From assembly GCA_934098295.1 (NCBI GenBank), contig CAKONV010000006.1:31595-95594 (forward strand): a stretch of 64,000 nucleotides of DNA, in the 5' to 3' direction. The translations under genes were made by a program, and so were the position numbers. The stretch is from an uncultured Bacilli bacterium. Lineage in GTDB: Bacteria > Bacillota_I > Bacilli_A > ML615J-28 > CAG-313. Each line of letters opens with the position of its first letter. Positions within the stretch are counted from its first letter, which is position 1. This document shows, in pieces, positions 1 to 64,000 of the stretch. Below the pieces are notes generated by a model. It did not search any database. It was not told the DNA's origin and saw only the letters and a program-made list of their open reading frames with translations.

Positions 1-1113
1 ATGAGTTATGAACAAGATTTTAAAAACTTTTTAGATAAATATAATGTTATGGGGGCAACTTCTCTAATTACATCTAAAGATAAAATCATTAAAAAAGCAT
101 ATTATGGTTATGAAAATTTTGAAACTAAAACGCCTACCACTTCAAAAACCACTTATAGAGTGGCATCAATTTCTAAAGTAATTGTAGCATTAGCTATAAT
201 GAAACTTTACGAAGAAGGAAAGTTAAAACTAGATGAAGATATTAGTAATTATTTAGGATATAAAGTTAGAAACCCTCATTTTTTGAATGATGTTATAACA
301 ATTAAAATGTTAATGACTCAAACTTCGAGCTTAAATGACTGTGGAGATGGTAAAAAAGGTTATTACGGAAGTGAAGCCGGTTTTACGTATATTCCCTTAA
401 AAGATATTATTGCTAATAGTAATTCCTTTTACTATGACCAAAACGTTTGGACTTTAAATAAACCCGGTAGTACCTTTTTATACTGTAATCTTGGTTGTGG
501 CATTTTAGTTTGTATTGTAGAAAAAATAACAGGAAAGTATTTTATGGATTATTTAAGAGAAATTATGTTTGATCCTTTAGAAATTCCCTTTGGCTTTAAA
601 TTAGAAGATATCGCCGATCCTACAAATCTTGCAACTCATTATTCGTTTGAAGATGATTCGTTTATTCCTTATCGTACCTATCAAACTTTTAAAGAAAATC
701 AAAGTAAATTGTTTAGTCTTGGTGATAACTTTACAGGTTTTGCGGGAGGGCTTTATATCACGGCTAATGATTTAACTAAAATAATGTTTTTACTTATGAA
801 CAATGGTATCTATAAAGATATACGTTTATTTAAAGAAGAAACTATTAAGTTAATGAAACAGGTTCACTGGCAAGGAACTTCTTATGATGAAGCTTATAAA
901 ATGAAGGGACTACAATTAGTAATTTTAGATAGTTTTAAAGAGAGACTTTACGGTCATTTTGGTAATGCGTATGGCTTAAGAGCCTTTATGCTTTTTAATG
1001 ATAATAATGGTTATATTTTTATCAGTAATGGTGGCGACTATTTAGGGGATGGCGATCATTTAACAATTTTGTTAAAAGATGTTATTAATTTTATGTTAGA
1101 AAATAAGGAATAA
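1..1113 (+). CDS. Beta-lactamase-family serine hydrolase (PBP4/esterase-like)
   Basis: It has the SxxK motif (SISK in YRVASISKVIVALAIMKL), the YxN motif (YCNLGCG) and a C-terminal HxG block (GHFGNAYG). The ATG lies exactly at the window edge, so the true start cannot be verified. Confidence 0.7.
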   Translation: MSYEQDFKNFLDKYNVMGATSLITSKDKIIKKAYYGYENFETKTPTTSKTTYRVASISKVIVALAIMKLYEEGKLKLDEDISNYLGYKVRNPHFLNDVITIKMLMTQTSSLNDCGDGKKGYYGSEAGFTYIPLKDIIANSNSFYYDQNVWTLNKPGSTFLYCNLGCGILVCIVEKITGKYFMDYLREIMFDPLEIPFGFKLEDIADPTNLATHYSFEDDSFIPYRTYQTFKENQSKLFSLGDNFTGFAGGLYITANDLTKIMFLLMNNGIYKDIRLFKEETIKLMKQVHWQGTSYDEAYKMKGLQLVILDSFKERLYGHFGNAYGLRAFMLFNDNNGYIFISNGGDYLGDGDHLTILLKDVINFMLENKE

Positions 1114-1117
1114 GGAC

Positions 1118-3352
1118 ATGAAGAAAATAAAAATAATATTTGTAATGCTAATTTTAAGTTTTTTTCTTTTTTCTTGTAAAAAAGAATATCAAGTAAACCT
1201 TCATATTGATGATGAAGTTGTTAGTTTAAAAGTTGAAAAGAATGCTCAAATAGATTATAATAATCCGTTAAAAGATGGCTATAAATTCGTTGGTTGGTAC
1301 ACCGATGAAGCTTATCAAAATGAATATAAGATAGAAGAAAAAGTTCTAAAAAATCTTGATCTTTATGCTAAGTTTTTAAAAATTTATAAAGTAACAATCT
1401 TTAATGGTGAAAGTGAAGAAGTTGTTGAAGTCTTAGAAGGTGAAAAACTAGGAAAACTAGATGATATCGAAAAAGAAGGCTATAAATTTTATGGATGGTA
1501 TCAAGATATAAATTGTACAACTCTTTATGATTTTGATAACATCGTAACTAGCGATTTTACCATTTATGCGAAACTTGAAATGGAAAAATACACCGTAAGT
1601 TTTATAACTAATGGTGATTCCATCCAAAAACCATTAAGCGTTAAAGCAGGAACGGCTGTAAAAGCCCCATCTAATCCTTCTAAACTAGGATATAAATTTT
1701 CCTACTGGGCAAGCGATATAGAGGGAAGAGAAAAATATGATTTTTCAACACCCGTAACAAGCGATATAACTTTATATGCTTTTTATGAAGAAATAAACTA
1801 TGAAGAATTTTTAGATAATTTAATCCCTGAAGTAATTACCGATGATTTAGTTTTACCAACTGATGATGGTGAAAATGAATATAGTTGGTCTTCAACTAAC
1901 GTTAATATTTTAAATGCTAGTGGAATTTATTCCCCACGTAGAACCGATACAACAATTACCATCTTTTTAGAGGTCAGCAATAGTTATAGTCCTGAGACTT
2001 TAAAATTTGAAAGAAAAGTAACCGTAAAAGGATATAATTTAAAAAAATTAGAAAGTGGTAAAATCGTAATAGGTTATACATCTTCTTGGTATTATCAAAG
2101 ATATAGTGATGTCTTATTAGATACCGTAGATATTTTAGATTTAAGTTTTGCTTACGTAAATAGTGATGGAACCCTTGACTTAAAAGATATTGCATCAATT
2201 ATGACTAGCGTTATTTCGCAAGCTCACAAAAAAGGAAAAAGAGTGGTTTTAAGTATTCAAGGTTCTGAAAGTTCTGCAACCCATTCCACTCAAGCCTTTA
2301 GTGATTGTGCTGCCTCAAGCACTTTAAGAGAAAAACTAGCAACTTCCATTGTAGATGTAATTGATAAATACCATTTTGATGGTGTTGATATCGACTGGGA
2401 ATACCCGGGAACGGCCTCAAGACCTGTCGATGTCGATAGAACTAATTTTACCTATCTAATGGCGGAAATTAGAAGTAAATTAAATAGCTACGGTAAAGAC
2501 TATTTATTAACATCAGCAATTCCTGGCGGACCGGATGGTTATAGCCGTTTTGAAATGAAAAAACTAGTTGATTATTTTGATTACTTCAACATGATGAGTT
2601 ATGACTTAGTATCAAACTCTAAAGGTTCTCACCATAGTGCTTTATATAAATCAAGCATAATGGGAGGAACTCTTGATGGTTGCAGTATTGATGAAACTGT
2701 CAAATTGTGGGAGGCTCAAGGCGTACCTAGCAATAAAATATGTTTAGGAATGGCCTTTTATAGTAAATCAATAACCGTAAGAACGGATAGAGACAATGGT
2801 ATTGGTGTTATTAGACCAATTGGGTCAGTTGTAACTTATAAAAACGTAACTTATGAAAAATTGATAACAACTGAATTTCCATTACTAGGAACTACATCTA
2901 GTTATTATTATGATGAAAGTTCTTGTGCTCCAACTATTATTAATTCATCGAAGTTATTCTATACTTATGATAATGAAAGATCTCTTATCGAAAAATGTCA
3001 CTATGCTACCACTAATAATTTAGCTGGTGTAATGATTTGGGAACTAGGAGAAGATCATACTGATACGCTAATTAAAGCTGTAGGTCAAGGAATGGGTAAA
3101 GTAGAAAGTAATGACTATATCGCAACCGGATACTTAGAAAAGATGGTTAACGAAAAGCTAAACCTAAAATTTATAAGAGAAGTTGAAGAAAGCTCTTTAA
3201 AAGAAAATGTCAAAATTATAATTAATAATCAAGAATTAGGAAGCCTTAATGGTAATACCCTTACCCTTTTAAAAGAAGGAACCCTAGAAATTACTGTTAT
3301 GGATCCAACTAATGATATTGTTTATAGTAAACTAATTATAACGATTAAATAA
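1118..3352 (+). CDS. GH18 glycoside hydrolase lipoprotein (chitinase / endo-beta-N-acetylglucosaminidase-like) with 3 Listeria-Bacteroides repeats
   Basis: A signal peptide ends in a lipobox (FLFSC). There are three GYKF-GW...(L/I)YA(K/F) repeats and a small Ig-like segment (EYSWSSTNVNILNASG). The GH18 catalytic motif FDGVDIDWEYP is intact, and the MMSYD and VMIWELGED blocks are present. Confidence 0.85.
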   Translation: MKKIKIIFVMLILSFFLFSCKKEYQVNLHIDDEVVSLKVEKNAQIDYNNPLKDGYKFVGWYTDEAYQNEYKIEEKVLKNLDLYAKFLKIYKVTIFNGESEEVVEVLEGEKLGKLDDIEKEGYKFYGWYQDINCTTLYDFDNIVTSDFTIYAKLEMEKYTVSFITNGDSIQKPLSVKAGTAVKAPSNPSKLGYKFSYWASDIEGREKYDFSTPVTSDITLYAFYEEINYEEFLDNLIPEVITDDLVLPTDDGENEYSWSSTNVNILNASGIYSPRRTDTTITIFLEVSNSYSPETLKFERKVTVKGYNLKKLESGKIVIGYTSSWYYQRYSDVLLDTVDILDLSFAYVNSDGTLDLKDIASIMTSVISQAHKKGKRVVLSIQGSESSATHSTQAFSDCAASSTLREKLATSIVDVIDKYHFDGVDIDWEYPGTASRPVDVDRTNFTYLMAEIRSKLNSYGKDYLLTSAIPGGPDGYSRFEMKKLVDYFDYFNMMSYDLVSNSKGSHHSALYKSSIMGGTLDGCSIDETVKLWEAQGVPSNKICLGMAFYSKSITVRTDRDNGIGVIRPIGSVVTYKNVTYEKLITTEFPLLGTTSSYYYDESSCAPTIINSSKLFYTYDNERSLIEKCHYATTNNLAGVMIWELGEDHTDTLIKAVGQGMGKVESNDYIATGYLEKMVNEKLNLKFIREVEESSLKENVKIIINNQELGSLNGNTLTLLKEGTLEITVMDPTNDIVYSKLIITIK

Positions 3353-3377
3353 TAATATAACGAAAGGAAAAGGAAAT

Positions 3378-4952
3378 ATGAAAAGACTAATCTATTTATT
3401 TTTAATATTAACTTGTTTGTTCATTAGCGGTTGTGATGAACCTGACACACCTACGCCTGATGATGAAAAATATTATGCTGTTTCCTTTGATACCGGTATT
3501 AACTATATTATTGAAACGAAAAATGTCAAAGAAGGAAGTCTATTAGAAGAACCAACCGATGTTTTAATAAGAGAAGGCTATTTGTTTAAAGGATGGACAA
3601 CTATTAATAACGATTATACAAGTCTTTATGATTTTTCAACGCCAGTAACAAGTGACTTTACTTTATATGCCTATTATGAAAAAGATCACTTTGATTATAG
3701 CGTTTATTTAGATGAATATGTCCCAAGCATTATTGGTGAAGACTTAGAATGGCCAACGCAAATTGGCGATGCTCATCTAATCTGGGATACGAGCGATTAT
3801 ACCCTTTTATCAACAACAGGAAAAGTATACCCAGCTAGAACTAAGAAAGAAGTAACTGTAATGTTAGAAGTATACAATAATGGTGATAGATACTATTATA
3901 GTAAAGATGTTACCATTAAAGCCTTGGAACTAAAAGAATTAGAAAGTGGCAATCTTACGGTTGGCTATTATTCAAGTTGGAACTTTTTTGGTTACACTGA
4001 TGAAACTTTAGAAACATTAGATATTGTTAATTTATGCTTTGCGTATGTCGATAGTAATAACGGCTTAATTTTAAGAGAACTATATGCGGTTATGAACCAA
4101 GTATTAGAAGCTCACAAAAAAGGTGTAAGAGTATTACTATCCGTTCAAGGATATGGTAGTGATGGAACTAACTTTTCTTTAGCTGCTAAAACCAAAGAAT
4201 CAAGAGAAAAACTTGCTCAAAACATGTTAGAAGTATGTGAAAAATATCACTTTGACGGTATCGATATCGACTGGGAATATCCAGGCTTTAATACCGGAAC
4301 CTCAACCGCTATTGATAGAGCTAACTACACCCTTTTGATGCAAGAAATCTATGAAACCTTAAAAGCCAAAGATCCAACCTATCTTTTAACTGCCGCTATT
4401 CCGGGAGGTCCATACCTAACTAGTAGATTCGATCTTGCTAATGTTCATAAATATTTAGACTTTATTAATATAATGACTTATGATCTTCAAAGTAGTGGTA
4501 GAGCTACTCACCATACAGCTTTATATCCATCTTCAGCCACAATCTCTGGCTGTTCCGTTGATGAAAGTGTAAAATCATATTTAAACCAAGGGGTACCAGC
4601 TGAAAAAATCGTAATTGGTATTGCCTTTTATGGAAAATATACGGTATCTTCATCCCTTGGTGGAAGTGGCTCATCTTATAAATCAATAACCTACACAAAA
4701 ATCTTGAGCGACTATCTTAATAATCCTAATGCTTCCTATTATAACGGCTTTGATGAAATCGCCAATGCTCCGTATATCTTAGATTATACTAATGGTTATT
4801 TTATAACCTATGACAATGAACTATCCGTTGAAAGAAAATGTCAATATGTCTTAAACAATAAACTAGGTGGCGTCATGGTTTGGGAAATAGGTGAAGATAT
4901 GAGTGGAAATCTCGTAAGTGTTATTAACAAAACAATGAAAATGGAGAAATAA
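3378..4952 (+). CDS. GH18 glycoside hydrolase lipoprotein, paralog of the upstream gene (1 Listeria-Bacteroides repeat)
   Basis: It has the lipobox FISGC, one repeat (GYLFKGW...TLYAYY), an Ig-like segment (HLIWDTSDYTLLSTTG), the catalytic motif FDGIDIDWEYP, and the IMTYD and VMVWEIGED blocks. Confidence 0.85.
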   Translation: MKRLIYLFLILTCLFISGCDEPDTPTPDDEKYYAVSFDTGINYIIETKNVKEGSLLEEPTDVLIREGYLFKGWTTINNDYTSLYDFSTPVTSDFTLYAYYEKDHFDYSVYLDEYVPSIIGEDLEWPTQIGDAHLIWDTSDYTLLSTTGKVYPARTKKEVTVMLEVYNNGDRYYYSKDVTIKALELKELESGNLTVGYYSSWNFFGYTDETLETLDIVNLCFAYVDSNNGLILRELYAVMNQVLEAHKKGVRVLLSVQGYGSDGTNFSLAAKTKESREKLAQNMLEVCEKYHFDGIDIDWEYPGFNTGTSTAIDRANYTLLMQEIYETLKAKDPTYLLTAAIPGGPYLTSRFDLANVHKYLDFINIMTYDLQSSGRATHHTALYPSSATISGCSVDESVKSYLNQGVPAEKIVIGIAFYGKYTVSSSLGGSGSSYKSITYTKILSDYLNNPNASYYNGFDEIANAPYILDYTNGYFITYDNELSVERKCQYVLNNKLGGVMVWEIGEDMSGNLVSVINKTMKMEK

Positions 4953-4953
4953 A

Positions 4954-5583
4954 ATGAAAAAATATACACCAATATCAATGGTTAAAAATGGTCGATATGT
5001 TTTTTATCATCAAGAACTATCTAAAGATGATCAAACAATCATCTTAGAAAAGATTCAAAATTTAATAAATGAAAATCAAGAATATTGTGATAAAATAAAC
5101 TTCGATAATTTATGTAACTTATTTTATACAATTTCTGCTTATCAATTGTTAATAACCAAAAACAAAACTAAAGAAGAAGCAATCAACATTTTATCAAATG
5201 CTATGTATAGCTTTTTAACTAGTAGTAAAGAAAAGTACGAAAAACTATTTAAATCAAATTTATTCTTTAAACTTGCAAGAATATTTATTCCTAAAATGAT
5301 GGTAAAACAAAACGGTCATGGTTGGATTTTAGAAAAAAATGAAGGCGACAAAAAAACAATTAAATTTACCTGTCACTTATGTCTAATGAAAACCATATGT
5401 GATAAATATAATGTTTCTTTCTTAACACCAATCTTTTGTGGGGCGGATTTATATCAATATAATAACCTCCCTTATACATCATTTCATCGTCATGAAACCA
5501 TTGGAAAAGGTGGCACTAAATGTGATTTCATGTTTAAAAGACATGATAAGGGCGAACAAATTGTACGTGAAGAAAATGTCTAA
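4954..5583 (+). CDS. Cys-rich cytoplasmic protein, possibly L-2-amino-thiazoline-4-carboxylic acid hydrolase-like family
   Basis: It is 209 aa with no signal peptide. Conserved cysteines (CHLCLMKTIC, FCGADLY, GGTKCDFMFKR) resemble the C-terminal pattern I recall for the ATC-hydrolase-like family. The family call is weak. Confidence 0.35.
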   Translation: MKKYTPISMVKNGRYVFYHQELSKDDQTIILEKIQNLINENQEYCDKINFDNLCNLFYTISAYQLLITKNKTKEEAINILSNAMYSFLTSSKEKYEKLFKSNLFFKLARIFIPKMMVKQNGHGWILEKNEGDKKTIKFTCHLCLMKTICDKYNVSFLTPIFCGADLYQYNNLPYTSFHRHETIGKGGTKCDFMFKRHDKGEQIVREENV

Positions 5584-5680
5584 ATAAATATAATAATTTT
5601 ATAAAAAGAGATGTGTAAATTTCTTAAACAAAAAAGAATTGGTGAAAAAATTATAATTGAATAATATTATTAAAATGTAA

Positions 5681-5713
5681 AAAATGTGTTGATTTAATTC
5701 AACACATTTTTTT
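5681..5713 (+). terminator. Rho-independent terminator after the 4954-5583 gene
   Basis: There is a 12-bp perfect stem (AAAATGTGTTGA / TCAACACATTTT) with a 6-nt loop, followed by a T-run. Confidence 0.75.
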
Positions 5714-5753
5714 AATAGCTAAGAATAGTAAAAAACATAACAAAATGTATTTT

Positions 5754-5780
5754 TTTACAATTTCTTTACAATTATTTACG
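5754..5780 (+). promoter_or_regulatory. Pho-box-like direct repeats upstream of pstS
   Basis: The sequence TTTACA-N5-TTTACA-N4-TTTACG has 11- and 10-bp phasing. It lies about 75-100 nt upstream of the pstS ATG, with candidate -10 elements downstream (TATGGT / TAAAAT). Confidence 0.5.
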
Positions 5781-5854
5781 AGAATATGGTATTTTTAAAA
5801 AAAATAAGAGAGTAAAATATTGGTGTAAAATTTAATTTAAGGAGAAAAAAATTA

Positions 5855-6832
5855 ATGAAAAAGATTTTTATGATGTTAGCAGTAGTATTAACATTTAGTG
5901 TATTAGCTGCTAACAGTAGTTGCAAAAAGCAAGATGATACAGAATTTGATACGGAAAAATTAGTTACAAGATATTCAAGAGATGATACATCAGGAACTAG
6001 AGATGGTTTCTTCACTGCTGTTGGTTATGAAGAAGCCAAAACTGATAATACCAAAATTCCTAATGCTTCTATTGTTTCAGATAACTCAGCTATGATTTCA
6101 TCAGTTATTAATGATGAATTTGGAATTGGTTATGTATCTTTAGCTTCTTTACCTATTGAAGGATTGAAAGCTTTAAAGTTTGAAGGGGTTGAAGCCAGCG
6201 AGGAAACTGTTATTAGTGGTGAATATAAGTTATCTCGTAATTTCAATTATATCACAACCACTAGTGATAATTGTACAGAAAAAGAATGGTTATTAGTAAG
6301 AGCATTTGTTCTATTTATTACAAGTAAAGAAGGCCTTGCTATAATTTCTAGTCATGATGGTATCTTAGTTAATGATTATTCAAAAGCTTTAACTTTCAAT
6401 GAGTTATTAAACTTAAAAGGAAATGAAGATTTATTAACTTTATGTAATACCCCATGTGATGCATCAAAAAGAACGGAAATTAAGTTTGGTGGTTCAACAT
6501 CAGTAGAAAAAATCGCAAAAGCCTTAACAGCAAGTTTTGAAAACTTATGTCCTTCCTTTGTAGCTGTTCATAATCATACTGGTTCTGGTGCTGCTTATAA
6601 AGGAACTCAAGGTAGTGAAAAATCTTCAACAAATAGTATGCATGTTGGTTTCCTATCAAGAGAATTAAGTAGTAACGAAAAAGCCGCTGAAGGTACTTCA
6701 GAATTACTTTGTAAAGATGGAATTGTTGTAGTTGTCAATGCTAAAAATACTTGTATTGATAATTTAACCGCAAAACAACTAGTTACAATTTATTCAAAAG
6801 AAAACACTAAATGGAGCGATTTACTTAAGTAA
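5855..6832 (+). CDS. pstS: Phosphate ABC transporter substrate-binding lipoprotein PstS, apparently circularly permuted
   Basis: It has a signal peptide with Cys23 and sits at the head of pstCAB-phoU. All PstS/PBP_like_2 blocks are present but in swapped order: SRDDTSGTRDGF, IGYVSLA, LKALKFEGVEA and YKLSRNF come first, and GGSTSVEKIAKAL, HTGSGAAYKG, FLSRELS and KDGIVVVVNAKN come last. Confidence 0.8.
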   Translation: MKKIFMMLAVVLTFSVLAANSSCKKQDDTEFDTEKLVTRYSRDDTSGTRDGFFTAVGYEEAKTDNTKIPNASIVSDNSAMISSVINDEFGIGYVSLASLPIEGLKALKFEGVEASEETVISGEYKLSRNFNYITTTSDNCTEKEWLLVRAFVLFITSKEGLAIISSHDGILVNDYSKALTFNELLNLKGNEDLLTLCNTPCDASKRTEIKFGGSTSVEKIAKALTASFENLCPSFVAVHNHTGSGAAYKGTQGSEKSSTNSMHVGFLSRELSSNEKAAEGTSELLCKDGIVVVVNAKNTCIDNLTAKQLVTIYSKENTKWSDLLK

Positions 6833-6870
6833 GCACTACTTTAGTGCCTTTTTTTAAAAAAGGAGACAAC

Positions 6871-7788
6871 ATGCAAAAAGAAAAAAATAAAGTATTAAAT
6901 AAAGTCTTAATAGACAAAATCATGCATTATATTTTTTTAGGAATTGGCCTTATCTGTGCATCATCAATTATTTTAATTGTTGCTTTCATTTTTATAAAGG
7001 GTTTAAGACCTTTTGTTTTAAAATATGATGGCGTAAGAATCAATTTATTTAAATTTTTATTTGGCACAAGTTATACAACTAATAAGTATGGAGTTTTAGG
7101 ATTAGTGATTAATACTATTGTTATTGTTGCTTTTTCGGCTCTTTTAGCATTGCCAATTAGCGTTTTATCAGCTTTATTTATTGTTCAAGTAGCTCCTAAA
7201 AAGTTAGGAATCTTTTTCCAAATGATTGTTGAACTTTTAGCAGCGATTCCTTCTATTATATATGGTTTGTTTGGAATGGGTGTTATTAATCCTTTGGTAA
7301 GAGATTTAGCTAAAATATTTTCTTTACAAACAGCAGGAGGAATATCGATGCTATCCGTAATAACTGTTCTTACGATGATGATTGTTCCGACCATTACGAT
7401 GTTATCAATAACCTCCATGCGAGCTGTTAAAAAAGATTTAATATCGGCATCCTTAGCATTAGGCGCTACTAAGTCTCAAACCAATTATAAAATTGTCATT
7501 GGTGGGGCAAAAAGTGGAATCTTTGCGGCATTGATTTTAGGAATAGGAAGAGCAATGGGAGAGGCAACGGCTGTATCAATGGTTTGTGGTGGGGCCACCG
7601 GAATTGCTATTTCCTTGTTTTCACCAACCGCTACAATAACTTCAACCATGATTCAAGGAATTCATGAATCAACAGGGTTAAATTATGATATTCGTTTTAG
7701 TTTAGGCATTGTCTTAATAGTAATCATTTTTGTAACCAATGTAGCGTTAAATTTAATAAAAAAGAGGATCAGCAAAAATGACCATTAA
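6871..7788 (+). CDS. pstC: Phosphate ABC transporter permease PstC
   Basis: It is a polytopic membrane protein with the EAA-like loop ([11 protein letters not shown]). I moved the start to the ATG at 6871, which follows the AAGGAG RBS; the ORF-track start at 6844 has no RBS. Confidence 0.85.
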   Translation: MQKEKNKVLNKVLIDKIMHYIFLGIGLICASSIILIVAFIFIKGLRPFVLKYDGVRINLFKFLFGTSYTTNKYGVLGLVINTIVIVAFSALLALPISVLSALFIVQVAPKKLGIFFQMIVELLAAIPSIIYGLFGMGVINPLVRDLAKIFSLQTAGGISMLSVITVLTMMIVPTITMLSITSMRAVKKDLISASLALGATKSQTNYKIVIGGAKSGIFAALILGIGRAMGEATAVSMVCGGATGIAISLFSPTATITSTMIQGIHESTGLNYDIRFSLGIVLIVIIFVTNVALNLIKKRISKNDH

Positions 7789-8977
7789 AAGAAAAATTTT
7801 TGATTGTTTAAGAAATGTTATGACGGCATTTAGTTTTTTTATAGCTTTGATTGCCTTAGTAAGTATTATCTTTTATGTAGTAAAAACAGGTGCTAAAACC
7901 TTATCTTTTAAATTTTTGTTTTCAGATAATGCGGAAAGCTTAAATCTAATTGAAACTAAACAAAATGGTGAAACTTTTACAAATCCAGCTATTAAAGATA
8001 CTTATTTTTCCGAAAAATATGGAATTGGTTTGATTAATAGTTTTACACCAGATGGAACTCCTTGTGTGATGATTAATTATATCGCTAGTTCTTCCCCCTT
8101 TAATAGTTTAAAAATTATTAATAGTAATAATACGATCAAAGTCGAAAAGGGAGAAATAATCGATGTTTTAATTGGAAAAGATGTTAAAGATAAAGATATT
8201 ATGTCTAATGCTAAAAAAGGTGCTCAAAAAATGGCTACAGCCTTAGATAGTGCCTATACAATATCTTACTTGCAATGTAAAAAAACGGGAGGCGGTATTA
8301 GAGGTTCACTTATTGCTACCTTGTATTTGATTTTACTTACCCTTCTTTTCGTTTTACCTTTAGGAATAGGAGCAGCAATTTATCTTACTCTTTATGCTAA
8401 AGAAGGTAAGTTTAAAAGCTTAATTACCAATATGATTGATGCGACAAGTGGTGTACCTTCGATTATCTTTGGTTTCGTGGGGATGATTGTTTTTATTCCT
8501 TTTGTCTCTTTATTTACGGCTAAAAGTGATTATTCAATTTTAGCAGGAGCTTTAACGATGACGATTGTTTTATTACCAGTAGTTATTAAAACTACTAGTG
8601 AAGCTTTAATTAGCATACCGAGTCATTATATGTCTTCATCCCTTGCTTTAGGTGCTACTAAGTCCCAAACTATTTTTAAAATTATTTTACCGGCAAGTTT
8701 ACCAGGAATTTTAACGTCAGCTCTACTATGTATTGGTAGAATAATTGGTGAATCAGCAGCTTTAATTTTTGTTATGGGTTCATCTATAAAAGATAATATA
8801 AACATTTTTCAAGGAGCAACATCCTTATCATTACATATTTGGTCTATAACGAGAGCTGATAAACCTAATTATGAAGCTGCTTGTGCAATTTCCATAATTA
8901 TTTTACTGGTGGTTTTCCTTTTAAATGTTATAGTAAAAATAATTTCTTATAAAATAAATAAAAAGAGAGGTGCATAG
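7778..8977 (+). CDS. pstA: Phosphate ABC transporter permease PstA (with about 130-aa extracytoplasmic insert after TM1)
   Basis: It has the [18 protein letters not shown] loop, is polytopic, and overlaps the end of pstC. Confidence 0.85.
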
Positions 8978-8979
8978 AA

Positions 8980-9732
8980 ATGGAAGATATCGTATTAAGT
9001 GCTAATAATATCAATTTATTCTATGGTGAAAAACAAACTTTAAAAAATGTTAATTTACCAATTTATAAAAATAAAGTAATTGCTTTTATCGGTCCTTCAG
9101 GTTGTGGAAAATCTACCCTTTTAAGATGTTTTAATAGAATGAATGATTTAATTCCTAATTGCCGTATTGATGGTGAAATCTTATATAATAATGAAAATAT
9201 TAAAAATATTGATGTTGTAAACTTAAGAACGGAAATAGGCATGGTTTTTCAAAATCCTAATCCTTTTCCTATGTCAATTTATGATAATGTTGCTTATGGC
9301 CCTAGATGTAGTGGTATTAAAAACAAAGAACAATTAAATAAAATTGTTGAAAAAGCTTTAAAAGATGCTTCTTTGTATGAAGAAGTAAAAACAAGATTAA
9401 AAGATAGTGCGTTAGGGTTGTCTGGTGGTCAACAACAACGTTTATGCATCGCTAGATGTATTGCAATGTCACCTAAGGTAATTTTAATGGATGAACCAAC
9501 ATCAGCCTTAGACCCAATTGCTACTTTAAAGATTGAAGAATTAATTTTAGAACTAAAAGAAAAATATACAATTGTTATTGTTACCCATAATATGCAACAA
9601 GCAACAAGAATATCCGATTACACAGCTTTCTTTTTATTAGGTGAAGTAATCGAATATGATAAAACAATGGAGTTATTCTCTAACCCTAAAAATAAAAAAA
9701 CAGAAGATTATATTACAGGTAGGTTTGGATAA
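8980..9732 (+). CDS. pstB: Phosphate ABC transporter ATP-binding protein PstB
   Basis: It has Walker A (GPSGCGKST), the ABC signature (LSGGQQQR) and Walker B ([11 protein letters not shown]). Confidence 0.95.
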
Positions 9733-9733
9733 G

Positions 9734-10369
9734 ATGGCTATAATTGAAAAAATTGAAAATATTAAACAACAAGTTTTAAAAATGAGCGATTGTGTTATTG
9801 AAAATATTACCGATGCTATTAGTTTTTATTTAGGTAAAAATAAAATTAAAAGTATTAACGATGATTTAATCGATCAATATGAACGCTTAATTGAAGAAAT
9901 GTGCATAAACGTTCTTTTAAGAGAACGCCTTTATGCCAAAGACTTAAAAGAAGTTACGGGAGTCTTAAAACTAGTATCTGATTTAGAACGTATTGGTGAT
10001 CATGCGGAAGACATTTATAACTTTTCTTTAAAACTAGAAAATTATAAGGAACCAAAAATTTTAGAAATTGAAGGACTTTCCATTTATGTTATGAACATGC
10101 TAAAACAAGCTATGAAAGCTTATATTGATAAAGACTATGATTTAGCTCAAAAAGTTATAAGTGAAGATGATTATGTCGATAATAAATATTTAGAAATTCT
10201 TGAAAAAATTTCGAATAAAAAAAATATTGATCAAGAATACTTACCATTTGCAATTTATACAACGCTTGTGGTAAAATATTTAGAGAGAATTGCTGATCAT
10301 TCCGTAAATATTGCCGAATGGGCAGTCTACATTTCTTCAGGATTTTATAAAGACAAAAATATAATATAA
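9734..10369 (+). CDS. phoU: Phosphate signalling complex protein PhoU
   Basis: It has two PhoU repeats with the E/D-R-I-G/A-DH motifs (DLERIGDHAED and YLERIADHSVN). The start is set at the ATG at 9734 just after the pstB stop; the ORF-track start at 9656 overlaps pstB. Confidence 0.9.
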   Translation: MAIIEKIENIKQQVLKMSDCVIENITDAISFYLGKNKIKSINDDLIDQYERLIEEMCINVLLRERLYAKDLKEVTGVLKLVSDLERIGDHAEDIYNFSLKLENYKEPKILEIEGLSIYVMNMLKQAMKAYIDKDYDLAQKVISEDDYVDNKYLEILEKISNKKNIDQEYLPFAIYTTLVVKYLERIADHSVNIAEWAVYISSGFYKDKNII

Positions 10370-10383
10370 GGTGGTAGTAGAAA

Positions 10384-11052
10384 ATGAAAATGCTAGTATA
10401 TTCAGTAGAAGATGATAGCGATATTGCGTTAATAATCAATAAAACTTTATCAAAACAAGGTTACATCGTTGAAACCTTTAATACCGGAAAAGCTTTTTGG
10501 ACAGCTTTTATTGAAAAAAAACCTAGCATTATTTTATTAGATTTAATGTTACCCGATGAAAGTGGTGTTGAAATCTTAAAGAAGATTAGAAGTAATTCCT
10601 TATATAATAATATTCATATTATTATTGTATCAGCTAAACATATGATTTTAGATAAAGTAGAAGGATTAGATTGTGGAGCTGATGATTATATCGAAAAACC
10701 TTTTGATTTACTAGAACTAATGGCAAGAGTTGATGCTCAAGCTAGAAGAGTAAACAATGATAAAACTTTAAATGTTGGTGACATTTTCTTAGATATCGAT
10801 AAAAGAATCTGTAAATATCAAAATAGGGAAATTGAACTAACAGGAAAAGAATTTGATATCTTAAATGCTTTAGTGACAAATTCACCTAACATTGTTAAAA
10901 GAGAAGAATTATTCGATCTAATTTGGGGTAGCGATAAAATCGTAGAAAGTAGAACTTTAGATATGCATATCAAAAGTTTAAGAAAAAAATTTAATGATGA
11001 TGGGAATCTCATTAAATCAATTTATGGAGTGGGGTATAAATTAAATATATGA
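10384..11052 (+). CDS. phoP: OmpR-family response regulator (PhoP/PhoB-like)
   Basis: It has a receiver domain (VEDD...LLDLMLPDESG...SAK) and a winged-helix C-terminus (LTGKEFDILNAL...GVGYKL). The pst-phoU context supports the call. Confidence 0.8.
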   Translation: MKMLVYSVEDDSDIALIINKTLSKQGYIVETFNTGKAFWTAFIEKKPSIILLDLMLPDESGVEILKKIRSNSLYNNIHIIIVSAKHMILDKVEGLDCGADDYIEKPFDLLELMARVDAQARRVNNDKTLNVGDIFLDIDKRICKYQNREIELTGKEFDILNALVTNSPNIVKREELFDLIWGSDKIVESRTLDMHIKSLRKKFNDDGNLIKSIYGVGYKLNI

Positions 11053-12707
11053 AAAAAAGATTAATTTTAACTAATTCAATTATTGTATCGCTAGCTTTAA
11101 TTATTTTATTAAGTGTATCATGCGTATTAATTAGTAAACAAAACTATGATACTTATAGTAATCAAATTAAAGATTATCTAACAATTGCTACTAAAATATT
11201 TGATGGTAGTAATGAAAAGAAAACCGTAGACATTGTTAAAAAAAGTAATAGTGATATAAGAATAACCATCATTGATACAAATGGTAAAGTTGTTATTGAT
11301 AGTGATGCTACTAATGTTGAAGAAAATCATTTAGAAAGAGAAGAGTTGCAGGGAAGTAATTTAGGAAAAGTATTTAAAAGATATTCAACAACCCTAAAGA
11401 GAGATATGTTATACGTTGCTTCTTTAGATAATGGTTATTATGTAAGAATTGCCTTGCCTGTTGGTAGCGTAAGACATGTGATTAGTCTTTATGTAATTGT
11501 AAGTATCATGGTTTTAATTTTAATTATTATTTTTTCTATCATTCTGATATCTTACGTAAATAAGCTAAGTTTAAATCCAATCAATAAAAATATGAAAAAA
11601 CTAGCTGACCTTACAAGTGATAAAAAAATTAATGATGAGGTATCCATTGATGATTTACCAAGTCTTTTAAATGATATTCATCTTTCTCTAAACAAGAAAA
11701 TTGAACTTATAAATAAACAAAAAGAAGAAATGATTACTTTAATTAATTCTTTAAATCAAGGTTTGATTGTAATTAATAGTGAAGGTATTATTAAAATAAT
11801 TAATAAAAAGTCTTTAGCTATTTTCAATGAAAACTTAGATAATGTAATTGAAAAAAATTACGTCTACTTATTTAGAGACCTTCATTTGCAGGATTTAATT
11901 AAAGATGTCTTAATTAAGAAAAATACCAACAAATATTTACTAAATATGGAATCCCAAATTTATAAATGTGTATTAGTGTTTACGCCTTCCTTTTGGACTA
12001 ATGGCGGTGTTATCATCACGTTAGAAGATGTAACCAAAGAAGAAAATTTAGATAAAATCAAAAGAGATTTCTTTCAAAATGCCTCTCATGAACTAAAATC
12101 ACCACTTACAACAATTATTGGTTATGAACAAATGATTACCGAAGGAATCATTGATGATGAAGAACAAATTAAACAATATTCTTTAAAGACTTTAAAAGAA
12201 GCTAAACGTATGAATAGTATTATCATGGACATGCTAAATTTATCAGCTTTGGAACAAGAAGAAAAAGTTAAAAATAATGATGTTGATTTAAAGAAACTTA
12301 TCCTAGAAATTATTGATTCTTTAAGTCAAAACATGCAAGATAAAAAAATCACCTTAGATACTTTTATTCTAGATACAACTATCAATGGTGATGAAAAACT
12401 TCTTGACGAATTAATTAGAAATTTAATTGATAATGCGATAAAATACAACAAAATAAATGGTAAAATTACGATTTCTTTAAAAAATAATGTTTTAAAAATA
12501 AGTGACACAGGTATCGGTATCAGTGATGAAAATAAACAAAGAGTTTTTGAAAGATTTTACCGTGTCGACAAGGGACGAAGCAAAGAACAAGGGGGAACAG
12601 GCCTAGGGCTTGCCATAGTAAAACATATTTGCGAGTTATATGATTATAAAATCGAATTAGATTCTATTTTAGAAAAAGGAACAACGATTACCATTTATTT
12701 TAAATAA
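11049..12707 (+). CDS. phoR: Sensor histidine kinase (PhoR-like)
   Basis: It has two TM segments, the H-box FFQNASHELKSPLT, the N-box IDNAIKYN and the G-boxes DTGIGI / GGTGLGLAIV. Its start overlaps the phoP stop. Confidence 0.8.
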   Translation: MKKRLILTNSIIVSLALIILLSVSCVLISKQNYDTYSNQIKDYLTIATKIFDGSNEKKTVDIVKKSNSDIRITIIDTNGKVVIDSDATNVEENHLEREELQGSNLGKVFKRYSTTLKRDMLYVASLDNGYYVRIALPVGSVRHVISLYVIVSIMVLILIIIFSIILISYVNKLSLNPINKNMKKLADLTSDKKINDEVSIDDLPSLLNDIHLSLNKKIELINKQKEEMITLINSLNQGLIVINSEGIIKIINKKSLAIFNENLDNVIEKNYVYLFRDLHLQDLIKDVLIKKNTNKYLLNMESQIYKCVLVFTPSFWTNGGVIITLEDVTKEENLDKIKRDFFQNASHELKSPLTTIIGYEQMITEGIIDDEEQIKQYSLKTLKEAKRMNSIIMDMLNLSALEQEEKVKNNDVDLKKLILEIIDSLSQNMQDKKITLDTFILDTTINGDEKLLDELIRNLIDNAIKYNKINGKITISLKNNVLKISDTGIGISDENKQRVFERFYRVDKGRSKEQGGTGLGLAIVKHICELYDYKIELDSILEKGTTITIYFK

Positions 12708-12711
12708 CTAA

Positions 12712-12760
12712 AAAAAAAACTTCACTAGTCTAATATTTATTAGATTGATGAAGTTTTTTT
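12712..12760 (+). terminator. Rho-independent terminator closing the pst-pho unit
   Basis: It is an imperfect long hairpin (AACTTCA...TCTAATA / TATTAGA...TGAAGTT) followed by T7. Confidence 0.65.
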
Positions 12761-12846
12761 AAATATTTTATTATTAAATAGGGATTTATAAGAAATTTAT
12801 GGTATAATCTTAGGTGTGATTTTAAAAGAAGGAAGGAGAATAAAAA

Positions 12847-13683
12847 ATGAAGAAATATTTATTAATAACAATTTTACTAGTGACCTTTTTGTTTGCTAGT
12901 TGTAAAAAAAATTATAGTTTAGGAGGATATTCTAGATATAATTATACAAATAGTGATAAGTATCAAATTCTAAACCAAAACAAAAAATTAAGATTAGAAA
13001 AAGGCGATATCATGAATATTGATATTGATTACCTAACAGGAGATATCAATTTTATCAAAACAAATGAAGATACCATTTCTTTAGAAGAACAAATAAAAGA
13101 AGAAATGCAAGAAAATGATTTATTACATTACTTCTTAGATGAGAAAACTTTAAAACTAAAATATGCTAAAAGTAATAAAAGATATAAAATACCAACTATA
13201 AAAAAAGTTTTAAACATCTATATACCTGAAAATATCGAATTAAAAGAATTAAAGATAACAACAATTAGTGGTGATTTAAATGTTAATGATATTAAACTTA
13301 CCAATTTAAAAGTTGAAACGGTAAGCGGTAATAGTAGTTTTAAAAACCTTTCTTCTAGTAGTTTTGATTTAAATAGTGTTAGTGGAAATATTGAAATTTC
13401 TAATACAATCGTTGAAACAATAGAAATAGAAACGATAAGTGGAACTTGTAACCTTAATAAAAGTACAATTAATAAAGAAGCTAAATTTAATTCTGTTAGT
13501 GGGAGTATCATTTTAAAAGAAATGAATAATGTTAATTATAACATTGTTTTTGGCACCGTATCGGGAGTTTTCTATTCAAAACTAAAATATGATTATAACG
13601 ATGAACATTATGTATTTGGAAATGGTAGTATAAATGTAAAAGTAGAAACAGTTAGTGGCGATTTTAGCTTAAAACAAGGATAA
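12847..13683 (+). CDS. DUF4097-like beta-helical lipoprotein (putative adhesin)
   Basis: It has the lipobox LFASC and repeated (V/I)SG(N/D/T/S)xxx units (ISGDLNV, VSGNSSF, VSGNIEI, ISGTCNL, VSGSIIL, VSGDFSL). Confidence 0.55.
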   Translation: MKKYLLITILLVTFLFASCKKNYSLGGYSRYNYTNSDKYQILNQNKKLRLEKGDIMNIDIDYLTGDINFIKTNEDTISLEEQIKEEMQENDLLHYFLDEKTLKLKYAKSNKRYKIPTIKKVLNIYIPENIELKELKITTISGDLNVNDIKLTNLKVETVSGNSSFKNLSSSSFDLNSVSGNIEISNTIVETIEIETISGTCNLNKSTINKEAKFNSVSGSIILKEMNNVNYNIVFGTVSGVFYSKLKYDYNDEHYVFGNGSINVKVETVSGDFSLKQG

Positions 13684-13688
13684 TAAAT

Positions 13689-14954
13689 ATGATATCAATA
13701 CCAAAAAAATATTATTTAGTAGTTAATGACCGCTTTGAATTATTTTTTAGGGGAGTAATTAGAATGCATAACCCCTATCAATACTATGTAAAAGCAGAAT
13801 GTGTTAAAGGCTTTACGTATAATCGTTATTTTACTTTTACGCCAACTAAAGAAGATATCGGTGAATATGAATTAAGCATTATTGTTTATGATGATGAAGG
13901 ATGTATCATCGAAAAAAAATCTACTACCTTAGTTGTAAATGAAGAAGTTTCTCCAATAAGAAAATTAAATGTTCTTTGTATCGGCGATAGTGAAACCGTT
14001 AATGGTGTGTGGCCTTATGTAGGTTATTCCAAATTTGAAGGAAAATATCCTGATTCCTTAAATTTTATTGGTAAAATGAAAAAAGAAAAAATTGGATTTG
14101 AAGGATATGGTGGTTGGCAATGGAAAACTTTCTTTGATGATGAAAAGGAAAGTAGAATCTCGGAAGTTTGGATAAGTTGTAAACATCACTTAAAAGAAAC
14201 AGATCTTAATAGTATTTGGATGAATGATGAATACGAATGGGTAATTGATGAAATTATGCCATTAAGGGTAAAATTTAGAAGAGGAGACTCTAATACGACC
14301 GTTGTAAATCCTGTTATTTCTTCTATTTTCAAACGGATGTTAAGCAATGAAACGTTAGAAGTTGAAAATTATGAATATGTTAATGCGAATCCTTTTTATA
14401 ATCCTTTAACTAAAGAACTAGATTTTAGATACTATCTTGAAAAGAATAATTTTCCTGAACCCGATTTGATTTTTACCTTTTTAACGGGTAATGGTTTATT
14501 TTTGCCATTTTCTAAAGACTTTGTTCACAAAGAATACGCTCCCAAATTTCTTTCAAAACTTGCAAGTGCATTTCCAAATGCTTTAATTGCAACCATGGGA
14601 ATTGAACTACCTTGTTGTAATGGGGGCGTAACCGCTTGTTATGGTGCTAGTGGATACTATAATGATTGGTATGGTTATGCCATCACGGCTTTTAATTATG
14701 ATGAATGGTTAGAAGACTATACTATAAATAGTAATCTAAAAGATTATTTAACTTATTTTGATGTTAAAAGTCAATTTGATAGTGAATACAACTACCCATA
14801 TATTCTTGCTAATGTTAATAATCGCTCCAATATTAAGGAAAGACTTGGTACTAATGGTCTTCATCCTTCTCTTGATGGTTATCAACAAATAGGCGATGCT
14901 TTTTACCGATTACTAGTTGAAATGATAAAAAAGTATAACAAAAAGAATAAATAA
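13689..14954 (+). CDS. SGNH/GDSL-type hydrolase family protein
   Basis: It has block I (VLCIGDSET) and a block V-like segment (GTNGLHPSLDGYQQIGDAF). Confidence 0.55.
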   Translation: MISIPKKYYLVVNDRFELFFRGVIRMHNPYQYYVKAECVKGFTYNRYFTFTPTKEDIGEYELSIIVYDDEGCIIEKKSTTLVVNEEVSPIRKLNVLCIGDSETVNGVWPYVGYSKFEGKYPDSLNFIGKMKKEKIGFEGYGGWQWKTFFDDEKESRISEVWISCKHHLKETDLNSIWMNDEYEWVIDEIMPLRVKFRRGDSNTTVVNPVISSIFKRMLSNETLEVENYEYVNANPFYNPLTKELDFRYYLEKNNFPEPDLIFTFLTGNGLFLPFSKDFVHKEYAPKFLSKLASAFPNALIATMGIELPCCNGGVTACYGASGYYNDWYGYAITAFNYDEWLEDYTINSNLKDYLTYFDVKSQFDSEYNYPYILANVNNRSNIKERLGTNGLHPSLDGYQQIGDAFYRLLVEMIKKYNKKNK

Positions 14955-14957
14955 AAT

Positions 14958-15005
14958 AAGAACCTAAGCTTTTTAGTTTAATACTAAAACAACTTAGGTT
15001 CTTTT
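14958..15005. terminator. Bidirectional terminator between convergent genes
   Basis: It has an 11-bp stem (AAGAACCTAAG / CTTAGGTTCTT) with an inner hairpin and A/T-rich flanks on both sides. Confidence 0.7.
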
Positions 15006-15014
15006 AAAATATAA

Positions 15015-15653
15015 TTACTTAATTTTACTAATTACATTACTATTTCCAAAAATATAAATATGATCATTTTCTTTGAAAACATAAGAAGCGTCAGGTACTA
15101 AAACAGAACCATTCGATAAAATAGCAATAACATTTATGTTATATTTTTTTCTTAAGTTTAAATCAAGTAAGGTTTTTTCATGCCAACTCCTAGGAACTTC
15201 TATTTCAAAAATACTAAATTTACTAGATATTTTTAGATAGTCTAAAAGATTAGTAGCATTGCACTTTACGGCTATTTTTTCTGCCATATCTTTTTCAGGA
15301 TAAACCGTTTCGTTTGCTCCTGCCATCTTTAAAAATTTTGTTTGAATATCACTATTAGCCTTAGAGATAATATATTTTGCCCCTAATTCTTTTAAATGTG
15401 AAGTTATTTCTAGAGAAGCTTGAAAACTTTGACCAATAGCTACAATGCATGCGTCAAAATTTTTAATTCCTAAGTCATTCAAGACAATTTTATTCATACA
15501 GTCCCCAACATAAACATTCTCAAAATCATTAGATAATACTTCGATAACACTTTTATCATTATCAATGATACATACTTCATTACCCATTTCTTGAAGCTTA
15601 TAAGCTAAATGTTTACCAAATTCACCAATTCCAATAATTAAAAAAGATTTCAT
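15015..15653 (-). CDS. ktrA: K+ uptake system peripheral NAD-binding subunit (KtrA/TrkA-type)
   Basis: It has the Rossmann motif IIGIGEFGKHLA and RCK N and C domains. It lies immediately downstream of the membrane subunit. Confidence 0.8.
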   Translation of the reverse strand: MKSFLIIGIGEFGKHLAYKLQEMGNEVCIIDNDKSVIEVLSNDFENVYVGDCMNKIVLNDLGIKNFDACIVAIGQSFQASLEITSHLKELGAKYIISKANSDIQTKFLKMAGANETVYPEKDMAEKIAVKCNATNLLDYLKISSKFSIFEIEVPRSWHEKTLLDLNLRKKYNINVIAILSNGSVLVPDASYVFKENDHIYIFGNSNVISKIK

Positions 15654-15655
15654 GA

Positions 15656-16996
15656 TTAACCTACCAATACCTTTCCTTCTGGTTTTTCTAATAAAATTTG
15701 TTTACTTTCTTTAAATAAGAGATTAAATAGAGAGAAAGCACCTAATCTACCTATATACATTAAAAAAGTTAAAATTAATTTGGTTGCAATACTGCAATTA
15801 CCAGAAAGGCCTAAACTAAGTCCAACCGTACATAATCCGGATATTACTTCAAATAAGACATTTTCTAAAGAACAATTGCTTTCAATAGCACAAATGATAA
15901 GAGTAGCTAGCAAAGTTAAGATTAAATAAGCTTCTACTAAAGCACTAGATTGTTTAATAATAGTATTGCGAATGCGTCTTTTAAATAAAACAGTATCCTT
16001 TTTTCCCTTAGATAAAAAGATTAGATTAGCGATAACAATTACAATAGTGGTAACTTTTACCCCACCAGCTGTTGACCCTGATGAGCCACCAATAAACATT
16101 AATATTATAGTTAAGAGTTTACCAGAACTTGTTAAATTATTTAAATCAAGAGCATTAAAACCAGCGGTTCTTGGAGTAACCGATAAAAATAGGGAATTAA
16201 GAATTTTATCAGATAAAGAAAGATTAGTAAAACTTCCTAAATTACCAATTTTTGTAAATTCAAAAATGAAATATAATAGGGCTGGGATAATAACTAATAA
16301 ACCATTAAAAACGAGAACAATTTTGGAATGTAGTTCGTATTTTTTAAAATTTAGCCCATGATCTAAGAAATCAGACCAAACAACAAATCCAAGTCCCCCC
16401 ACAAGAATTAATCCCATAATCGTTAAAAGTACAACCCAATCACTTTTAAAATTAATTAATGATACTCCAAATAAATCAAAACCGGCATTACAAAAGGCTG
16501 ATATAGAATGAAATATTCCATAATAGATGGCATCAGATGCCTTCATTGTTTTACTGAAGCAGATTGATAGAATTACTGTTCCGCAAAGCTCAAAGAAGAA
16601 CGTTAAGAAAACAATTCGGCCAATTAATTTGGTAACTCCCGAAATGTTATATCCACCGGCAGATTGCATAAGGACAGTACGATTATAAATACCAATGTTT
16701 TTTTTGAAAATCATAAATATTAGACTAATAATGGTCATAAACCCTAGTCCCCCAATTTGAATTAAACAAACAATAACAATTTGTCCAAACTTAGTCCACG
16801 AAGTTGTTGGAAAGGGAATTAGTCCGGTTACACAAGTTGCACTAGTAGCAGTAAACAAGGCATCATACCAGTGAATTTTATCTTGAGTATTATTAGAAAT
16901 AGGCAACAATAAAAGAAGAGTACCTATAATAATAGTAATAAAATATCCTAAAGACAATAAACCTACAATAGATAGGTGAAATTTTTTCTTTTGCAT
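15656..16996 (-). CDS. ktrB: K+ uptake system membrane subunit (KtrB/TrkH-type)
   Basis: It is a 446-aa polytopic protein with repeated selectivity-filter-like segments (TCVTGL, CNAGFD, RTAGFN, CTVGLS). Confidence 0.8.
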   Translation of the reverse strand: MQKKKFHLSIVGLLSLGYFITIIIGTLLLLLPISNNTQDKIHWYDALFTATSATCVTGLIPFPTTSWTKFGQIVIVCLIQIGGLGFMTIISLIFMIFKKNIGIYNRTVLMQSAGGYNISGVTKLIGRIVFLTFFFELCGTVILSICFSKTMKASDAIYYGIFHSISAFCNAGFDLFGVSLINFKSDWVVLLTIMGLILVGGLGFVVWSDFLDHGLNFKKYELHSKIVLVFNGLLVIIPALLYFIFEFTKIGNLGSFTNLSLSDKILNSLFLSVTPRTAGFNALDLNNLTSSGKLLTIILMFIGGSSGSTAGGVKVTTIVIVIANLIFLSKGKKDTVLFKRRIRNTIIKQSSALVEAYLILTLLATLIICAIESNCSLENVLFEVISGLCTVGLSLGLSGNCSIATKLILTFLMYIGRLGAFSLFNLLFKESKQILLEKPEGKVLVG

Positions 16997-17130
16997 TTTT
17001 TTCCTCCGTACCTATTATAGCACAATTTATTTAAAAAGCAATTTTTTAAATTTTTTATCTAAAAAAATAGCACACATTTTAAGCAAAAATAGTATACTAA
17101 AGTAAGATGTAAAAAAAAGGAAGTAAAAAT

Positions 17131-18030
17131 ATGATTTATAATAGTCCCTTAGAATTAATTGGTAAAACGCCAATTGTTAAAATAAATGATTTTTATGGCT
17201 TTAATAATTTATACGTAAAGATTGAAAAATTTAACCTAGCGGGCTCTATTAAAGATAGAGTAGCTTTATGTATAATTGAAAATGCCATTAAAAGTGGAAA
17301 AATTAATGAAGAAACAACAGTAATTGAAGCTACGAGCGGTTCTATGGGAATAGCCTTAGCATCTATTTGTGCCCTTAAAAATTTAAAATGTATAATTGTT
17401 ATGCCCTCTTCCATGTCTAAAGAAAGAATAAGTTTATTAAAGGCTTATGGAGCAACGGTTTTTTTAACAGGAAAAGAGGGTGGCATGAAGGAAGCAATTT
17501 CTAAAGTGAGCGAACTTTCTAAAAAATATAATAATAGTTTTATACCTTCACAATTTGATAATCCTGATTCGATTTTTACTCACTATACAACCACCGCAAG
17601 AGAAATTTATCAAGATTTAAACAATGTAGAATGTGTAGTATGTGGAATTGGTAGTGGGGGTAGTATTAGTGGAATTGGAAAATATTTAAAAGAAAAAAAT
17701 AAGGATATTAAAATAATTGGCGTTGAACCATCATCTTCACCACTTATAAGTAAAAAAATAGTAGGTAAACATAAAATTGAAGGGATTGGAGCAAATTTTA
17801 TTCCTCAAAACTTTAAAGCTAAATATGTTGATGAAATTGCCCTAGTTAGTGATGATGAAGCTATTAATTGTTCAAAAATGATGGCAAGAAAAAAAGGCTT
17901 ACTAGTTGGTATTAGTTCAGGGGCCGTACTAGCCGTAGCTAAAAGATATTGTTCAAAATTTAAGAATGTCGTAGCAATTTTACCTGATGGTGGCGAAAGA
18001 TATTTATCCGTAGAAGGTTTTATTGATTGA
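17131..18030 (+). CDS. cysK: Cysteine synthase A (O-acetylserine sulfhydrylase)
   Basis: It has the PLP-lysine motif AGSIKDR and the [10 protein letters not shown] and [10 protein letters not shown] loops. Confidence 0.9.
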
Positions 18031-18749
18031 AATTATGTAAGAAAAGTATCAATAATCTTTTAAAAGAATTCTTAAATTATTTATATCCAACTTATTATTT
18101 TTCTAAAAGAACAAGAAAAAGAAAATTAAAACATGAATTAACAAAAATTTTTAAAAAATTAAAAGTAAAAGAATATAAGGTCGACACCTTTATAACATTT
18201 CTTGATCAATTAAAAGAAAACCAAAAAGAAGATTTAAAAAACTTTAAAGAAAAAGACCCGGCTTGTAACAGTTATGAAGAAGTTATTCTTTCTTATCCGG
18301 GCTTTTTGGCCATTATGGTTTATCGAATTGCTCATGAATTAGATCAAAATAAAGTTTCGCTCTTACCAAGAACTCTAAGTGAAATTGCCCATAATATTAC
18401 AGGTATCGATATTCATCCTTCTGCTACCATTGGCAAACATTTTTTCATTGATCATGGAACCGGAATTGTAATTGGGGAAACTTCTTGGATAGGAGATAAT
18501 GTTGCTGTTTATCATGGGGTTACACTGGGAGCTTTAAGCTTAAGCAACACCAAAGATTTAATTGGTAAGAAAAGACATCCTACCATCGGTAACAATGTTA
18601 CCATTTATGCCAATGCGACCATTCTTGGTGGTAAAACAATTATTGGTGATAATACTATTATTGGCAGTAATGTTTTAATAACGAAATCTATTCCTTCAAA
18701 CATGGTAGTAAAGTTAAAAAATGATAATTATGAAATAGTAAAAAAATAA
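18027..18749 (+). CDS. cysE: Serine O-acetyltransferase
   Basis: It has the left-handed beta-helix hexapeptide region [41 protein letters not shown]. The TTG start overlaps the cysK TGA stop. Confidence 0.85.
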
Positions 18750-18817
18750 TTTAGCTAATATTTTAAAAAATAATTTATAAATTGATATAATAACTAAAAG
18801 AATGAGGAAAAAAGAAA

Positions 18818-19405
18818 ATGAAAAACTACATAGAAATGTTAGAAGAAATAAAACAATATCAACCAAAAGAAAATAGTTTTGAAGAAGTAGAAAAAGAAGC
18901 CATCTTAAAATTTTTAGAAACTTATCAAGAATTTGCTTTTGACCGTAATAATTTAATTGCTCATATGACTAGTTCGGCCATTATTATAAATAAAGATAAG
19001 ACCAAAGTATTATTTGCCTATCATTTAATCTATAAGTCATTTGGTTGGTTGGGTGGACATGCTGACAATGAATTTGATTTATATGAAGTAGCAAAAAAAG
19101 AATTAAAAGAAGAAAGTGGCCTAGTACACTTTAAGGAATATTCTAAAAAACCAATTTCTTTGGAAATTCTTCCCGTTTATGCTCACATAAAAAAAGGAAA
19201 GAAAGTACCAACACACCTACACTTGAATGTTACTTATGTTTTTATCGGTGATGAAACTGATTCTTTAACAATAAAAAAAGATGAAAACAATGCGGTAACT
19301 TGGATTAATATAAACGAAATAGATAAACTCGTCACTGAAGAAGAGATGAAGGGTGTCTATAAAAAAATCCTAGATAAAATAAAAGTTAGCAACTATGTTA
19401 GTTAA
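18818..19405 (+). CDS. NUDIX hydrolase
   Basis: It has the Nudix box GGHADNEFDLYEVAKKELKEESGL. Confidence 0.8.
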   Translation: MKNYIEMLEEIKQYQPKENSFEEVEKEAILKFLETYQEFAFDRNNLIAHMTSSAIIINKDKTKVLFAYHLIYKSFGWLGGHADNEFDLYEVAKKELKEESGLVHFKEYSKKPISLEILPVYAHIKKGKKVPTHLHLNVTYVFIGDETDSLTIKKDENNAVTWININEIDKLVTEEEMKGVYKKILDKIKVSNYVS

Positions 19406-19418
19406 TGCTAACTTTTTT
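19383..19418 (+). terminator. Rho-independent terminator overlapping the end of the NUDIX gene
   Basis: The stem AAGTTAGC / GCTAACTT is followed by a T-run. Confidence 0.6.
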
Positions 19419-19484
19419 GGTATAAACAAGCAATTTTTGTATATAATTAGTGAAAAAATGGTAAAATATATATAGAGGAAAGAT

Positions 19485-20285
19485 ATGGACTTTAAACGAA
19501 CAAACACAAAAATATCATTATTAGAAGATTATTATTCACATTTTAATGAAGATCATCGCTTAAAAACTCGTCATGGTATGGTCGAATTTGTTACATCAAC
19601 TAAGTATATTTTAGAATATTTAAATGATGACTTTAGTAAAAAAATTCTTGATGTTGGTGCTGGTACTGGTGCTTACAGCATTTATTTTTCAGAAAAAGGA
19701 TATGATGTAACAGCTGTTGAATTAGTAGAACACAACATTGAAATATTCAAAAAGAAAAACAGCAAAGCTAAGATTTTTAAAGGCAATGCTATGGATTTAT
19801 CAATGTTTGCTGATTCTTCTTTTGAAGTAGTTTTATTATTTGGACCTATGTATCATCTTCTTTTGGAAAGTGAAAAACTAAAAGCCTTAGAAGAAGCCAA
19901 AAGAGTTGTCAAAAAAAATGGTCGCATATTCGTGAGTTATTATATGAACGACTATGCTATTTTAACGTATGGTTTTATAAAAAAACATATTTTAGAATCC
20001 ATTGAAGAAGGTAGAGTCGATAAGAACTACCACATGCAAAATTTAAAAGATGATTTATACTCAATGGTAAGAATTGAAGACATTGATAAATTTAATAAAC
20101 TTACCCTTTTAAAACGTGAAAAAATTATAGCTAGTGATGGCGCTAGTAATTATATTAGAGTTGCCCTAAATGCTTTAAGTGAAGAAGAATTCAAAGAATA
20201 CATTAAGTATCATCTTTCGATATGTGAAAGATATGATATGTTAGGTGCTAGTGCTCATTTGTTAGATATCGTTTATAAAGAATGA
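19485..20285 (+). CDS. Class I SAM-dependent methyltransferase
   Basis: It has motif I (ILDVGAGTGAYSIYF), the acidic motif-II end (VTAVEL) and LLFGPMYHL. Confidence 0.75.
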   Translation: MDFKRTNTKISLLEDYYSHFNEDHRLKTRHGMVEFVTSTKYILEYLNDDFSKKILDVGAGTGAYSIYFSEKGYDVTAVELVEHNIEIFKKKNSKAKIFKGNAMDLSMFADSSFEVVLLFGPMYHLLLESEKLKALEEAKRVVKKNGRIFVSYYMNDYAILTYGFIKKHILESIEEGRVDKNYHMQNLKDDLYSMVRIEDIDKFNKLTLLKREKIIASDGASNYIRVALNALSEEEFKEYIKYHLSICERYDMLGASAHLLDIVYKE

Positions 20286-20296
20286 AAGGAAAAGAA

Positions 20297-22768
20297 ATGA
20301 AACAAAAATATAGTATTCAAGGAATGTCTTGTGCTTCTTGCAGTGCTCATGTAGATAAAGCTGTAAGAGAATTAAAGGGAGTAAAAGATGTAAATGTTAA
20401 TTTATTATCAGCTTCAATGGTAGTTGAATTTGATGATAATATTTGTAATGATGATACTATAATTAAAGCTGTAAAAAGTGCTGGTTACGGCGCAAGCTTA
20501 TTTAAAAAAGAAGTAGGCGTTAAAGATAATAGTACCCATGAACTAAAATTATTAATTACTGCTTTTATATTTTTAATTGTACTTATGTATGTTTCCATGG
20601 GCCATATGATATCTCTACCCTTACCAAGTTTTTTAACTGGTCATAAAAATGCTTTTAACTTTGCGTTAACACAACTTATTTTAGTTACGCCAATTCTTAT
20701 AATTTATCGTCGTTACTTTATATCAGGCTATAAAAAGTTATTTAAAGGTGGTCCTAATATGGATTCCCTTATCGCTATATCGGCTACGGCTTCAATTGTT
20801 TATGGAATCTATGCTCTTGTAGAAATTGCGATAGGATTAAAAAATAACGATATGGAATTAGTAAAGGTTAATCATGAAAACTTATATTTTGAGTCAGCTG
20901 GTATGATTTTAACTTTAGTTAGCTTTGGAAAATATCTGGAAAGTTTATCAAAGAAAAAGACAACTTCGGCTTTAACGAAAATGATGGATTTATCACCTAA
21001 AAAAGCTATCTTAGAAAGTGGTAATGAAGAAGTAGAAGTTTTAGCGAGCGATTTAAGAGTTAACGATGTAATAATTGTAAAAAAAGGAATGGTCATTCCT
21101 ATTGATGGTAAAATAATTTCCGGTAGTGGTTCAATCGATCAAGCTAACATTACGGGTGAAAGTATGCCGGTCTATAAGAGCGTTGGTGATGAAGTATTTT
21201 CCGCAACAACCCTAACAAATGGTTACTTGAAAATTTCTGCTGAAAAGGTTGGTGAAGATACCTCATTTGCTAGTATTATCCGTTTAGTTGAAGAAGCTAG
21301 CAACTCCAAAGCACCTATTTCTAAACTTGCTGATAAAATTGCTGGTATCTTTGTACCTATTGTAATGGAAATTGCCTTATTGACTTTTGTTATCTCATAT
21401 CTAGTTGGTAAAGATTTTAATCTATCATTCAACTTTGCCATTTCCGTATTGGTAATTGCTTGTCCATGTTCGCTTGGTCTAGCTACCCCCGTTGCGATAA
21501 TGGTTGGTACTGGTAAAGGTGCTGAAAATGGTCTTTTAATTAAAAATGCTGAAATATTAGAAAAAGCTGGTTCTATTAAGACCGTTGTCTTAGATAAAAC
21601 GGGAACGATAACAGAAGGACATCCAGAAGTTGTAGATTTTATAAAATTAGATTCTGGTGCTGATGTTTTAGGTATTGTTAATTCTTTCGAAGCTTTATCA
21701 GAACATCCATTAGCTGTGGCCATAACTAATTATGCTAAAAAAAGATATGCTCAAACTTATGATGTAAAAGACTATGAAACCCTAGAAGGTAAAGGTATCA
21801 GTGGAGTTATTGATAATAAAAAATATTATGTTGGTAATGAAAGAATTTTAGTTGAAAAGAATCTTCTTGATGAAAAACTAAAACAACAAATTTCAACATT
21901 TTCAAAGGAAGGAAAAACCGTACTTAGCGTTTTAGATGAAAAAGATGTGTTAGGCTTAATAACAATTAAAGACCAAATCAAAAAGACTTCTAAAGATGCT
22001 ATTAAGAAACTAAAAAAAGAAGGAATTGAAGTTGTTATGCTTACCGGTGACAACAAAGAAACGGCTTCTAAAATCGCTTCCGAGGTAGGTGTCGATAAAG
22101 TAATCGCTGAAGTATTCCCTCAAGACAAAGAAAAAGTAATTGAAGGCTTAAAAAAAGATAAAAAACATTTAGTAGCTATGGTAGGTGATGGTGTCAATGA
22201 TGCCCTAGCCTTAACAAAAGCCGATTTAGGAATTGCTATCGGTGCTGGTAGCGATGTTGCTAAAGACTCAAGTGATATCATTCTATTAAGAAGTGATTTA
22301 ATGGATGTTTTAAATGTTATTATGCTAAGTAGAAGAGTATTAAAAACTATTAAGGGAAATTTATTCTGGGCTTTCTTTTATAATTGCATTGGTATAATAT
22401 TAGCTTCAGGGTTATTGTATGCCCCTTTCTCAATTAAACTAAATCCTATGATTGGTTCTCTAGCCATGAGTTTATCGAGTGTGTTTGTTGTATGTAATGC
22501 TCTTACAATTAATTTCTTTAAAGTAAAATCACAAAATGAGGTTGTAAATAATACTAAACCCCAACTTTCTAAGGTAACACTAGAAGTTGAAGGAATGATG
22601 TGTGAACATTGTGTAGGTCATGTTGAAGAAGCTTGTAAGAAAGTAGATAATGTTGTAAGTGCTAAAGCTTCTTTGAAAAAGAAAAATGTTGAAATTGAAT
22701 ATGAAGAAAACATCAATTTAGAAAAAGTAAAAACAGCCATTGAAGAAGCAGGCTATAAAGCTAAATAA
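20297..22768 (+). CDS. copA: Copper-translocating P1B-type ATPase with N- and C-terminal HMA domains
   Basis: It has an N-terminal HMA domain (GMSCASCSAHV), the TM CPC motif (ACPCSLGLATP), DKTGT, GDGVNDA, and a second C-terminal HMA domain (GMMCEHCVGHVEEA). The start is set at the second in-frame ATG, behind AAAGGA. Confidence 0.9.
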   Translation: MKQKYSIQGMSCASCSAHVDKAVRELKGVKDVNVNLLSASMVVEFDDNICNDDTIIKAVKSAGYGASLFKKEVGVKDNSTHELKLLITAFIFLIVLMYVSMGHMISLPLPSFLTGHKNAFNFALTQLILVTPILIIYRRYFISGYKKLFKGGPNMDSLIAISATASIVYGIYALVEIAIGLKNNDMELVKVNHENLYFESAGMILTLVSFGKYLESLSKKKTTSALTKMMDLSPKKAILESGNEEVEVLASDLRVNDVIIVKKGMVIPIDGKIISGSGSIDQANITGESMPVYKSVGDEVFSATTLTNGYLKISAEKVGEDTSFASIIRLVEEASNSKAPISKLADKIAGIFVPIVMEIALLTFVISYLVGKDFNLSFNFAISVLVIACPCSLGLATPVAIMVGTGKGAENGLLIKNAEILEKAGSIKTVVLDKTGTITEGHPEVVDFIKLDSGADVLGIVNSFEALSEHPLAVAITNYAKKRYAQTYDVKDYETLEGKGISGVIDNKKYYVGNERILVEKNLLDEKLKQQISTFSKEGKTVLSVLDEKDVLGLITIKDQIKKTSKDAIKKLKKEGIEVVMLTGDNKETASKIASEVGVDKVIAEVFPQDKEKVIEGLKKDKKHLVAMVGDGVNDALALTKADLGIAIGAGSDVAKDSSDIILLRSDLMDVLNVIMLSRRVLKTIKGNLFWAFFYNCIGIILASGLLYAPFSIKLNPMIGSLAMSLSSVFVVCNALTINFFKVKSQNEVVNNTKPQLSKVTLEVEGMMCEHCVGHVEEACKKVDNVVSAKASLKKKNVEIEYEENINLEKVKTAIEEAGYKAK

Positions 22769-22792
22769 TTAAAAATAACGAAACATTAATTG

Positions 22793-22833
22793 AATATAAG
22801 AATAAACTTTATTTTGTTCTTATATTTTTTTTT
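22793..22833 (+). terminator. Rho-independent terminator after copA
   Basis: The stem AATATAAGAA / TTCTTATATT is followed by T8+. Confidence 0.7.
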
Positions 22834-22939
22834 AAAAAAAATTAAAAAGCATAAATTAACAAAAAATATAAAAATCATATTTCCATCATTTTTTTGCATT
22901 TTATGCTATTATATATTATATATGAAAAGAGGATTTATC

Positions 22940-23797
22940 ATGAAAAAATTAGTTCAAGGTTTATATGTAGGCGAAAGAGCATTATATGATTTTCATGATG
23001 CTATCATTATTGATTCAACATTTGCTGATGGTGAATCACCACTAAAAGAAAGTAGTAATATTCAATTATTAAATTGCATTTTTAAATGGAAATATCCTTT
23101 ATGGTATTGTGATAATATAAAAGTTGAAGGAAGTGTTTTGTTAGATACTGCTCGTAGCGGAATTTGGTATACAAAAAATATTGAAATGACTGATTGTCAA
23201 ATTGAAGCACCAAAGACTTTCCGTAGAGCAAGTAATATTAAACTTACCTCTTGTACGTTACCAAACGCCGAAGAAACCCTTTGGACATGCAATGATATTA
23301 TTTTAAAGGATGTAAGTGCTAAAGGTAATTATTTTGGAATGAATTCTAAAAATATTAAAATTGAAAATTTTCGCTTAGATGGTAATTATGCTTTTGACGG
23401 TGCTAGTAACATCGAAATCAAAAACGCTCGAATGCTATCAAAAGATTCATTCTGGAATTGTGAAAATGTAGTTGTCTATGATTCCATTATTGTTGGTGAA
23501 TATTTAGGATGGAATTCCAAAAATTTAACTTTTATAAACTGTATAATTGATTCCCTACAAGGAATGTGTTATATGGAAAATATTAAAATGATAAATTGTA
23601 AATTATTAAATACTAATTTAGCTTTTGAATATTCAACTGTTGAAGCATCAATTACATCTAAAATTGATTCTGTAAAAAATCCAATTAGTGGTTACATTAA
23701 AGCTAAACAAATTGGAGAAATAATTTTAGATGAAAAATTAATTGATCCTAAAAAGACAACAATTATAACTGATGAGGAAAAAGAAAATGAAATATGA
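22940..23797 (+). CDS. DUF3737-family beta-helix protein
   Basis: It has GERALYDF...FADGESPLKES...FKWKYPLWY...KDSFWNCENVVVYDS...GEYLGWNSKNLTFINC...LAFEYS. The start is moved to the ATG at 22940 behind AAGAGGA. The upstream part of the ORF-track call runs through the copA terminator. Confidence 0.7.
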   Translation: MKKLVQGLYVGERALYDFHDAIIIDSTFADGESPLKESSNIQLLNCIFKWKYPLWYCDNIKVEGSVLLDTARSGIWYTKNIEMTDCQIEAPKTFRRASNIKLTSCTLPNAEETLWTCNDIILKDVSAKGNYFGMNSKNIKIENFRLDGNYAFDGASNIEIKNARMLSKDSFWNCENVVVYDSIIVGEYLGWNSKNLTFINCIIDSLQGMCYMENIKMINCKLLNTNLAFEYSTVEASITSKIDSVKNPISGYIKAKQIGEIILDEKLIDPKKTTIITDEEKENEI

Positions 23798-24959
23798 TTT
23801 TGATAAAATTATTTGTAGAAGATTCAGCAATTCAGTTAAATGGGATGTAGGAAAAAATGAATTGCCAATGTGGATTGCCGACATGGATTTTGAGACCTTA
23901 CCCGAGATTAAAGAAGAGATTATAAAAAAAGCAAGTATCGGAGCTTATGGCTACACAACTCTTAATGAAGATTATTTTTCAAGTTATTTATCATGGTGGA
24001 ATAATCGCTATAATGCTTCATTCCAAAAAGAATGGATGATTTATGTAAGTGGTGTAATTGCTTGTATTTCCTCAGCCGTAAGAAGATTTATAAAACCAAA
24101 CGAGAATGTTGTAGTTTTAACACCGGTATATGATGTCTTTTATAATTCCATTGTTAATAATGGATGTAGAGCCTTAGAAAGTAAGCTACTTTATCAAAAT
24201 GGTAAATATGAACTAGATTGGTGCGACTTAGAAGAAAAATTAAAAAATGAACAAACTAGTCTAATGATTTTTTGTAATCCTCATAATCCAATTGGTAAAA
24301 TATGGGAAAAAGAAGAAATAGCAAAAATTGGCTATTTGTGTAAAAAATATGGAGTCTTAGTCATTTCCGATGAAATTCATTGTGATCTTACAACGCCTGG
24401 TAAAAAATATATTCCTTTTGCAAGCGTTAATGAAGAGTGCCGAGATAACTCCATTACTTGTTTATCACCATCGAAAACCTTTAATCTAGCTGGCTTACAG
24501 TCTGCTTGTGCAGTTGTTAGTAACAAGTTTATAAGACACAAACTATGGCGAAGTGTAAACACGGATGAAGTTGGCGAACCAAACTTTTTTTCTGTAGAAG
24601 CTAATATTTTAGCTTATACAAAAGGTGGACTTTGGGTAGATGAACTTAATCAATATATTTATGAAAACAAATTATTAGTAAAAGATTTTTTAAATACTAA
24701 TTTGAAAAAGTTAAAAATTGTAAGTCTTGATGCCACTTACCTATTATGGATTGATATTAGTGCTTATAATACTTCCTCAACTTCCTTATGTAAATATATT
24801 AGAGATGTAACGGGATTATATTTAAATGATGGTAGTAGATACTTAGGTAATGGTAATAATTTTATAAGAATGAATATCGCAACTCCAAGAAGTAATGTTG
24901 TCGATGGATTAAATAGATTAAAGAAAGCGTTAGAAGAATTTGAAAAAAATGTTAACTAG
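23787..24959 (+). CDS. PLP-dependent C-S lyase (PatB/MalY-type cystathionine beta-lyase)
   Basis: It has the family N-terminus MKYDFDKIICRRFSNSVKWD, the PLP lysine block SPSKTFNLAGL and FCNPHNPIGK. Confidence 0.8.
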   Translation: MKYDFDKIICRRFSNSVKWDVGKNELPMWIADMDFETLPEIKEEIIKKASIGAYGYTTLNEDYFSSYLSWWNNRYNASFQKEWMIYVSGVIACISSAVRRFIKPNENVVVLTPVYDVFYNSIVNNGCRALESKLLYQNGKYELDWCDLEEKLKNEQTSLMIFCNPHNPIGKIWEKEEIAKIGYLCKKYGVLVISDEIHCDLTTPGKKYIPFASVNEECRDNSITCLSPSKTFNLAGLQSACAVVSNKFIRHKLWRSVNTDEVGEPNFFSVEANILAYTKGGLWVDELNQYIYENKLLVKDFLNTNLKKLKIVSLDATYLLWIDISAYNTSSTSLCKYIRDVTGLYLNDGSRYLGNGNNFIRMNIATPRSNVVDGLNRLKKALEEFEKNVN

Positions 24960-25797
24960 ATGTCAAGAAATTGAAAGAACAATAATAAAAAATTATCGTA
25001 AAGAACTTTGGTCAAAATTTGTTAAAGCCATTGATGAATACCAACTGGTTAAAGAAAACGATGTAATCGGTGTATGTATATCTGGTGGTAAAGATTCCAT
25101 GCTTATGGCTAAGCTGTTTCAAGAATTAAAAAGGCATTCCGATTATAAATTTGATGTCAAATTTATTGTAATGAATCCTGGCTATAATGATGCCAATTTA
25201 GATTTAATTAAAAAGAACTTAGCTACTTTGGAAATACCTGCTCAAATAGTAAAAACGGATATCTTTGAAATAGCTAACAATCAAACCGAAAATCCTTGTT
25301 ATTTATGTGCGAGAATGAGAAGAGGTTATCTATACACCATAGCTGAAAGCTTAGGATGTAATAAAATTGCCGTTGGACACCACTATGATGATGTAATTGA
25401 AACAACTTTAATGAACATGTTAAATTCGGGGTCATTTCAAACTATGCTTCCCAAACTTCATAGCACCAACCATATAGGTATGGAGCTTATTAGACCCTTA
25501 TATTTAATTAGGGAAAATGATATAATAAAATGGGCTAGTAAAAATGAACTTAAGTTTATTCAATGTGCCTGCAAATTTACAGAACGTGTTCACAATAATA
25601 ATGATGAATTAAAGTCTCAACGATTAGAAACTAAAAAATTAATCCAAGAATTAATTAGCTATAATCCACTAGTTGAAAAAAATATTTTTAAATGTGCATG
25701 TAACATTAATATGGATATGATTTTAGGATATAAAAAAGATGGCATAAGCCATTCCTTCTTAGAAACGTATGAGACAAAAGGAGAAAAAAATGAGTGA
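24940..25797 (+). CDS. PP-loop ATPase, TtcA-like tRNA thiolation enzyme
   Basis: It has the SGGKDS PP-loop and the Cys motifs CYLCARMRR and CACKF. Confidence 0.65.
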   Translation: MKKMLTRCQEIERTIIKNYRKELWSKFVKAIDEYQLVKENDVIGVCISGGKDSMLMAKLFQELKRHSDYKFDVKFIVMNPGYNDANLDLIKKNLATLEIPAQIVKTDIFEIANNQTENPCYLCARMRRGYLYTIAESLGCNKIAVGHHYDDVIETTLMNMLNSGSFQTMLPKLHSTNHIGMELIRPLYLIRENDIIKWASKNELKFIQCACKFTERVHNNNDELKSQRLETKKLIQELISYNPLVEKNIFKCACNINMDMILGYKKDGISHSFLETYETKGEKNE

Positions 25798-26614
25798 ATG
25801 TAATCATGATTGTTCTAGTTGCAGTAGTAAGTGCAGCAATCAATCAAAAGAAAGTTTTAGAAAACCCCAAAACAAAAATTCAAATGTAAAAAAAGTCATT
25901 GGCATTGTTAGTGGTAAAGGTGGAGTAGGAAAATCAATGGTTACTTCCCTTCTTGCTAGTGAAACGAATAAAAGAGGCTATAAAGTTGGTATTTTAGATG
26001 CTGATATCACTGGTCCATCAATTCCTAAGATTTTTGGAATAACAGAAAAAGCTTCAGGAAATAGTGAAGAACTATATCCATGTCTTTCAAGAAAAAACAT
26101 TAAAATAATGTCAGCTAATTTGTTACTAGAAAATGAAACCGAACCGATTATATGGAGAGGACCGGTCATTGCTGGTCTTGTTCAACAATTCTGGACAGAT
26201 GTATGTTGGGGTGAACTCGACTATTTATTTGTTGATATGCCACCAGGAACTGGTGATGTTCCCTTAACAGTTTTTCAATCCTTACCAGTTGATGGCATCA
26301 TTATTGTAACTAGCCCTCAAGACTTAGTTTCCTTAATTGTGGAAAAAGCTATTAAAATGGCAGATAAAATGGATATTCCTGTTTTAGGAATAGTTGAAAA
26401 TATGTCATATTTTGTTTGTCCATCTTGTGGTGAAAAACACTATATTTATGGAGAATCGAAAATAGAAGAAATAGCTTATAGTTGGCATATTGATACTGTC
26501 TCTAAAGTTCCAATTGATCCAACAATTACATCACTAAGTGATGAAGGTCTAATTGAGGAATATTCTGAAAATCCTTTAAAAAACATTGTCAACAAGATTG
26601 AAAAACAAGCATAG
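25790..26614 (+). CDS. Mrp/ApbC/NBP35-family Fe-S cluster carrier ATPase
   Basis: It has a Cys-rich N-terminus (CNHDCSSCSSKC), the deviant Walker A (SGKGGVGKS) and CPSCG. The start is set at the ATG behind AAAGGAG. Confidence 0.85.
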   Translation: MSECNHDCSSCSSKCSNQSKESFRKPQNKNSNVKKVIGIVSGKGGVGKSMVTSLLASETNKRGYKVGILDADITGPSIPKIFGITEKASGNSEELYPCLSRKNIKIMSANLLLENETEPIIWRGPVIAGLVQQFWTDVCWGELDYLFVDMPPGTGDVPLTVFQSLPVDGIIIVTSPQDLVSLIVEKAIKMADKMDIPVLGIVENMSYFVCPSCGEKHYIYGESKIEEIAYSWHIDTVSKVPIDPTITSLSDEGLIEEYSENPLKNIVNKIEKQA

Positions 26615-26640
26615 AATAAAAAAGAAAGGAAGAAAGAATA

Positions 26641-27714
26641 ATGGATAGAAATAAGGAAAATCTAATTGCCTATTTATTATGGCGTGGAGATTTAACTTTT
26701 GAACAATCTCCATTTAACGAACTTGATGGTCTTATTTTTACACAACTCGTCTTTTTCCATTTTTGTGATTATATCGGTAATTCCAAATTTTTACTAAAAG
26801 GGGCATTAGAAATGTGCTATGCCAACAAAACCGATGAAGATTTGAGAATGGGATTAGTAATACCTCTTACTATAATTGAACTTGGCAAACTCATGATGAA
26901 ATCAAAAAGATTTGAAAATGTAATGATTTCAAATTATGAGTTTAGACTAGATGAAACTAGCAAAGAACAGTTTGCAGCTATGTGTTTTCACATTGATGAA
27001 AAAACAATTGTGATTAGTTATCAAGGAACTGATGATACTTTAATTGGTTGGCAAGAGGATGCCAACATGCTTTCAACTTTTCCCGTCGCTTGTCAATCAT
27101 CAGCTCTAAGTTATTTTAAGAAAATTGCCATGGAATATCCAACTAATTTATTTATTCTTGTTGGACATTCAAAGGGTGGAAATCTTGCCATGTACGCTCA
27201 CCTTTTTGCCCCTTCAACCCTAAAATTTAGAATTGTACGTACTATCAATTATGATGGACCTGGATTTGAAGAAAAAAATATTGACAAAAACAATTATTTG
27301 GCTCAAAAAGATAAAATTACAACCATAATTCCTTATGGATCAGTTGTAGGAATGTTATTTAATCAATTTGGAAAAATTAAGATTGTAAAAAGCTTTGCAA
27401 GAGGATTATTACAACATGATGGTTTTTCTTGGGGTGTTATGGGATGCCAGTTTATTGAAATGCCTAAATTAAGAAAAGAAAATCTTGCCTTCTCAAAGGG
27501 ATTAAATGATTTAATAAATAGTCTAAATGATGATGAAAGAGAATCATTTTGTTCATCCCTTGATAAATATGTAAAAAAAACTGGGGCTAAAACTCTTATG
27601 GAATTGAATAATAATAAAATTAAAATAATTCAATCAATGAGTGCTTTTACAAGAAATGAAAGACAAATATTCTTGCGATTATTAAAATTAGTTATCGCAA
27701 CAAGACCATTTTAA
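26641..27714 (+). CDS. Mbeg1-like / DUF2974 alpha/beta hydrolase
   Basis: It has the block ISYQGTDDTLIGWQEDANM and the nucleophile elbow GHSKGGNLA. Confidence 0.6.
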   Translation: MDRNKENLIAYLLWRGDLTFEQSPFNELDGLIFTQLVFFHFCDYIGNSKFLLKGALEMCYANKTDEDLRMGLVIPLTIIELGKLMMKSKRFENVMISNYEFRLDETSKEQFAAMCFHIDEKTIVISYQGTDDTLIGWQEDANMLSTFPVACQSSALSYFKKIAMEYPTNLFILVGHSKGGNLAMYAHLFAPSTLKFRIVRTINYDGPGFEEKNIDKNNYLAQKDKITTIIPYGSVVGMLFNQFGKIKIVKSFARGLLQHDGFSWGVMGCQFIEMPKLRKENLAFSKGLNDLINSLNDDERESFCSSLDKYVKKTGAKTLMELNNNKIKIIQSMSAFTRNERQIFLRLLKLVIATRPF

Positions 27715-27719
27715 ATATT

Positions 27720-28709
27720 ATGAAAGAAATACTAGAAAATAATCAAAAAATTTTAGGACTATATAGTTGGTACTTACAAACTAATTCAAAAATGATAAGT
27801 AAAGATATGGTTGATGAACTAATAAAAAGTACTAATGTCGATTCTAAATATGCCGTATATTGTTTAATTTGTTCAATTTTTGATTTAGATATTATCTCAA
27901 ATAAATTTGATAAAAAATTCGCAGAAGAATATATTAGAACGGGATTAAATGAGCTAAATAAAGAAGAATTTTTAAATAATCCCTACTATAGGCATGTTCA
28001 TCCGAAATCCTATAGTATAGGAAAATGGAAAATAAAATATGAAACCTATTTACCATATGAACTATTTGTTTGTAATGAATCAACTTTAACCAAAGAACAT
28101 CAAGAAATACCAAATATTGGATATTTTAGCGAACCATTTTCTTATCTTGCGGTATGTGAAAATGATAATGAATGGATGATGATTACTCCTAATGAAATAG
28201 CTACAATGAATCCTCATATCACAAACGCAAGCGGTAATGTTTTGACATTTGGACTAGGACTTGGATATTTTGCCTATATGTGTAGTCTAAAAGAAAATGT
28301 CAATAAAATAACTATAATTGAAAAAGATATAGAAGTAATCAAATTGTTTAACGAGGTAATTCTTCCCTTTTTCCCTTATCCTGAAAAAATTGAAATCATT
28401 AATGATGATGCTTATAGTTATTTTAAAAAAATAGATGAAAAAGAATACGACTATTGTTTTATCGATATATGGCATGATGCTTCCGATGGTGTTAAGTCTT
28501 ACCTAAAATTTAAAAAAATGGAAAAGAAACAAAACGGAATAAAAATAGAATATTGGATAGAAGATACATTAATATCCTATATAAGAAATGATTTAATAAA
28601 TTATTTGGTGTCAAACACTTCAAATTTTACTAACGATGAAGAACGACTTATTAATAATTTATTTGATAAAACCGCAATAAAAAAATATTTGACCAAAAAA
28701 TTAGTATAA
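27720..28709 (+). CDS. Spermidine-synthase-like class I methyltransferase-fold protein
   Basis: It has VLTFGLGLGYFAY...ITIIEKDIEVI...INDDAYSYF...YDYCFIDIWHD. Confidence 0.45.
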   Translation: MKEILENNQKILGLYSWYLQTNSKMISKDMVDELIKSTNVDSKYAVYCLICSIFDLDIISNKFDKKFAEEYIRTGLNELNKEEFLNNPYYRHVHPKSYSIGKWKIKYETYLPYELFVCNESTLTKEHQEIPNIGYFSEPFSYLAVCENDNEWMMITPNEIATMNPHITNASGNVLTFGLGLGYFAYMCSLKENVNKITIIEKDIEVIKLFNEVILPFFPYPEKIEIINDDAYSYFKKIDEKEYDYCFIDIWHDASDGVKSYLKFKKMEKKQNGIKIEYWIEDTLISYIRNDLINYLVSNTSNFTNDEERLINNLFDKTAIKKYLTKKLV

Positions 28710-28768
28710 ATATTTTTTTGTGGTATAATAAATGATATGAAAATACAAAAAAACGAGGTGTATAATTA

Positions 28769-29929
28769 ATGATTAAAATTGATGTTATTTCAGGTTTTCT
28801 AGGAGCAGGAAAAACAACATTGATAAAAAAACTTTTTGAATCAGGATTTCATGGTGAAAAAATTGTATTAATCGAAAATGAATTTGGTGAAATCGGAATT
28901 GATGGTGGTTTCTTAAAAGAATCTGGCGTAAAAATTAAAGAAATTAATTCAGGATGCATTTGCTGTTCTTTAGTTGGTGATTTTTCAAAATCAATGAAAG
29001 AAGTAATATCTATGTATCAACCAGATCGTATTATTGTTGAACCAAGTGGCGTTGGAAAATTAAGTGATATAGTTGGAGCTATTGTAAAAGTTGATGCTCC
29101 TCTTCAATTAAATATTTTAGCTACAGTTGTTGATGGTCCAAAATGCAAAGTATATCTTAAAAACTTTGGTGAATTCTTTATCAATCAAGTTGATGCTGCT
29201 GATACAATCATTGTCAACAAAGTAGACAAAATGGATGAAGAAAAACTAGTAGAGGTTGTTAATATTATTAAGGAAAAGAACCCTAAAGCTAATATTATTA
29301 CAACACCTATATCTGAACTTGAACCTACAAAATTATTAGAAATCTTAGAAGAAAAAGTTTCTTTAAAAGATGAATTAATCAAACAACTTCAAGATGAACA
29401 TGAGCATGACGGATGTTGCCATCACCATCATGAGGATGAAGATGAACACGAATGCTGCCATCACCATCATCATGACGAAGATGATGAAGATGAACACGAA
29501 CACGGATGCTGCCATCACCACGATGAAGAAGATGAAGATGAACACGAGCATGAATGCTGCCATCACCATCACCACGATGAAGAAGATGAAGATGAACACG
29601 AGCATGAATGTTGCCATCACCACCATCACCATGGCCATGATGCTGATGAAGTGTTTACAAGTTGGGGAATGGAAACTCCCGTTGCTATTAGTAAGAATGA
29701 ACTAGAAAAGTTCTTAAATGCCCTTGCTAATGATGAATCTTTAGGTGTTATTATTCGAGCTAAAGGTATTTTAAAAGCAAGTGATAATGAAAAATGGTAC
29801 TATTTTGATTTTGTATCAGGCGATTATGAAATTAGATTAGGTAGTCCCGATTATACAGGTCGTCTATGTGTAATTGGTTCAAAGATTGACGAAGAAAAAA
29901 TTAAAAATTTATTTGACAACAGAGGTTAA
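28769..29929 (+). CDS. COG0523 (CobW/YjiA/ZigA-type) G3E GTPase metallochaperone with His/Cys/acidic repeat insert
   Basis: It has the P-loop GFLGAGKTTL, the metal motif GCICCS, NKVD, and a roughly 80-aa insert containing five CCHH(H)(H) units separated by D/E/H runs. Confidence 0.85.
   Translation: MIKIDVISGFLGAGKTTLIKKLFESGFHGEKIVLIENEFGEIGIDGGFLKESGVKIKEINSGCICCSLVGDFSKSMKEVISMYQPDRIIVEPSGVGKLSDIVGAIVKVDAPLQLNILATVVDGPKCKVYLKNFGEFFINQVDAADTIIVNKVDKMDEEKLVEVVNIIKEKNPKANIITTPISELEPTKLLEILEEKVSLKDELIKQLQDEHEHDGCCHHHHEDEDEHECCHHHHHDEDDEDEHEHGCCHHHDEEDEDEHEHECCHHHHHDEEDEDEHEHECCHHHHHHGHDADEVFTSWGMETPVAISKNELEKFLNALANDESLGVIIRAKGILKASDNEKWYYFDFVSGDYEIRLGSPDYTGRLCVIGSKIDEEKIKNLFDNRG
29394..29640 (+). 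repeat. In-frame tandem coding repeat (CCHHHH-acidic units)
   Basis: Two adjacent 54-nt units (29522-29575 and 29576-29629) are nearly identical, and more diverged copies lie upstream. The region is stop-free in several frames because of its biased composition. Confidence 0.8.
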
Positions 29930-29935
29930 AATCAA

Positions 29936-30868
29936 ATGGCATTTCCAGTTTTTATAATTAATGGTTTTTTAGATTCCGGCAAGTCTTCATTTATTAATGA
30001 TACTTTACGTAATGATGAATTTTATAAAAAGGGAAATACTTTATTACTTGTATGCGAGGAAGGTGAAGTTGAGTATAATGCTCAAGAACTTTCTAAATAC
30101 AATGTTCATATTGAAACTTTTGAAAATGTAGAAGAATTTAACGCTGATCGTTTATATTCGCTTACAGAAAAATATCATCCAGGTAGAATAGTCATTGAAA
30201 CTAATACTATGTGGGATAATAACGCAATTAGTTTTCCTTCAACATTTGAAGTAGCTCAAATTGTATCTTTTATTGATTATACTACTTTTCCCGTGTATTA
30301 TAATAATATGCGACAAAAATTTGTTGACAATTTACGTTTTGCTGATTTAGTAGTAATCAATAGATGTGATGATATTACAGGTTTATCAAAATATCAAACT
30401 TCTCTAAAAATGATTAATAATAATGCTAATTGGATAGCAATGAATTCTAAAGGTGAAGTTCAAGAAGCATTTGAATCACCTCTTCCATATGATATTAATC
30501 AAGAGATAATTAAAATTGAAGATTGTGATTTTGGAAGATGGTATATTGATACTTTTGATCATAAAGAACGTTATGATGGAAAAAAGGTTGAATTTAATGG
30601 TATAATTTTGAAATCTAAAAAGTTACCAAAAAATGCAGTAATTGTCGGTAGATATGTTATGACATGTTGTGCTAATGATATTCAATTGTATGGACATTTA
30701 TGTTCTTCAACGCTAAATGTAAAGTTGAAAAGCAAAAGCTGGATTCATATTGTTGCTGAAGTAAAGTATGAATATTCAAAGGAATATGAGGAAGAAGAAG
30801 TAGTTCTATATCCAATTTCAATTGAGAAAATTCCAGAAATTAAAGAACCAGTTCTTAACTTAGTATAA
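29936..30868 (+). CDS. Degenerate G3E-like P-loop domain fused to a DUF1980-like C-terminal domain
   Basis: It has the P-loop INGFLDSGKSSF and VINRCD but no CxCC motif. The C-terminal half has YDGKKVEFNGIIL...VGRYVMTCCANDIQ, which resembles the conserved CCxxD block of DUF1980/TIGR03943-type proteins. That consensus is recalled from memory. Confidence 0.5.
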   Translation: MAFPVFIINGFLDSGKSSFINDTLRNDEFYKKGNTLLLVCEEGEVEYNAQELSKYNVHIETFENVEEFNADRLYSLTEKYHPGRIVIETNTMWDNNAISFPSTFEVAQIVSFIDYTTFPVYYNNMRQKFVDNLRFADLVVINRCDDITGLSKYQTSLKMINNNANWIAMNSKGEVQEAFESPLPYDINQEIIKIEDCDFGRWYIDTFDHKERYDGKKVEFNGIILKSKKLPKNAVIVGRYVMTCCANDIQLYGHLCSSTLNVKLKSKSWIHIVAEVKYEYSKEYEEEEVVLYPISIEKIPEIKEPVLNLV

Positions 30869-30897
30869 AAGAATTCTTTTTGAATTCTTTTTTTTTA
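30867..30897 (+). terminator. Rho-independent terminator
   Basis: The hairpin AAAAGAATTC-ttttt-GAATTCTTTT is followed by a long T-run. Confidence 0.75.
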
Positions 30898-30930
30898 TTT
30901 GCTAATAATATATAAAAAGAGGTAAATAAA

Positions 30931-32328
30931 ATGAAGAAAAAATTTATATTGTTAATTATTATAATATTTTTAAGTTTATATGGTTGTAATAGTAAGGAAA
31001 AGGTAAGCTTAGAAAATAATGAAGTTAAAATCTTTTATTTAGATGATAACTTAAATGAGATTTATGAAAATACGCATATAAGAGTAAAAAACATGAAAAA
31101 GGAAATTTTATTATCTTTAAATAATGAAAAGGTTAAAGTAGATAATTTAAAAATAGATGAAGTTGGCGAATATATCGCAGAAATTAGTTATAATAATTAT
31201 AAAGTAATGATGCCATACATAGTTTCATTAAGAAAGTGGGATGGAAGCTCAAATATTAATTGGTATGATGAAAATGAAAATCTTTATGAAATAAAAAATG
31301 CCGAAGAATTAAGTGGTTTGAGTAAACTTGTAAATGATGGAAATACTTTTGAAGGAAAGACAATAAAGTTAAAATTTGATATCGATTTAGACAATAAAGA
31401 GTTTATTCCTATCGGTAGCAATAAAAAAGGAGAATTTGATAAAATAGATAAGTATTTTTGTGGGACTTTTGATGGTAATAACAAAAAAATAAAGAATTTA
31501 AAAATTACCGCGAAATTAAATTCTAAAGGTGAACATATTGATTATTTAACATCGTATTATCATGCTGGCTTATTTGGATATGTTAAAAATGTAGTTGTAA
31601 AAAATCTTACTTTAGAAAATGTCAATATAATTAATGGTATGGGAAACAATTATGTGCGGAGCTTGCAAGGAACAGGTGGCTTAATTGGTCATGCTAATGG
31701 TGAATGTATTTTAGAAAATATTAGTTTAATAGGAAAAATAACAATTAAAGGCGAATATAAAGTTGGTGGTATAATTGGATCCGCATCTGGTAGTAAACTA
31801 GAAATAAAGAATAGTAAGATAATAGGTGATGAAAATAGTTTTGTATATGGTACGGATACTGATTTTAAAGATACTTGTAATTTTGGTGGCTTAATGGGGT
31901 TTACATCAAGTTTAAAAAACGAAATAACTAACGTTGTAACTAAAATCAACGTTACAGGATGGCTATCAGGTGGATTAATAGGTAGTGCTAGTGAAGGTAA
32001 GTTGTTAATTAAAAATGTTGCTGTTTATGGTAATGTTACCCTAGATGAAGGAAATAGCATAGGTGGCTTAATTGGTTCTCGGTTTGTTGATATGAATCTT
32101 TCCGACTGTTATTTTTTAGGAGAATTATTTTATAAAAAAGATGATAATATCAAAGCTGATTTAATGGTATCTAGTTATGGCAATAAAACATCATTAATAA
32201 ATTCTTCCAACTTATTTGTGGTTGAAAATAAAAATAATCAAGTGCCTAATAGTTTAAATAGTATTTATTTAAGTCACGATGATATTCTTCTTAAAATGGA
32301 TAATGATTTAAAAAAATTATTAAGTTAA
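30931..32328 (+). CDS. GLUG-motif repeat lipoprotein
   Basis: It has the lipobox LYGC and repeated GG(L/I)(I/M)G units (GGLIGHANG, GGIIGSASG, GGLMGFTSS, GGLIGSASE, GGLIGSRF). Confidence 0.55.
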   Translation: MKKKFILLIIIIFLSLYGCNSKEKVSLENNEVKIFYLDDNLNEIYENTHIRVKNMKKEILLSLNNEKVKVDNLKIDEVGEYIAEISYNNYKVMMPYIVSLRKWDGSSNINWYDENENLYEIKNAEELSGLSKLVNDGNTFEGKTIKLKFDIDLDNKEFIPIGSNKKGEFDKIDKYFCGTFDGNNKKIKNLKITAKLNSKGEHIDYLTSYYHAGLFGYVKNVVVKNLTLENVNIINGMGNNYVRSLQGTGGLIGHANGECILENISLIGKITIKGEYKVGGIIGSASGSKLEIKNSKIIGDENSFVYGTDTDFKDTCNFGGLMGFTSSLKNEITNVVTKINVTGWLSGGLIGSASEGKLLIKNVAVYGNVTLDEGNSIGGLIGSRFVDMNLSDCYFLGELFYKKDDNIKADLMVSSYGNKTSLINSSNLFVVENKNNQVPNSLNSIYLSHDDILLKMDNDLKKLLS

Positions 32329-32436
32329 AAGTTAGTTAACAATAAAATGAGAGAATTAACTAATAATAAGTTTTAATCTTGCAATGTTAGAAAAAATGAT
32401 GTATAATGTAAAAAAAGAAAGTAGGTCGATTAATCT

Positions 32437-34278
32437 ATGATAAGAAAATTTCGAATGACATTTTTATTAGCAATAACCCTTGTAGTATTTGTACTTCTTG
32501 GTGGATGCGAATATAAAGAAACTAAAGATCCATCAACATTTAATGATTTAACTAATAATTTATTTGTTCAACTTATCGGTGATGATGATTTGACAAAAAA
32601 TTATTATTTTGAAAATCCTAGTAATTTTGGCTTATCGGCATCAGAACCTAGTTTGCCAACCCCATCACTAACATCGCCTATAGGACTTTTAATTACAAAC
32701 TTTTATTTAGGTCAAATAAAAGCGTATGATTATAATCAATTAAATACAGATCAACAAATTACCTATAATTTGATAATGAATTTATTAAACTATATTAATA
32801 GTAAAAATACCGAAATGGGTTACTTAAGTAATAATTATTTAGGAACTTATTTAGGCTATCAAGCTCAATTACCACTATTATTAGTTGAATATAACTTTAG
32901 ACAAAAAAGTGATGTTGATAATTACTTAAAATATTTGGAATTAATTCCTGAAACCTTTGAATCTTATTATAATTTTGAAGTTAAAAAAAGTGAAAAAGGT
33001 TATGGAATGCCAAATTATGTAATTGAAAATGTCGTTAGTCAGTGTAATAGTTTTGTTAAAGGTATTGATAGTGGCGAAAGTTTTATGTATACTGTTGTCA
33101 ATCAAAAGATAGATAGTTGTAGTTTCCTATCGGATAGTGAAAAGACTGAATATAAGAGAAAAAATCATGAAGCAATTGAAGACCACATGCGTGAAGGATA
33201 TGCTTATATTGCTGAATCTTTACCTTCACTAAAAGATAAGTCTACAAATAATCAAGGTCTTGCTCACTATGTAACAAGCGATGGTAGTAATATTGGTAAA
33301 AATTATTATGAAATAGAATTCAAAAACACGGTTGGTTATGATTTATCTTGTGCAGAAGCAATTAACTATATAGAACAAAAAATAAATAATTACTTAGGCG
33401 AATTAAGAGCATTATATTCAAAAATATCTGCAAATGCTTCTAATCTTGAAATCTTAAAGAAAATTCAGTCAGGAGAAATTGAGTTAATGACTTCAACTCC
33501 AGAAGCTCAATTAGCAACATATCAAAATCTAATAAATACTGATTTCCCTGCCCTTGATGTTAATTATGAAATAATAGTAAAATATATTGATAAGTCAATG
33601 CAAAATAATTTTAGCCCTGCTGCTTACATGACTTCTGCAATTGACCAAACTAGTTATGAGAGTATTTATTTAAATCCTGCTAGCATTTATTTAAAAGATG
33701 ATAATGGCAATTTAACGGACAAGTTAGATGCTAATTATTTATACACTACTTTAGCACATGAAGGACTACCTGGACACTTATATCAAAATTTATATTTTAA
33801 AACTCAAGATACTAGCCTTTTAAGAAAAATCTTAAGAAATAGTGGTTATGTAGAAGGATGGGCTACATATGCCGAAAATTATAGTTATAATTTCTTAAGA
33901 GGAACTTATAGTGATGATGTAATTGATTATTTGATTACGCAATCAAAACTAGAAGCAGCTATATATTCAAGATTAGATTTAGGTATCCATTATAATGGTT
34001 GGAGTCTAGAGGAATTTTCAAGTTTTACAACAAAATATTTTGGAGTTTCTTCTCAAGATCGATTATTAAAAGCTTATCAACAATTAGTAGAAATTCCTAA
34101 TAATTATCAACAATATTTCTTCACTTATTTGAAATTTGTTGATATGTATGATAATGTAAAAACTAAACTTGGAAATAATTTTAATGCTAAAGACTTCCAT
34201 AAGACAATTCTTGATTGTGGACCTTTACCATTAAAGTATGTTGAAAAAATAGTTTATGATAAATACGATATAAAATAA
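32437..34278 (+). CDS. DUF885-family lipoprotein (putative metallopeptidase fold)
   Basis: It has the lipobox LLGGC, the HExxGH motif (LAHEGLPGHLYQ) and the EGWATYAE block. Confidence 0.7.
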   Translation: MIRKFRMTFLLAITLVVFVLLGGCEYKETKDPSTFNDLTNNLFVQLIGDDDLTKNYYFENPSNFGLSASEPSLPTPSLTSPIGLLITNFYLGQIKAYDYNQLNTDQQITYNLIMNLLNYINSKNTEMGYLSNNYLGTYLGYQAQLPLLLVEYNFRQKSDVDNYLKYLELIPETFESYYNFEVKKSEKGYGMPNYVIENVVSQCNSFVKGIDSGESFMYTVVNQKIDSCSFLSDSEKTEYKRKNHEAIEDHMREGYAYIAESLPSLKDKSTNNQGLAHYVTSDGSNIGKNYYEIEFKNTVGYDLSCAEAINYIEQKINNYLGELRALYSKISANASNLEILKKIQSGEIELMTSTPEAQLATYQNLINTDFPALDVNYEIIVKYIDKSMQNNFSPAAYMTSAIDQTSYESIYLNPASIYLKDDNGNLTDKLDANYLYTTLAHEGLPGHLYQNLYFKTQDTSLLRKILRNSGYVEGWATYAENYSYNFLRGTYSDDVIDYLITQSKLEAAIYSRLDLGIHYNGWSLEEFSSFTTKYFGVSSQDRLLKAYQQLVEIPNNYQQYFFTYLKFVDMYDNVKTKLGNNFNAKDFHKTILDCGPLPLKYVEKIVYDKYDIK

Positions 34279-34287
34279 TTTTAAAAA

Positions 34288-34316
34288 GCAACAGGAAGGT
34301 GTGTTCCTGTTGTTTT
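34288..34316 (+). terminator. Rho-independent terminator
   Basis: The stem AACAGGAA / TTCCTGTT is followed by GTTTT. Confidence 0.6.
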
Positions 34317-34460
34317 AACTAAAATAATAAAAATTTAGATATTCTAAACATAAAATAAGTGTTTTTAGAAAGATAAAAGTAAATCAAATGAAAAAAAAAC
34401 GGTATTGTGGTATAATTTAAAATGATAAAAATGTATACCTAAATTAAGAGAGGAAAAAAT

Positions 34461-35747
34461 ATGGTAAAAGTAGAAAAATTAAGCGAAAATAGAGTAAAAT
34501 TAACAGTTACAATTTCTGTTGAAGAATTTGATAAAGCTTTAGATTTAGCTTTTGAAAAAGTTGTTAAGGAAGTAAAGGTCGATGGTTTCCGTCCTGGAAA
34601 AATGCCAAAGAGAATGTTCATTCAACGTTTTGGTTGGGAATCATTATATAATGATGCTATTGAATTTGCGGTAAATGAAAGTTATTATCCTGCTTTAAAA
34701 GAAGCTAACGTTTATCCAACATCGCAACCAAAAATTGATTTAGTTGATGCTGCTGCTATCAAAAAAGGTGAAGCATTCGATTATACTGTTGAAATTGATG
34801 TATGGCCAGAAGTTCATCTAGGAGAATATAAAGGTGTTAAAGTTAAAAAGGCTTCAACAAGAGTACTTAAAAAAGATGTTGAAGAATTTATCAATAAAGC
34901 ATTACAATCAAAAACGGATAATGTTTTAAAAGATACACCTGCTGAAAAGGGTGACACTGTAATTTTAGATTTCGAAGGCTTTATTGATGGTGTTGCATTT
35001 GAAGGTGGAAAAGCTGAAAACTATTCTTTAGAATTAGGATCTAATTCTTTTGTACCTGGTTTTGAAGATCAATTAGTAGGTGCTAAAACTAATGATGAAG
35101 TGGAAGTAAAAGTTACTTTCCCTGAAAACTATCATGAAGGATTAGCAAATAAAGAAGCTGTTTTCAAATGTAAGATTCATGAAGTAAAAACTAAAAAAGT
35201 TCCTGAATTAAATGATGAATTTGTAAGTGAATTAGATATTGAAAATGTAAAAACAGTTGAAGAATATCAAGAATATGCAAAAGAACAAGTTAAAAAACAA
35301 AAAGTAGCACAAGCTGAACAACAATTTGAAAATGATTGTATCAATGCTGTATGCGAAGCTTCTTATGCATCTTTCCCACAAAGTTTAATTGATTCAAGTG
35401 TTGAACAAAATGTAGCTCGTCTAGAACAACAAGCAAAACAATACAATATTCCTGTTGATGCTTTAGTAAAATACATGGGTGCTGATAGTATTGATGAATT
35501 CAAAAAGGTATCTGCTGAACAAGCAAATAAACAATTCTTACATGAATTAGTATTTGATGAAATTATCAAGAAAGAAAACATTGAAGCAACCAAAGAAGAA
35601 ATTGAAGCTAAGTATTTAGAAATTGCTGGTGGCAAAGAAGAACGTGTTGCTGAAGTTAAAAAACAATATAATGAAAATCAAATTGCTTACCAAGTAAAAT
35701 ACGAAAAAGCAGTTAAGTTAATCAAAGATAATGCCGAAACAAAATAG
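34461..35747 (+). CDS. tig: Trigger factor
   Basis: It has the ribosome-binding signature GFRPGKMP, a central FKBP PPIase domain (DFEGFIDGVAFEGG...FVPGFEDQLVG), and sits in the conserved tig-clpX-lon context. Confidence 0.95.
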   Translation: MVKVEKLSENRVKLTVTISVEEFDKALDLAFEKVVKEVKVDGFRPGKMPKRMFIQRFGWESLYNDAIEFAVNESYYPALKEANVYPTSQPKIDLVDAAAIKKGEAFDYTVEIDVWPEVHLGEYKGVKVKKASTRVLKKDVEEFINKALQSKTDNVLKDTPAEKGDTVILDFEGFIDGVAFEGGKAENYSLELGSNSFVPGFEDQLVGAKTNDEVEVKVTFPENYHEGLANKEAVFKCKIHEVKTKKVPELNDEFVSELDIENVKTVEEYQEYAKEQVKKQKVAQAEQQFENDCINAVCEASYASFPQSLIDSSVEQNVARLEQQAKQYNIPVDALVKYMGADSIDEFKKVSAEQANKQFLHELVFDEIIKKENIEATKEEIEAKYLEIAGGKEERVAEVKKQYNENQIAYQVKYEKAVKLIKDNAETK

Positions 35748-35797
35748 ATAGTTTAAAACTTAAAAATATGTTCATACTAATATAGGAGTGTGAACAT

Positions 35798-36967
35798 ATG
35801 AGTAAAATTAAACGTTGTTCCTTTTGTGGAAGTGAATTAACAAAATTAAATAAAGGATTCGAGGGCATTGATGCGATAATTTGTCATCAGTGCCTTGAAT
35901 TATATAGCGAAATTGCTCGAATTGAAAGGATTGATGATTTTAATAATAACTATTTGGTAAAGAAACAAATTACTTCTGTTTCACCTAAATATATTTATGA
36001 TGAATTATCAAAATCGGTAATTGGGCAAAATGATGCTAAAAAAATTTTAAGCGTAGCATTATATCGCCATTATAAGCGAATTACATCAAATAATAAATTA
36101 GAAAAGTCCAATATATTAATGATTGGTCCAACAGGGGTTGGCAAGACGCTACTTGCCACCACAATGGCTAAAATATTAAATATTCCTATTGCTATTTGTG
36201 ATGCCACCGTTTATACCCAGGCTGGCTATGTTGGTGAAGATGTCGAAAATATTCTTTTAAAGCTTCTTCAAAATGCTGATTATGATATTGAACTTGCTCA
36301 AAAAGGAATTGTCTTTATTGATGAATTTGATAAACTCGCTAGAAAAAGCGAAAACCCTTCAATTACAAGAGATGTTTCTGGTGAAGGAGTTCAAAATTCT
36401 CTTTTAAAAATTATCGAAGGTTCTGTTGTAAATGTTCCTCCTCAGGGGGGAAGAAAACATCCTTATCAAGAATTTATTAAATTTGATACTTCCAATGTTT
36501 TATTCATTTGTGCGGGAGCCTTTGATGGTTTGAAATTAAAAGACAAAGCCGTTGTGGGTTTCGAAAATAAGAAAAATTCTTCTACGGACTTAGAGTTAAC
36601 AAAGGCTTTACAAAACTATGGTATAATACCAGAGATTTTAGGTAGATTACCAGTAGTTGCCAAACTAAACAAGTTAACAATTGCTGAATTAGAAGATATT
36701 CTATTAAAGCCCAGCAAAGCTCTGATAAAACAATATAAGGATATATTCTTAGAAGAAGAAGTTTCCTTAGAATTTACGAGTGATGCAATTCATGAAATTG
36801 CTAAAAGAGCTTATAATGAAGAGCTAGGTGCTAGAGCTTTAAAAAAGATATTAGAAGATATGATGTTAGATTATATGTTTGAAATACCTTCAAATAAAAA
36901 TATATCTAAGATTGAAATAAATAAAGAAAATGTACTTTTAACATTAGAAAAAATTAAGAGTGCTTAA
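35798..36967 (+). CDS. clpX: ATP-dependent Clp protease ATP-binding subunit ClpX
   Basis: It has an N-terminal zinc finger (CSFCG...CHQC), Walker A (GPTGVGKT), Walker B (IVFIDEFDK), the pore loop GYVGEDV and the sensor GARALK. Confidence 0.95.
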
Positions 36968-36980
36968 GAAAGGAGTCAAT

Positions 36981-39314
36981 ATGACTTTTGATTTAACAAC
37001 TAGTACTACGGTTAAATTGCCAGTTGTTACTGCTCGTAATTTTGTAGCCTTTCCTTCAACAGACTTTAGATTCGAATTTACAAAGTCTTTAGATATTAAA
37101 GCTTTAAAAGCAGCAGAACAATTTCAAAATTATGTAGTAATTGTTTATCCTCTTGTTAGTGGTGTTGTCTCTGACGAAATTAATGGTTATTATAAGAGAG
37201 CAACGATTGCTAAAATCGTTTTAAATACGGCTCCAAGTTTAAACATTAATCGTGTCAAATTTGACATCATTGCAAGATGCGATATTAAAGATTTTGATTT
37301 AACCGCTCCTTGTTTAATGGCAACGGTTGATACTGTTCCTTCTATTACAACTGATAATGATACAGTTTTGGCGACTCTTTCTTTAATAAAAAAAGAAATT
37401 GTCCAATCGCAATCATCAACACCTGAAGAACAAGTAATTAATCAAAAAATTAATTTAGCCTTAACAAAGGGTTCAGCTCCTGATGTTACATCAGATTTAA
37501 TTGCTAACCTTGTTGCGACAACGGTTGAAGATAGATTTAAATATCTTTTTGAACTTGATGTATGCAAACGACTATACTATGTATTAGCTGATATTAGAAA
37601 ACAAAAATATTATGAAGAATTAGAACAAAAAATTGATTCTGATGTAAGAAAAAATATGACTGAAGCGCAAAAAGAATACTATTTGCGCGAAAAGATGCGT
37701 GCTATTCAAGAAGAGCTTGGTGATAAAGCTAAAAGAGATCAAGATATTGAAGATATGCGTAAAAAAATTAAAGATGCTAATCTTCCTGAAAGTATGGAAA
37801 CTAAAGCTTTAAATGAACTTGCACGTTACACATTAATGGCATCCAATGCGCCTGAATCATCAATTATAAAAACTTATCTTGATTTTGTTGTTAGCCTTCC
37901 ATGGTCAGTTAGTAGTGCTGATACCAATGATATTTCTTATGCTAAACAAATTCTTGATGAAGATCATTATGGTTTAGATAAAGTAAAAGAAAGAATATTA
38001 GAATATTTAGCTGTTAGGGTTATGACTAATGAAAACCCTCAGACTATTTTGTGTTTAGTTGGTCCTCCTGGTGTTGGTAAAACTTCACTATCAAAAAGTA
38101 TCGCTAGGGCTCTTAACAAAAAGTTCGTAAAACAATCCCTTGGTGGTGTTAAAGATGAATCAGAAATTAGAGGTCATCGTCGTACTTATTTAGGTGCTTT
38201 ACCAGGAAGAATTTTACAATCACTTGCTAAGGCTAAAACTAATAATCCTGTATTCTTACTAGATGAAATTGACAAAATGAGTAGTGACTATAAGGGCGAT
38301 CCTACAAGTGCGATGCTTGAAGTATTAGATCCTGAACAAAATCGTTATTTTAGTGATAATTATTTAGAAGAACCATTTGATTTATCACATTGTTTCTTTA
38401 TTGCTACTGCCAACTATTTAGGTAATATTCCTGCTCCATTAAGAGATCGTTTAGAAATAGTTGAGGTTTCAAGTTATACAGAATACGAAAAATTTGAAAT
38501 TGCTAAACGTCATTTATTAAAGAAACAATTAAAAGTAAATGGATTAGATCCTAATTTATTTACGATTAGCGATCAAGCTATCTATACAATAATTCAAAAG
38601 TATACAAGAGAAGCTGGTGTTCGTGAACTAGAAAGAGAATTAGGCTCAATTATTAGAAAAGCTATTAAGAAAATTTTAATGGATAAAGTTGAAAGAATTG
38701 ATATTGATGTTGATAACCTTGAAGAGTATTTGGGTAAACCAAAATTTGAAAATAACGAAAATTTAGAAGAAGATATGGTTGGCGTTGTTACAGGTTTGGC
38801 TTACACTGAATTTGGTGGTGATACTTTACAAATAGAAGTTACCCATTATCAAGGAAATGGACACATTATGCTTACGGGTAAATTAGGCGATGTCATGAAA
38901 GAATCAGCGGAAACAGCCTTAAGCTATGTAAAAGCTAATGCGGAAAAATATAACATTGATAGCACCCTTTTCAAGAACAATGATATTCATATTCATGTTC
39001 CTGAAGGAGCCGTTCCTAAAGATGGTCCTTCCGCTGGTGTTACCATTGTTACAGCCATTGTTTCTGCTTTTACTTCTAGAGCCGTTGATCACGAAGTTGG
39101 TATGACCGGCGAAATTACTTTAAGAGGAAGAATTTTACCAATTGGTGGATTGAGAGAAAAATCAATTGCAGCTCATCGTAGTGGATTAAAGAAAATTTTA
39201 ATACCTAAAGAAAATGTTAAAGACATTGATGAAATACCAGAAAGTGTTCGTAATAGTCTTGAAATTATCCCAATTGAATATGCTGATGAAGCAATTAAAG
39301 TAGCTTTAAAATAA
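36981..39314 (+). CDS. lon: Lon protease
   Basis: It has a LON N domain, the AAA+ motif GPPGVGKTS, LLDEIDK and the protease catalytic motif PKDGPSAGVT. The start is set at the ATG behind AAAGGAG. Confidence 0.95.
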   Translation: MTFDLTTSTTVKLPVVTARNFVAFPSTDFRFEFTKSLDIKALKAAEQFQNYVVIVYPLVSGVVSDEINGYYKRATIAKIVLNTAPSLNINRVKFDIIARCDIKDFDLTAPCLMATVDTVPSITTDNDTVLATLSLIKKEIVQSQSSTPEEQVINQKINLALTKGSAPDVTSDLIANLVATTVEDRFKYLFELDVCKRLYYVLADIRKQKYYEELEQKIDSDVRKNMTEAQKEYYLREKMRAIQEELGDKAKRDQDIEDMRKKIKDANLPESMETKALNELARYTLMASNAPESSIIKTYLDFVVSLPWSVSSADTNDISYAKQILDEDHYGLDKVKERILEYLAVRVMTNENPQTILCLVGPPGVGKTSLSKSIARALNKKFVKQSLGGVKDESEIRGHRRTYLGALPGRILQSLAKAKTNNPVFLLDEIDKMSSDYKGDPTSAMLEVLDPEQNRYFSDNYLEEPFDLSHCFFIATANYLGNIPAPLRDRLEIVEVSSYTEYEKFEIAKRHLLKKQLKVNGLDPNLFTISDQAIYTIIQKYTREAGVRELERELGSIIRKAIKKILMDKVERIDIDVDNLEEYLGKPKFENNENLEEDMVGVVTGLAYTEFGGDTLQIEVTHYQGNGHIMLTGKLGDVMKESAETALSYVKANAEKYNIDSTLFKNNDIHIHVPEGAVPKDGPSAGVTIVTAIVSAFTSRAVDHEVGMTGEITLRGRILPIGGLREKSIAAHRSGLKKILIPKENVKDIDEIPESVRNSLEIIPIEYADEAIKVALK

Positions 39315-39411
39315 AAAAAACTTTTGATTAAGTCAATATAATTGCAAAAACATTATATTCGTGATATAATAATTACGTTATAGTAGCAAAATTTAAATAG
39401 GAGGCCGCTTT

Positions 39412-39651
39412 ATGGGTGCATTACGTTGGTATGATTGGATTCTTTTAATAGTATCAATAGCTTTAATTTTAATTATTGTTCTACAAGGCTCTAAGGATGA
39501 TGTTAGCAACGCATTCTCAGGTGAAAAGTCAGATTTGTTCGCAAATCAAAAGGCAAGAGGTCCAGAAAAGGTAGTTAATAGAATTACAGCTGGATTATCA
39601 ATAGCTTTCTTTTTACTTGCAATTTTAGTTTCTGCTTTAGAACGTTTTTAA
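39412..39651 (+). CDS. secG: Preprotein translocase subunit SecG
   Basis: It is a 79-aa two-TM protein (LQGSKDD...FSG motif) in the conserved secG-rnr-smpB context. Confidence 0.85.
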   Translation: MGALRWYDWILLIVSIALILIIVLQGSKDDVSNAFSGEKSDLFANQKARGPEKVVNRITAGLSIAFFLLAILVSALERF

Positions 39652-39656
39652 AAAAT

Positions 39657-39692
39657 AGAGAGGACTTAAAGATAAATTTTAAGTCCTCTTTT
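39657..39692 (+). terminator. Rho-independent terminator after secG
   Basis: A 12-bp stem (AGAGGACTTAAA / TTTAAGTCCTCT) is followed by a T-run. Confidence 0.75.
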
Positions 39693-39721
39693 TAACAAAA
39701 TTTATGGAAAGGAGTATAAAA

Positions 39722-41860
39722 ATGAAAGAAAAATTGTTAGAAATATTTAATGGCAAACTTTCTAAACCATTAGATATAGATGAATTATACAAATTATTAG
39801 ATTTACATAGTAGTAGTGACTTTACTATTCTCGCTAAGACATTAAATGATCTTGAAGATGATTTTTTAATAACCCATAATCGTAGGGGTGAATTTGCTCC
39901 TTTATCATATTTTAAGTTAGCAGTAGGTGTATTAGAAGTAAAAGATGGTGGTTACGGATTTGTTGATACTGATGAAGGTGGTATCTTTATTCCTTCTTCA
40001 TCACTTAAAAATGCCATAACATATGATACCGTATTAATAAAAGTATCTAGTGATGACAAAGGCCGCCTTGAAGGTAATGTTGAAAGAGTCTTAAAAAGAG
40101 GGAACCCTTATATTTATGGTATTTTAAAAATTAATCATGGTAAATATTATTTATATAGTATCGATGATAAAATTAAACTTCGTTTAAATATTGAAAAAGA
40201 TAAACTTAAAAATGCTAAACTTGGTCAAATTGTAAAAGCTTTAGTCCTTCATTATAATCAAAATAACACCGCTGATGGTGAAATTGTTGATATTCTTGGT
40301 TTTAAAGATACATCGGGTACAGATATTTCCGCTTTAGTTTATTCAGCTAATGTGCCTTATCTTTTTTCTTCACCTTGCCTTGATGAAGTGAAAAAAATAC
40401 CTTTAGAGGTTGATATCACCAAATTAGATAAAAGAGTTAACTTAACAGGTAAAAAGATTATAACAATTGATGGTGATGATGCTAAAGACTTAGATGATGC
40501 CATAAGTGTTGAAAAATTAGATAATGGTAACTATAAACTTGGTGTTTATATCGCTGATGTATCCAATTATGTAAAAGAAGATGATAATATTGATAAGGAT
40601 GCCGTAGCTAGAGGTACTTCCATTTATTTACCAGATCGGGTTATACCAATGCTTCCTAAAGAATTGAGTAATGGTATTTGTTCTCTTAATGAAGGAGTAA
40701 TAAGACTAGTGATGGCTGTTGAAATGGAGATAAATAATAGTGGCGAAGTTGTAAACTCATCAATATTCGAAGGTTATATTTCCAGTGCCCATCGCATGAC
40801 CTACCATAATGTAAATAAGATTTTACTTGGTGAGGAAAAATTAAAACATGAATATAGTGATATTGTTGATATGCTGAATGTTGCTAATGAACTTTCACAT
40901 GTTTTATATAATATGCGAATAAAAAGGGGTGCTTTTGAATTTGAAACCCCCGAAACTAAATTAATACTCGATGAACATGGAAAAGTAAAAGATATTTTGA
41001 TGGTTACAAGAAGTGATGCCGAATGCATGATTGAAGAATTCATGCTAATTTGTAACGAAACGGTTGCTAATACAATGACTTGGTTAGATGTTCCTTTTTT
41101 ATACCGTGTTCACGAAGAGCCAAAACAAGAAAAAATTACGAAATTACTATTCCTTGTAGAAAACTTTGGAAACATTTATAAAATTAAAAATGCTAAATCA
41201 ACTGTTCGCGTCTTACAACAAATATTAAAAGATAATTCTTTAAATGATAATAATTTAACAGATGAAGAAAAAACTAAAAGAAGTATTATTAATGATGCTT
41301 TAATTAAATCAATGGCCAAAGCCAAATATCAAGAAACAAATATTGGACACTTTGGTTTAGCATCAAAATGTTATACACATTTTACATCACCAATAAGAAG
41401 ATATCCGGATTTATTAGTTCATCGTTTGATAAAAGAGTTTTTATTAAATGAAAAAACTATTAACAAAAACAATGTTATAGAATACTATAATCATAAGGTT
41501 AATAGTATAGGTATTTCCGCTAGTAAACAAGAAAGAGTTGCGGAAAGGTTGGAACGTGACTGTGATGATTATAAAAAATGCGAATATATGGAACATTTCT
41601 TGGGTGATAAATTTGAAGGAACCATATCATCTATTACAAGTTTTGGCGTTTATGTAACGTTAGACAACACCATTTGTGGACTTTCAAAATTTATGGATAT
41701 GCATGATGATTATTATGATTTTAACGAAATAAAAAGTCAAATAAAAGGAACAAGATATGGAATAACTTATACTTTAGGTGACCGTGTAAAAGTAAGAGTA
41801 ATGAATGTGCATAAAGAGATAAGGGAAATTAATTTCCGTTTATTAGGAAAGGTAAATTGA
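39722..41860 (+). CDS. rnr: Ribonuclease R
   Basis: It has cold-shock-like N domains (GYGFV), RNB domain motifs (TIDGDDAKDLDDAISV, HFGLA...YTHFTSPIRRYPDL) and a C-terminal S1 domain. Confidence 0.95.
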   Translation: MKEKLLEIFNGKLSKPLDIDELYKLLDLHSSSDFTILAKTLNDLEDDFLITHNRRGEFAPLSYFKLAVGVLEVKDGGYGFVDTDEGGIFIPSSSLKNAITYDTVLIKVSSDDKGRLEGNVERVLKRGNPYIYGILKINHGKYYLYSIDDKIKLRLNIEKDKLKNAKLGQIVKALVLHYNQNNTADGEIVDILGFKDTSGTDISALVYSANVPYLFSSPCLDEVKKIPLEVDITKLDKRVNLTGKKIITIDGDDAKDLDDAISVEKLDNGNYKLGVYIADVSNYVKEDDNIDKDAVARGTSIYLPDRVIPMLPKELSNGICSLNEGVIRLVMAVEMEINNSGEVVNSSIFEGYISSAHRMTYHNVNKILLGEEKLKHEYSDIVDMLNVANELSHVLYNMRIKRGAFEFETPETKLILDEHGKVKDILMVTRSDAECMIEEFMLICNETVANTMTWLDVPFLYRVHEEPKQEKITKLLFLVENFGNIYKIKNAKSTVRVLQQILKDNSLNDNNLTDEEKTKRSIINDALIKSMAKAKYQETNIGHFGLASKCYTHFTSPIRRYPDLLVHRLIKEFLLNEKTINKNNVIEYYNHKVNSIGISASKQERVAERLERDCDDYKKCEYMEHFLGDKFEGTISSITSFGVYVTLDNTICGLSKFMDMHDDYYDFNEIKSQIKGTRYGITYTLGDRVKVRVMNVHKEIREINFRLLGKVN

Positions 41861-41861
41861 T

Positions 41862-42314
41862 ATGAATGAAAAAAGTAAAGTAGTTTGTCAAAATAAAAGA
41901 GCCACATTTGACTATTATATTACCGAAACTTATACTGCTGGTATTGTTTTATTAGGAACTGAAATTAAATCCATTCGTTTAGGAAAAGCGACTTTTAATA
42001 ATGCCTATTGTGAAATTAAAAATAATGAAATGTTCTTAATAGGTCTTCATATATCAAAATATGAAATGGGGAATATTTTTAACCATGATCCTGATCGCAT
42101 AAAAAAATTATTGTTGAATAAAAGAGAAATCTTAAAATTAGTAAATCGAAAAAGTCAAGATGGTTACACCATTGTCCCCTTAAAAGTTATTCTAGTAGAG
42201 GGACTAGCTAAAGTTGTAATAGGGGTAGCTAAAGGTAAAAAACTATATGATAAACGAGATGACATAAAAAAACAAGATGAATTAATGTATATAAAAAAAG
42301 TAGGTAGAAGGTGA
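41862..42314 (+). CDS. smpB: SsrA-binding protein SmpB
   Basis: It has NKRATFDY...GTEIKSIR...LLLNKREI. Confidence 0.95.
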   Translation: MNEKSKVVCQNKRATFDYYITETYTAGIVLLGTEIKSIRLGKATFNNAYCEIKNNEMFLIGLHISKYEMGNIFNHDPDRIKKLLLNKREILKLVNRKSQDGYTIVPLKVILVEGLAKVVIGVAKGKKLYDKRDDIKKQDELMYIKKVGRR

Positions 42315-42318
42315 GAAA

Positions 42319-44283
42319 ATGCTTAGCAATTATAATAAAGGTATTGAATTACTCCAAGAGAAAAAGTTCCAAGAAGCCTATGAGGAATTTAGTAAAGCCT
42401 ATAATGACAGTAATAACGATTATCCATCCCTTTATTTTCGAGCAACTACTGATTTTTTCTATCTAAAAGACAATATAGATCAAACAATTAAAGATTTCGA
42501 ATTATTAATTAGTTTGAAAGGTAAAAATAGTACTTATCATAATGAATGTATCGAATTTTTAGTTATCCTATATGATGCTAAAAATGAATTTGACAAAATT
42601 ATTAAGTGTGGAGACGAAGCTTTAAAAGTTATTGCCGATGGCAAAGGCCAAAAAGTCTTTGACTTACAACAACAAATTTGTTATATCTTAGCTAGAGCAT
42701 ATTATCATCAAGATAATGATGAAGCCTATGAACGTGGTGTTGAGTTAATTGATGATTGTATAAATGAAACAGAAGATGATTTAGATGTTGATTATTACCT
42801 TCTAAAAGTAGAATTATTAATTAGATTAGCTTCTTTTGATGAAGCTAACAATGAACTCCAAAAAATTCAAGCTAAGTATGGCAGCAGTGCTCTATTTTAT
42901 AATGTTCAAACCGATTATTATTATGAAAAAGCTCGCACCGCAAACGAAAATGAAGTAATTGACATAGCATCACATGCCCTTATAAGTTTAGAAAATTGGG
43001 AAAGATATGATGATGGAAGTAGTAAATACAGTATTAACGTTAAAAAAGCAAGAATCTTAACATTAATGAAAAAATATGATGAAGCCCTTCTTGTTTTAGA
43101 CAAAATAATAAATAGTGATAATGAAGCTGATATCATTGAAGAAAAAATATATGTTTATGATTTAATTGGTGATTATCAAGAACCGATTAAATTATGTGAA
43201 GAATATTTGAAACGAAAAGATGATGCTATGATTTCTTATTCACTTGCTTTCATGTTATTTCAAAATGCCAGAGAAAAAGAAGAATATGAAAGATGCAAAA
43301 AACTATTTAAGAAAGCATATGATGATCTAAAATTACCATATTTACTCTTTGACTTGTATAAAGTTAATTGTGAACTAGAATTATATGAAGAAAATTATTT
43401 ATTGTTAAAACAAGCTAGTAAAGATTTTCCTAATAATGGTAAGATATACTACTATTTAGCTATTACTTGTAATAGAATTAATAAACCTTATGATGAACAA
43501 TTAGAATATTATCAAAACGCTCATAAATTTGGTTTTATTAATGAATTAGAAATGTTAGATGAAATAACAATTATTGTTGAAAAACCTAATAAATATTATA
43601 GAATAGTAAAAAAACATAAAAAAGATCCATTAGAAGAACTTGACCCTTGGTCGATTAGAAGAATGGGAATAAGATATTTGTATGGTGAAGATGGCTTTAA
43701 AATTAATTATAATTTTGCTTACAAATACTTGTCAGAAGCATCTAAACAACTACCAGATAGTTCATGTCTAAAAACAACGATGGGTAGATATTATGAAAAA
43801 AGTAAAAATAATACCGAAAAAATATTTACCACTTATAGCGAAGCTTATAAAGAATATACTCTTGATGAGGATGCTTCTTGTAATTGTGCTGCTGGTTATT
43901 TAGCACACGCTTATTTAAATGGTATAGGAACAAAAATAGATATAGATAAAGCTAAAGAATTAATTATTGAAGCATATAAAAAAAGAGGAATCTATTCCTC
44001 AAACATAGTAATTTATTTATATACTTATTTTGCGTTACAAAATATGGAAGGATTTGACAAAACAGAAGCCCTTAAATGTTTAGAAACAACTTATCCATTT
44101 TATCGTTATGAATTGACAAGGTATATGTATTTAGTAAAAATAAAAAAAGCATTGCATATGGATTATAGTTGTGATGAACAGATGATAAAGAAATGTTTAA
44201 AATATAGTTCTAAAGAAGTAAAAAAATATTATAAAGAAAATAAAAATAAAGATATTTGTTATCCTTGTTTTAATAATTATTAA
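42319..44283 (+). CDS. TPR / Sel1-like repeat protein
   Basis: It is a helical repeat protein. The N-terminal half has TPR-like A/Y/L periodicity. The C-terminal part has Sel1-like units (AAGYLAHAYLNGIGTKIDIDKAKELI). Confidence 0.45.
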   Translation: MLSNYNKGIELLQEKKFQEAYEEFSKAYNDSNNDYPSLYFRATTDFFYLKDNIDQTIKDFELLISLKGKNSTYHNECIEFLVILYDAKNEFDKIIKCGDEALKVIADGKGQKVFDLQQQICYILARAYYHQDNDEAYERGVELIDDCINETEDDLDVDYYLLKVELLIRLASFDEANNELQKIQAKYGSSALFYNVQTDYYYEKARTANENEVIDIASHALISLENWERYDDGSSKYSINVKKARILTLMKKYDEALLVLDKIINSDNEADIIEEKIYVYDLIGDYQEPIKLCEEYLKRKDDAMISYSLAFMLFQNAREKEEYERCKKLFKKAYDDLKLPYLLFDLYKVNCELELYEENYLLLKQASKDFPNNGKIYYYLAITCNRINKPYDEQLEYYQNAHKFGFINELEMLDEITIIVEKPNKYYRIVKKHKKDPLEELDPWSIRRMGIRYLYGEDGFKINYNFAYKYLSEASKQLPDSSCLKTTMGRYYEKSKNNTEKIFTTYSEAYKEYTLDEDASCNCAAGYLAHAYLNGIGTKIDIDKAKELIIEAYKKRGIYSSNIVIYLYTYFALQNMEGFDKTEALKCLETTYPFYRYELTRYMYLVKIKKALHMDYSCDEQMIKKCLKYSSKEVKKYYKENKNKDICYPCFNNY

Positions 44284-44285
44284 AA

Positions 44286-44582
44286 TTAATTATTTTTGTT
44301 TTTTAAATTATTTAGTTCCTTTTTTAAATTTTCAACATCATTAAGTAGTTGTTGATATTCTTCTTGGGTAGGAGTAGCACTTGCTTGAGCAGAAAATGTT
44401 AACATAATTTGTCCAACCATTTCTAACCAGTTTCCTAAAGAGTTTTGACTGTTAGCATCTAGTTCCCAAGAAATCAAGTAGGCAATAACAGTTCCCACAG
44501 TTACATATTCTAAAGGAGAAATAGAGTTTAACCATTCGGCAAAATCACTTAGATTTTTCTTAGTGTTATTATTGTTATTCAT
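44286..44582 (-). CDS. Small hypothetical protein with hydrophobic core and C-terminal coiled coil
   Basis: It is a 98-aa ORF with convergent orientation. No family was recognised. Confidence 0.4.
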   Translation of the reverse strand: MNNNNNTKKNLSDFAEWLNSISPLEYVTVGTVIAYLISWELDANSQNSLGNWLEMVGQIMLTFSAQASATPTQEEYQQLLNDVENLKKELNNLKNKNN

Positions 44583-44684
44583 AGGTCCTCTATTTTATTA
44601 TATTAAATAATTACTTTAAAAATAACTATTTATTGTTTTTGACAAACAACAAAAAAAGTGATAAAATAACTAAAAAGGTGTATT

Positions 44685-45248
44685 ATGAAATTTTGTAGTT
44701 TAATATTAGAAAAGTATAATAATGAAGATGAATCATCACTTGGTTCTACACATATTCTTGGTTGCCCTGATGTGCCAAAATCATGGAATGATGATGCGGT
44801 CTTTTTTAATGACGAAGTTTTCTTAGGTCAAATAAATTTGGCTGATGTTGACATTGATGCTCTTCCTAAAAAAGGAATTTTATATTTCTATTTTGCTAGT
44901 GAATCAAGACCATATCGAGGCATAGTAAGATATACAGAAAACATCGATGATTTAGAAAGAGTTGATTTTAACTCAGAAGTAGAGTTTGATGCTAATCTTA
45001 ATCAGGAATATGCTGTTAAATTTAGCAATCAAAGTGGTGAAATACAATTATTAGGTCCTCTTCCACAATTTAAACATTATAATTGTAAAACTAAAGAAGT
45101 TTTATTATTTAAATTCAATCCTCAAGCATATCATGAAATTGATATATTTAAAAACATTGATGAAGAAATATGCTATTTGATTGATGAAGAAGATTTAAAA
45201 AAATTTAATTTTGATAAAGCTCATTTATCTTTATCATTAGATGACTAA
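44685..45248 (+). CDS. DUF1963 (YwqG-like) family protein
   Basis: It has GCPDVPKSW...FLGQINLADV...LPKKGILYFYF, characteristic of the YwqG/DUF1963 fold. Confidence 0.55.
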   Translation: MKFCSLILEKYNNEDESSLGSTHILGCPDVPKSWNDDAVFFNDEVFLGQINLADVDIDALPKKGILYFYFASESRPYRGIVRYTENIDDLERVDFNSEVEFDANLNQEYAVKFSNQSGEIQLLGPLPQFKHYNCKTKEVLLFKFNPQAYHEIDIFKNIDEEICYLIDEEDLKKFNFDKAHLSLSLDD

Positions 45249-45269
45249 TAGGATATCCATCCTATTAAT

Positions 45270-45344
45270 AGGACCATCGCCAAGCGGTAAGGCAAGTGGC
45301 TCTGACCCACTCATTCGAAGGTTCGAATCCTTCTGGTCCTGCCA
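45270..45344 (+). tRNA. tRNA-Gln (anticodon CUG)
   Basis: It folds into a cloverleaf: acceptor AGGACCA/TGGTCCT, D stem GCC/GGC, anticodon stem AGTGG/CCACT with loop CTCTGAC (anticodon CTG), and T arm GAAGG-TTCGAAT-CCTTC. The CCA end is encoded. Confidence 0.9.
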
Positions 45345-45357
45345 TTAAAATAGGTCA

Positions 45358-45378
45358 AAAAGTCTTTTGTAGACTTTT
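45358..45378 (+). terminator. Terminator hairpin after tRNA-Gln
   Basis: The stem is AAAAGTCT-tttgt-AGACTTTT. Confidence 0.6.
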
Positions 45379-45387
45379 AAAAAATAA

Positions 45388-45448
45388 GCTATTTTCGCAA
45401 TAATTCATAGTTTTGCTATGATGAAATGTAGAAAATAGCCTTTTTTTT
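45388..45448 (+). other. Second structured element ending in T8 (terminator or small RNA 3' end)
   Basis: An outer 9-bp stem (GCTATTTTC / GAAAATAGC) encloses an inner hairpin (CATAG-ttttg-CTATG) and is followed by TTTTTTTT. Confidence 0.35.
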
Positions 45449-45471
45449 ATTCAAAAAGTGTAGAGCTGTAC

Positions 45472-45551
45472 GGGGAGTTGAACCTTCGTTTTTTACGGCT
45501 AGACTGGGGAGTTGAACTAATTTCAAATTTTAGGAACAAGGGGATTTGAAT
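45472..45551 (+). repeat. Three 12-nt direct repeats with exact 34-bp phasing
   Basis: The copies are GGGGAGTTGAAC (45472), GGGGAGTTGAAC (45506) and GGGGATTTGAAT (45540). Confidence 0.7.
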
Positions 45552-45721
45552 ATTAGTATCATTACCAGTTTTTAAGCAGGTTTTAGGGGCTTTGTCAGTT
45601 CTTTATCAAAAGTAGGAGTAAATATAGGGAAAAGCATATAGAAGAGAGCGTTGGCGATATATTAACGCTTTCATAATTTTAAATAAATAAACACACGTTT
45701 TTTAATCAAAACGATATAAGT

Positions 45722-45750
45722 TTGACATTTTTTGGATAATAATGTATAAT
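45722..45750 (+). promoter_or_regulatory. Perfect-consensus sigma-A-type promoter
   Basis: It is TTGACA, a 17-nt spacer, then TATAAT, ending 26 nt upstream of the ATG at 45776. Confidence 0.7.
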
Positions 45751-45775
45751 ATTAGTGTACTTAAGTAGGTATAAA

Positions 45776-46191
45776 ATGAAAAAATTTAAAAAATTATTTT
45801 TTTTTATTATTAGTACTTTTACTTTGTACTATTGGAACAATTGATGTTAATGCGGCTAGAATTATTAGAGATGAAGATAATGATTTAGGTGTTGTATTAT
45901 GGTTCTTTAGAAGATGAAAGCTATTATGTAGAAATTAATGAAGAAACAAATGTTGGATATGTTGTATGTTCATTCAATGGTGAAAAAGAAATAGTGGGAA
46001 CATGTACTGTAATTATAATCAATGAAGAAAATTCAAATGGATATGAAGTATGTACAGGACAAAATGATACATTAGGTATTATAACAATTGTCATTACTGA
46101 TGAAATTACTTCTACAGGATATGTTAGTGATGTTACTGACGAATTAATAGGAGTATTTAATGTTAATGAACAAGTATCTTTTGAAGAGTAA
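45776..46191 (+). pseudogene. Possible frameshift-disrupted gene for a small secreted repeat protein (ORF-track piece 45889-46191)
   Basis: The ATG at 45776 opens MKKFKKLFFF and then runs into a T9 tract (45797-45805). The -1 frame continues as a proper signal peptide (LLVLLLCTIGTIDVNA-ARIIRDEDNDLG) and stops at 45916. A third frame (45889-46191) carries three INEExxxGY(V/E) repeats. Confidence 0.35.
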
Positions 46192-46377
46192 TATTAAAAA
46201 ATGTATGTAGGGCGATTTAGAAATCAATTCAATATTGTTAAAGCTATTTATAGGGTGTTTTAATTTAGTAAAATTGTACCTATATAAAGGAAGCATCTTT
46301 AGGCCTTGTGCGTTTAAAGGTGCTTTTTATTTATTTGATTAATGGAAAGGATAAAAAAAATAAAAAAATTTTAGTAA

Positions 46378-46424
46378 GGTGGTTGTTTTTTTGCTTCTCT
46401 TTGCATGTTACCTGGTTGAGGAGC
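46378..46424 (+). promoter_or_regulatory. Repeated promoter/leader module copy 1 (upstream of sigma gene)
   Basis: The sequence is GGTGGTTGTTTTTTTGCTTCTCTTTGCATGTTACCTGGTTGAGGAGC. Here the GAGGAG element can pair with CTCCTCA at 46456-46462, ahead of the real RBS AAGGAGG. Confidence 0.55.
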
Positions 46425-46479
46425 ATAGCAATTAAAATAATAATTAATATCGTCACTCCTCAAAAATAAAGGAGGAGTT

Positions 46480-47244
46480 ATGAATCGTATAATAAAACTT
46501 GTAATAGATTATAAAGAATCACAAGCAGATTTTATATTTCAAGATTTAGTTGATGAATTAACTGACTTAATTGATCACCATAAAAGAAAAGTCGCCGTTT
46601 ATTATAGAGATGATTTGGGACAAGAATTATTAGTATGCCTTGTTAGAGTTATAGATAAATTCAGAATTAAGAATTTTAAGCCAATTAATGAAGAACTATT
46701 TAATTTAAATACGCTTAAATTATTGTTAGAACATAATTACAATAATGTTAATGATGTTTTAAATAATAAATATGTATTAGGTTTTATTGATAAGTATGGT
46801 GCAGATTTATTCAATAAAGCATTTGAAAATTTAAATGATTATAATATTTTTATATTTGAATTTAAACTATTTTGTAATGAAAATCAATTTTTTAAATATT
46901 TAGATAAATCATTAACTAATCAAGTAAATTATTTTGTCAGAAAAAATATAATTAATGATAATAAAATAATAAGTTTAAATACCATTACATCCAGTGATAT
47001 TGAATATATAGATTTAATCCCTGATATAGAAGAAGAAACTAAAATAGTATTTGATATTAATTTACTAGATGAAACTGACAGATCTTTTTTATATAATTTT
47101 ATTAAAGATGATGAAATTATAACTGGAAAAGAAGTTGCTGAAATATTAGGTGTTACACAACAAGCTGTTAGTAGAAGATTAAAAAGGCTTTATAAAAGAT
47201 ATCTGAAAAAATATTATGAAGTATATGAGAAAGTGGAAAAGTAA
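46480..47244 (+). CDS. Sigma-70-family RNA polymerase sigma factor (regions 2 and 4 only; ECF / TcdR-UviA-like architecture)
   Basis: It has a region-2-like segment (YYRDDLGQELLVCLVRVIDKF) and a C-terminal region-4 HTH (ITGKEVAEILGVTQQAVSRRLKRLYKRY). It has a strong RBS. Confidence 0.7.
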   Translation: MNRIIKLVIDYKESQADFIFQDLVDELTDLIDHHKRKVAVYYRDDLGQELLVCLVRVIDKFRIKNFKPINEELFNLNTLKLLLEHNYNNVNDVLNNKYVLGFIDKYGADLFNKAFENLNDYNIFIFEFKLFCNENQFFKYLDKSLTNQVNYFVRKNIINDNKIISLNTITSSDIEYIDLIPDIEEETKIVFDINLLDETDRSFLYNFIKDDEIITGKEVAEILGVTQQAVSRRLKRLYKRYLKKYYEVYEKVEK

Positions 47245-47266
47245 AATTTTTCACTTTTTTTATTTT
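47233..47266 (+). terminator. Terminator overlapping the sigma-gene stop codon
   Basis: The hairpin GTGGAAAA-gtaaaa-TTTTTCAC (one G-U pair) is followed by TTTTTTTATTTTT. Confidence 0.55.
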
Positions 47267-47267
47267 T

Positions 47268-47316
47268 GGTGGTTGTTTTTTTGATACATCTTGTATGTTA
47301 CTAGGGTGTGGAGGTG
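47268..47316 (+). promoter_or_regulatory. Repeated promoter/leader module copy 2
   Basis: The sequence is GGTGGTTGTTTTTTTGATACATCTTGTATGTTACTAGGGTGTGGAGGTG. Its GGAGG serves as the SD for the ATG at 47323. Confidence 0.55.
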
Positions 47317-47322
47317 AAAACA

Positions 47323-47607
47323 ATGGAAAAACTTACAGTTGTAGTTTCTATTATAGGAGTTATAGGAACAATATCAAGTATCTTTTTTGCATACCTTGCA
47401 TGTAGGCGTAATTTAGTAAAAGATGAACATACTGAGGCCAAGAATGAAGGAGCAATTCTATCTGACATTGGTTATATAAAAGCATGTGTAGATCGGGTAG
47501 AAAAGAACCTAAACAAGGTTGATGAAAGATATCGTAATGTTGTTGAAAGACTTGCAAAAGTGGAAGAAGCAGTTGCCAATGTGATTAAAAGAGTTGATGA
47601 ATTATAA
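47323..47607 (+). CDS. Small membrane-anchored coiled-coil protein of the kind found in Firmicute prophage lysis cassettes (BhlA/UviB-like topology)
   Basis: It has one N-terminal TM segment (VVVSIIGVIGTISSIFFAYLA) followed by LSDIGYIKACVDRVEKNL...RLAKVEEAVANVIKRVDEL. The start is moved to the ATG behind GGAGGTG; the ORF-track GTG at 47308 lies inside the module. Confidence 0.55.
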   Translation: MEKLTVVVSIIGVIGTISSIFFAYLACRRNLVKDEHTEAKNEGAILSDIGYIKACVDRVEKNLNKVDERYRNVVERLAKVEEAVANVIKRVDEL

Positions 47608-47629
47608 AAAAATAAAAAAATTTAATTCA

Positions 47630-47676
47630 GATGGTTGTTTTTTTACACATCTTGCATGTTACTAGGGTGAGGAGGT
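47630..47676 (+). promoter_or_regulatory. Repeated promoter/leader module copy 3 (heads the holin-to-immunity operon)
   Basis: The sequence is GATGGTTGTTTTTTTACACATCTTGCATGTTACTAGGGTGAGGAGGT. Its SD precedes an 11-codon mini-ORF. Confidence 0.55.
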
Positions 47677-47682
47677 AAAAAG

Positions 47683-47718
47683 ATGATTAAATATATAAAG
47701 AAGTTAACACCAATTTAA
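47683..47718 (+). CDS. 11-codon leader mini-ORF (MIKYIKKLTPI)
   Basis: Its ATG lies 6 nt after the module-3 GGAGGT and its TAA stop lies 39 nt before the holin ATG. Whether it is translated is unknown. Confidence 0.2.
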   Translation: MIKYIKKLTPI

Positions 47719-47757
47719 GTTAAATACTAGTTAAGTTTTGAAAGGAGGTAAAACAAA

Positions 47758-48048
47758 ATGGATTTTACAAGTGTGCCTATTATAGTCGTATGCTGCTATA
47801 TATTAGGGGAATTATATAAAGCAATATTTAAAAATAAGACAGAAGCATACAAACTAATACCTATTCTAATGGCAATGGTTGGAGGAATATTAGGGATTTT
47901 GATTTATTTAACAAATCCAGAAATGATTTTTAATGTAGATAATATATGGATTGCATTAGGAATTGGTATAGTTAGTGGTACTAGTTCAACTGGTACAAAT
48001 CAAATAATAAAACAAATATTTAAAACAAAAGGAGAAGAAAAAAAATGA
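47758..48048 (+). CDS. Phage-type holin (3 predicted TM segments)
   Basis: It is 96 aa with three hydrophobic helices (PIIVVCCYILGELY, LIPILMAMVGGILGILIYL, IWIALGIGIVSGTSSTG) and a charged tail (KTKGEEKK). It has a strong RBS (GGAGG). Confidence 0.65.
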   Translation: MDFTSVPIIVVCCYILGELYKAIFKNKTEAYKLIPILMAMVGGILGILIYLTNPEMIFNVDNIWIALGIGIVSGTSSTGTNQIIKQIFKTKGEEKK

Positions 48049-48842
48049 ATGAATTTAAAGATAGAATAAGTTCAACGCTTAATCATAAAATTTTAGATGT
48101 TAAAAGTGTTGAAAGAGATGAATCCGGAGAAATTATTTCGATGGAAGTAGAAGTAATCAGAAATGATGAAGAAGGATTAACACAAGAAGGAACACCATTA
48201 AATGCTGAAAGTTTAAATCAAGTAATTAATGAAATGATAGTAACTCAAATTGTTAATTTTATGGATGTTGATCAATCAATTTATATCGATAAAAGGGATC
48301 TAAAATTAAATGAGGAATATAGTGATGATTTTCCGTTAGAAACTACAGGAAAATGTGGTTCAAGTATTACATGGAATGTTGTATCCGGAACAGGAATTGA
48401 AATTGAAGGAAATGTTGCTAAAGTTACACTTCAAAATTATAAGCAAACAGTTGTTTTACGAGCTGTAATTGAAAAAGAAGGTAAAACATTAACAAAAGAT
48501 TTCACTATCGATTTAGTTAATCATTATCAAACAGTAGAAAAAACGTTATCTGTATTTCCTGATGGCTCAAGTGCCATGGTAGCAAGTTTTTATGAAAGTA
48601 TTAATGAAGATGTAGATGTAGTAGTTGAAAATGAATATCCAAATATGATGAGTGTATATTATAAAGTAAATTTAACTGATATGAATGTATATATTAGTAC
48701 AACGGTTGGTAGTGCACCAACTGATGGTGGTGTAACTGAATATGGGTTCGCAGTATTATTAAACTCAAAAGTAACAGGTTTAACTATTAAAAAAGTTAAT
48801 TGTAAGATAAATTTTTTAGATTCAATTACACCAGATGATTAA
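48045..48842 (+). CDS. Phage tail-fibre-like N-terminal motif plus small bacterial Ig-like domain protein
   Basis: The N-terminus (FKDRISSTLNHKIL...QEGTPLNAESLNQ) resembles the conserved start of Firmicute prophage tail-fibre proteins. The middle (SSITWNVVSGTGIEIEGNVAKVTL...VVLRAVIEKEGKTLTKDFTIDLV) resembles the Ig-like segment of the two GH18 lipoproteins. Its start overlaps the holin stop. Confidence 0.45.
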   Translation: MNEFKDRISSTLNHKILDVKSVERDESGEIISMEVEVIRNDEEGLTQEGTPLNAESLNQVINEMIVTQIVNFMDVDQSIYIDKRDLKLNEEYSDDFPLETTGKCGSSITWNVVSGTGIEIEGNVAKVTLQNYKQTVVLRAVIEKEGKTLTKDFTIDLVNHYQTVEKTLSVFPDGSSAMVASFYESINEDVDVVVENEYPNMMSVYYKVNLTDMNVYISTTVGSAPTDGGVTEYGFAVLLNSKVTGLTIKKVNCKINFLDSITPDD

Positions 48843-48861
48843 TAATAGGAGGAATAAAAAT

Positions 48862-50214
48862 ATGAAATTATTAAAATTAAAAAATAAGTTAGAAAAAAAG
48901 AATTTTAAAAAAAGAGAATTAAAAAAAGAATATTTAAACAAAAAAACAAAACAAAATGATAAAGATTTAGTCATTATTGGAGTTACAGGAAGCCGTGGAA
49001 AATCTACAACAGCTTTAATGATGCATGAGTATTTAAAATCAAGGGGCTATAAATCAGTTTTATATTCAAGCGTTATGGTAGATTCACCAGCTAGTCATTA
49101 TAAGAAAAATGAAGCATATGAAGTTGCTGTAAGAGATGAAAAAGCATTATTAAGCATTATTGAAGAAGCAGAAGCATATGGAGCAGAATATTTAGTATTA
49201 GAAGTAAATGAGAGTGCATTAGCAAAAGGTTTCCTAAAAGATGTTCCATTTGATGTAAGAGTACTTACTAATTTAAATCCAAAACATAATTTAGAAGAGT
49301 ATACAGAAGAAGAATATGTTGAATTAAAGAAATCATTTTTCAAAGATATTGAAGAAGAGTGCAAATGTGTATTAGGATTTCAAGATTATGACAAGGAATT
49401 ATTAGATAAATTATTACAATTAAACAAATATCCTAAATATATTGCAGCAAGTAATTACATTGCAAATGTAAAAGGATTAAATGCTAACGAAGTAACTGGG
49501 TTATTAACAGGTCTAGAAACAGATATTGATGGTATGAAATTACAATTTAGATTAAATGGCAAAACATATGAGTTAGATACAAATTTATTGATGTCATATA
49601 ATGCATTAAATGTATTAACAGTTTTAACAACATTAGAAGTATTAGGAGTACTTAATGTATCACAATTTGAAAAAATGCTAAATGGATTAGTTATTCCAGG
49701 CAGAGCAGAAGTATTTAGAGCTAATGGTAGATTAGTAGTAGTCGATACACATTTACCTGCTATGTTAGAATGTTTAAAAACTTTAAAAGATCAAGGAAAA
49801 GTAAATCAAATTAAAGTAGTTGTTGGTTCAATAGGACATGGCTATAAAAATTGGGAAGAAAAATTTAAAACTGAAGAATTTGCATTACAACGTAAAAAGA
49901 TTAGAAAATATGCAATGAACTTATTAAAAGGTGTCGTGGACTATGTTTATTTAACTGAAAGTGATAGCGGAAAGGAAAACCCATTACATATTTGTGAAGA
50001 AATGAAGTCTTATTTAAATGATGAAATTCCATCAACAATTATTGTTGATAGAGAACAAGCAATTAAACATGCAATTATGGAATCACAAGAAGGTGATGTT
50101 GTATTCATTAGTGGTAGAGGTAATAGAAGAGTATTATGCAATAGTGAAACAACTATGAAATTATTAAAAGATAGTGATGTAGTAAAAGAAGTACTAACAG
50201 AATTAGGATGGTAG
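48862..50214 (+). CDS. Mur-ligase-family protein (MurE-like central and C-terminal domains, no domain 1, degenerate catalytic motifs)
   Basis: It has the P-loop IGVTGSRGKSTT. Blocks collinear with MurE are LEVNESAL, TNLNPKHNLEEY, PGRAEVF, VVVDTHLPAML, VVGSIGHG, LTESDSGKENP and ISGRGNRR. The N-terminus is about 45 Lys-rich residues. The start is set at the ATG behind AGGAGG. Confidence 0.65.
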   Translation: MKLLKLKNKLEKKNFKKRELKKEYLNKKTKQNDKDLVIIGVTGSRGKSTTALMMHEYLKSRGYKSVLYSSVMVDSPASHYKKNEAYEVAVRDEKALLSIIEEAEAYGAEYLVLEVNESALAKGFLKDVPFDVRVLTNLNPKHNLEEYTEEEYVELKKSFFKDIEEECKCVLGFQDYDKELLDKLLQLNKYPKYIAASNYIANVKGLNANEVTGLLTGLETDIDGMKLQFRLNGKTYELDTNLLMSYNALNVLTVLTTLEVLGVLNVSQFEKMLNGLVIPGRAEVFRANGRLVVVDTHLPAMLECLKTLKDQGKVNQIKVVVGSIGHGYKNWEEKFKTEEFALQRKKIRKYAMNLLKGVVDYVYLTESDSGKENPLHICEEMKSYLNDEIPSTIIVDREQAIKHAIMESQEGDVVFISGRGNRRVLCNSETTMKLLKDSDVVKEVLTELGW

Positions 50215-50218
50215 TTAT

Positions 50219-53200
50219 ATGGATAATAGTAAAATATTTCATCCTAATCAAGAACATAATTTGGGGAAAGGATTGTTAAGTGTTAATACTTTTAATGGAA
50301 GAATGTTATATAGTTATCCGATTTCTACAATAGGATTAGGAAATTTTCAAATTGATACAAGTTTAGTTTATAATTCATCATATAATATTAGTGATTTTTA
50401 TGATAAAAAAATAGGGTTTGGTAATGGTTGGAAATATAGTTTTGAACAATTTATTTTCAAATATAAAGATGAATATAATTTAGAAGGATTTAATTTATTA
50501 GATTATGTTTATATAGATAGTAATTGGTGTATACATAGATTTATTAAATATAAAGATTGTGAGGGATATGACAATCCAAGAAGTGTATATTATGATGAAA
50601 GTGGTACAGGTTTAAAGTTAATTGTATCTAATAATTCTAATCATCAAATGTTTGATGAATATGGAAATACATATTATTTTGATAAAGATAGTAGTAAATT
50701 AATCAATATAATTTCGGGAGTAAATACTTTGATTATTAAGAATATTGAATATGATGAGGCAAAAGATAAAGTACTTTCAATATATGATTCAAGAAAAAGT
50801 AATAGAAGAATAAAATTTGATTACAATCAAAATAATTTACCTGAAAAATCTTACTCAACACACTCAAATATTTATTACACATTTGAATATGATAATGAAA
50901 AACTAGTAAGAATTTTTAAAGGAAATGATTTAAAGAAAAAGAAAGTACATGAGTTTCTATATGATAAATCATTAATTAATTGTATTATTAATAATGAAAA
51001 TTATCAAGCAATTAAGTTAGAATATAATTTAAATAATAATTATGTACTCAATAAAATAACTTTGGGTGCTATGAAATACAAAGTTATTGCTGAAGATATA
51101 GATGCAGAGTTATATTGTGGTGATGATTTATATTCTAAAGGAACATATTATATAAACCACAAAGGTAAAAAATATATTGAATCAAATTTTATGCCTAATG
51201 AGTATATTTATTCAATAATTACATATGATTATCATTTATCATATACTGAAGAAACAAATAAAAAGGGAATTAAAATGAGATATTATTTTGATATTGATGG
51301 ACATCAAATAAGTAGTTTAGAGTATAATGTTAATAATAATAATTCATTGGAGTTTCATCATTATACTTCATCAAAACCAACAGGATGGGAAATAGGCAAT
51401 AATGGAGATTCAAATTTCTTTATAAATGATAAAAGGGCAAGCATTATATATAAAAATAATAATAAATATTCATTTAGTATCAACAATAGTGATTTATCTT
51501 TATTTAAAAATATTTTCTTAGATGAAACAGAAAAAACTTCTGAACATTTTTCTTTGTCATTTTGGTTAATGTTTAATGATTATAACGATTCAGATCTTCT
51601 TGCAAAAGTGAATTATACCATTATAGATGATAGTACCGGTAGTGATAATGTAAAACAATCTCAAGTTATTATTAAAAATACGTTGGGTGGAACATGGCAA
51701 TATGTTTCAGTACCTTTAAATCTTGAAACAAGTCAAACAACATTAAAAAATATTTCAATAGTATTTGATGCTGATGCTGAAAGTACATTAGAAAATACTC
51801 AATTATTCATTGCGGATATTAGAATCAATAAAGGAAACAAACAAACTATATGTATTGATAACTTAAAATCAGATGACAAATCATATATGGAATTAAAAAT
51901 AGGTGGCAAACTTTATTATTATGATAATTATGAAAGAGAAGTAACATTATCTCCTCAATTTTATATGACAGAGGCAGATATTATTGCGACATACAGAAGT
52001 TTGTATTATAGTATAAAAAATGATGATACTTATTATGAATTATTTTATTGCAATAAAACAAAAATTAAAGCTGTTACATACATCAGTATGTTACCATTTT
52101 ATTTGACTAATGATTTAACGATAAGAAATAATCATAAATATTATACCTTTGATTTTGGGGAATACATAGATGAACATAATAAACAAAATTTAGAAACACC
52201 AAATTATCATTTTAGATATATTGATTTAGTAGCTATTAATGAAAATAAAAAATCTTATAGAGTTACAGAAATTCAAAGAAAAATAAAAGAACGTAAAAAT
52301 GATAGATTTGTTTTTGAAACACATACTTTAATTAATGTTGTTGATGATAATAAATCAATTCAAAGATTGGATGTAAGTAATTCAGTATGTAGTGTAGTAG
52401 AAGAAAATGATGATGGAACTGAAATAAAAAAGAAGTATATAAAGAGATTATATGGTGATGATAATCAAGTTGAGAGGGAAATTTATATAATTAATGAAAA
52501 TGTGTATGATTCATTCGGAAACTTATTAAAAGTAATAACAAAAGCAAATGCTTCAACAAATGAACAATTAGTGAAAGAATATACATATTATGAAAGTAAT
52601 CCAGAGAAAAATGAGTATGTAGATGAAATTAAAGAAAATGGAAATATTGTTAAAACATTATATAATGAAGATGGTAATATTAATAACTTAATTTTTCAAT
52701 ATGATAAAAAATATATTAATGGAATTGTTGAAACAACAAATTTAACTGTAACAAATCGGTTAGAATATTTATATAATGATTTCAATGAACTAATTGGATT
52801 AAATTTTTATGATAGTAATAATAAATTAATTGGTGAAAATAAACTAAATTATAATAAATATGGAACTTTTAATAAACTAAATAATAAAAGTAATGTTAAT
52901 TATGGATTTATTTATAATGCATATGCTGAATTATGTGAAATTTATAGGAATAAGAAGTTGTTACAAAGACAAATTAAAGAATTAACTGATACATATGATA
53001 TATATAAATATTATGTATATCATGGTAATAGTTCATATTCAATAACTGATGTTTATGATGAAGTCAATAGGCTTAAAACTAGTTCTGTAGATGTACTAAA
53101 TAGTAGTATGGTAGAAAATGTTCAAAATATATTATTTGAATATGAAGATAATATGACAAATTTTTCAAGATCATTAGAAAGAATTAAAAAGATTAAGGAT

Positions 53201-55132
53201 TTGTTGACAAATAAAACTTATGTATATGAATATGAAGACAGCATTGAAGATGGAACTACGACTAAAATAATAGAAAATAATGATTACTCTATAACTATTA
53301 AATCTAATGGTGCTAAAATTTATGATATACCAAATGATAAAAAGCAAATTAAATATATATCAGAAATAGAAGATCAGATGAATAATAATCCTAAATATAG
53401 TTACAACTATACTAAATTAAAAAAATCTGATGAGTGGGAAGAAAATATTTATAATTCTTTTGATTATGCATATGATGACTTAGGAAGGTTAATTAGTAAA
53501 AAGTTGAAACCAGATGAATATACAAACGCTACAATATTTATTAATAAAAATATTTCATATTACGAAAATACTTGTCTTCCAAAAGAAATTATATATAATG
53601 TAAATTCAAAATTAAAAAACAATGAAAATACAGAAGTTAATGCAAATTTAATTTATGAAAATTCTTATGTTAAGGGTAATGTAGTGAGGGTATTAGAAAA
53701 TGGAAGTAGATTTATAAAAAATCCTAAAAATATATCTTCACTAGAAAGTACAGCGTTGCAATGTAGAATTACAGATTATGAGTATGATGATAATGATAGA
53801 CTAATTAAAGAAGTAAAATCTGACGGAAGCACATATATGTATACATATGGTGAATTATCAGGTATGATTGAGAAGGTATCAAAAGATACAAAAGATAATA
53901 TAATTAAAATATTAGAGTATAAGTCTGGTCAATTGACAAAAGTAAATGACTATGATATAATCTACGATAATTATGGTAATATAGTTGAATATAATGATAT
54001 ATCAATCAGTTATAATTTTAAAAATTTAATGAAAAAATATGTTAATGCAAATGATACATATTTATTTGAATATAATTATGAAGGAATCAGAACTAAAAAA
54101 CAAAAAAATAATGATTATGAAGTCAATTATTATCTTGATGGAACAAAAATCATTGGAGAAGATGTAATAGATTTAAATTCAAATCAAATTATAAGAAAAT
54201 TTAGATATTATTATGATGCAAATGATATATGTGGTATTAATTATATTATAGATGATGTTGACCATTTCTTTAATTTAGTTAAAGATTCACTTGGAAATAT
54301 TTCTAAGGTAATGTATAGAGGGAAAATAGTTGGTGAATACATTTATGATGCGTGGGGAAATTGCGAAACTAAAATATTTACTGATACAAATCCAAACGAA
54401 ATAGATAATTGCATTGTAAATTATAATCCTTTTAGATTTAAGGGATATTATTGTGATTTAGAAACAAATTTATATTACTGTCAATCCAGATACTATAATC
54501 CTAGAATATATCAATGGTTAAGCCCAGATAGTATAGAATATTTGGATTATGAAAATATTAATGGATTAAATTTATACTGCTATTGTGATAATAATCCAAT
54601 TAATCGCTTAGACTCAACTGGCTATTTTACGTTACTTGCAATAGGAATTTCATTAGGCTTATCATTACTTTTTGAAGTAATTGAAGATGTTAAAAAGGAT
54701 GGTAAATTAGGTGGAGATAAAGATGCGATGGATTATTTAGGTGCTACTATTTCTGGTATATTAGGAGGAATGAGTGGACCAGCTGGAGCATTACTTGGTG
54801 TATTTGGTGATTTAGCAGATGCCGCTATTTCAGGAGATTTAGCTGAAAATGGTTTAGGTGCTACATTACAAGATATTGTATTGTCAAATATAGTATCATT
54901 TGGAGTTGATTTAGGTGTTAAGGGTCTATTTGATGCAAAACAATTTAAGAAATTAACGTCTAACGCTAATGCAAATAAAAAGCTTGTAAAATCTTTAGGT
55001 GGAAGTTATAGTTTTAAAAAGAATGGTAAAACTGCTAAAGCATTTAAAGAAGCTATTAAAGAAACTGAATGGTTTGCAAAAAAATATACATCGCAACTTG
55101 TTTCAGAATTAACTACATTAATTATTTTTTAA
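50219..55132 (+). CDS. RHS / YD-repeat polymorphic toxin, no signal peptide, glycine-zipper C-terminal domain
   Basis: It has an RHS-type N-terminal strand (LSVNTFNGRMLYSYPIS...GFGNGWKYSF) and many YD repeats (FDEYGNTYYF, YDSFGNLLKV, YDDLGRLISK, YDNYGNIVEY, and others). The RHS-associated core is YDAWGN...NPFRFKGYYCDLETNLYYCQSRYYNPRIYQWLSPDS...DNNPINRLDSTGY, followed by a 168-aa variable tail (54626-55129). Confidence 0.9.
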   Translation: MDNSKIFHPNQEHNLGKGLLSVNTFNGRMLYSYPISTIGLGNFQIDTSLVYNSSYNISDFYDKKIGFGNGWKYSFEQFIFKYKDEYNLEGFNLLDYVYIDSNWCIHRFIKYKDCEGYDNPRSVYYDESGTGLKLIVSNNSNHQMFDEYGNTYYFDKDSSKLINIISGVNTLIIKNIEYDEAKDKVLSIYDSRKSNRRIKFDYNQNNLPEKSYSTHSNIYYTFEYDNEKLVRIFKGNDLKKKKVHEFLYDKSLINCIINNENYQAIKLEYNLNNNYVLNKITLGAMKYKVIAEDIDAELYCGDDLYSKGTYYINHKGKKYIESNFMPNEYIYSIITYDYHLSYTEETNKKGIKMRYYFDIDGHQISSLEYNVNNNNSLEFHHYTSSKPTGWEIGNNGDSNFFINDKRASIIYKNNNKYSFSINNSDLSLFKNIFLDETEKTSEHFSLSFWLMFNDYNDSDLLAKVNYTIIDDSTGSDNVKQSQVIIKNTLGGTWQYVSVPLNLETSQTTLKNISIVFDADAESTLENTQLFIADIRINKGNKQTICIDNLKSDDKSYMELKIGGKLYYYDNYEREVTLSPQFYMTEADIIATYRSLYYSIKNDDTYYELFYCNKTKIKAVTYISMLPFYLTNDLTIRNNHKYYTFDFGEYIDEHNKQNLETPNYHFRYIDLVAINENKKSYRVTEIQRKIKERKNDRFVFETHTLINVVDDNKSIQRLDVSNSVCSVVEENDDGTEIKKKYIKRLYGDDNQVEREIYIINENVYDSFGNLLKVITKANASTNEQLVKEYTYYESNPEKNEYVDEIKENGNIVKTLYNEDGNINNLIFQYDKKYINGIVETTNLTVTNRLEYLYNDFNELIGLNFYDSNNKLIGENKLNYNKYGTFNKLNNKSNVNYGFIYNAYAELCEIYRNKKLLQRQIKELTDTYDIYKYYVYHGNSSYSITDVYDEVNRLKTSSVDVLNSSMVENVQNILFEYEDNMTNFSRSLERIKKIKDLLTNKTYVYEYEDSIEDGTTTKIIENNDYSITIKSNGAKIYDIPNDKKQIKYISEIEDQMNNNPKYSYNYTKLKKSDEWEENIYNSFDYAYDDLGRLISKKLKPDEYTNATIFINKNISYYENTCLPKEIIYNVNSKLKNNENTEVNANLIYENSYVKGNVVRVLENGSRFIKNPKNISSLESTALQCRITDYEYDDNDRLIKEVKSDGSTYMYTYGELSGMIEKVSKDTKDNIIKILEYKSGQLTKVNDYDIIYDNYGNIVEYNDISISYNFKNLMKKYVNANDTYLFEYNYEGIRTKKQKNNDYEVNYYLDGTKIIGEDVIDLNSNQIIRKFRYYYDANDICGINYIIDDVDHFFNLVKDSLGNISKVMYRGKIVGEYIYDAWGNCETKIFTDTNPNEIDNCIVNYNPFRFKGYYCDLETNLYYCQSRYYNPRIYQWLSPDSIEYLDYENINGLNLYCYCDNNPINRLDSTGYFTLLAIGISLGLSLLFEVIEDVKKDGKLGGDKDAMDYLGATISGILGGMSGPAGALLGVFGDLADAAISGDLAENGLGATLQDIVLSNIVSFGVDLGVKGLFDAKQFKKLTSNANANKKLVKSLGGSYSFKKNGKTAKAFKEAIKETEWFAKKYTSQLVSELTTLIIF

Positions 55133-55145
55133 AAAAGGAGAAGTT

Positions 55146-55721
55146 ATGAAGTTAACTAAATATGAATATAAACATAATCGATTTGGAAATAGAAAAGTGT
55201 ATAGATTAGGAGCTTATTTTCCTCCAGTGGCAAGAATATTTATGATTGTGATAGTAAATATAGTTACTATTTTAACTATTTTTGACATTGTCTATTCAAA
55301 AAATATTCCTTTAATTAATAATATAATATGCTTATTATTAATAATAATTTTTAGTTTTTTGGTAATAGAATATAATCCATTATTTATTTTTTCAATAATT
55401 ATACGTGGTATATGTTATATATTTTCAAAGAATAATCATCAAAAAAAATTAATTTATAGTTTATTAAGAGATTATAATAATATTATTAATTTTGAAAAAA
55501 AAATGGGCATTACAGATGTGAATATTTCCTTTTTTAATCCATTTAAAATTTATTTTAAAAAAAATGGTAAAAAAGGTAGTATTACTATTAAAATTATAAA
55601 GTGTGGTAAAACTACTGAAAAGAATCAAATGACTGATTACAAAAAGTATAATGACTATATATTTTATTTAAAAACTGAAATCATAAAAGTATACAAAGAA
55701 GATACAACACTTAATAATTAA
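55146..55721 (+). CDS. Polytopic membrane protein, candidate cognate immunity protein
   Basis: It lies immediately downstream of the RHS gene. It is 191 aa with three hydrophobic helices (IFMIVIVNIVTILTIFDIV, IICLLLIIIFSFLVI, LFIFSIIIRGICYIF). No family was recognised. Confidence 0.5.
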   Translation: MKLTKYEYKHNRFGNRKVYRLGAYFPPVARIFMIVIVNIVTILTIFDIVYSKNIPLINNIICLLLIIIFSFLVIEYNPLFIFSIIIRGICYIFSKNNHQKKLIYSLLRDYNNIINFEKKMGITDVNISFFNPFKIYFKKNGKKGSITIKIIKCGKTTEKNQMTDYKKYNDYIFYLKTEIIKVYKEDTTLNN

Positions 55722-55835
55722 ATTAACTATAATTGTATAAAAATTGTAAAAATCATATTAGTTTTATATTCAAAAATTATTTTATTTACTATTAGTTTTA
55801 TAGTTTTAGTTAATATTTATAACATAAATATATAA

Positions 55836-56672
55836 ATGAATATTAAGAAAAAAATAAGTAAAATTATGTTTTATTTATTGTTTTTGGTAGACCGTAAAGT
55901 TCCCAAAGCAAAAATTGATCAAATTATAAATGATGAAATTAAATGTTTAACTGATGAAGAAATATACATAAAAAGATTATATAATGCTTTAAATTATGTA
56001 TTTAATAATGTTAATCAAATATTTAATGAAGAAAACTTAAATGTAGTATATTATCTTTTAACTAATTCGTTACTTGATAAAGAAATTTCAAATAAAATAG
56101 TTATGACATATTATGAAAATATTGATAATTCTGCGTATTATTTAACAACTCTCATTCATACGTTAATTATTGATAACACGAGTAATGTTGAATTTGCTTT
56201 TATTGTTTCTGAATTTATAATGTTAAAGAAGAAAAAAACTTTATTGGTTCCGCGTGATTTCGTACATAATGATTATAAAAATGCTATTTTAAGTAAAGAT
56301 TTCTCTTTATTTGTAAAGTTAATGCTTGAAATGGAATATATTTGTGAAAATAAAAATCCGTGTAAATATACGAAAAAAGAAATAATTGAAAAAATCAAAT
56401 TGCATAAAAAATATTTAGTAGATACTTTTCATATTCGAAAATTATATTTATTTGGTTCATTTGCTAAAGGAACAAATAATGAAAATAGTGATATTGATTT
56501 TTTAGTAATATTAGATGAATCCTTAATTAATATTGAAAGACTAAATCAAATTGAATTAATAAAAGAATATTTAAGTGAATTATTTGAATGTAGTGTTGAT
56601 GTTCTAGATTTTACTTTCGCTTTGAAAGAACTTGGTGAAAATGAAATAGAACATGCTTTAACTTTAATATAG
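55836..56672 (+). CDS. MNT-type nucleotidyltransferase domain fused to an N-terminal degenerate Fic-like domain
   Basis: The C-terminus has the minimal NTase motif LYLFGSFAKGTNNENSDIDFLVILDE. In the N-terminus, LIHTLIIDNTSNVEFAFIVSEFIMLKKKKTLLVP lines up with the Fic core IHPFxDGNGRxxRll...g.pp, but the catalytic residues are replaced. Confidence 0.5.
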   Translation: MNIKKKISKIMFYLLFLVDRKVPKAKIDQIINDEIKCLTDEEIYIKRLYNALNYVFNNVNQIFNEENLNVVYYLLTNSLLDKEISNKIVMTYYENIDNSAYYLTTLIHTLIIDNTSNVEFAFIVSEFIMLKKKKTLLVPRDFVHNDYKNAILSKDFSLFVKLMLEMEYICENKNPCKYTKKEIIEKIKLHKKYLVDTFHIRKLYLFGSFAKGTNNENSDIDFLVILDESLINIERLNQIELIKEYLSELFECSVDVLDFTFALKELGENEIEHALTLI

Positions 56673-56847
56673 ATTGCTAAAGAAGAACTTATCACCCAAT
56701 AAATTAGTATGTAGTTCTTGTATAACATCTATTAATAATTATACGAACAGAAAAACCGGATATCAAATGTACTTATTTCAAAAACTTGACTAGATAAGTC
56801 TAGAGTATCTTAGGGGGGTTAAGTACACAAAATAGTCGGTTTTTAAC

Positions 56848-56876
56848 TTGCAAACTCACGCGACAAATGGTATAAT
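56848..56876 (+). promoter_or_regulatory. Sigma-A-type promoter upstream of the ImmA-like gene
   Basis: It is TTGCAA, a 17-nt spacer, then TATAAT. The leader contains the hairpin GGACTCCA-tcaatag-TGGAGTTC followed by TTTATT. Confidence 0.55.
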
Positions 56877-56974
56877 ATTTATGTAGTTACCATTTGGTGG
56901 AAATTTAACTTTGTAAAACAGGACTCCATCAATAGTGGAGTTCTTTATTACATTATTATGGGGTATGAAAAGCA

Positions 56975-57430
56975 ATGAAGTTAGATGAACTAGCAAAAAG
57001 AATAGCTAATCACTTAGCAGTAGAAGAACTTGAAATTAAGTTTGACAAAATTATTGATGATAGTAGATTATACCCAAAAGAAGGACTTATTGTTATTAGT
57101 GAAAAGTACAAAGAAAATTATATCGAGTGTGCTAAATCTTTGACACATGAATATAGACATGTATTTCAAATATATTATGCTAATTTAGTGAATGATGAAT
57201 TAGTAAAAATATGGAGAGAAGAACTTGGGGCAGCAAAAAATTCAAATAACATAAATATTAATAATGCAACTGAATTTACTGAATATAGTTTACAAATGAT
57301 TGAAATTGATGCTGAAGCATTTACTGTCTATTATTTAAAAGAATATGAAAATATTTATACAGATTTTAAATCAAGCAAACACAAAAGACTTATTGATAAT
57401 TATATTATTAGACATAAACAAATAATGTAA
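56975..57430 (+). CDS. ImmA/IrrE-like zinc metallopeptidase (HExxH)
   Basis: It has LTHEYRHVFQ (the HExxH motif) and the downstream EIDAEAFTVYYL block, which parallels the ImmA/IrrE third-ligand region. It is 151 aa. Confidence 0.5.
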   Translation: MKLDELAKRIANHLAVEELEIKFDKIIDDSRLYPKEGLIVISEKYKENYIECAKSLTHEYRHVFQIYYANLVNDELVKIWREELGAAKNSNNININNATEFTEYSLQMIEIDAEAFTVYYLKEYENIYTDFKSSKHKRLIDNYIIRHKQIM

Positions 57431-57564
57431 AAAATCATGATATTTTATTATTGGGACATTTTCTAAAATTAATTATTAAAACATTATCATAAAATAAACA
57501 CACAATCTAAAGAATTAAAATTATAATTCTTTAATAATTTATTTTTTGGTGCTATAATTAAACA

Positions 57565-58036
57565 AGATAAAAGTCCTAAAAACATATAAGCAGGTTAATG
57601 AAAACAAGGAAGTGGTATGGATTATAGCGCGGGTTCACTTATTGAATGATAAGGTCCATAATAAAAGTTACATACCTACAACCGATTACAACTAGATTAC
57701 GTTTATCTAGATGTAATAAAATATTAAATGAAGCTGATATAACTTCAATAAAAGTATATCATAAATAAAAAAATCGTGTTTTTATCTGAACTGTTCATTT
57801 AATATTTCAGTTTAGATTATACACGAATAAAAAAATCGTGTTTTTATCTGAACTGTTCATTTAATATTTCAGTTTAGATTATACACGAATAAATATTGCC
57901 TCCTTGTGTTAATTAGTAATAGTCGACATATTATTATAGCACGAGGAGTTTTTATTATCTTGTATCATCACCCAATTTTTTAAATACATAATTATAAAAA
58001 AAACGGGTGATGAAAATGACATCACCTTGATTTTTT
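57565..58036 (+). ncRNA. Candidate non-coding transcript (extended -10 promoter to intrinsic terminator) containing the 62-bp tandem hairpins
   Basis: An extended -10 element (TGcTATAAT) lies at 57550-57558. There is no ORF longer than 10 codons. A terminator (GGTGATG-aaaatga-CATCACC plus TTGATTTTTT) lies at 58006-58036. This is purely structural inference. Confidence 0.25.
57766..57889. repeat. Perfect 62-bp tandem duplication; each unit is an imperfect 18-20 bp hairpin
   Basis: The unit is TAAAAAAATCGTGTTTTTATCTGAACTGTTCATTTAATATTTCAGTTTAGATTATACACGAA, present twice head to tail. The arms are TCGTGT..TTATCTGAACTG and CAGTTTAGATTA.ACACGA. Confidence 0.85.
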
Positions 58037-58077
58037 AAAGGTATGTTAAATCACCCCAATTTTTTAAATAACTAAAT

Positions 58078-58102
58078 AAACTCAAGATTTATTCTTGAGT
58101 TT
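58078..58102. terminator. Bidirectional terminator hairpin at the 3' end of the MerR gene
   Basis: The hairpin is AAA-CTCAAGA-tttat-TCTTGAG-TTT. Confidence 0.6.
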
Positions 58103-58105
58103 ATT

Positions 58106-58912
58106 TTAATTATTACTTTCAACAGGTATTACAAAACGTGAACAATATCTATTTTCAGCAATTTCTCGACCTGAGTATGCTGCGATAATACCTATAGCAC
58201 GAGGAAGACCACCTGGCTTTAATTTTCTTTTCTTTAACTCTTCATTGATAATTAACCAACAATCATCGGATTTTTCATAATCACCATAATAAAGAACAGA
58301 TAAGGCTTTACAAGCAGGTAGTATAACTGAACCTTCAAATTTTTCTCTTAATGGAACGCAAACATAAAATGAATATGGTTCATTAGTTAAGTGACCATTT
58401 AAAAAGTCATTTCGTTCGTGGATATCAAAAAGAGGTTCATCGGATAAAACACATCCTTTTTTGACACATTCAGTATAGAATGCATACATTGCATCATATT
58501 TATTTTTAGGTGTTGAACCAATTGCTTTTTTCATCATACAAATAGTTTGTGGAAGATTAATCATTTCAATTAAGATGTCCCCTTCTTTGTGTGATTTAAT
58601 TTTTAGTTCTTCAACACTTCGTTGTAAGTTTGAAAGCATTTCTTCGAGAGGTGAAAGAATTTTTGAAATTTGACCGCCAGATTTATAAAAATCTATAATG
58701 TCTTCATTAGATAATCCCATATTTTTAAATTTTTCTATTTCCAAAATACGAGCAATGTTATAATTGTCATAATATCTTCGGCCGCTTTCTTTAGATATAT
58801 AAGCAGGTTTAATAAGTCCTTTTTCTTCTAATCGTATTAGGGTGCTTCTTGATATACCACAAGCCTTAGCCGCTTCGGTTATCTTAAATAAATTTTTTGA
58901 TTTTTCATTCAT
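58106..58912 (-). CDS. MerR-family transcriptional regulator with GyrI-like effector-binding C-terminal domain (BmrR/TipA-like architecture)
   Basis: It has the MerR HTH (FKITEAAKACGISRSTLIRLEEKGLIKP...GRRYYD), a coiled-coil linker and a roughly 150-aa C-terminal domain. The start is set at the second ATG (58912) behind AAAGGAG. The first ATG (58942) would place the operator dyad inside the coding sequence. Confidence 0.8.
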   Translation of the reverse strand: MNEKSKNLFKITEAAKACGISRSTLIRLEEKGLIKPAYISKESGRRYYDNYNIARILEIEKFKNMGLSNEDIIDFYKSGGQISKILSPLEEMLSNLQRSVEELKIKSHKEGDILIEMINLPQTICMMKKAIGSTPKNKYDAMYAFYTECVKKGCVLSDEPLFDIHERNDFLNGHLTNEPYSFYVCVPLREKFEGSVILPACKALSVLYYGDYEKSDDCWLIINEELKKRKLKPGGLPRAIGIIAAYSGREIAENRYCSRFVIPVESNN

Positions 58913-58929
58913 AAATTGCTCCTTTTTTC

Positions 58930-58960
58930 TTGACTCGTTCATCTATGAACGTGTTATAAT
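58930..58960 (+). promoter_or_regulatory. MerR-type promoter with 19-bp spacer and internal dyad, facing the large surface-protein gene
   Basis: It is TTGACT, the 19-nt spacer CGTTCATCTATGAACGTGT, then TATAAT. The spacer contains the dyad CGTTCAT-ct-ATGAACG. Confidence 0.65.
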
Positions 58961-59083
58961 ATATTATAGTATGATTATATATAAATGTCAATATTTAAAA
59001 CCTAGTTTACAATATTTTTTTACATTTATTTTATATGATTTACCGTTAAACATTTATGAAAAAGTATAGAAGGAGAATTTTAA

Positions 59084-62000
59084 ATGAAAAAGCTAAAAAA
59101 GATTTATATATTTTTCGGATTATTCTTGTTGATTTTTGTTTCAATTTATTCATTCTCAATTCAAGTTTTTGCGGCAACAAATGAAAAAACTACAGATGGA
59201 AAATGGACAAATTCTCATACAACCGAAAATCTTGTAGCGTTAACTAGTGATACACTTACGGAACAAGGTTGGTATAGACCGATACCCGATCAAGTAAAAG
59301 ATCAAGTAGGTAAAACAGCAGGTGATGACCATCTTACAAGTTTTACTGATCCCTATGGAATACAAGCTAGAGGTTCTTCAGATGATATTGGTGATAAAGA
59401 TTATTCTAATGGAGTATGGGTGAGAGTAAAACTATCAGCGGCTGATATTGAAAAAGCCAACAAAGGCGATTTAACAATTGATGCATCAGCTAGATACTAT
59501 GAACAACTTACGGCTACTCATTACTGTTCTGTTCAAATATTTTTTGAAAAAGGTAGTAATTATGCTGCCATTAGTAATATTGGTACTAAGAAAAAACTTA
59601 GTAAAAATGGTGAAGTATTGACTATTAGTGGCAAAATTCCAGCAGGTACAACTTCATTTCGTTATTATGTATCAAACTGGGGAAGTCTTGCAGGAAAACC
59701 ATTTATTGGTGATTTAAGATGTAGCATAAGTGATAGAACAGCAGCCAAGATGACTTCAGTAACATTCGATAATAGTAGCATTACCGATCAAGAAAATAAT
59801 GTTGCAGTTTCTGGTGATAGCCTTATATATGATTTGAATTTTGATGAAAAAATTAAATCAATTGAAACAACAAGTTTCTATACAGGTATTGCAAGCTTAA
59901 TGTTTGAGGGTGAAACCGAACCAGAACTTACAGCATCACCTACATTAGTACATGAAAACGGAAAATCCAAAGTTAGATATATTTTTAATTTACAAGATTT
60001 CTATAAAACTGGAAAATTATACCTTTCAAGCATAAATCATTTAAAAGTATTAGATGAAGGTTCAAACACAACATTGGTAAATGGTGATGTAACTAGCCCA
60101 AAGATACAGTATTATAAAGATATGTCAGTTAAAATAGATGTTAATAATTTAACTTATCGTTATTATAATGTAGCTAAATATAATAAGGATCTAACGGCAA
60201 CTTTAATCTCTAAAAAAGGTTATGAATTACCTAGTACAATTACAGTCTATGCGGGAACAACTAGACTAAAAACTACACAATATAGTTATAACAAAGTAAC
60301 TGGTGATATTACAGTTTATGGAAAAGCGATAACTGGTGATATTAAAATTAAAGCAAGTGGTGTACCTAAAAAATATAATGTAACATTTGACAAAAAAGGT
60401 GGTATTAATGGATCCGATTCCGTTATTACAACCTACTCAGAAAGTATGCCAACTATTACTGTTCCTACCAAAAAAGGATACACGTTTTTAGGATATTACT
60501 ATGGTGAAAATGGACAAGGTAGAAAATATTATAACGCTGATGGTACTAGTGCTACAACATTTTACTGTTATACAGATATAACTTTGTATGCAGCATGGGA
60601 AGCAAACACTTATACAATTATTTATGATAAGAATACCCCTGCTAACGCAAGTAATCAAGTAATGGGAACAATGGATGATTCTATTCATACGTATGATATT
60701 TCTAAAGCCTTATCTTGCAATTTATATTCTTTGGTTGGTTACACATTCAAAGGATGGGCCACTTCAAACAATGGTTCGGTGATTTATAGTGATGAAGAAA
60801 GTGTTCTAAATCTAAGAGAAAGTGGAAGTATTACTCTTTATGCAGTATGGGAAGCCAACAAATATGAAATTAAATATAATGCTAACAAACCATTGGGTAG
60901 CTCTGGTAACATCTTTGGAAGCATGAATAATTCCAATCATACTTATGATGTAACTAAAAATCTTTTAGATAATGAATATTCTTTAGTTGGTTACACCTTC
61001 AAAGGCTGGTCAAAAAGTTTAAATGGAATAGTTGACTTTAAAGATGGTGAAGACATTAGCAACTTATCAAGTGAAAATAGCGATATTGTAAATCTATATG
61101 CAGTATGGGAAGCAAACACCTATAAGATAAGTTATAATAGTAATCAACCATTAGGTAGTTCTGGTACAATTACCGGAACAATGGATGATTCGATTTATAA
61201 ATATGATGAAGAAAATGCATTAGACGTAAATGGTTTTTATTTAATTGGTTATACATTTAAGGGATGGGCAATAGTAAAAGATGGTGTAATAGTATATACT
61301 GACAAACAAAATGTTAAAAATCTAGCGAGTGAAAATAATGATGTGGTTAATCTATATGCAGTGTGGGAAGCAAATAAATATTCTATTGTGTTTAACACTA
61401 TGGGAGGAAGTTTTGTAAACAAAATAATAATAACGTATGATGAAGATTTTTCAGACATTGTTATACCAAGTCGTAAAGGATATAATTTTCAAGGGTATTA
61501 TTCTCTTCCAGAAGGAGAAGGTACTAAGTATTACAACGCAAACGGTACGGCAATTTTCGCTAAGTATAATGATGATTGTGATATTACATTATATGCTAAA
61601 TGGACACCAATTGTATATAATATTGAGTTATATAATGAAGGTAAATGTGTAGAAATAATTAAAGATGTGGTATATGGACACATGCGTTTACCATCATGTC
61701 AAGATTTAGGCATCAAAAAGGCTAATTATGACTTTGTAGGTTGGAATATCTATGAAGATCAAAATTGGAGCATGTATAATGCTAATTTTGACTATGATAG
61801 CGGTCTTGGTGAATATGAAGGCCAAAGTGTAGTTTTATATGCAGCCTGGCTTGAAAAAAATATTTATTCAATTAATTATAATGCTAATGGTGGAATTGGT
61901 GCTCCAGGAATGATGCAAGCTCATGTGGATGAAACAATCACATTAACAACACTTATACCAACAAGAATTAATTATAAGTTTTTGGGTTGGTCAACAAATC

Positions 62001-64000
62001 TTAATAGTATAGTAGTAGAATATTTACCAGGTTCATCCTTCACAATGGGAGACTCTCCTGTGACATTATATGCGATATGGGAACTTAACCCTTCACTTAG
62101 TTATAATGCTAATGGTGGTAGGTTTTTATATCAAGCAGAAACTCTATATCCACAAGAAGGTTCTAGTGTAACTATCACTTCGATGATACCAGTCTTAGCT
62201 GGATATGTTTTTATTGGTTGGAATGAAAATAAGGATGCAAGTGTTGCAACTTATAATTCTGGTGATACATTTATCATGCCAAGTACCAACACAGTTTTGT
62301 ACGCAATATGGAAAAAAGCAGAATATACGATTACTCAAACAGTTGCAACTGGTTATAGCGTAAGTGAATTATTATTAAATTATCAATATAATGATGTAGT
62401 TACATTTAGTGTATCGGGAACAAATCCCAAAGTCTATGTTAATGGTGAATTAATAACTCCTATTAATGGTATTTATTCATTTATCATTACTAAAAATTCA
62501 AACTTAATCATTACCGATGGTTCAAAGATTTCCTTGATTTATTCAGGAAATGGAGGAATAAATGAACCAGTTGATAGAAATTCATATGATATAAATTCTA
62601 ATGCAGTAATATCTGCAAATTATCCTTCAAGAATAGGTTATCATTTTTTAGGCTGGTCCACTAATAAAGAATCATCTACTCCTGAATATTATGCCGAAAA
62701 CATAATTAATTTTGAAAGTGAGGATATTATTCTTTATGCAGTGTGGAAAGCAAATAATTATCAAATAACATATAATGCTAATGGTGGTACGGGAACAATG
62801 CTTTCAGATTTATTATCATATGATACCACATTTAGACTTTCTATCAATACTTATATAAAGAATGGATACACATTCCTTGGTTGGTCACTAAATCCAACTG
62901 GTGAAAAAATGTATAATGATGGTGATGATGTTATTAATCTTTCATACATTCAAGATGATGAAATAATACTGTATGCTATTTGGAAAAAAACGGTTACGGA
63001 AATTAATTTTGTAACAATTAATGGAATAGATACTAATTTACCATTTCTTATAGATTATGGTTCAAATTTAAATACTGATAATTTAACCAAACCTAGTCGT
63101 ATTGGATACATTTTTTTAGGATATTATACGGAAACAAACGGTGCTGGGGATTTAATAATAGACGCAAATCTCAAATCAACTTTAACAAATGGTTGGTCAT
63201 TAGATATAGAATCAATTACTTTATACTCACACTGGAAACCAATTACATATTCAATAATTTATATGAATGGCCAAACTGAGTGTAACGAACAAATAGTATC
63301 ATATGATACAAATTTTAATTTAATATCATTTAAATCAATGGGAATAAATGTTCCAAATGGATATCATTTTGCGGGATGGTCAACAATACCTTTAAGTAAA
63401 ATAGTTGCATATAATGATAATCAAAATATAACTCAAGCATTAGAAACAAATGATGGTAGTAAAGTATACTTATATGCGGTATTTGAAATTAATCAAAAAT
63501 ATAGTATCATTTATAATGCCAATGGAGGTATAAATGCACCAATTGACAATAATTTGTATTATGTTGGCGATATGATAATTATACCTAATACTATTCCTAC
63601 CCTTGAAGGATACAAATTTTTAGGTTGGTCATATAATTATAAAAATAATCCAATTGATTTTCCTTATGTAAATGATAAATTTGCAATTTCCACCTTATCA
63701 ATGGTAGAAGAAGGAATAACATTGTATGCAGTATGGAAAGAAGACAAAACTTTACAAAGTCAAATCGATCAAGTTAACGCATTAATAAAACAATTACAAT
63801 CATCAATTGAAGGCATAAATAATATAAACGAAGGTTTTGAAAAAAATATTAATCAATTATTAATAGAAATGAAACAAGCCCAAGACGTTCTCAATTCATT
63901 AGATGGTAAGTATGCTACATACGAAGAATTAAACAAAGCTATAACCAAACTAAAAAACGAATTATTAACTGTAAATGTAGCTTTACAAGATGCAATTAAT
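59084..64000 (+). CDS. Large secreted surface protein with 13 Listeria-Bacteroides (Flg_new) repeats and a C-terminal coiled coil; 3' end outside window
   Basis: The ORF is absent from the supplied track, presumably because no stop lies in the window. The ATG at 59084 follows GAAGGAG, and I read 1639 stop-free codons to position 64000. It has a signal peptide (MKKLKKIYIFFGLFLLIFVSIYSFSIQVFA) and 13 units of the type GY(T/K/H)F(K/L)GW...(L)YA(V/I)W. The final segment is coiled coil (LQSQIDQVNALIKQLQSSIEG...). Confidence 0.85.
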   Translation, partial: MKKLKKIYIFFGLFLLIFVSIYSFSIQVFAATNEKTTDGKWTNSHTTENLVALTSDTLTEQGWYRPIPDQVKDQVGKTAGDDHLTSFTDPYGIQARGSSDDIGDKDYSNGVWVRVKLSAADIEKANKGDLTIDASARYYEQLTATHYCSVQIFFEKGSNYAAISNIGTKKKLSKNGEVLTISGKIPAGTTSFRYYVSNWGSLAGKPFIGDLRCSISDRTAAKMTSVTFDNSSITDQENNVAVSGDSLIYDLNFDEKIKSIETTSFYTGIASLMFEGETEPELTASPTLVHENGKSKVRYIFNLQDFYKTGKLYLSSINHLKVLDEGSNTTLVNGDVTSPKIQYYKDMSVKIDVNNLTYRYYNVAKYNKDLTATLISKKGYELPSTITVYAGTTRLKTTQYSYNKVTGDITVYGKAITGDIKIKASGVPKKYNVTFDKKGGINGSDSVITTYSESMPTITVPTKKGYTFLGYYYGENGQGRKYYNADGTSATTFYCYTDITLYAAWEANTYTIIYDKNTPANASNQVMGTMDDSIHTYDISKALSCNLYSLVGYTFKGWATSNNGSVIYSDEESVLNLRESGSITLYAVWEANKYEIKYNANKPLGSSGNIFGSMNNSNHTYDVTKNLLDNEYSLVGYTFKGWSKSLNGIVDFKDGEDISNLSSENSDIVNLYAVWEANTYKISYNSNQPLGSSGTITGTMDDSIYKYDEENALDVNGFYLIGYTFKGWAIVKDGVIVYTDKQNVKNLASENNDVVNLYAVWEANKYSIVFNTMGGSFVNKIIITYDEDFSDIVIPSRKGYNFQGYYSLPEGEGTKYYNANGTAIFAKYNDDCDITLYAKWTPIVYNIELYNEGKCVEIIKDVVYGHMRLPSCQDLGIKKANYDFVGWNIYEDQNWSMYNANFDYDSGLGEYEGQSVVLYAAWLEKNIYSINYNANGGIGAPGMMQAHVDETITLTTLIPTRINYKFLGWSTNLNSIVVEYLPGSSFTMGDSPVTLYAIWELNPSLSYNANGGRFLYQAETLYPQEGSSVTITSMIPVLAGYVFIGWNENKDASVATYNSGDTFIMPSTNTVLYAIWKKAEYTITQTVATGYSVSELLLNYQYNDVVTFSVSGTNPKVYVNGELITPINGIYSFIITKNSNLIITDGSKISLIYSGNGGINEPVDRNSYDINSNAVISANYPSRIGYHFLGWSTNKESSTPEYYAENIINFESEDIILYAVWKANNYQITYNANGGTGTMLSDLLSYDTTFRLSINTYIKNGYTFLGWSLNPTGEKMYNDGDDVINLSYIQDDEIILYAIWKKTVTEINFVTINGIDTNLPFLIDYGSNLNTDNLTKPSRIGYIFLGYYTETNGAGDLIIDANLKSTLTNGWSLDIESITLYSHWKPITYSIIYMNGQTECNEQIVSYDTNFNLISFKSMGINVPNGYHFAGWSTIPLSKIVAYNDNQNITQALETNDGSKVYLYAVFEINQKYSIIYNANGGINAPIDNNLYYVGDMIIIPNTIPTLEGYKFLGWSYNYKNNPIDFPYVNDKFAISTLSMVEEGITLYAVWKEDKTLQSQIDQVNALIKQLQSSIEGINNINEGFEKNINQLLIEMKQAQDVLNSLDGKYATYEELNKAITKLKNELLTVNVALQDAIN

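Follow-up and report, generated by a model that had tools for sequence, protein, structure and literature searches.

Gene content and boundaries of the locus

Within the window, meaning the whole 64,000-nucleotide stretch of DNA analysed, + strand genes for a sigma-70-family protein, a TM/coiled-coil protein, a mini-ORF, a holin, an Ig-like protein (X), a Mur-ligase-like protein (MurL), an RHS toxin and a putative immunity protein follow one another closely (Table 1). All nine + strand open reading frames (ORFs) listed in an earlier sequence-only reading were recovered, with start codons slightly corrected. The longest TM/coiled-coil ORF spans 47308-47607, with ATG 47323 favoured by its Shine-Dalgarno (SD) sequence and by homologues, and the longest MurL ORF starts at 48835, with ATG 48862 favoured by homologues; the X/MurL junction is an 8-nt overlap with the former start versus a 19-nt gap with the latter. 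Spacing from the holin to the immunity gene comprises a 4-nt overlap and then gaps of 19, 4 and 13 nt. No terminator-like site was found on the + strand from 46330 to 58005.

The upstream neighbours of the cassette are Lon, RNase R, SmpB, a TPR protein and tRNA-Gln. A prophage remnant was ruled out because of these housekeeping genes and the zero DNA matches in phage and plasmid collections; the intact prophage or endolysin that the sequence-only reading had allowed for next door is not there, phage structural genes are lacking near the cassette, and the cassette itself encodes no hydrolase or dedicated endolysin. A short way downstream lies a nucleotidyltransferase related to defence-system proteins.

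Table 1. Features of the cassette, with positions in the window.
Feature	Position	Strand	Description
Terminator-like hairpin	46288..46328	+	17-pair stem then T-run; ends upstream small-protein gene, left boundary of cassette
Promoter-like motif, copy 1	46381..46411	+	GGTTGTTTTTTT-N7-TTGCATGTTAC; 5' of sigma gene
Sigma 5' UTR	46416..46483	+	Predicted fold: decoy GAGGAG, anti-SD CUCCUC, true SD GGAGGAG then AUG
Divergent sigma-70-family protein	46480..47244	+	254 aa; sigma2, long linker, sigma4; profiles, AF2/Foldseek, NCBI name of homologue
Promoter-like motif, copy 2	47271..47301	+	5' of TM/coiled-coil gene
TM/coiled-coil protein	47323..47607	+	94 aa; N-terminal TM; phrog_1863
Promoter-like motif, copy 3	47633..47662	+	5' of mini-ORF and holin operon
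Mini-ORF	47683..47718	+	11 codons, MIKYIKKLTPI; strong SD; conserved
Holin	47758..48048	+	Hol44 family (holin superfamily V); PF16079, phrog_1129
Ig-like protein X	48045..48842	+	Conserved N-domain, long helix, aBig_2 Ig domain, C-terminal beta-sandwich, disordered acidic tail
X C-terminal tail codons	48816..48839	+	LDSITPDD; ends in invariant terminal Asp
MurL	48862..50214	+	450 aa; Mur-ligase paralogue with two domains, the central ATPase and the C-terminal one; Mur_ligase_M, Mur_ligase_C
RHS polymorphic toxin	50219..55132	+	1637 aa; TIGR03696; no signal peptide
Putative immunity protein	55146..55721	+	191 aa; hydrophobic N-terminal half; assigned by position only

Conservation of the cassette

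The cassette is real and conserved in gut Mollicutes-like bacteria of the Acholeplasmatales/RF39/RFN20/Erysipelotrichales radiation of Bacilli. Dozens of uncultured gut Bacilli/Mollicutes share the order TM/coiled-coil, holin, X, MurL, RHS and immunity gene, the full order being (sigma) - TM/coiled-coil - mini-ORF - holin - X - MurL - RHS - immunity. Across 40 loci from GTDB species representatives, with MurL homologues at 35-99% identity, the RHS gene lies directly 3' of MurL in 38, among them one from Acholeplasma oculi. Metagenome contigs with unrelated flanks share the holin-X-MurL-RHS-small gene order, and UMGS116, CAG:324 and RGIG4026 each hold two or three cassettes per genome. Most group-A loci keep the holin (46-95% identity), and TM/coiled-coil homologues adjoin it on the 5' side in most related loci. 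Group-B loci carry X, MurL and RHS and include that of Acholeplasma oculi ATCC 27350 (L049), acholeplasmas being wall-less Mollicutes; this locus additionally has a protein with weak likeness to holins on its upstream side and a small gene on its downstream side. Because the holin-X-MurL-RHS-immunity order is kept across many genomes in different chromosomal contexts, the pairing of holin and RHS genes is not a chance juxtaposition.

Sigma-like gene, holin and toxin

The sigma-like ORF matched TIGR02937 (E 3.7e-6, model positions 7-162 of 165) and Sigma70_r4 (E 0.0025), both below the curated cutoffs, as well as PHROG sigma families (E 1.3e-6), whilst a profile of eight homologues matched region 2 of SigW (E 0.006) and region 4 of YlxM, SigF and FliA. 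With its AF2 model (pLDDT 82), the top 50 Foldseek matches in the PDB were almost all sigma factors, at weak E-values (best SigB 8x6g_H, E 2.9e-3, prob 0.99), and homologue P0136 carries the NCBI name sigma-70 family sigma factor. The promoter-like motif gave three matches in the window versus zero expected from shuffles. It occupies all three equivalent positions in L009-L014 and in L015, even though the L015 sigma is only 49% identical; the copy-3 position carries it in L015 and L023 too, and loci without a sigma gene have none. The sigma gene therefore co-occurs with a triplicated promoter-like motif, one copy of which precedes the sigma gene itself. In the minimum-energy fold of the sigma 5' UTR (-15.3 kcal/mol, z -2.1), CACUCCUC is predicted to pair with the true SD; the three-element layout recurs in L015, L023 and L033 despite sequence divergence, and a partial one (anti-SD and SD only) in L018 and L037. 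Only about one third of related loci carry the sigma gene, which is thus an accessory limited to a subset of loci.

The holin exceeded the cutoff of Pfam Phage_holin_5_2 (PF16079; E 1.6e-12, 47.9 bits, cutoff 29.2) and matched phrog_1129 (holin; E 1.8e-13). For the TM/coiled-coil protein the sole match was phrog_1863 (E 9.8e-15), a family of unknown function; a Pfam search with it returned neither Holin_BhlA, put forward by the sequence-only reading, nor XhlA, and its likeness to XhlA of PBSX is confined to architecture. The mini-ORF retains its length and C-terminal KLTPI-stop in L009 (identical), L015 (MFNYSEKLTPI) and L023 (MFNYLEKLTPI).

In the RHS protein, TIGR03696 (Rhs_assc_core) covers residues 1376-1468 (nt 54344-54622; 66 bits, cutoff 32.5). 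Its N-terminus bears no signal peptide and no LXG-type or other trafficking domain: the shell motif begins about 20 residues in, in all relatives, and MDxSK(I/V)NQ...VNLxTGR is kept among them. The domain 3' of the core is Gly-rich, hydrophobic and unclassified, with no Pfam match, and its composition suggests that it is probably membrane-active. RHS C-terminal regions and the small genes downstream differ between loci; the immunity-position protein had no family match in profile searches, and its counterparts (121-227 aa) are unrelated in sequence, as expected for putative immunity proteins of polymorphic toxins.

MurL and the acidic tail of X

MurL scored above the gathering thresholds of Mur_ligase_M (E 2.7e-19) and Mur_ligase_C (E 3.4e-12) and below the cutoff of the murE model TIGR01085 (152 bits, cutoff 257), MurE being the nearest characterised family. 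Its alignment to Thermotoga maritima MurE (4bub) runs from residue 101 onward; the UDP-binding N-domain (domain 1) is missing, and a Lys-rich 40-aa N-terminus stands in its place. The P-loop GSRGKST, E123, H151, K165/166, G289-R290 and SGRGNR are kept in 30 homologues, to 35% identity. The sequence-only reading had called this protein truncated and degenerate; it is truncated but, judged by its intact catalytic motifs, not degenerate.

Protein X matched aBig_2 (PF20578; E 6.9e-9), and Foldseek linked its AF2 model (pLDDT 83.5) to generic Ig/cadherin folds and to phage 'binding domain'/tail-fibre Ig proteins. Its tail is disordered (pLDDT <50 at residues 263-265). MurL presence co-varies with this disordered acidic C-terminal tail, which is a new result: all 34 distinct MurL-linked X proteins have a 6-8-residue disordered tail with terminal Asp or Glu, and five independent tail-less variants (P0194, P0192, P0262, P0228 and P0303) are confined to MurL-less cassettes, counts that are uncorrected for phylogeny and, for the tail-less variants, small (n = 5). 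After each of these five genes the RHS gene starts within 12-19 nt without an intervening MurL, and in one such cassette the RHS protein is 67% identical to that of the window over the first 216 residues. The terminal residue of X is Asp in 44 of 60 representative clusters; tail-less P0192 ends in Glu by chance, and the relevant feature is the whole tail rather than the last residue alone. Group A shows GAT/GAC synonymous variation at the terminal codon together with a separate intergenic SD, which argues that selection acts on the tail as protein. In group B, GGA GAT/GAA at the end of the X gene also serves as the MurL SD, so that conservation there could be partly at the DNA level.

Proposed mechanism and alternatives

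Mur ligases, FPGS, CapB and the M-domain of cyanophycin synthetase convert a terminal Glu/Asp-type carboxylate to an acyl phosphate and then add an amine. We infer that MurL acts on the C-terminal carboxylate of X, seemingly not on the cell wall. The locus is one copy of a conserved chromosomal RHS polymorphic-toxin cassette, and we consider it somewhat probable that this cassette works as follows. An SD-sequestering hairpin would gate translation of the sigma factor, which would switch on the promoter of its own gene along with the two further downstream, so that a subpopulation of cells would respond in an all-or-none manner. Before release, MurL would spend ATP to activate the carboxylate of the last Asp/Glu residue of X and couple it to an amine, provided, as the leading guess, by a Lys of either the RHS shell or X or, alternatively, by a free amino acid; X, which resembles a tail fibre or receptor-binding protein, would thereby be completed or attached as a targeting subunit. 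The conserved RHS residue Lys5 was rejected as the acceptor because L019 and L022 have Arg there and MurL-less cassettes share this N-terminal motif. The holin and its TM/coiled-coil partner would permeabilise the membrane, possibly killing the producer, to let out X and a cytoplasmically assembled RHS cocoon, whose C-terminal toxin domain would kill relatives lacking the cognate membrane immunity protein. The MurL step appears to be a non-essential add-on, as cassettes with tail-less X do without it.

Gene order suggests holin-dependent toxin release. Holins release large toxins without a signal in C. difficile (PMC3369941, PMC10516005), and the Tc toxins of Y. entomophaga leave through a holin/endolysin/spanin module (PMC10847048). 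A dedicated endolysin may be unnecessary in wall-less or thin-walled hosts, but walled hosts would still need passage through peptidoglycan, which counts against the release model given the lack of a cassette hydrolase. The sequence-only reading, which proposed a dedicated sigma factor and a domesticated lysis module releasing the toxin, is partly supported: its gene inventory, signal-less RHS protein and sigma homology hold, and the link that it drew between holin and RHS is backed by the conserved order. The sigma factor, however, is an accessory, and MurL is unlikely to belong to a lysis module.

A rather unlikely alternative is that MurL serves without catalysis as an adaptor or chaperone whose Lys-rich N-terminus binds the acidic tail, bridging X and RHS non-covalently or keeping RHS secretion-competent. 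Co-variation of tail and MurL fits binding as well as catalysis, and the tight translational coupling suggests stoichiometric complexes. There are also precedents in TcdL, a TcdB-binding remnant of an endolysin, and in PAP11, a plant MurE-like protein that is represented in the PDB and is built into the plastid RNA polymerase as a structural subunit. However, the P-loop Lys, the Mg-binding Glu and His, the Lys at the carbamylated-lysine position, PGR and SGRGNR are (near-)invariant to 35% identity, which one would not expect of a protein that is purely a scaffold. No paper connecting Mur ligases with RHS toxins was found in the literature searched.

Release by the holin could also be doubted altogether, the holin/TM/sigma module serving instead as a switch for suicide or abortive infection or being a lysis cassette in decay, with RHS leaving in vesicles, by ordinary autolysis or through a T7SS encoded elsewhere. 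The exporter role is read from genes within the window, and the neighbouring nucleotidyltransferase is defence-related, but we regard this as improbable: PADLOC returned no matches for the cassette genes, RHS lacks a trafficking N-domain, no phage structural genes are nearby, and the holin-X-(MurL)-RHS order, with its overlaps and short gaps, persists over dozens of loci in different contexts, which speaks for selection on these genes as a single functional unit. Least of all do we expect MurL to act on envelope or small molecules, whether by weakening the wall with aberrant peptidoglycan precursors in place of an endolysin or by making a metabolite, such as a poly-amino-acid, that the toxin needs for its packaging or release, since, despite the holin without endolysin, the closeness to MurE and the thin walls and incomplete peptidoglycan pathways predicted for many members of these orders (PMC10868615), MurL has no UDP-binding domain, occurs in wall-less A. 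oculi and is missing from close cassettes of the same lineages exactly where X is tail-less, a pattern that a role in lysis does not predict.

Gene content and genomic setting

All nine genes that the sequence-only reading had assigned to the cassette were present on the plus strand of the window, between 46.3 and 55.7 kb. Profile searches characterised these as encoding a 254-aa protein with a helix-turn-helix and weak sigma-70 signatures, a protein with a transmembrane (TM) segment and a coiled coil that matched phrog_1863 (E 9.8e-15), a holin preceded by a mini-ORF, a 265-aa protein with an aBig_2 Ig domain (X), a Mur-ligase-like protein carrying Mur_ligase_M and Mur_ligase_C domains (MurL) and an RHS protein, followed in the immunity position by a hydrophobic 191-aa protein with no family match in these searches. 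The starts of the TM and MurL genes were shifted on the basis of homologues and Shine-Dalgarno (SD) positions. No terminator-like site was found on the plus strand between 46330 and 58005.

The phage-like genes had been read as domesticated rather than as part of a prophage, and the neighbourhood agreed, with genes for trigger factor, ClpX, Lon, RNase R, SmpB, a TPR protein, a DUF1963 protein and tRNA-Gln upstream and transporters and metabolic genes farther upstream. Phage structural genes, an endolysin and T7SS genes were absent from the 64-kb window, a DNA search of 46300-50300 against phage and plasmid collections returned no match, and tblastn with MurL recovered only remote MurE-like matches from phages and none from plasmids. 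The GC content of the cassette (0.22-0.26) lies below that of its surroundings (0.28-0.31); a direct repeat of the tRNA-Gln 3' end was looked for as an island boundary and not found. Rfam identified tRNA and no other known RNA family in the window, PADLOC had no match for the cassette genes, and none of the window genes was a peptidoglycan gene informative on the host wall.

Positions of features in the window and in related loci of other genomes (handles beginning with L)
Feature	Sequence	Position	Strand	Size
Two adjacent GH18 proteins	window	1118-4952
Small gene 5' of sigma gene	window	45777-46191
Sigma gene 5' UTR	window	46416-46483	+
TM/coiled-coil gene	window	ATG at 47323	+	94 aa
Mini-ORF	window	47683-47718	+	11 codons
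MurL gene	window	ATG at 48862	+	450 aa
Nucleotidyltransferase gene	window	55836-56672		278 aa
HExxH protein gene	window	56975-57430		151 aa
Tandem duplication	window	57764-57887		2 copies of 62 nt
MerR-family regulator gene	window	58106-58942	-
Giant ORF	window	59084-64000		at least 1639 aa
Small gene 5' of sigma gene	L009	6905-7329
Sigma gene 5' UTR layout	L015	7245-7316
RHS-core fragment	L031	18689-19651
RHS-core fragment	L033	17865-18632
RHS-core fragment	L035	12147-12698
RHS-core fragment	L051	19445-20278
Second Mur-ligase-like gene	L049 (A. oculi)	7739-8773		344 aa
X, MurL and two following ORFs	L052	9415-12195

Conservation of the cassette

Hundreds of MurL homologues (56-99% identity) were detected in gut metagenomes, with named sources given as 'Bacilli bacterium' or 'Acholeplasmatales bacterium'. 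Three homologue contexts shared a common order of holin (PF16079), small protein, MurL, RHS protein of 1584-1728 aa and small protein, set within flanks of hydrogenase genes, CTP synthase/PFK or SpoIIIAH/pseudouridine synthase. A survey of one genome per GTDB species, using BLAST, tblastn and contig-end inspection, yielded 40 MurL loci, and in 38 of these the RHS gene began a few nucleotides after the MurL stop codon; one of the other two contigs stops at MurL, and the remaining locus (L052) had no detectable RHS gene. Several of the loci lie on short contigs. The neighbourhood search that the sequence-only reading had called for thus found the co-occurrence of holin, MurL and RHS genes retained in other genomes amid unrelated flanks.

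Gut Mollicutes-like hosts can carry two or three cassettes per genome, with three in 'uncultured Mollicutes bacterium UMGS116' (one 96% identical to that of the window) and two in 'Staphylococcus sp. CAG:324'. Further hosts were Anaeroplasma, Erysipelotrichaceae MAGs, Acholeplasma sp. and the cultured Acholeplasma oculi ATCC 27350. In A. oculi, which belongs to the wall-less acholeplasmas, the cassette is headed by a second, shorter Mur-ligase-like gene (Mur_ligase_M only). Genes for a weakly holin-like product and for one of 206 aa come next, and MurL is then followed by the RHS gene (2083 aa) and by a gene for a product of 121 aa. The combination had not been recognised as a described system, and full-text searches pairing Mur ligases with Rhs, holins, polymorphic toxins or Acholeplasma likewise returned no relevant paper.

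Domain structure and catalytic motifs of MurL

The Mur superfamily includes MurE, the two-domain MurT (with GatD), CapB/PgsB, FPGS and the cyanophycin synthetase M-domain, as well as the plant MurE-like PAP11. MurL shares with its members the central ATPase and C-terminal domains, the P-loop, the Mg ligands and a lysine at the carbamyl-lysine position, and its Mur_ligase_M and Mur_ligase_C matches exceed the gathering scores, placing it in the catalytic-core superfamily. From MurE itself it differs on three counts: the UDP-binding N-domain is missing, as alignment to MurE structures begins at residue 101 of T. maritima MurE (4bub), where the central domain starts; TIGR01085 gives 152 bits against a cutoff of 257, with all MurE equivalog models far below their cutoffs; and the DAP/Lys-selecting DNPR/DDPN motif is replaced, the specificity position reading ESDSGKEN. 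The first 42 residues of MurL form a Lys-rich segment, and a family-specific SGRGNR stands in for GKGHE.

Comparison of 30 homologues, the most distant at 35% identity, showed GSRGKST of the P-loop, E123 in LEVNE, H151, K165/K166 (the carbamyl-lysine position), G289-R290 and SGRGNR to be invariant or nearly so. Thus, of the description of this protein as truncated and degenerate, the first term stands, domain 1 being missing, and the second does not, because the catalytic motifs are conserved. MurL looks like an active carboxylate-amine ligase minus the UDP-sugar-binding domain. It also differs from the rest of the superfamily in having an RHS toxin as genomic partner and in occurring in a wall-less organism, A. 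oculi, which argues against a peptidoglycan substrate. A role as a lysis factor was rejected on the missing UDP-binding domain, the presence of MurL in A. oculi and its absence where X has no tail.

Existing annotation labels the MurL genes of wall-less lineages Mur ligase or UDP-N-acetylmuramyl tripeptide synthase (locus L024 in an Anaeroplasma bactoclasticum MAG, and L043 and L049 in Acholeplasma). Such labels can inflate predicted peptidoglycan synthesis in Acholeplasmatales and Anaeroplasmataceae genomes and could mislead predictions of cell-wall phenotype. Genes of the mur type have been noted in supposedly wall-less, peptidoglycan-deficient families (PMC10868615), and MurL genes may contribute to these.

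The acidic tail of X and its association with MurL

All variants of X share a conserved N-terminal domain, whether or not they carry a tail, together with a long helix, zero to two aBig_2 domains and a variable distal beta-sandwich. X of the window-like loci (group A) spans 161-460 aa at 17-50% identity, and X of the Acholeplasma-like loci (group B) is about 205 aa and unrelated to group A in sequence. Every distinct X encoded directly 5' of MurL nevertheless terminates in Asp or Glu, with group A ending ...S-x-x-P-[ED]-D and variants, and group B ending ...TGD or ...PGE. In its AlphaFold2 (AF2) model (pLDDT 83.5), the window X ends in disordered residues that follow the final strand of the C-terminal beta-sandwich. 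Locus L031, where an X ending ...NIIA accompanies MurL, was rejected as an exception, since the first of two X genes there encodes a protein ending ...SSLIPAD.

The terminal acidic residue could in principle be a by-product of an SD sequence for MurL. In group A this was rejected: MurL has its own SD within 10 to about 45 nt of intergenic sequence, the terminal codon is GAT or GAC and the penultimate residue varies, which together indicate selection on the amino acid. For group B the same explanation is plausible, and the terminal conservation is ambiguous, because in most loci GGAGAT or GGAGAA lies 2-5 nt before the MurL ATG and the GGA-GAT/GAA codons double as the MurL SD.

A profile search gave 60 small representatives bearing the X N-domain at no more than 50% mutual identity, 44 of which end in Asp and two in Glu. 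Five of the tail-less X proteins, which end right after the last strand (...SIFYN, ...QISYE, ...IAYI, ...SLCYN and ...ITYKY), were looked up, and all five came from (TM)-holin-X-RHS cassettes without MurL, where the RHS gene (product beginning MDKS[KR]INQ or MDTSKIYQ) starts 12-19 nt after X. One RHS protein from such a cassette was 67% identical to the window RHS over 216 residues. In counts that ignore phylogeny, MurL was present with 34 distinct tailed X sequences and absent with none, and it was present with none and absent with five, a small sample, where a tail-less X was the sole X of its locus. BLAST distances of tail-less X to tailed and tail-less forms were similar, so these do not look like one isolated clade, a point on which we do not insist at such identities.

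The simplest reading is that the X tail would be a substrate or, at least, a ligand of MurL, because MurL has lost the UDP-sugar domain and gained a basic N-terminus, always follows a tailed X and is dispensable exactly when the tail is missing. Mur-family enzymes phosphorylate and thereby activate a terminal Glu/Asp-type carboxylate, which is then attacked by an amine, with D-Glu (gamma-carboxylate), Glu and Asp as the respective targets of MurE, FPGS and the cyanophycin synthetase M-domain. Such chemistry suits a protein ending in ...Glu-Asp, and we know of no Mur-family enzyme with a demonstrated protein substrate. In its features X resembles the tail-fibre or receptor-binding proteins of phages, and for this reason we propose it as the targeting subunit of a released toxin, which MurL would modify or couple. 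It is possible, though we consider it doubtful in this specific form, that MurL is the first Mur-ligase-fold enzyme acting on a protein, activating the C-terminal Asp/Glu carboxylate of X and ligating it to a lysine, for example of the RHS shell, or to an amino acid, and so covalently building or arming the targeting subunit of a holin-released RHS toxin. Lys5 of RHS was rejected as a universal acceptor, being Arg in two loci and part of a motif also found in MurL-less cassettes.

By analogy, the proposed logic is that of PafA with Pup, RimK with ribosomal protein S6 and tubulin tyrosine ligase/TTLL. In such protein-carboxylate ligases a disordered tail ending in Glu or Asp is converted to an acyl phosphate at the expense of ATP and joined to Lys or extended with amino acids. 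The folds of PafA, RimK and TTLL are glutamine-synthetase-like or ATP-grasp, unlike the Mur-ligase fold of MurL, the putative modifier of X. Were ligation of X by MurL to occur, a pupylation-like chemistry would have arisen from a cell-wall enzyme and have outlasted the wall itself in some bacteria, and the coupling could represent a new kind of protein modification. The co-variation of MurL with an acidic protein tail points to a new use of the Mur-ligase fold, of interest for protein ligation tools and for the evolution of peptidoglycan enzymes after wall loss.

RHS toxin and candidate immunity gene

The 1637-aa RHS protein contains the RHS-associated core TIGR03696 at residues 1376-1468 (66 bits, cutoff 32.5), with weak RHS repeat matches (E 0.013). 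Its N-terminus, MDNSKIFHPNQEHNLGKGLLSVNTFNGR, is conserved in relatives and leads directly into the shell motif (DUF6531-like, E 0.11); all group-A relatives start MDxSK(I/V)NQ, with the shell motif VNLxTGR about 20 residues in. Profile searches found no signal peptide, LXG/WXG, PAAR or wall-binding domain, upholding the earlier view that this toxin carries no trafficking domain. Even where the other cassette genes are 95-98% identical, the toxin C-termini and the small genes downstream differ, a hallmark of polymorphic toxin/immunity pairs; with its core, variable C-terminus and downstream candidate immunity gene, the protein has the characters of an RHS/YD polymorphic toxin.

In the window protein, the ~170 aa that follow the core form a Gly-rich, hydrophobic C-terminal domain, which matched no Pfam family when searched in isolation. 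Given this composition and the membrane protein encoded by the next gene, we infer only that the pair may be a membrane-active toxin and a membrane immunity protein. In four related loci (L031, L033, L035 and L051), RHS-core fragments lie 3' of the main RHS gene and look like the orphan toxin/immunity modules of other RHS systems; none was seen in the window.

Holin and proposed release

The phage-type holin recognised from sequence was confirmed as a predicted member of the Hol44 family of holin superfamily V (PF16079, 47.9 bits against a cutoff of 29.2, covering the full model, 1-76 of 76), and the product also matched phrog_1129 'holin' (E 1.8e-13); hole formation is putative. Neither the cassette genes nor their flanks yielded a peptidoglycan hydrolase domain, whether in the window or in related loci. 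Release of the RHS toxin through the holin is proposed from gene order and from the precedent of TcdE and type 10 secretion (T10SS), and in wall-less or thin-walled hosts the holin alone could suffice. Holin-linked release of signal-less giant toxins is already known, from TcdE (PMC3369941, PMC10516005) and T10SS (PMC10847048); what is new is the variation on this theme, an RHS cassette linked to a holin in Bacilli that are Gram-positive or lack a wall. If correct, Gram-positive RHS toxins would gain an export route without Sec, T7SS or a contractile machine, and holin-mediated release of large toxins would extend from clostridial and Gram-negative pathogens to abundant uncultured Mollicutes-like bacteria of the human and animal gut. 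The presence of the cassette in the cultivable A. oculi ATCC 27350 makes the model directly testable.

Sigma-like gene and regulation

Sequence evidence for a sigma factor is weak, and several independent results agree. TIGR02937 matched over model positions 7-162 of 165 (E 3.7e-6, 26.7 bits, cutoff 42.9), Pfam Sigma70_r4 matched below its cutoff (E 0.0025), PHROG sigma families were also matched, and a homologue at 42% identity bears the NCBI name sigma-70 family sigma factor. In a profile of eight homologues, the N-terminus matched SigW region 2 (E 0.006) and the C-terminus region 4 of SigF/FliA/YlxM. The AF2 model (pLDDT 82) has the sigma2/sigma4 fold, and nearly all of the top 50 Foldseek PDB matches were sigma factors (SigB, sigma-A, sigma-32, sigma-E, SigW and SigH), the best being SigB (E 2.9e-3, with near-maximal match probability); low global TM-scores reflect a flexible linker. 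The region-2 and region-4 assignment proposed from sequence is supported by the modelled fold, with the homologue profile in agreement and the curated models matching below cutoffs. Compared with profiles and PDB chains rather than TcdR sequences, the protein had no TcdR-specific model among NCBIfam/Pfam matches at E <= 0.1 and no TcdR-like chain among PDB matches.

Three copies of a motif some 55 nt long stand before the sigma gene, the TM gene and the mini-ORF/holin operon, respectively, where shuffled sequences predict zero matches. Its core is GGTTGTTTTTTT-N7-TTGCATGTTAC (with variable spacer, GTTGTTTTTT-N7-8-TTGCATGTTAC), and an SD follows. Related loci L009-L014 and L015 carry it at the same three positions, with the L015 sigma only 49% identical, and L023 carries it before the mini-ORF; sigma-less loci lack it. 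Mainly on this co-occurrence, the sigma protein is proposed to recognise the motif, and the copy before its own gene suggests positive autoregulation. The sigma gene is found in only about one third of the loci and would therefore be an accessory regulator.

The sigma 5' UTR contains a decoy GAGGAG, an anti-SD CUCCUC, the true SD GGAGGAG and the AUG, and the anti-SD pairs with the true SD in the minimum-energy fold. This three-part layout is kept in L015, L023 and L033, and the anti-SD/SD pair without the decoy in L018 and L037. In diverged loci, the mini-ORF retains its length and a C-terminal KLTPI-stop. Together, UTR layout and mini-ORF conservation suggest translational control, with a switch on the sigma factor.

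Comparison with known systems

Loci of the C. difficile PaLoc type combine a positively autoregulated alternative sigma factor (TcdR), a phage-derived holin (TcdE) and a very large signal-less toxin, with a protein derived from a cell-wall enzyme, the endolysin remnant TcdL, adjoining the toxin gene (PMC3369941, PMC10516005, PMC12485765, PMC11344133). The layout of sigma-like factor, holin and signal-less toxin in the window is common to the PaLoc (TcdR, TcdE, TcdL, TcdA/TcdB), UviA/UviB/Bcn and TpeL/TcsL loci. Here, however, an RHS polymorphic toxin accompanied by an immunity gene, and therefore probably interbacterial, takes the place of a glucosylating toxin; the holin is Hol44 rather than of the PaLoc family; the sigma protein matches generic sigma-70/ECF models below cutoffs, with no TcdR-specific model among its matches, and is missing from most related cassettes; and the partner derived from a cell-wall enzyme is not a hydrolase remnant but a ligase of the biosynthetic kind, its catalytic motifs intact.

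In Yersinia entomophaga and Serratia, type 10 secretion releases Tc toxins (TcB-TcC RHS shell) through a lysis cassette in a specialised subpopulation (PMC10847048, PMC10847046). The likeness lies in a signal-peptide-less RHS-shell toxin beside a domesticated phage lysis module. T10SS is Gram-negative and needs an endolysin and spanin besides the holin, whereas the present cassette encodes neither hydrolase nor spanin, and thus lacks the dedicated peptidoglycan hydrolase that defines type 10 secretion, and some of its hosts are wall-less. With B. subtilis WapA and LXG-type T7SS toxins the cassette shares the RHS-associated core, variable C-terminal toxin and downstream immunity gene, and some related loci share the orphan core fragments found downstream in WapA-like systems. 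WapA carries wall-binding domains and a Sec signal, and LXG toxins begin with a helical T7SS domain, whereas here the shell begins ~20 residues from Met1, with no trafficking domain.

The PBSX late/lysis module of Bacillus comprises the sigma-like factor Xpf, XhlA, the holin XhlB and the amidase XlyA. In architecture only, the cassette resembles it in having a sigma-like activator, an N-terminal-TM coiled-coil protein and a holin in the same order, and X, with a tail-fibre-like N-terminal motif and Ig domains, recalls the tail-fibre genes that precede phage lysis cassettes. The TM/coiled-coil protein had no Pfam XhlA match. Unlike PBSX, the cassette has no structural genes or endolysin, and X-MurL-RHS-immunity occupies the endolysin position.

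Additional features of the window and related loci

The only locus with MurL followed by ORFs without detectable RHS similarity was L052, from an Erysipelotrichales MAG of termite gut. Here a tailed X (...GVDD) and MurL precede an ORF of 319 aa and another of at least 400 aa, the upstream genes resemble a different module, and MurL may have a different partner.

The small gene 5' of the sigma gene is 95% conserved along with the cassette. In the window and in L009, its frames are broken around a poly-T tract and by a second shift, and it is either decaying or phase-variable; the L023 homologue has a signal peptide (MKKFKRIFFGVALLVVLC...). Located 3' of the immunity gene is a nucleotidyltransferase gene whose product has an MntA-like domain (PADLOC PDC-S09, E 1.9e-17), a homologue of which (42% identity) also lies 3' of the cassette in L015; it may be an accessory gene or a separate toxin-antitoxin or defence gene. 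It is followed by a gene whose product contains an HExxH motif and weakly matches DUF3920.

Beyond these, a perfect (100% identical) tandem duplication of an AT-rich unit occupies intergenic sequence and precedes a convergent MerR-family regulator gene. The giant ORF has an N-terminal signal peptide, continues past the window end and probably encodes a large surface protein. Near the other end of the window, the two secreted-looking GH18 proteins (chitinase/EndoS-like) carry Flg_new domains and follow a beta-lactamase-family protein.

What the first reader, a model, noticed from the sequence alone, without database searches (positions are those of the whole stretch)
46357..47680. Three copies of a 47-49 nt promoter-plus-SD module, one in front of the sigma gene itself
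The three aligned copies are M1 46378-46424 (GGTGGTTGTTTTTTTGCTTCTCTTTGCATGTTACCTGGTTGAGGAGC), M2 47268-47316 (GGTGGTTGTTTTTTTGATACATCTTGTATGTTACTAGGGTGTGGAGGTG) and M3 47630-47676 (GATGGTTGTTTTTTTACACATCTTGCATGTTACTAGGGTGAGGAGGT). There are two conserved blocks: (G/A)TGGTTG plus T7, and CTTG(C/T)ATGTTAC followed by (C/T)(A/T)GG(G/T)TG(A/T)GGAG. They are separated by a short variable stretch, and the block spacing differs by only 1 nt. M1 and M3 also share an upstream AATAAAAAAATTT segment. I did not see the module anywhere else in the window. The bipartite layout with about 17-19 nt between a GGTTG-type element and an ATGTTA-type element fits a -35/-10 promoter for a non-housekeeping sigma factor. 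Its presence before the sigma gene suggests positive autoregulation, as is known for TcdR. Each module carries its own SD. In M2 and M3 the SD is used directly (ATG at 47323 and mini-ORF ATG at 47683). In M1 the GAGGAG can pair with CTCCTCA (46456-46462) ahead of a second, real RBS.
Basis: partly seen in the sequence, partly recalled or inferred. Interest (0 to 1): 0.72.

Follow-up and report, generated by a model that had tools for sequence, protein, structure and literature searches.

The report
Private sigma-factor promoters of a toxin cassette
Three copies of a conserved promoter-plus-ribosome-site module sit in front of a divergent sigma-factor gene, a small membrane protein gene and a holin/Rhs-toxin operon in an uncultured human-gut bacterium. 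They most likely form a self-activating switch for toxin release, similar in logic to TcdR of C. difficile but built from an undescribed sigma family and promoter motif.

Summary
The three modules lie at the stated coordinates. A model built from related modules scores them 48, 38 and 34 bits, and nothing else in the 64 kb exceeds 8.6 bits.

The gene at 46480-47244 encodes a divergent sigma-70-type protein. It heads a conserved cassette: sigma, a 94-aa membrane/coiled-coil protein, a Hol44 holin, accessory genes, an Rhs toxin without a signal peptide, and an immunity gene.

I recovered 14 cassette types from gut metagenomes, with sigma 29-97% identical to the window's. The module recurs in front of the same genes in all of them:
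- GTTG is invariant.
- It lies 17-19 nt from an (A/G)TGTTA block.
- AGGAGG follows 6-8 nt later in most.

The left block stays constant, as does the sigma HTH (TQQAV). The right block changes in step across all copies within the divergent cassettes. Terminators precede M1 and M2.

This supports sigma-specific, autoregulated promoters. The logic matches TcdR, but the protein is not a TcdR-family member. No transcription start data exist, and the genome-wide regulon could not be scanned.

Two further features were found. The sigma leader has a conserved three-part SD / anti-SD / SD arrangement, and an 11-codon upstream ORF (uORF), ending KLTPI-stop in most cassettes, follows M3.

The parts
46288..46328 (+). 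Intrinsic terminator just upstream of M1. It insulates the sigma unit from upstream transcription.
   Evidence: A 17-pair stem followed by a T-run. An equivalent hairpin (AGCATCTA...TAGATGCT) precedes M1 in L001, L004, L062 and L076.
46353..46373 (+). A-tract/T-tract (AAAAAATAAAAAAATTTT) 8-12 nt upstream of GTTG. It resembles an UP element.
   Evidence: Also present before M3 (47607-47624). Similar tracts precede modules in L001, L006, L062, L070 and L076.
46378..46424 (+). Module M1, the putative sigma-dependent promoter of the sigma gene. -35 block GGTTGT 46381-46386; -10 block ATGTTA 46405-46410; SD-like TTGAGGAG 46416-46423; predicted start about 46416-46418.
   Evidence: 38.0 bits with R1. 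Orthologous copies lie before the sigma gene in 13 of the 14 cassette types; none was found in L059.
46416..46477 (+). Sigma leader with three mutually complementary segments: a = SD-like 46416-46423, b = anti-SD CTCCTCAA 46456-46463, c = true RBS AGGAGGAG 46470-46477.
   Evidence: a:b is -12.6 and b:c -11.9 kcal/mol in the window. Both pairings are possible in all 11 distinct leaders, with compensatory changes.
46480..47244 (+). Divergent sigma-70-type factor, 254 aa, the proposed cognate factor.
   Evidence: TIGR02937 E 3.7e-6 (below cutoff), PHROG sigma families, weak Sigma70_r4. Foldseek top hits are almost all sigma factors. Family members pass the Sigma70_r4 gathering score.
47233..47266 (+). 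Weak AU-rich terminator hairpin overlapping the sigma stop codon, plus a T-run, immediately before M2.
   Evidence: Read from the sequence. It is conserved and covaries: GTGGAAA/TTTCCAC, GTGTAAA/TTTACAC, TTCTTAA/TTAAGAA.
47268..47316 (+). Module M2, putative promoter plus SD of the 94-aa gene. GTTG 47272-47275; ATGTTA 47295-47300; SD GGAGGTG 47310-47316.
   Evidence: 34.1 bits. Orthologous copies occur in the 11 cassette types that carry a separate module before this gene.
47323..47607 (+). 94-aa protein with an N-terminal transmembrane helix and a coiled coil (phrog_1863). Lysis-cassette-type accessory protein.
   Evidence: phrog_1863 E 8.4e-15. Sequence. Conserved at this position.
47630..47676 (+). 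Module M3, putative promoter of the uORF-holin-Rhs operon. GTTG 47634-47637; ATGTTA 47656-47661; GTGAGGAGGT 47667-47676.
   Evidence: 48.3 bits. Orthologous copies occur in 9 other cassette types.
47683..47718 (+). Conserved 11-codon upstream ORF (MIKYIKKLTPI-stop) that uses the M3 SD.
   Evidence: Always 11 codons. Six peptide variants: MIKYIKKLTPI (three cassette types), MFKYLEKLTPI, MYKYLNKLTPI (two cassette types), (V)IKLLRKLTPI, MFNYLKKLTPI, MFKYYRKIIPI. Synonymous Leu and Lys codon changes occur.
47758..48048 (+). Holin, Hol44 family.
   Evidence: PF16079 47.9 bits against a cutoff of 29.2; phrog_1129 holin.
48045..55721 (+). Payload with overlapping or abutting genes: aBig_2 protein 48045-48842, Mur-ligase-like 48835-50214, Rhs toxin 50219-55132 (no signal peptide), multi-TM immunity candidate 55146-55721.
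   Evidence: (TIGR03696 66 bits against a cutoff of 32.5). No module and no + strand terminator lies inside.

Best explanation
The three modules are promoters recognised by the sigma-70-type protein encoded at 46480-47244. Each is fused to the first nucleotides of its transcript.

In this model, sigma region 4 reads the invariant GGTTGT block. Its HTH, L-G-[IV]-T-Q-Q-A-V, is invariant across the family. Sigma region 2 reads (C)ATGTTA(C), which lies 16-17 nt further on (hexamer to hexamer).

Transcription would start 5-8 nt after that block, so the RNA begins almost directly with a strong Shine-Dalgarno sequence (GUGAGGAGG).

- **M1** drives the sigma gene itself, giving positive feedback.
- **M2** drives a small membrane/coiled-coil protein.
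- **M3** drives an 11-codon uORF, a holin, accessory enzymes, a signal-less Rhs toxin and its immunity gene.

The result is a self-contained, probably all-or-none switch that couples toxin synthesis to holin-dependent release or lysis.

**Shown:**
- the sequence anatomy;
- conservation of the module, its positions and its spacing in 14 cassette types;
- specificity of the motif to these positions;
- terminators upstream of M1 and M2;
- the sigma-like nature of the protein.

**Inferred:**
- that this protein, and not sigma A, directs initiation;
- the start sites;
- feedback and bistability;
- the release mechanism.

In the sigma leader, the 5' SD-like sequence, an anti-SD and the true RBS can form two exclusive hairpins. 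I infer that this tunes translation or stability of the sigma mRNA.
For: **Anatomy.** There are two conserved blocks, a variable spacer and constant spacing. Across 34 modules the GTTG-to-hexamer distance is 19 nt (17 times), 18 nt (15 times) and 17 nt (2 times).

**Position.** The modules always lie on the coding strand, directly upstream of the sigma, 94-aa and holin genes. M1 and M2 sit immediately after terminator hairpins, so new initiation is needed there.

**Specificity.**
- The regex GTTG-N18-19-[AG]TGTTA hits only module positions in 317 kb of DNA, both strands.
- Model R1 separates modules (14-48 bits) from background (at most 11.5 bits), including in held-out loci.

**Co-evolution.**
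- GTTG is invariant in all 34 modules, and the HTH residues T-Q-Q-A-V are invariant in all 21 sigmas aligned.
- The right block is the same in all copies within a cassette but differs in divergent cassettes: ATGTTTA three times in L069, CGTGTTA twice in L060 and GCAATTGGAATA twice in L070.

**The protein.**
- Weak HMM hits to sigma-70/ECF, SigB/F/G and PHROG sigma families.
- A homologue is named a sigma-70 family factor by NCBI.
- Family members pass the Pfam Sigma70_r4 gathering score.
- 37 of the top 38 Foldseek hits for the full model are sigma factors.
- The N-terminal domain superposes locally on sigma region 2 structures: 9a50 at 1.8 A over 62 columns, 2map at 3.0 A over 61 columns and 2o7g at 2.9 A over 66 columns.

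**Not sigma A promoters.** The sigma-70 consensus scan (at least 9 of 12 matches) listed no hit at the module blocks among the 60 sites it showed (67 weaker ones were not shown). The best manual register gives only 3/6 + 3/6 with a 14-15 nt spacer.

**Precedent.** TcdR, BotR, TetR and UviA are toxin-locus sigma factors with a conserved -35 block and region 4.2, and a variable -10 block and region 2.4 (PMC4031146).
Against: - There are no transcription start or expression data.
- The sigma assignment rests on sub-threshold HMM scores for the window protein. The Foldseek E-values are not significant (best 9.9e-3 for the full model, 0.5 for the N-domain).
- No Sigma70_r2 Pfam hit was found in any member tested.
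- The right-hand third of the module (GTGAGGAGG) could be conserved for translation alone. In L070 M2 the SD lies 22 nt from the -10 block.
- Paralogous copies within a cassette also share spacer sequence. Some of the similarity is therefore recent duplication or gene conversion rather than selection.
- The -10/sigma co-variation rests on only about five independent lineages.
- What first triggers the loop is unknown.
- The regulon outside the cassette is untested. The one genome-collection scan returned only chance hits.
Confidence: 0.75

Rival explanations
1. The modules are sigma A promoters, and the 254-aa protein is a conventional HTH activator or repressor. It would bind the GGTTGT block (class II type) rather than replace sigma.
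For: For the window protein only the C-terminal HTH is clearly detectable by sequence. It hits HTH_24, MarR_2 and AsnC-type models as well as or better than Sigma70_r4. The profile search of PDB sequences finds only HTH proteins. TTG within GTTGTT resembles the start of a sigma A -35.
Against: No acceptable sigma A -10 lies at the right distance. The best register, TTGTTT-N14-15-CATGTT, gives 3/6 + 3/6, and the consensus scan listed no hit at the module blocks. The full-length and N-domain models match sigma factors, including region 2 bound to -10 DNA. TIGR02937 aligns residues 83-242, not just the HTH. The second block co-varies with the protein across cassettes, which a -35-bound activator would not require.
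Confidence: 0.1
2. The module is mainly an RNA-level element, such as a 5' stabiliser, ribosome-loading site or processing site within longer transcripts. The true promoters would lie elsewhere, for example the perfect sigma A promoter at 45722-45750.
For: The module carries a strong SD. In M1 this SD is not used for initiation, as with STAB-SD of cry3A (PMC4113751). In M1 the promoter spacer is complementary to the SD-like region, partly through G-U pairs. That only makes sense if the spacer is sometimes transcribed.
Against: Terminators lie directly upstream of M1 and M2. The left block GTTG and its fixed 17-19 nt distance to the second block have no RNA-structural rationale. The spacer is not conserved in sequence. 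No Rfam family matches at gathering score. The M3 leader has no conserved fold. The spacer/SD complementarity is only modestly stronger in M1 than in M2/M3 (p = 0.028, not corrected for phylogeny).
Confidence: 0.07
3. The repeats are leftovers of cassette assembly, that is, duplication or recombination junctions, with no regulatory role of their own.
For: The cassette is mosaic. The holin is 99% identical between the window and L001 while the sigma is 48% identical. Paralogous modules share spacers. The cassette sits in different chromosomal contexts in different genomes.
Against: The blocks and spacing are conserved between cassettes whose sigma is only 30-50% identical, while the flanks and spacers have diverged. 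Neutral remnants would have decayed. The right block changes in step across all copies within divergent cassettes.
Confidence: 0.04

Closest known systems
TcdR-like group 5 sigma factors (TcdR, BotR, TetR, UviA) and their toxin or bacteriocin loci (the PaLoc pathogenicity locus tcdR-tcdB-tcdE-tcdA; pIP404 uviA-uviB-bcn)
   Same: - A locus-specific alternative sigma factor sits next to a holin-like gene and a large signal-less toxin.
- A copy of the cognate promoter lies before the sigma gene, giving autoregulation.
- The -35 block and region 4.2 are conserved, while the -10 block and region 2.4 vary across the family (PMC4031146).
- The toxins depend on a holin (PMC8878733 and PMC10516005, listed).
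   Different: - The -35 is GGTTGT, not TTTACA.
- Region 4.2 reads TQQAVS, not SRQ.
- There is no BotR NCBIfam hit.
- Profile comparison with a TcdR sequence that I recalled from memory aligns only 34 HTH residues.
- The protein is about 70 aa longer, with an insertion after region 2.2.
- The payload is an Rhs polymorphic toxin with an immunity gene.
- The host is an uncultured gut Bacilli lineage, not Clostridium.
Type 10 secretion / phage-like lysis cassettes that release Tc toxins (which contain an Rhs-type TcC subunit) from specialised Yersinia entomophaga cells
   Same: A holin-based lysis cassette is co-regulated with an Rhs-repeat toxin. Release is by a subpopulation (PMC10847048 and PMC10847046, listed).
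   Different: That system is Gram-negative and includes an endolysin and a spanin, under a different regulator. No endolysin was recognised in the window cassette, and no sigma factor is described in the abstracts listed.
STAB-SD 5' mRNA stabiliser of Bacillus thuringiensis cry3A
   Same: An SD-like sequence lies close to the 5' end of a transcript and is not used for initiation. That is the situation predicted for M1 (PMC4113751).
   Different: Here the SD-like sequence is also complementary to a downstream anti-SD, which can alternatively mask the true RBS. Stabilisation is untested.
Phage and prophage late-gene sigma-like activators upstream of lysis genes (Xpf of PBSX with xhlA-xhlB-xlyA; ArpU/RinA type). 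This comparison rests on my own knowledge.
   Same: A small sigma-like regulator controls a membrane protein plus holin lysis module.
   Different: There are no NCBIfam hits to the Xpf-type (NF005385) or ArpU (TIGR01637) models. No relatives occur in 2.9 million viral contigs. No phage structural genes are nearby.

Membership tests
TcdR-like group 5 sigma factors | Conserved -35 element TTTACA at target promoters | tested here: not met
   All 34 modules have GTTG(T) at this position. The definition is from PMC4031146.
TcdR-like group 5 sigma factors | Ser-Arg-Gln (SRQ) motif in region 4.2 | tested here: not met
   The window protein has GVTQQAVSRRLKR, and T-Q-Q is invariant in 21 homologues. 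The motif is defined in PMC4031146.
TcdR-like group 5 sigma factors | Detectable sequence relationship to TcdR, BotR, TetR or UviA | tested here: not met
   There is no hit to TIGR03209 (BotR). hhalign of A1 against a TcdR sequence recalled from memory aligns only the HTH (34 columns, probability 60%). The recalled sequence itself is unverified.
TcdR-like group 5 sigma factors | -10 element of GTTATA/GTTAAT type | tested here: inconclusive
   ATGTTAC shares the GTTA core with GTTATA. The resemblance is short and could be chance.
TcdR-like group 5 sigma factors | Positive autoregulation and linkage to toxin and holin-like genes | tested here: met
   A module copy precedes the sigma gene in 13 of the 14 cassette types; none was found in L059. 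Holin and Rhs toxin genes lie downstream. Autoregulation is inferred from sequence and has not been measured.
Sigma-70 family | Region 4 HTH (Pfam Sigma70_r4) | tested here: met
   The window protein scores 17.7 bits, below the 24.1 gathering score. Family members P0060, P0143 and P0093 score 36.7, 29.7 and 26.6 bits, above it.
Sigma-70 family | Region 2 domain (core binding, -10 recognition) | tested here: inconclusive
   There is no Sigma70_r2 Pfam hit. TIGR02937 aligns residues 83-242 at E 3.7e-6 but below its cutoff. A DDxxQELLxxLxxVIxKF motif resembles region 2.2 (my own reading). Foldseek gives local matches to sigma region 2 at 1.8-3.0 A over 61-66 columns, with non-significant E-values.
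Sigma-70 family | Binds core RNA polymerase and directs promoter-specific initiation | not testable with these tools
   This needs biochemistry or genetics.
Sigma-dependent bacterial promoter | Two conserved hexamer-size blocks with 16-18 nt spacing, on the coding strand upstream of a gene | tested here: met
   Positions are given.
Sigma-dependent bacterial promoter | Transcription start 5-9 nt downstream of the -10 block | not testable with these tools
   No transcript data are available.
STAB-SD-type 5' stabiliser | SD-like sequence near the mRNA 5' end that is not followed by a start codon | tested here: met
   M1 has TTGAGGAG at 46416-46423, and no start codon follows before the anti-SD. 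The stabilising effect cannot be tested here.
Rhs polymorphic toxin system | RHS repeat-associated core domain followed by a variable C-terminal toxin and an adjacent immunity gene | tested here: met
   TIGR03696 scores 66.1 bits against a cutoff of 32.5, at residues 1376-1468 of the 1637-aa protein. The same species carries a different 1581-aa toxin behind an identical sigma. A multi-TM ORF follows.

The most novel reading that the evidence does not exclude
The cassette may be a new kind of self-contained altruistic toxin-release switch. A private sigma factor would be gated at two further levels that are hard-wired into its promoter modules.

1. **A promoter-coupled translational gate.** Only sigma mRNAs that start at the M1 start site carry a free 5' SD-like segment. 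That segment captures the anti-SD and leaves the true RBS open. Read-through transcripts instead pair the promoter spacer with this segment, and the RBS is masked.
2. **A conserved 11-codon leader peptide (ending KLTPI-stop in most cassettes).** This would time or meter holin and toxin translation.

Together these would give noise-resistant bistability for lysis-dependent export of signal-less Rhs toxins in Gram-positive gut bacteria.
Probability: 0.2. Interest if true: 0.8.

Novelty: new variant of a known kind. Interest (0 to 1): 0.62.

Why it matters
How large signal-less Rhs toxins leave Gram-positive cells, and how their expression is restricted, is largely unstudied. This cassette offers a compact, testable system:
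- one sigma gene;
- a 30-nt promoter motif with clear -35 and -10 blocks;
- a holin;
- a swappable toxin/immunity pair.

It is carried by uncultured human-gut Bacilli.

An exhaustive profile search finds 560 cluster representatives of the sigma family at E up to 1e-3. The family has no curated model in Pfam or NCBIfam. Defining its promoter would allow three things:
- regulon prediction in metagenome-assembled genomes;
- heterologous activation of silent toxin loci;
- an orthogonal sigma/promoter pair for low-GC hosts.

The finding also extends the TcdR paradigm (toxin-locus sigma plus holin) beyond the clostridial toxins.

Tried and rejected
- **Genome-collection scan.** I spent the single genome-contig scan on GTTGTTTTTTN{11,13}RTGTTAN{5,8}GGAG. 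It returned 50 single matches in unrelated taxa. None carries sigma, holin or 94-aa homologues. These are chance hits and the list looks truncated, so the genome-wide regulon test failed.
- **blastn against plasmids and phages.** Searching the locus gave no match.
- **Viral contigs.** The sigma family has no relatives there, so a phage late-gene origin is not supported.
- **Metagenome scan.** It added only three useful loci.
- **Rfam.** Nothing in the cassette reaches gathering score. The 'pan' hit at 46402-46472 scores 24.4 bits against a threshold of 36.2 and is probably chance.
- **PDB sequence searches.** They find only generic HTH proteins.
- **Structured M3 leader coupling the uORF to the holin RBS.** I looked for a conserved fold and found none.
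- **Sigma A promoter reading of the modules.** Rejected on hexamer quality and spacing (and manual reading).
- **An alternative -10 in the (C/T)ATAGT just before GAGGAGG.** Rejected, because the start site would then fall after the conserved SD and no -35 lies at 17 nt.
- **Membership in the TcdR family.** Rejected.
- **The 94-aa protein as XhlA or BhlA.** There is no Pfam support, so I describe it only by architecture.
Full report
**1. The observation**

The three sequences are at the stated coordinates: M1 46378-46424, M2 47268-47316 and M3 47630-47676.
- CTCCTCA lies at 46456-46462.
- The ATGs are at 47323 and 47683.
- The upstream AATAAAAAAATTT segment is shared by M1 and M3.

Exact TGGTTGTTTTTTT and CTTGYATGTTAC each occur only at these three places in 64 kb. 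Matches with two mismatches elsewhere are at chance level.

I built a sequence-only covariance model (R1) from 22 modules of eight cassette types (alignment A2). Run over the window with filters off, it scores the three sites at 48.3, 38.0 and 34.1 bits. The next-best site scores 8.6 bits.

**2. Context**

The module-bearing region heads a compact + strand cassette.
- A strong terminator lies at 46288-46328.
- M1 and a 55-nt leader follow.
- A 254-aa sigma-like gene lies at 46480-47244.
- A weak AU-rich terminator overlaps its stop codon (47233-47266).
- M2 precedes a 94-aa protein with an N-terminal transmembrane helix and a coiled coil (phrog_1863).
- M3 precedes an 11-codon mini-ORF.
- A Hol44-family holin follows (PF16079, 47.9 bits).
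- An aBig_2 protein and a Mur-ligase-like protein follow.
- A 1637-aa protein carries an RHS-associated core (TIGR03696, 66 bits), has no signal peptide and has a glycine-rich, membrane-type C-terminus.
- A multi-TM immunity candidate ends the payload.

No further module and no + strand terminator occurs from M3 to about 58005.

The cassette has 24% G+C against 28% for the window. It lies just downstream of tRNA-Gln at 45270-45344.

The host is an uncultured human-gut lineage.
- The identical sigma occurs in many gut metagenome assemblies.
- The nearest SmpB outside the species is 70% identical.
- The only named relatives are 'Bacilli bacterium' MAGs.

**3. Comparative test**

The sigma protein has few close relatives (29 in the word-indexed search). 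An exhaustive profile search, however, finds 560 50%-identity cluster representatives at E up to 1e-3, and 68 at E up to 1e-30.

I fetched DNA for 14 cassette types, with sigma 29-97% identical to the window's.

Gene order is conserved: sigma, then the 94-aa protein (sometimes absent), then holin, a small protein, a Mur ligase or Pol-beta nucleotidyltransferases, an Rhs toxin and an immunity gene. The chromosomal neighbours differ in every lineage, so the cassette behaves as an island.

The module recurs before the same genes in all of these cassettes. Across 34 modules:
- GTTG is invariant.
- The distance to the second block is 19 nt (17 times), 18 nt (15 times) or 17 nt (twice).
- The spacer sequence is free.
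- AGGAG follows the second block after 6-8 nt in most.

L058 M2/M3 have GTTGTATTTATT, and L060 has GTTGTTATTTG.

A plain regex, GTTG-N18-19-[AG]TGTTA, hits nothing but modules in 317 kb on both strands.

Three loci that were not used to build R1 give an out-of-sample test.

| Locus | Module scores (bits) |
|---|---|
| L076 | 47.2, 36.8, 45.3 |
| L078 | 34.3, 20.4, 28.1 |
| L077 | 25.8, 14.5 |

The hits fall upstream of the sigma, 94-aa and holin genes in L076 and L078, and upstream of the first two in L077. Background in these loci is at most 11.5 bits.

**4. Why a sigma-specific promoter**

(a) *Geometry.* Taking hexamers GTTGTT and ATGTTA, the spacer is 16-17 nt. An A-tract/T-tract resembling an UP element lies 8-12 nt upstream.

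(b) *Terminators.* Terminator hairpins lie immediately upstream of M1 and between the sigma stop codon and M2. The latter covaries across cassettes: GTGGAAA/TTTCCAC, GTGTAAA/TTTACAC and TTCTTAA/TTAAGAA. Each unit therefore needs its own initiation.

(c) *Not sigma A promoters.* The consensus scan listed no hit at the module blocks. The best manual register gives 3/6 + 3/6 with a 14-15 nt spacer.

(d) *Co-evolution.* The left block is invariant, and so is the recognition helix of the C-terminal HTH (L-G-[IV]-T-Q-Q-A-V). The right block is identical among the two or three copies within a cassette, but it shifts in the more divergent cassettes:
- ATGTTTA in all three L069 modules;
- CGTGTTA in both L060 modules;
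- GCAATTGGAATA in both L070 modules, at the same 19-nt distance.

The segment I read as region 2.4 (KSLTNQVNYFVRK in the window) is variable in the family. Conserved -35 with region 4.2, and variable -10 with region 2.4, is the pattern described for the TcdR group (PMC4031146).

(e) *The protein.*
- It gives weak hits to TIGR02937 sigma-70/ECF (E 3.7e-6, residues 83-242, below cutoff), to SigB/F/G and to PHROG sigma families.
- A homologue is annotated by NCBI as a sigma-70 family factor.
- Three of ten family members tested pass the Pfam gathering score for Sigma70_r4.
- An AlphaFold model (pLDDT 82) has sigma factors as 37 of its first 38 Foldseek hits in the PDB. The best is S. aureus SigB in an open complex (probability 0.96, E 9.9e-3).
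- The N-terminal 160 residues were modelled alone (pLDDT 94.7). They superpose locally on B. subtilis SigB (1.8 A over 62 columns), on E. coli sigma E region 2 bound to -10 DNA (3.0 A over 61 columns) and on M. tuberculosis SigC region 2 (2.9 A over 66 columns). The E-values are not significant.
- A motif DDLGQELLVCLVRVIDKF matches the shape of region 2.2. It is followed by an insertion of about 55 residues (my reading).

I put the sigma assignment at about 0.8-0.85.

**5. Predicted transcripts**

With a start 5-8 nt after ATGTTA, the RNAs begin at about 46416-46418, 47306-47308 and 47667-47669. That is essentially at GUGAGGAGG, so the Shine-Dalgarno sequence sits at the very 5' end.
- In M2 it serves the 94-aa gene, with the ATG 7 nt after GGAGGTG.
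- In M3 it serves the mini-ORF.
- In M1 no start codon follows.

In Bacillus, an SD-like sequence or a bound ribosome near the 5' end protects mRNA from RNase J1 (STAB-SD; PMC4113751). This is a plausible common rationale for fusing an SD to the promoter, but it is an inference.

**6. The sigma leader**

Examples with compensatory changes are:

| Locus | SD-like / anti-SD |
|---|---|
| Window | UUGAGGAG / CUCCUCAA |
| L001 | GUGAGGAG / CUCCUCAC |
| L069 | GCGAGAGG / CUUCUCGU |
| L070 | AAGGAGAA / UUCUCCUU |
| L060 | AGGAGUA / UACUCCU |

The same anti-SD can also pair with the true RBS. In 11 distinct leaders:
- The a:b duplex is -9.3 to -17.8 kcal/mol.
- The b:c duplex is -9.2 to -16.8 kcal/mol.
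- The leader truncated before c folds a:b in 10 of the 11, with a related a:b-type stem in L006.
- The full leader has a:b as its minimum free energy (MFE) fold in 3 of 11 and b:c in 8 of 11. The window is in the second group (-14.2 kcal/mol, z -1.9).

This looks like a two-state leader rather than a simple mask.

In addition, if RNA began upstream of M1, the promoter spacer could pair with the SD-like region:
- window: UGCUUCUC / GAGGAGCA;
- L001: AACUUA / UAAGUU;
- L069: UUACCU / AGGUAA;
- L071: 15 bp.

The complementarity is stronger in M1 (mean -9.7 kcal/mol) than in M2/M3 (mean -6.2). The Mann-Whitney p is 0.028 and is not corrected for phylogeny. I treat this as a lead only.

**7. The mini-ORF**

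The mini-ORF after M3 is always 11 codons. Six peptide variants were seen:
- MIKYIKKLTPI (three cassette types);
- MFKYLEKLTPI;
- MYKYLNKLTPI (two cassette types);
- (V)IKLLRKLTPI;
- MFNYLKKLTPI;
- MFKYYRKIIPI.

There are synonymous Leu (TTA/CTT/CTA) and Lys changes, and both TAA and TAG stops. This argues for translation. No conserved RNA fold links it to the holin RBS. Its role is open: it could serve ribosome loading or stability, act as a stalling peptide, or be a micropeptide.

**8. Comparison with known systems**

The closest analogue in logic is the TcdR/UviA/BotR/TetR group with its holin-like partners. Membership in that group fails on four counts:
- The -35 is GGTTGT, not TTTACA.
- There is no SRQ motif.
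- There is no BotR-model hit.
- Only the HTH aligns with a TcdR sequence that I recalled from memory.

There are no relatives in viral contigs, phage genomes or plasmids. Literature searches for Rhs plus holin plus sigma or TcdR found nothing describing this cassette.

The nearest payload analogue is the lysis-cassette release of Rhs-containing Tc toxins by specialised Yersinia cells (PMC10847048).

I file the finding as a new variant of a known kind.

**9. Limits**

- There are no transcript data.
- The regulon outside the cassette is unknown.
- Sigma region 2 is supported by structure prediction only.
- The co-variation rests on few lineages.
- The trigger of the loop is unknown.

Noticed in passing
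window 47683-47718; also L004, L006, L058, L062, L069, L076 and L078 downstream of M3: A conserved 11-codon upstream ORF, M-[IFY]-[KN]-[YL]-[ILY]-x-K-[LI]-[TI]-P-I-stop, uses the M3 Shine-Dalgarno. It shows synonymous codon changes, and no conserved RNA fold links it to the holin RBS.
   Followed up: partly
window 46416-46477 (sigma leader): The anti-SD CTCCTCAA can pair either with the module's SD-like TTGAGGAG or with the true RBS AGGAGGAG. Both options are conserved in 11 leaders, which suggests a two-state translational or stability switch.
   Followed up: partly
window 46386-46424; M1 of L001, L062, L069, L070 and L071: The M1 promoter spacer is complementary to the SD-like region just downstream of the -10 block, partly through G-U pairs. 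This would matter only in read-through RNA. It is modestly stronger than in M2/M3 (p = 0.028).
   Followed up: partly
window 45270-45344: tRNA-Gln(CTG) lies about 1 kb upstream of the cassette. Homologous cassettes sit in unrelated chromosomal contexts, and the cassette G+C is 24% against 28% for the window. This is island-like behaviour, but no integrase was seen.
   Followed up: partly
window 45722-46191: A perfect sigma A-type promoter (TTGACA-17-TATAAT, 45722-45750) precedes an ATG at 45778. The ATG is followed by a signal-peptide-like stretch that is broken by frame changes before the 100-aa ORF at 45889-46191. This may be a pseudogene. It ends at the terminator that insulates M1.
   Followed up: no
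window 47600-48250 compared with L001 9150-9790 and L076 6130-6790: The cassette is mosaic. The M3-uORF-holin block is almost identical (holin 99%) between lineages whose sigma proteins are only 48-49% identical. This suggests recombination at or near the modules.
   Followed up: partly
window 50219-55721 compared with L064/L065 4837-9952: Within the same species, and behind an identical sigma, different strains carry different Rhs toxins (1637 aa against 1581 aa) and different downstream small ORFs. This is polymorphic toxin/immunity swapping.
   Followed up: no
window 48835-50214; L006, L058 and L062: A MurE-like ligase, or in other cassettes one or two Pol-beta-type nucleotidyltransferases, always sits between the holin and the Rhs gene. 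Its role is unknown. No endolysin was recognised in the cassette.
   Followed up: no
window 47233-47266: The 5' half of the terminator stem after the sigma gene is formed by the last sigma codons (V-E-K-stop). It covaries with its 3' half across cassettes. Its T-run doubles as the A/T-rich upstream region of M2.
   Followed up: partly
L076 2407-2442: A weak extra hit of the module model (11.5 bits, E 0.008) lies upstream of a TRAM/tRNA-U5 methyltransferase gene. It is probably chance.
   Followed up: no
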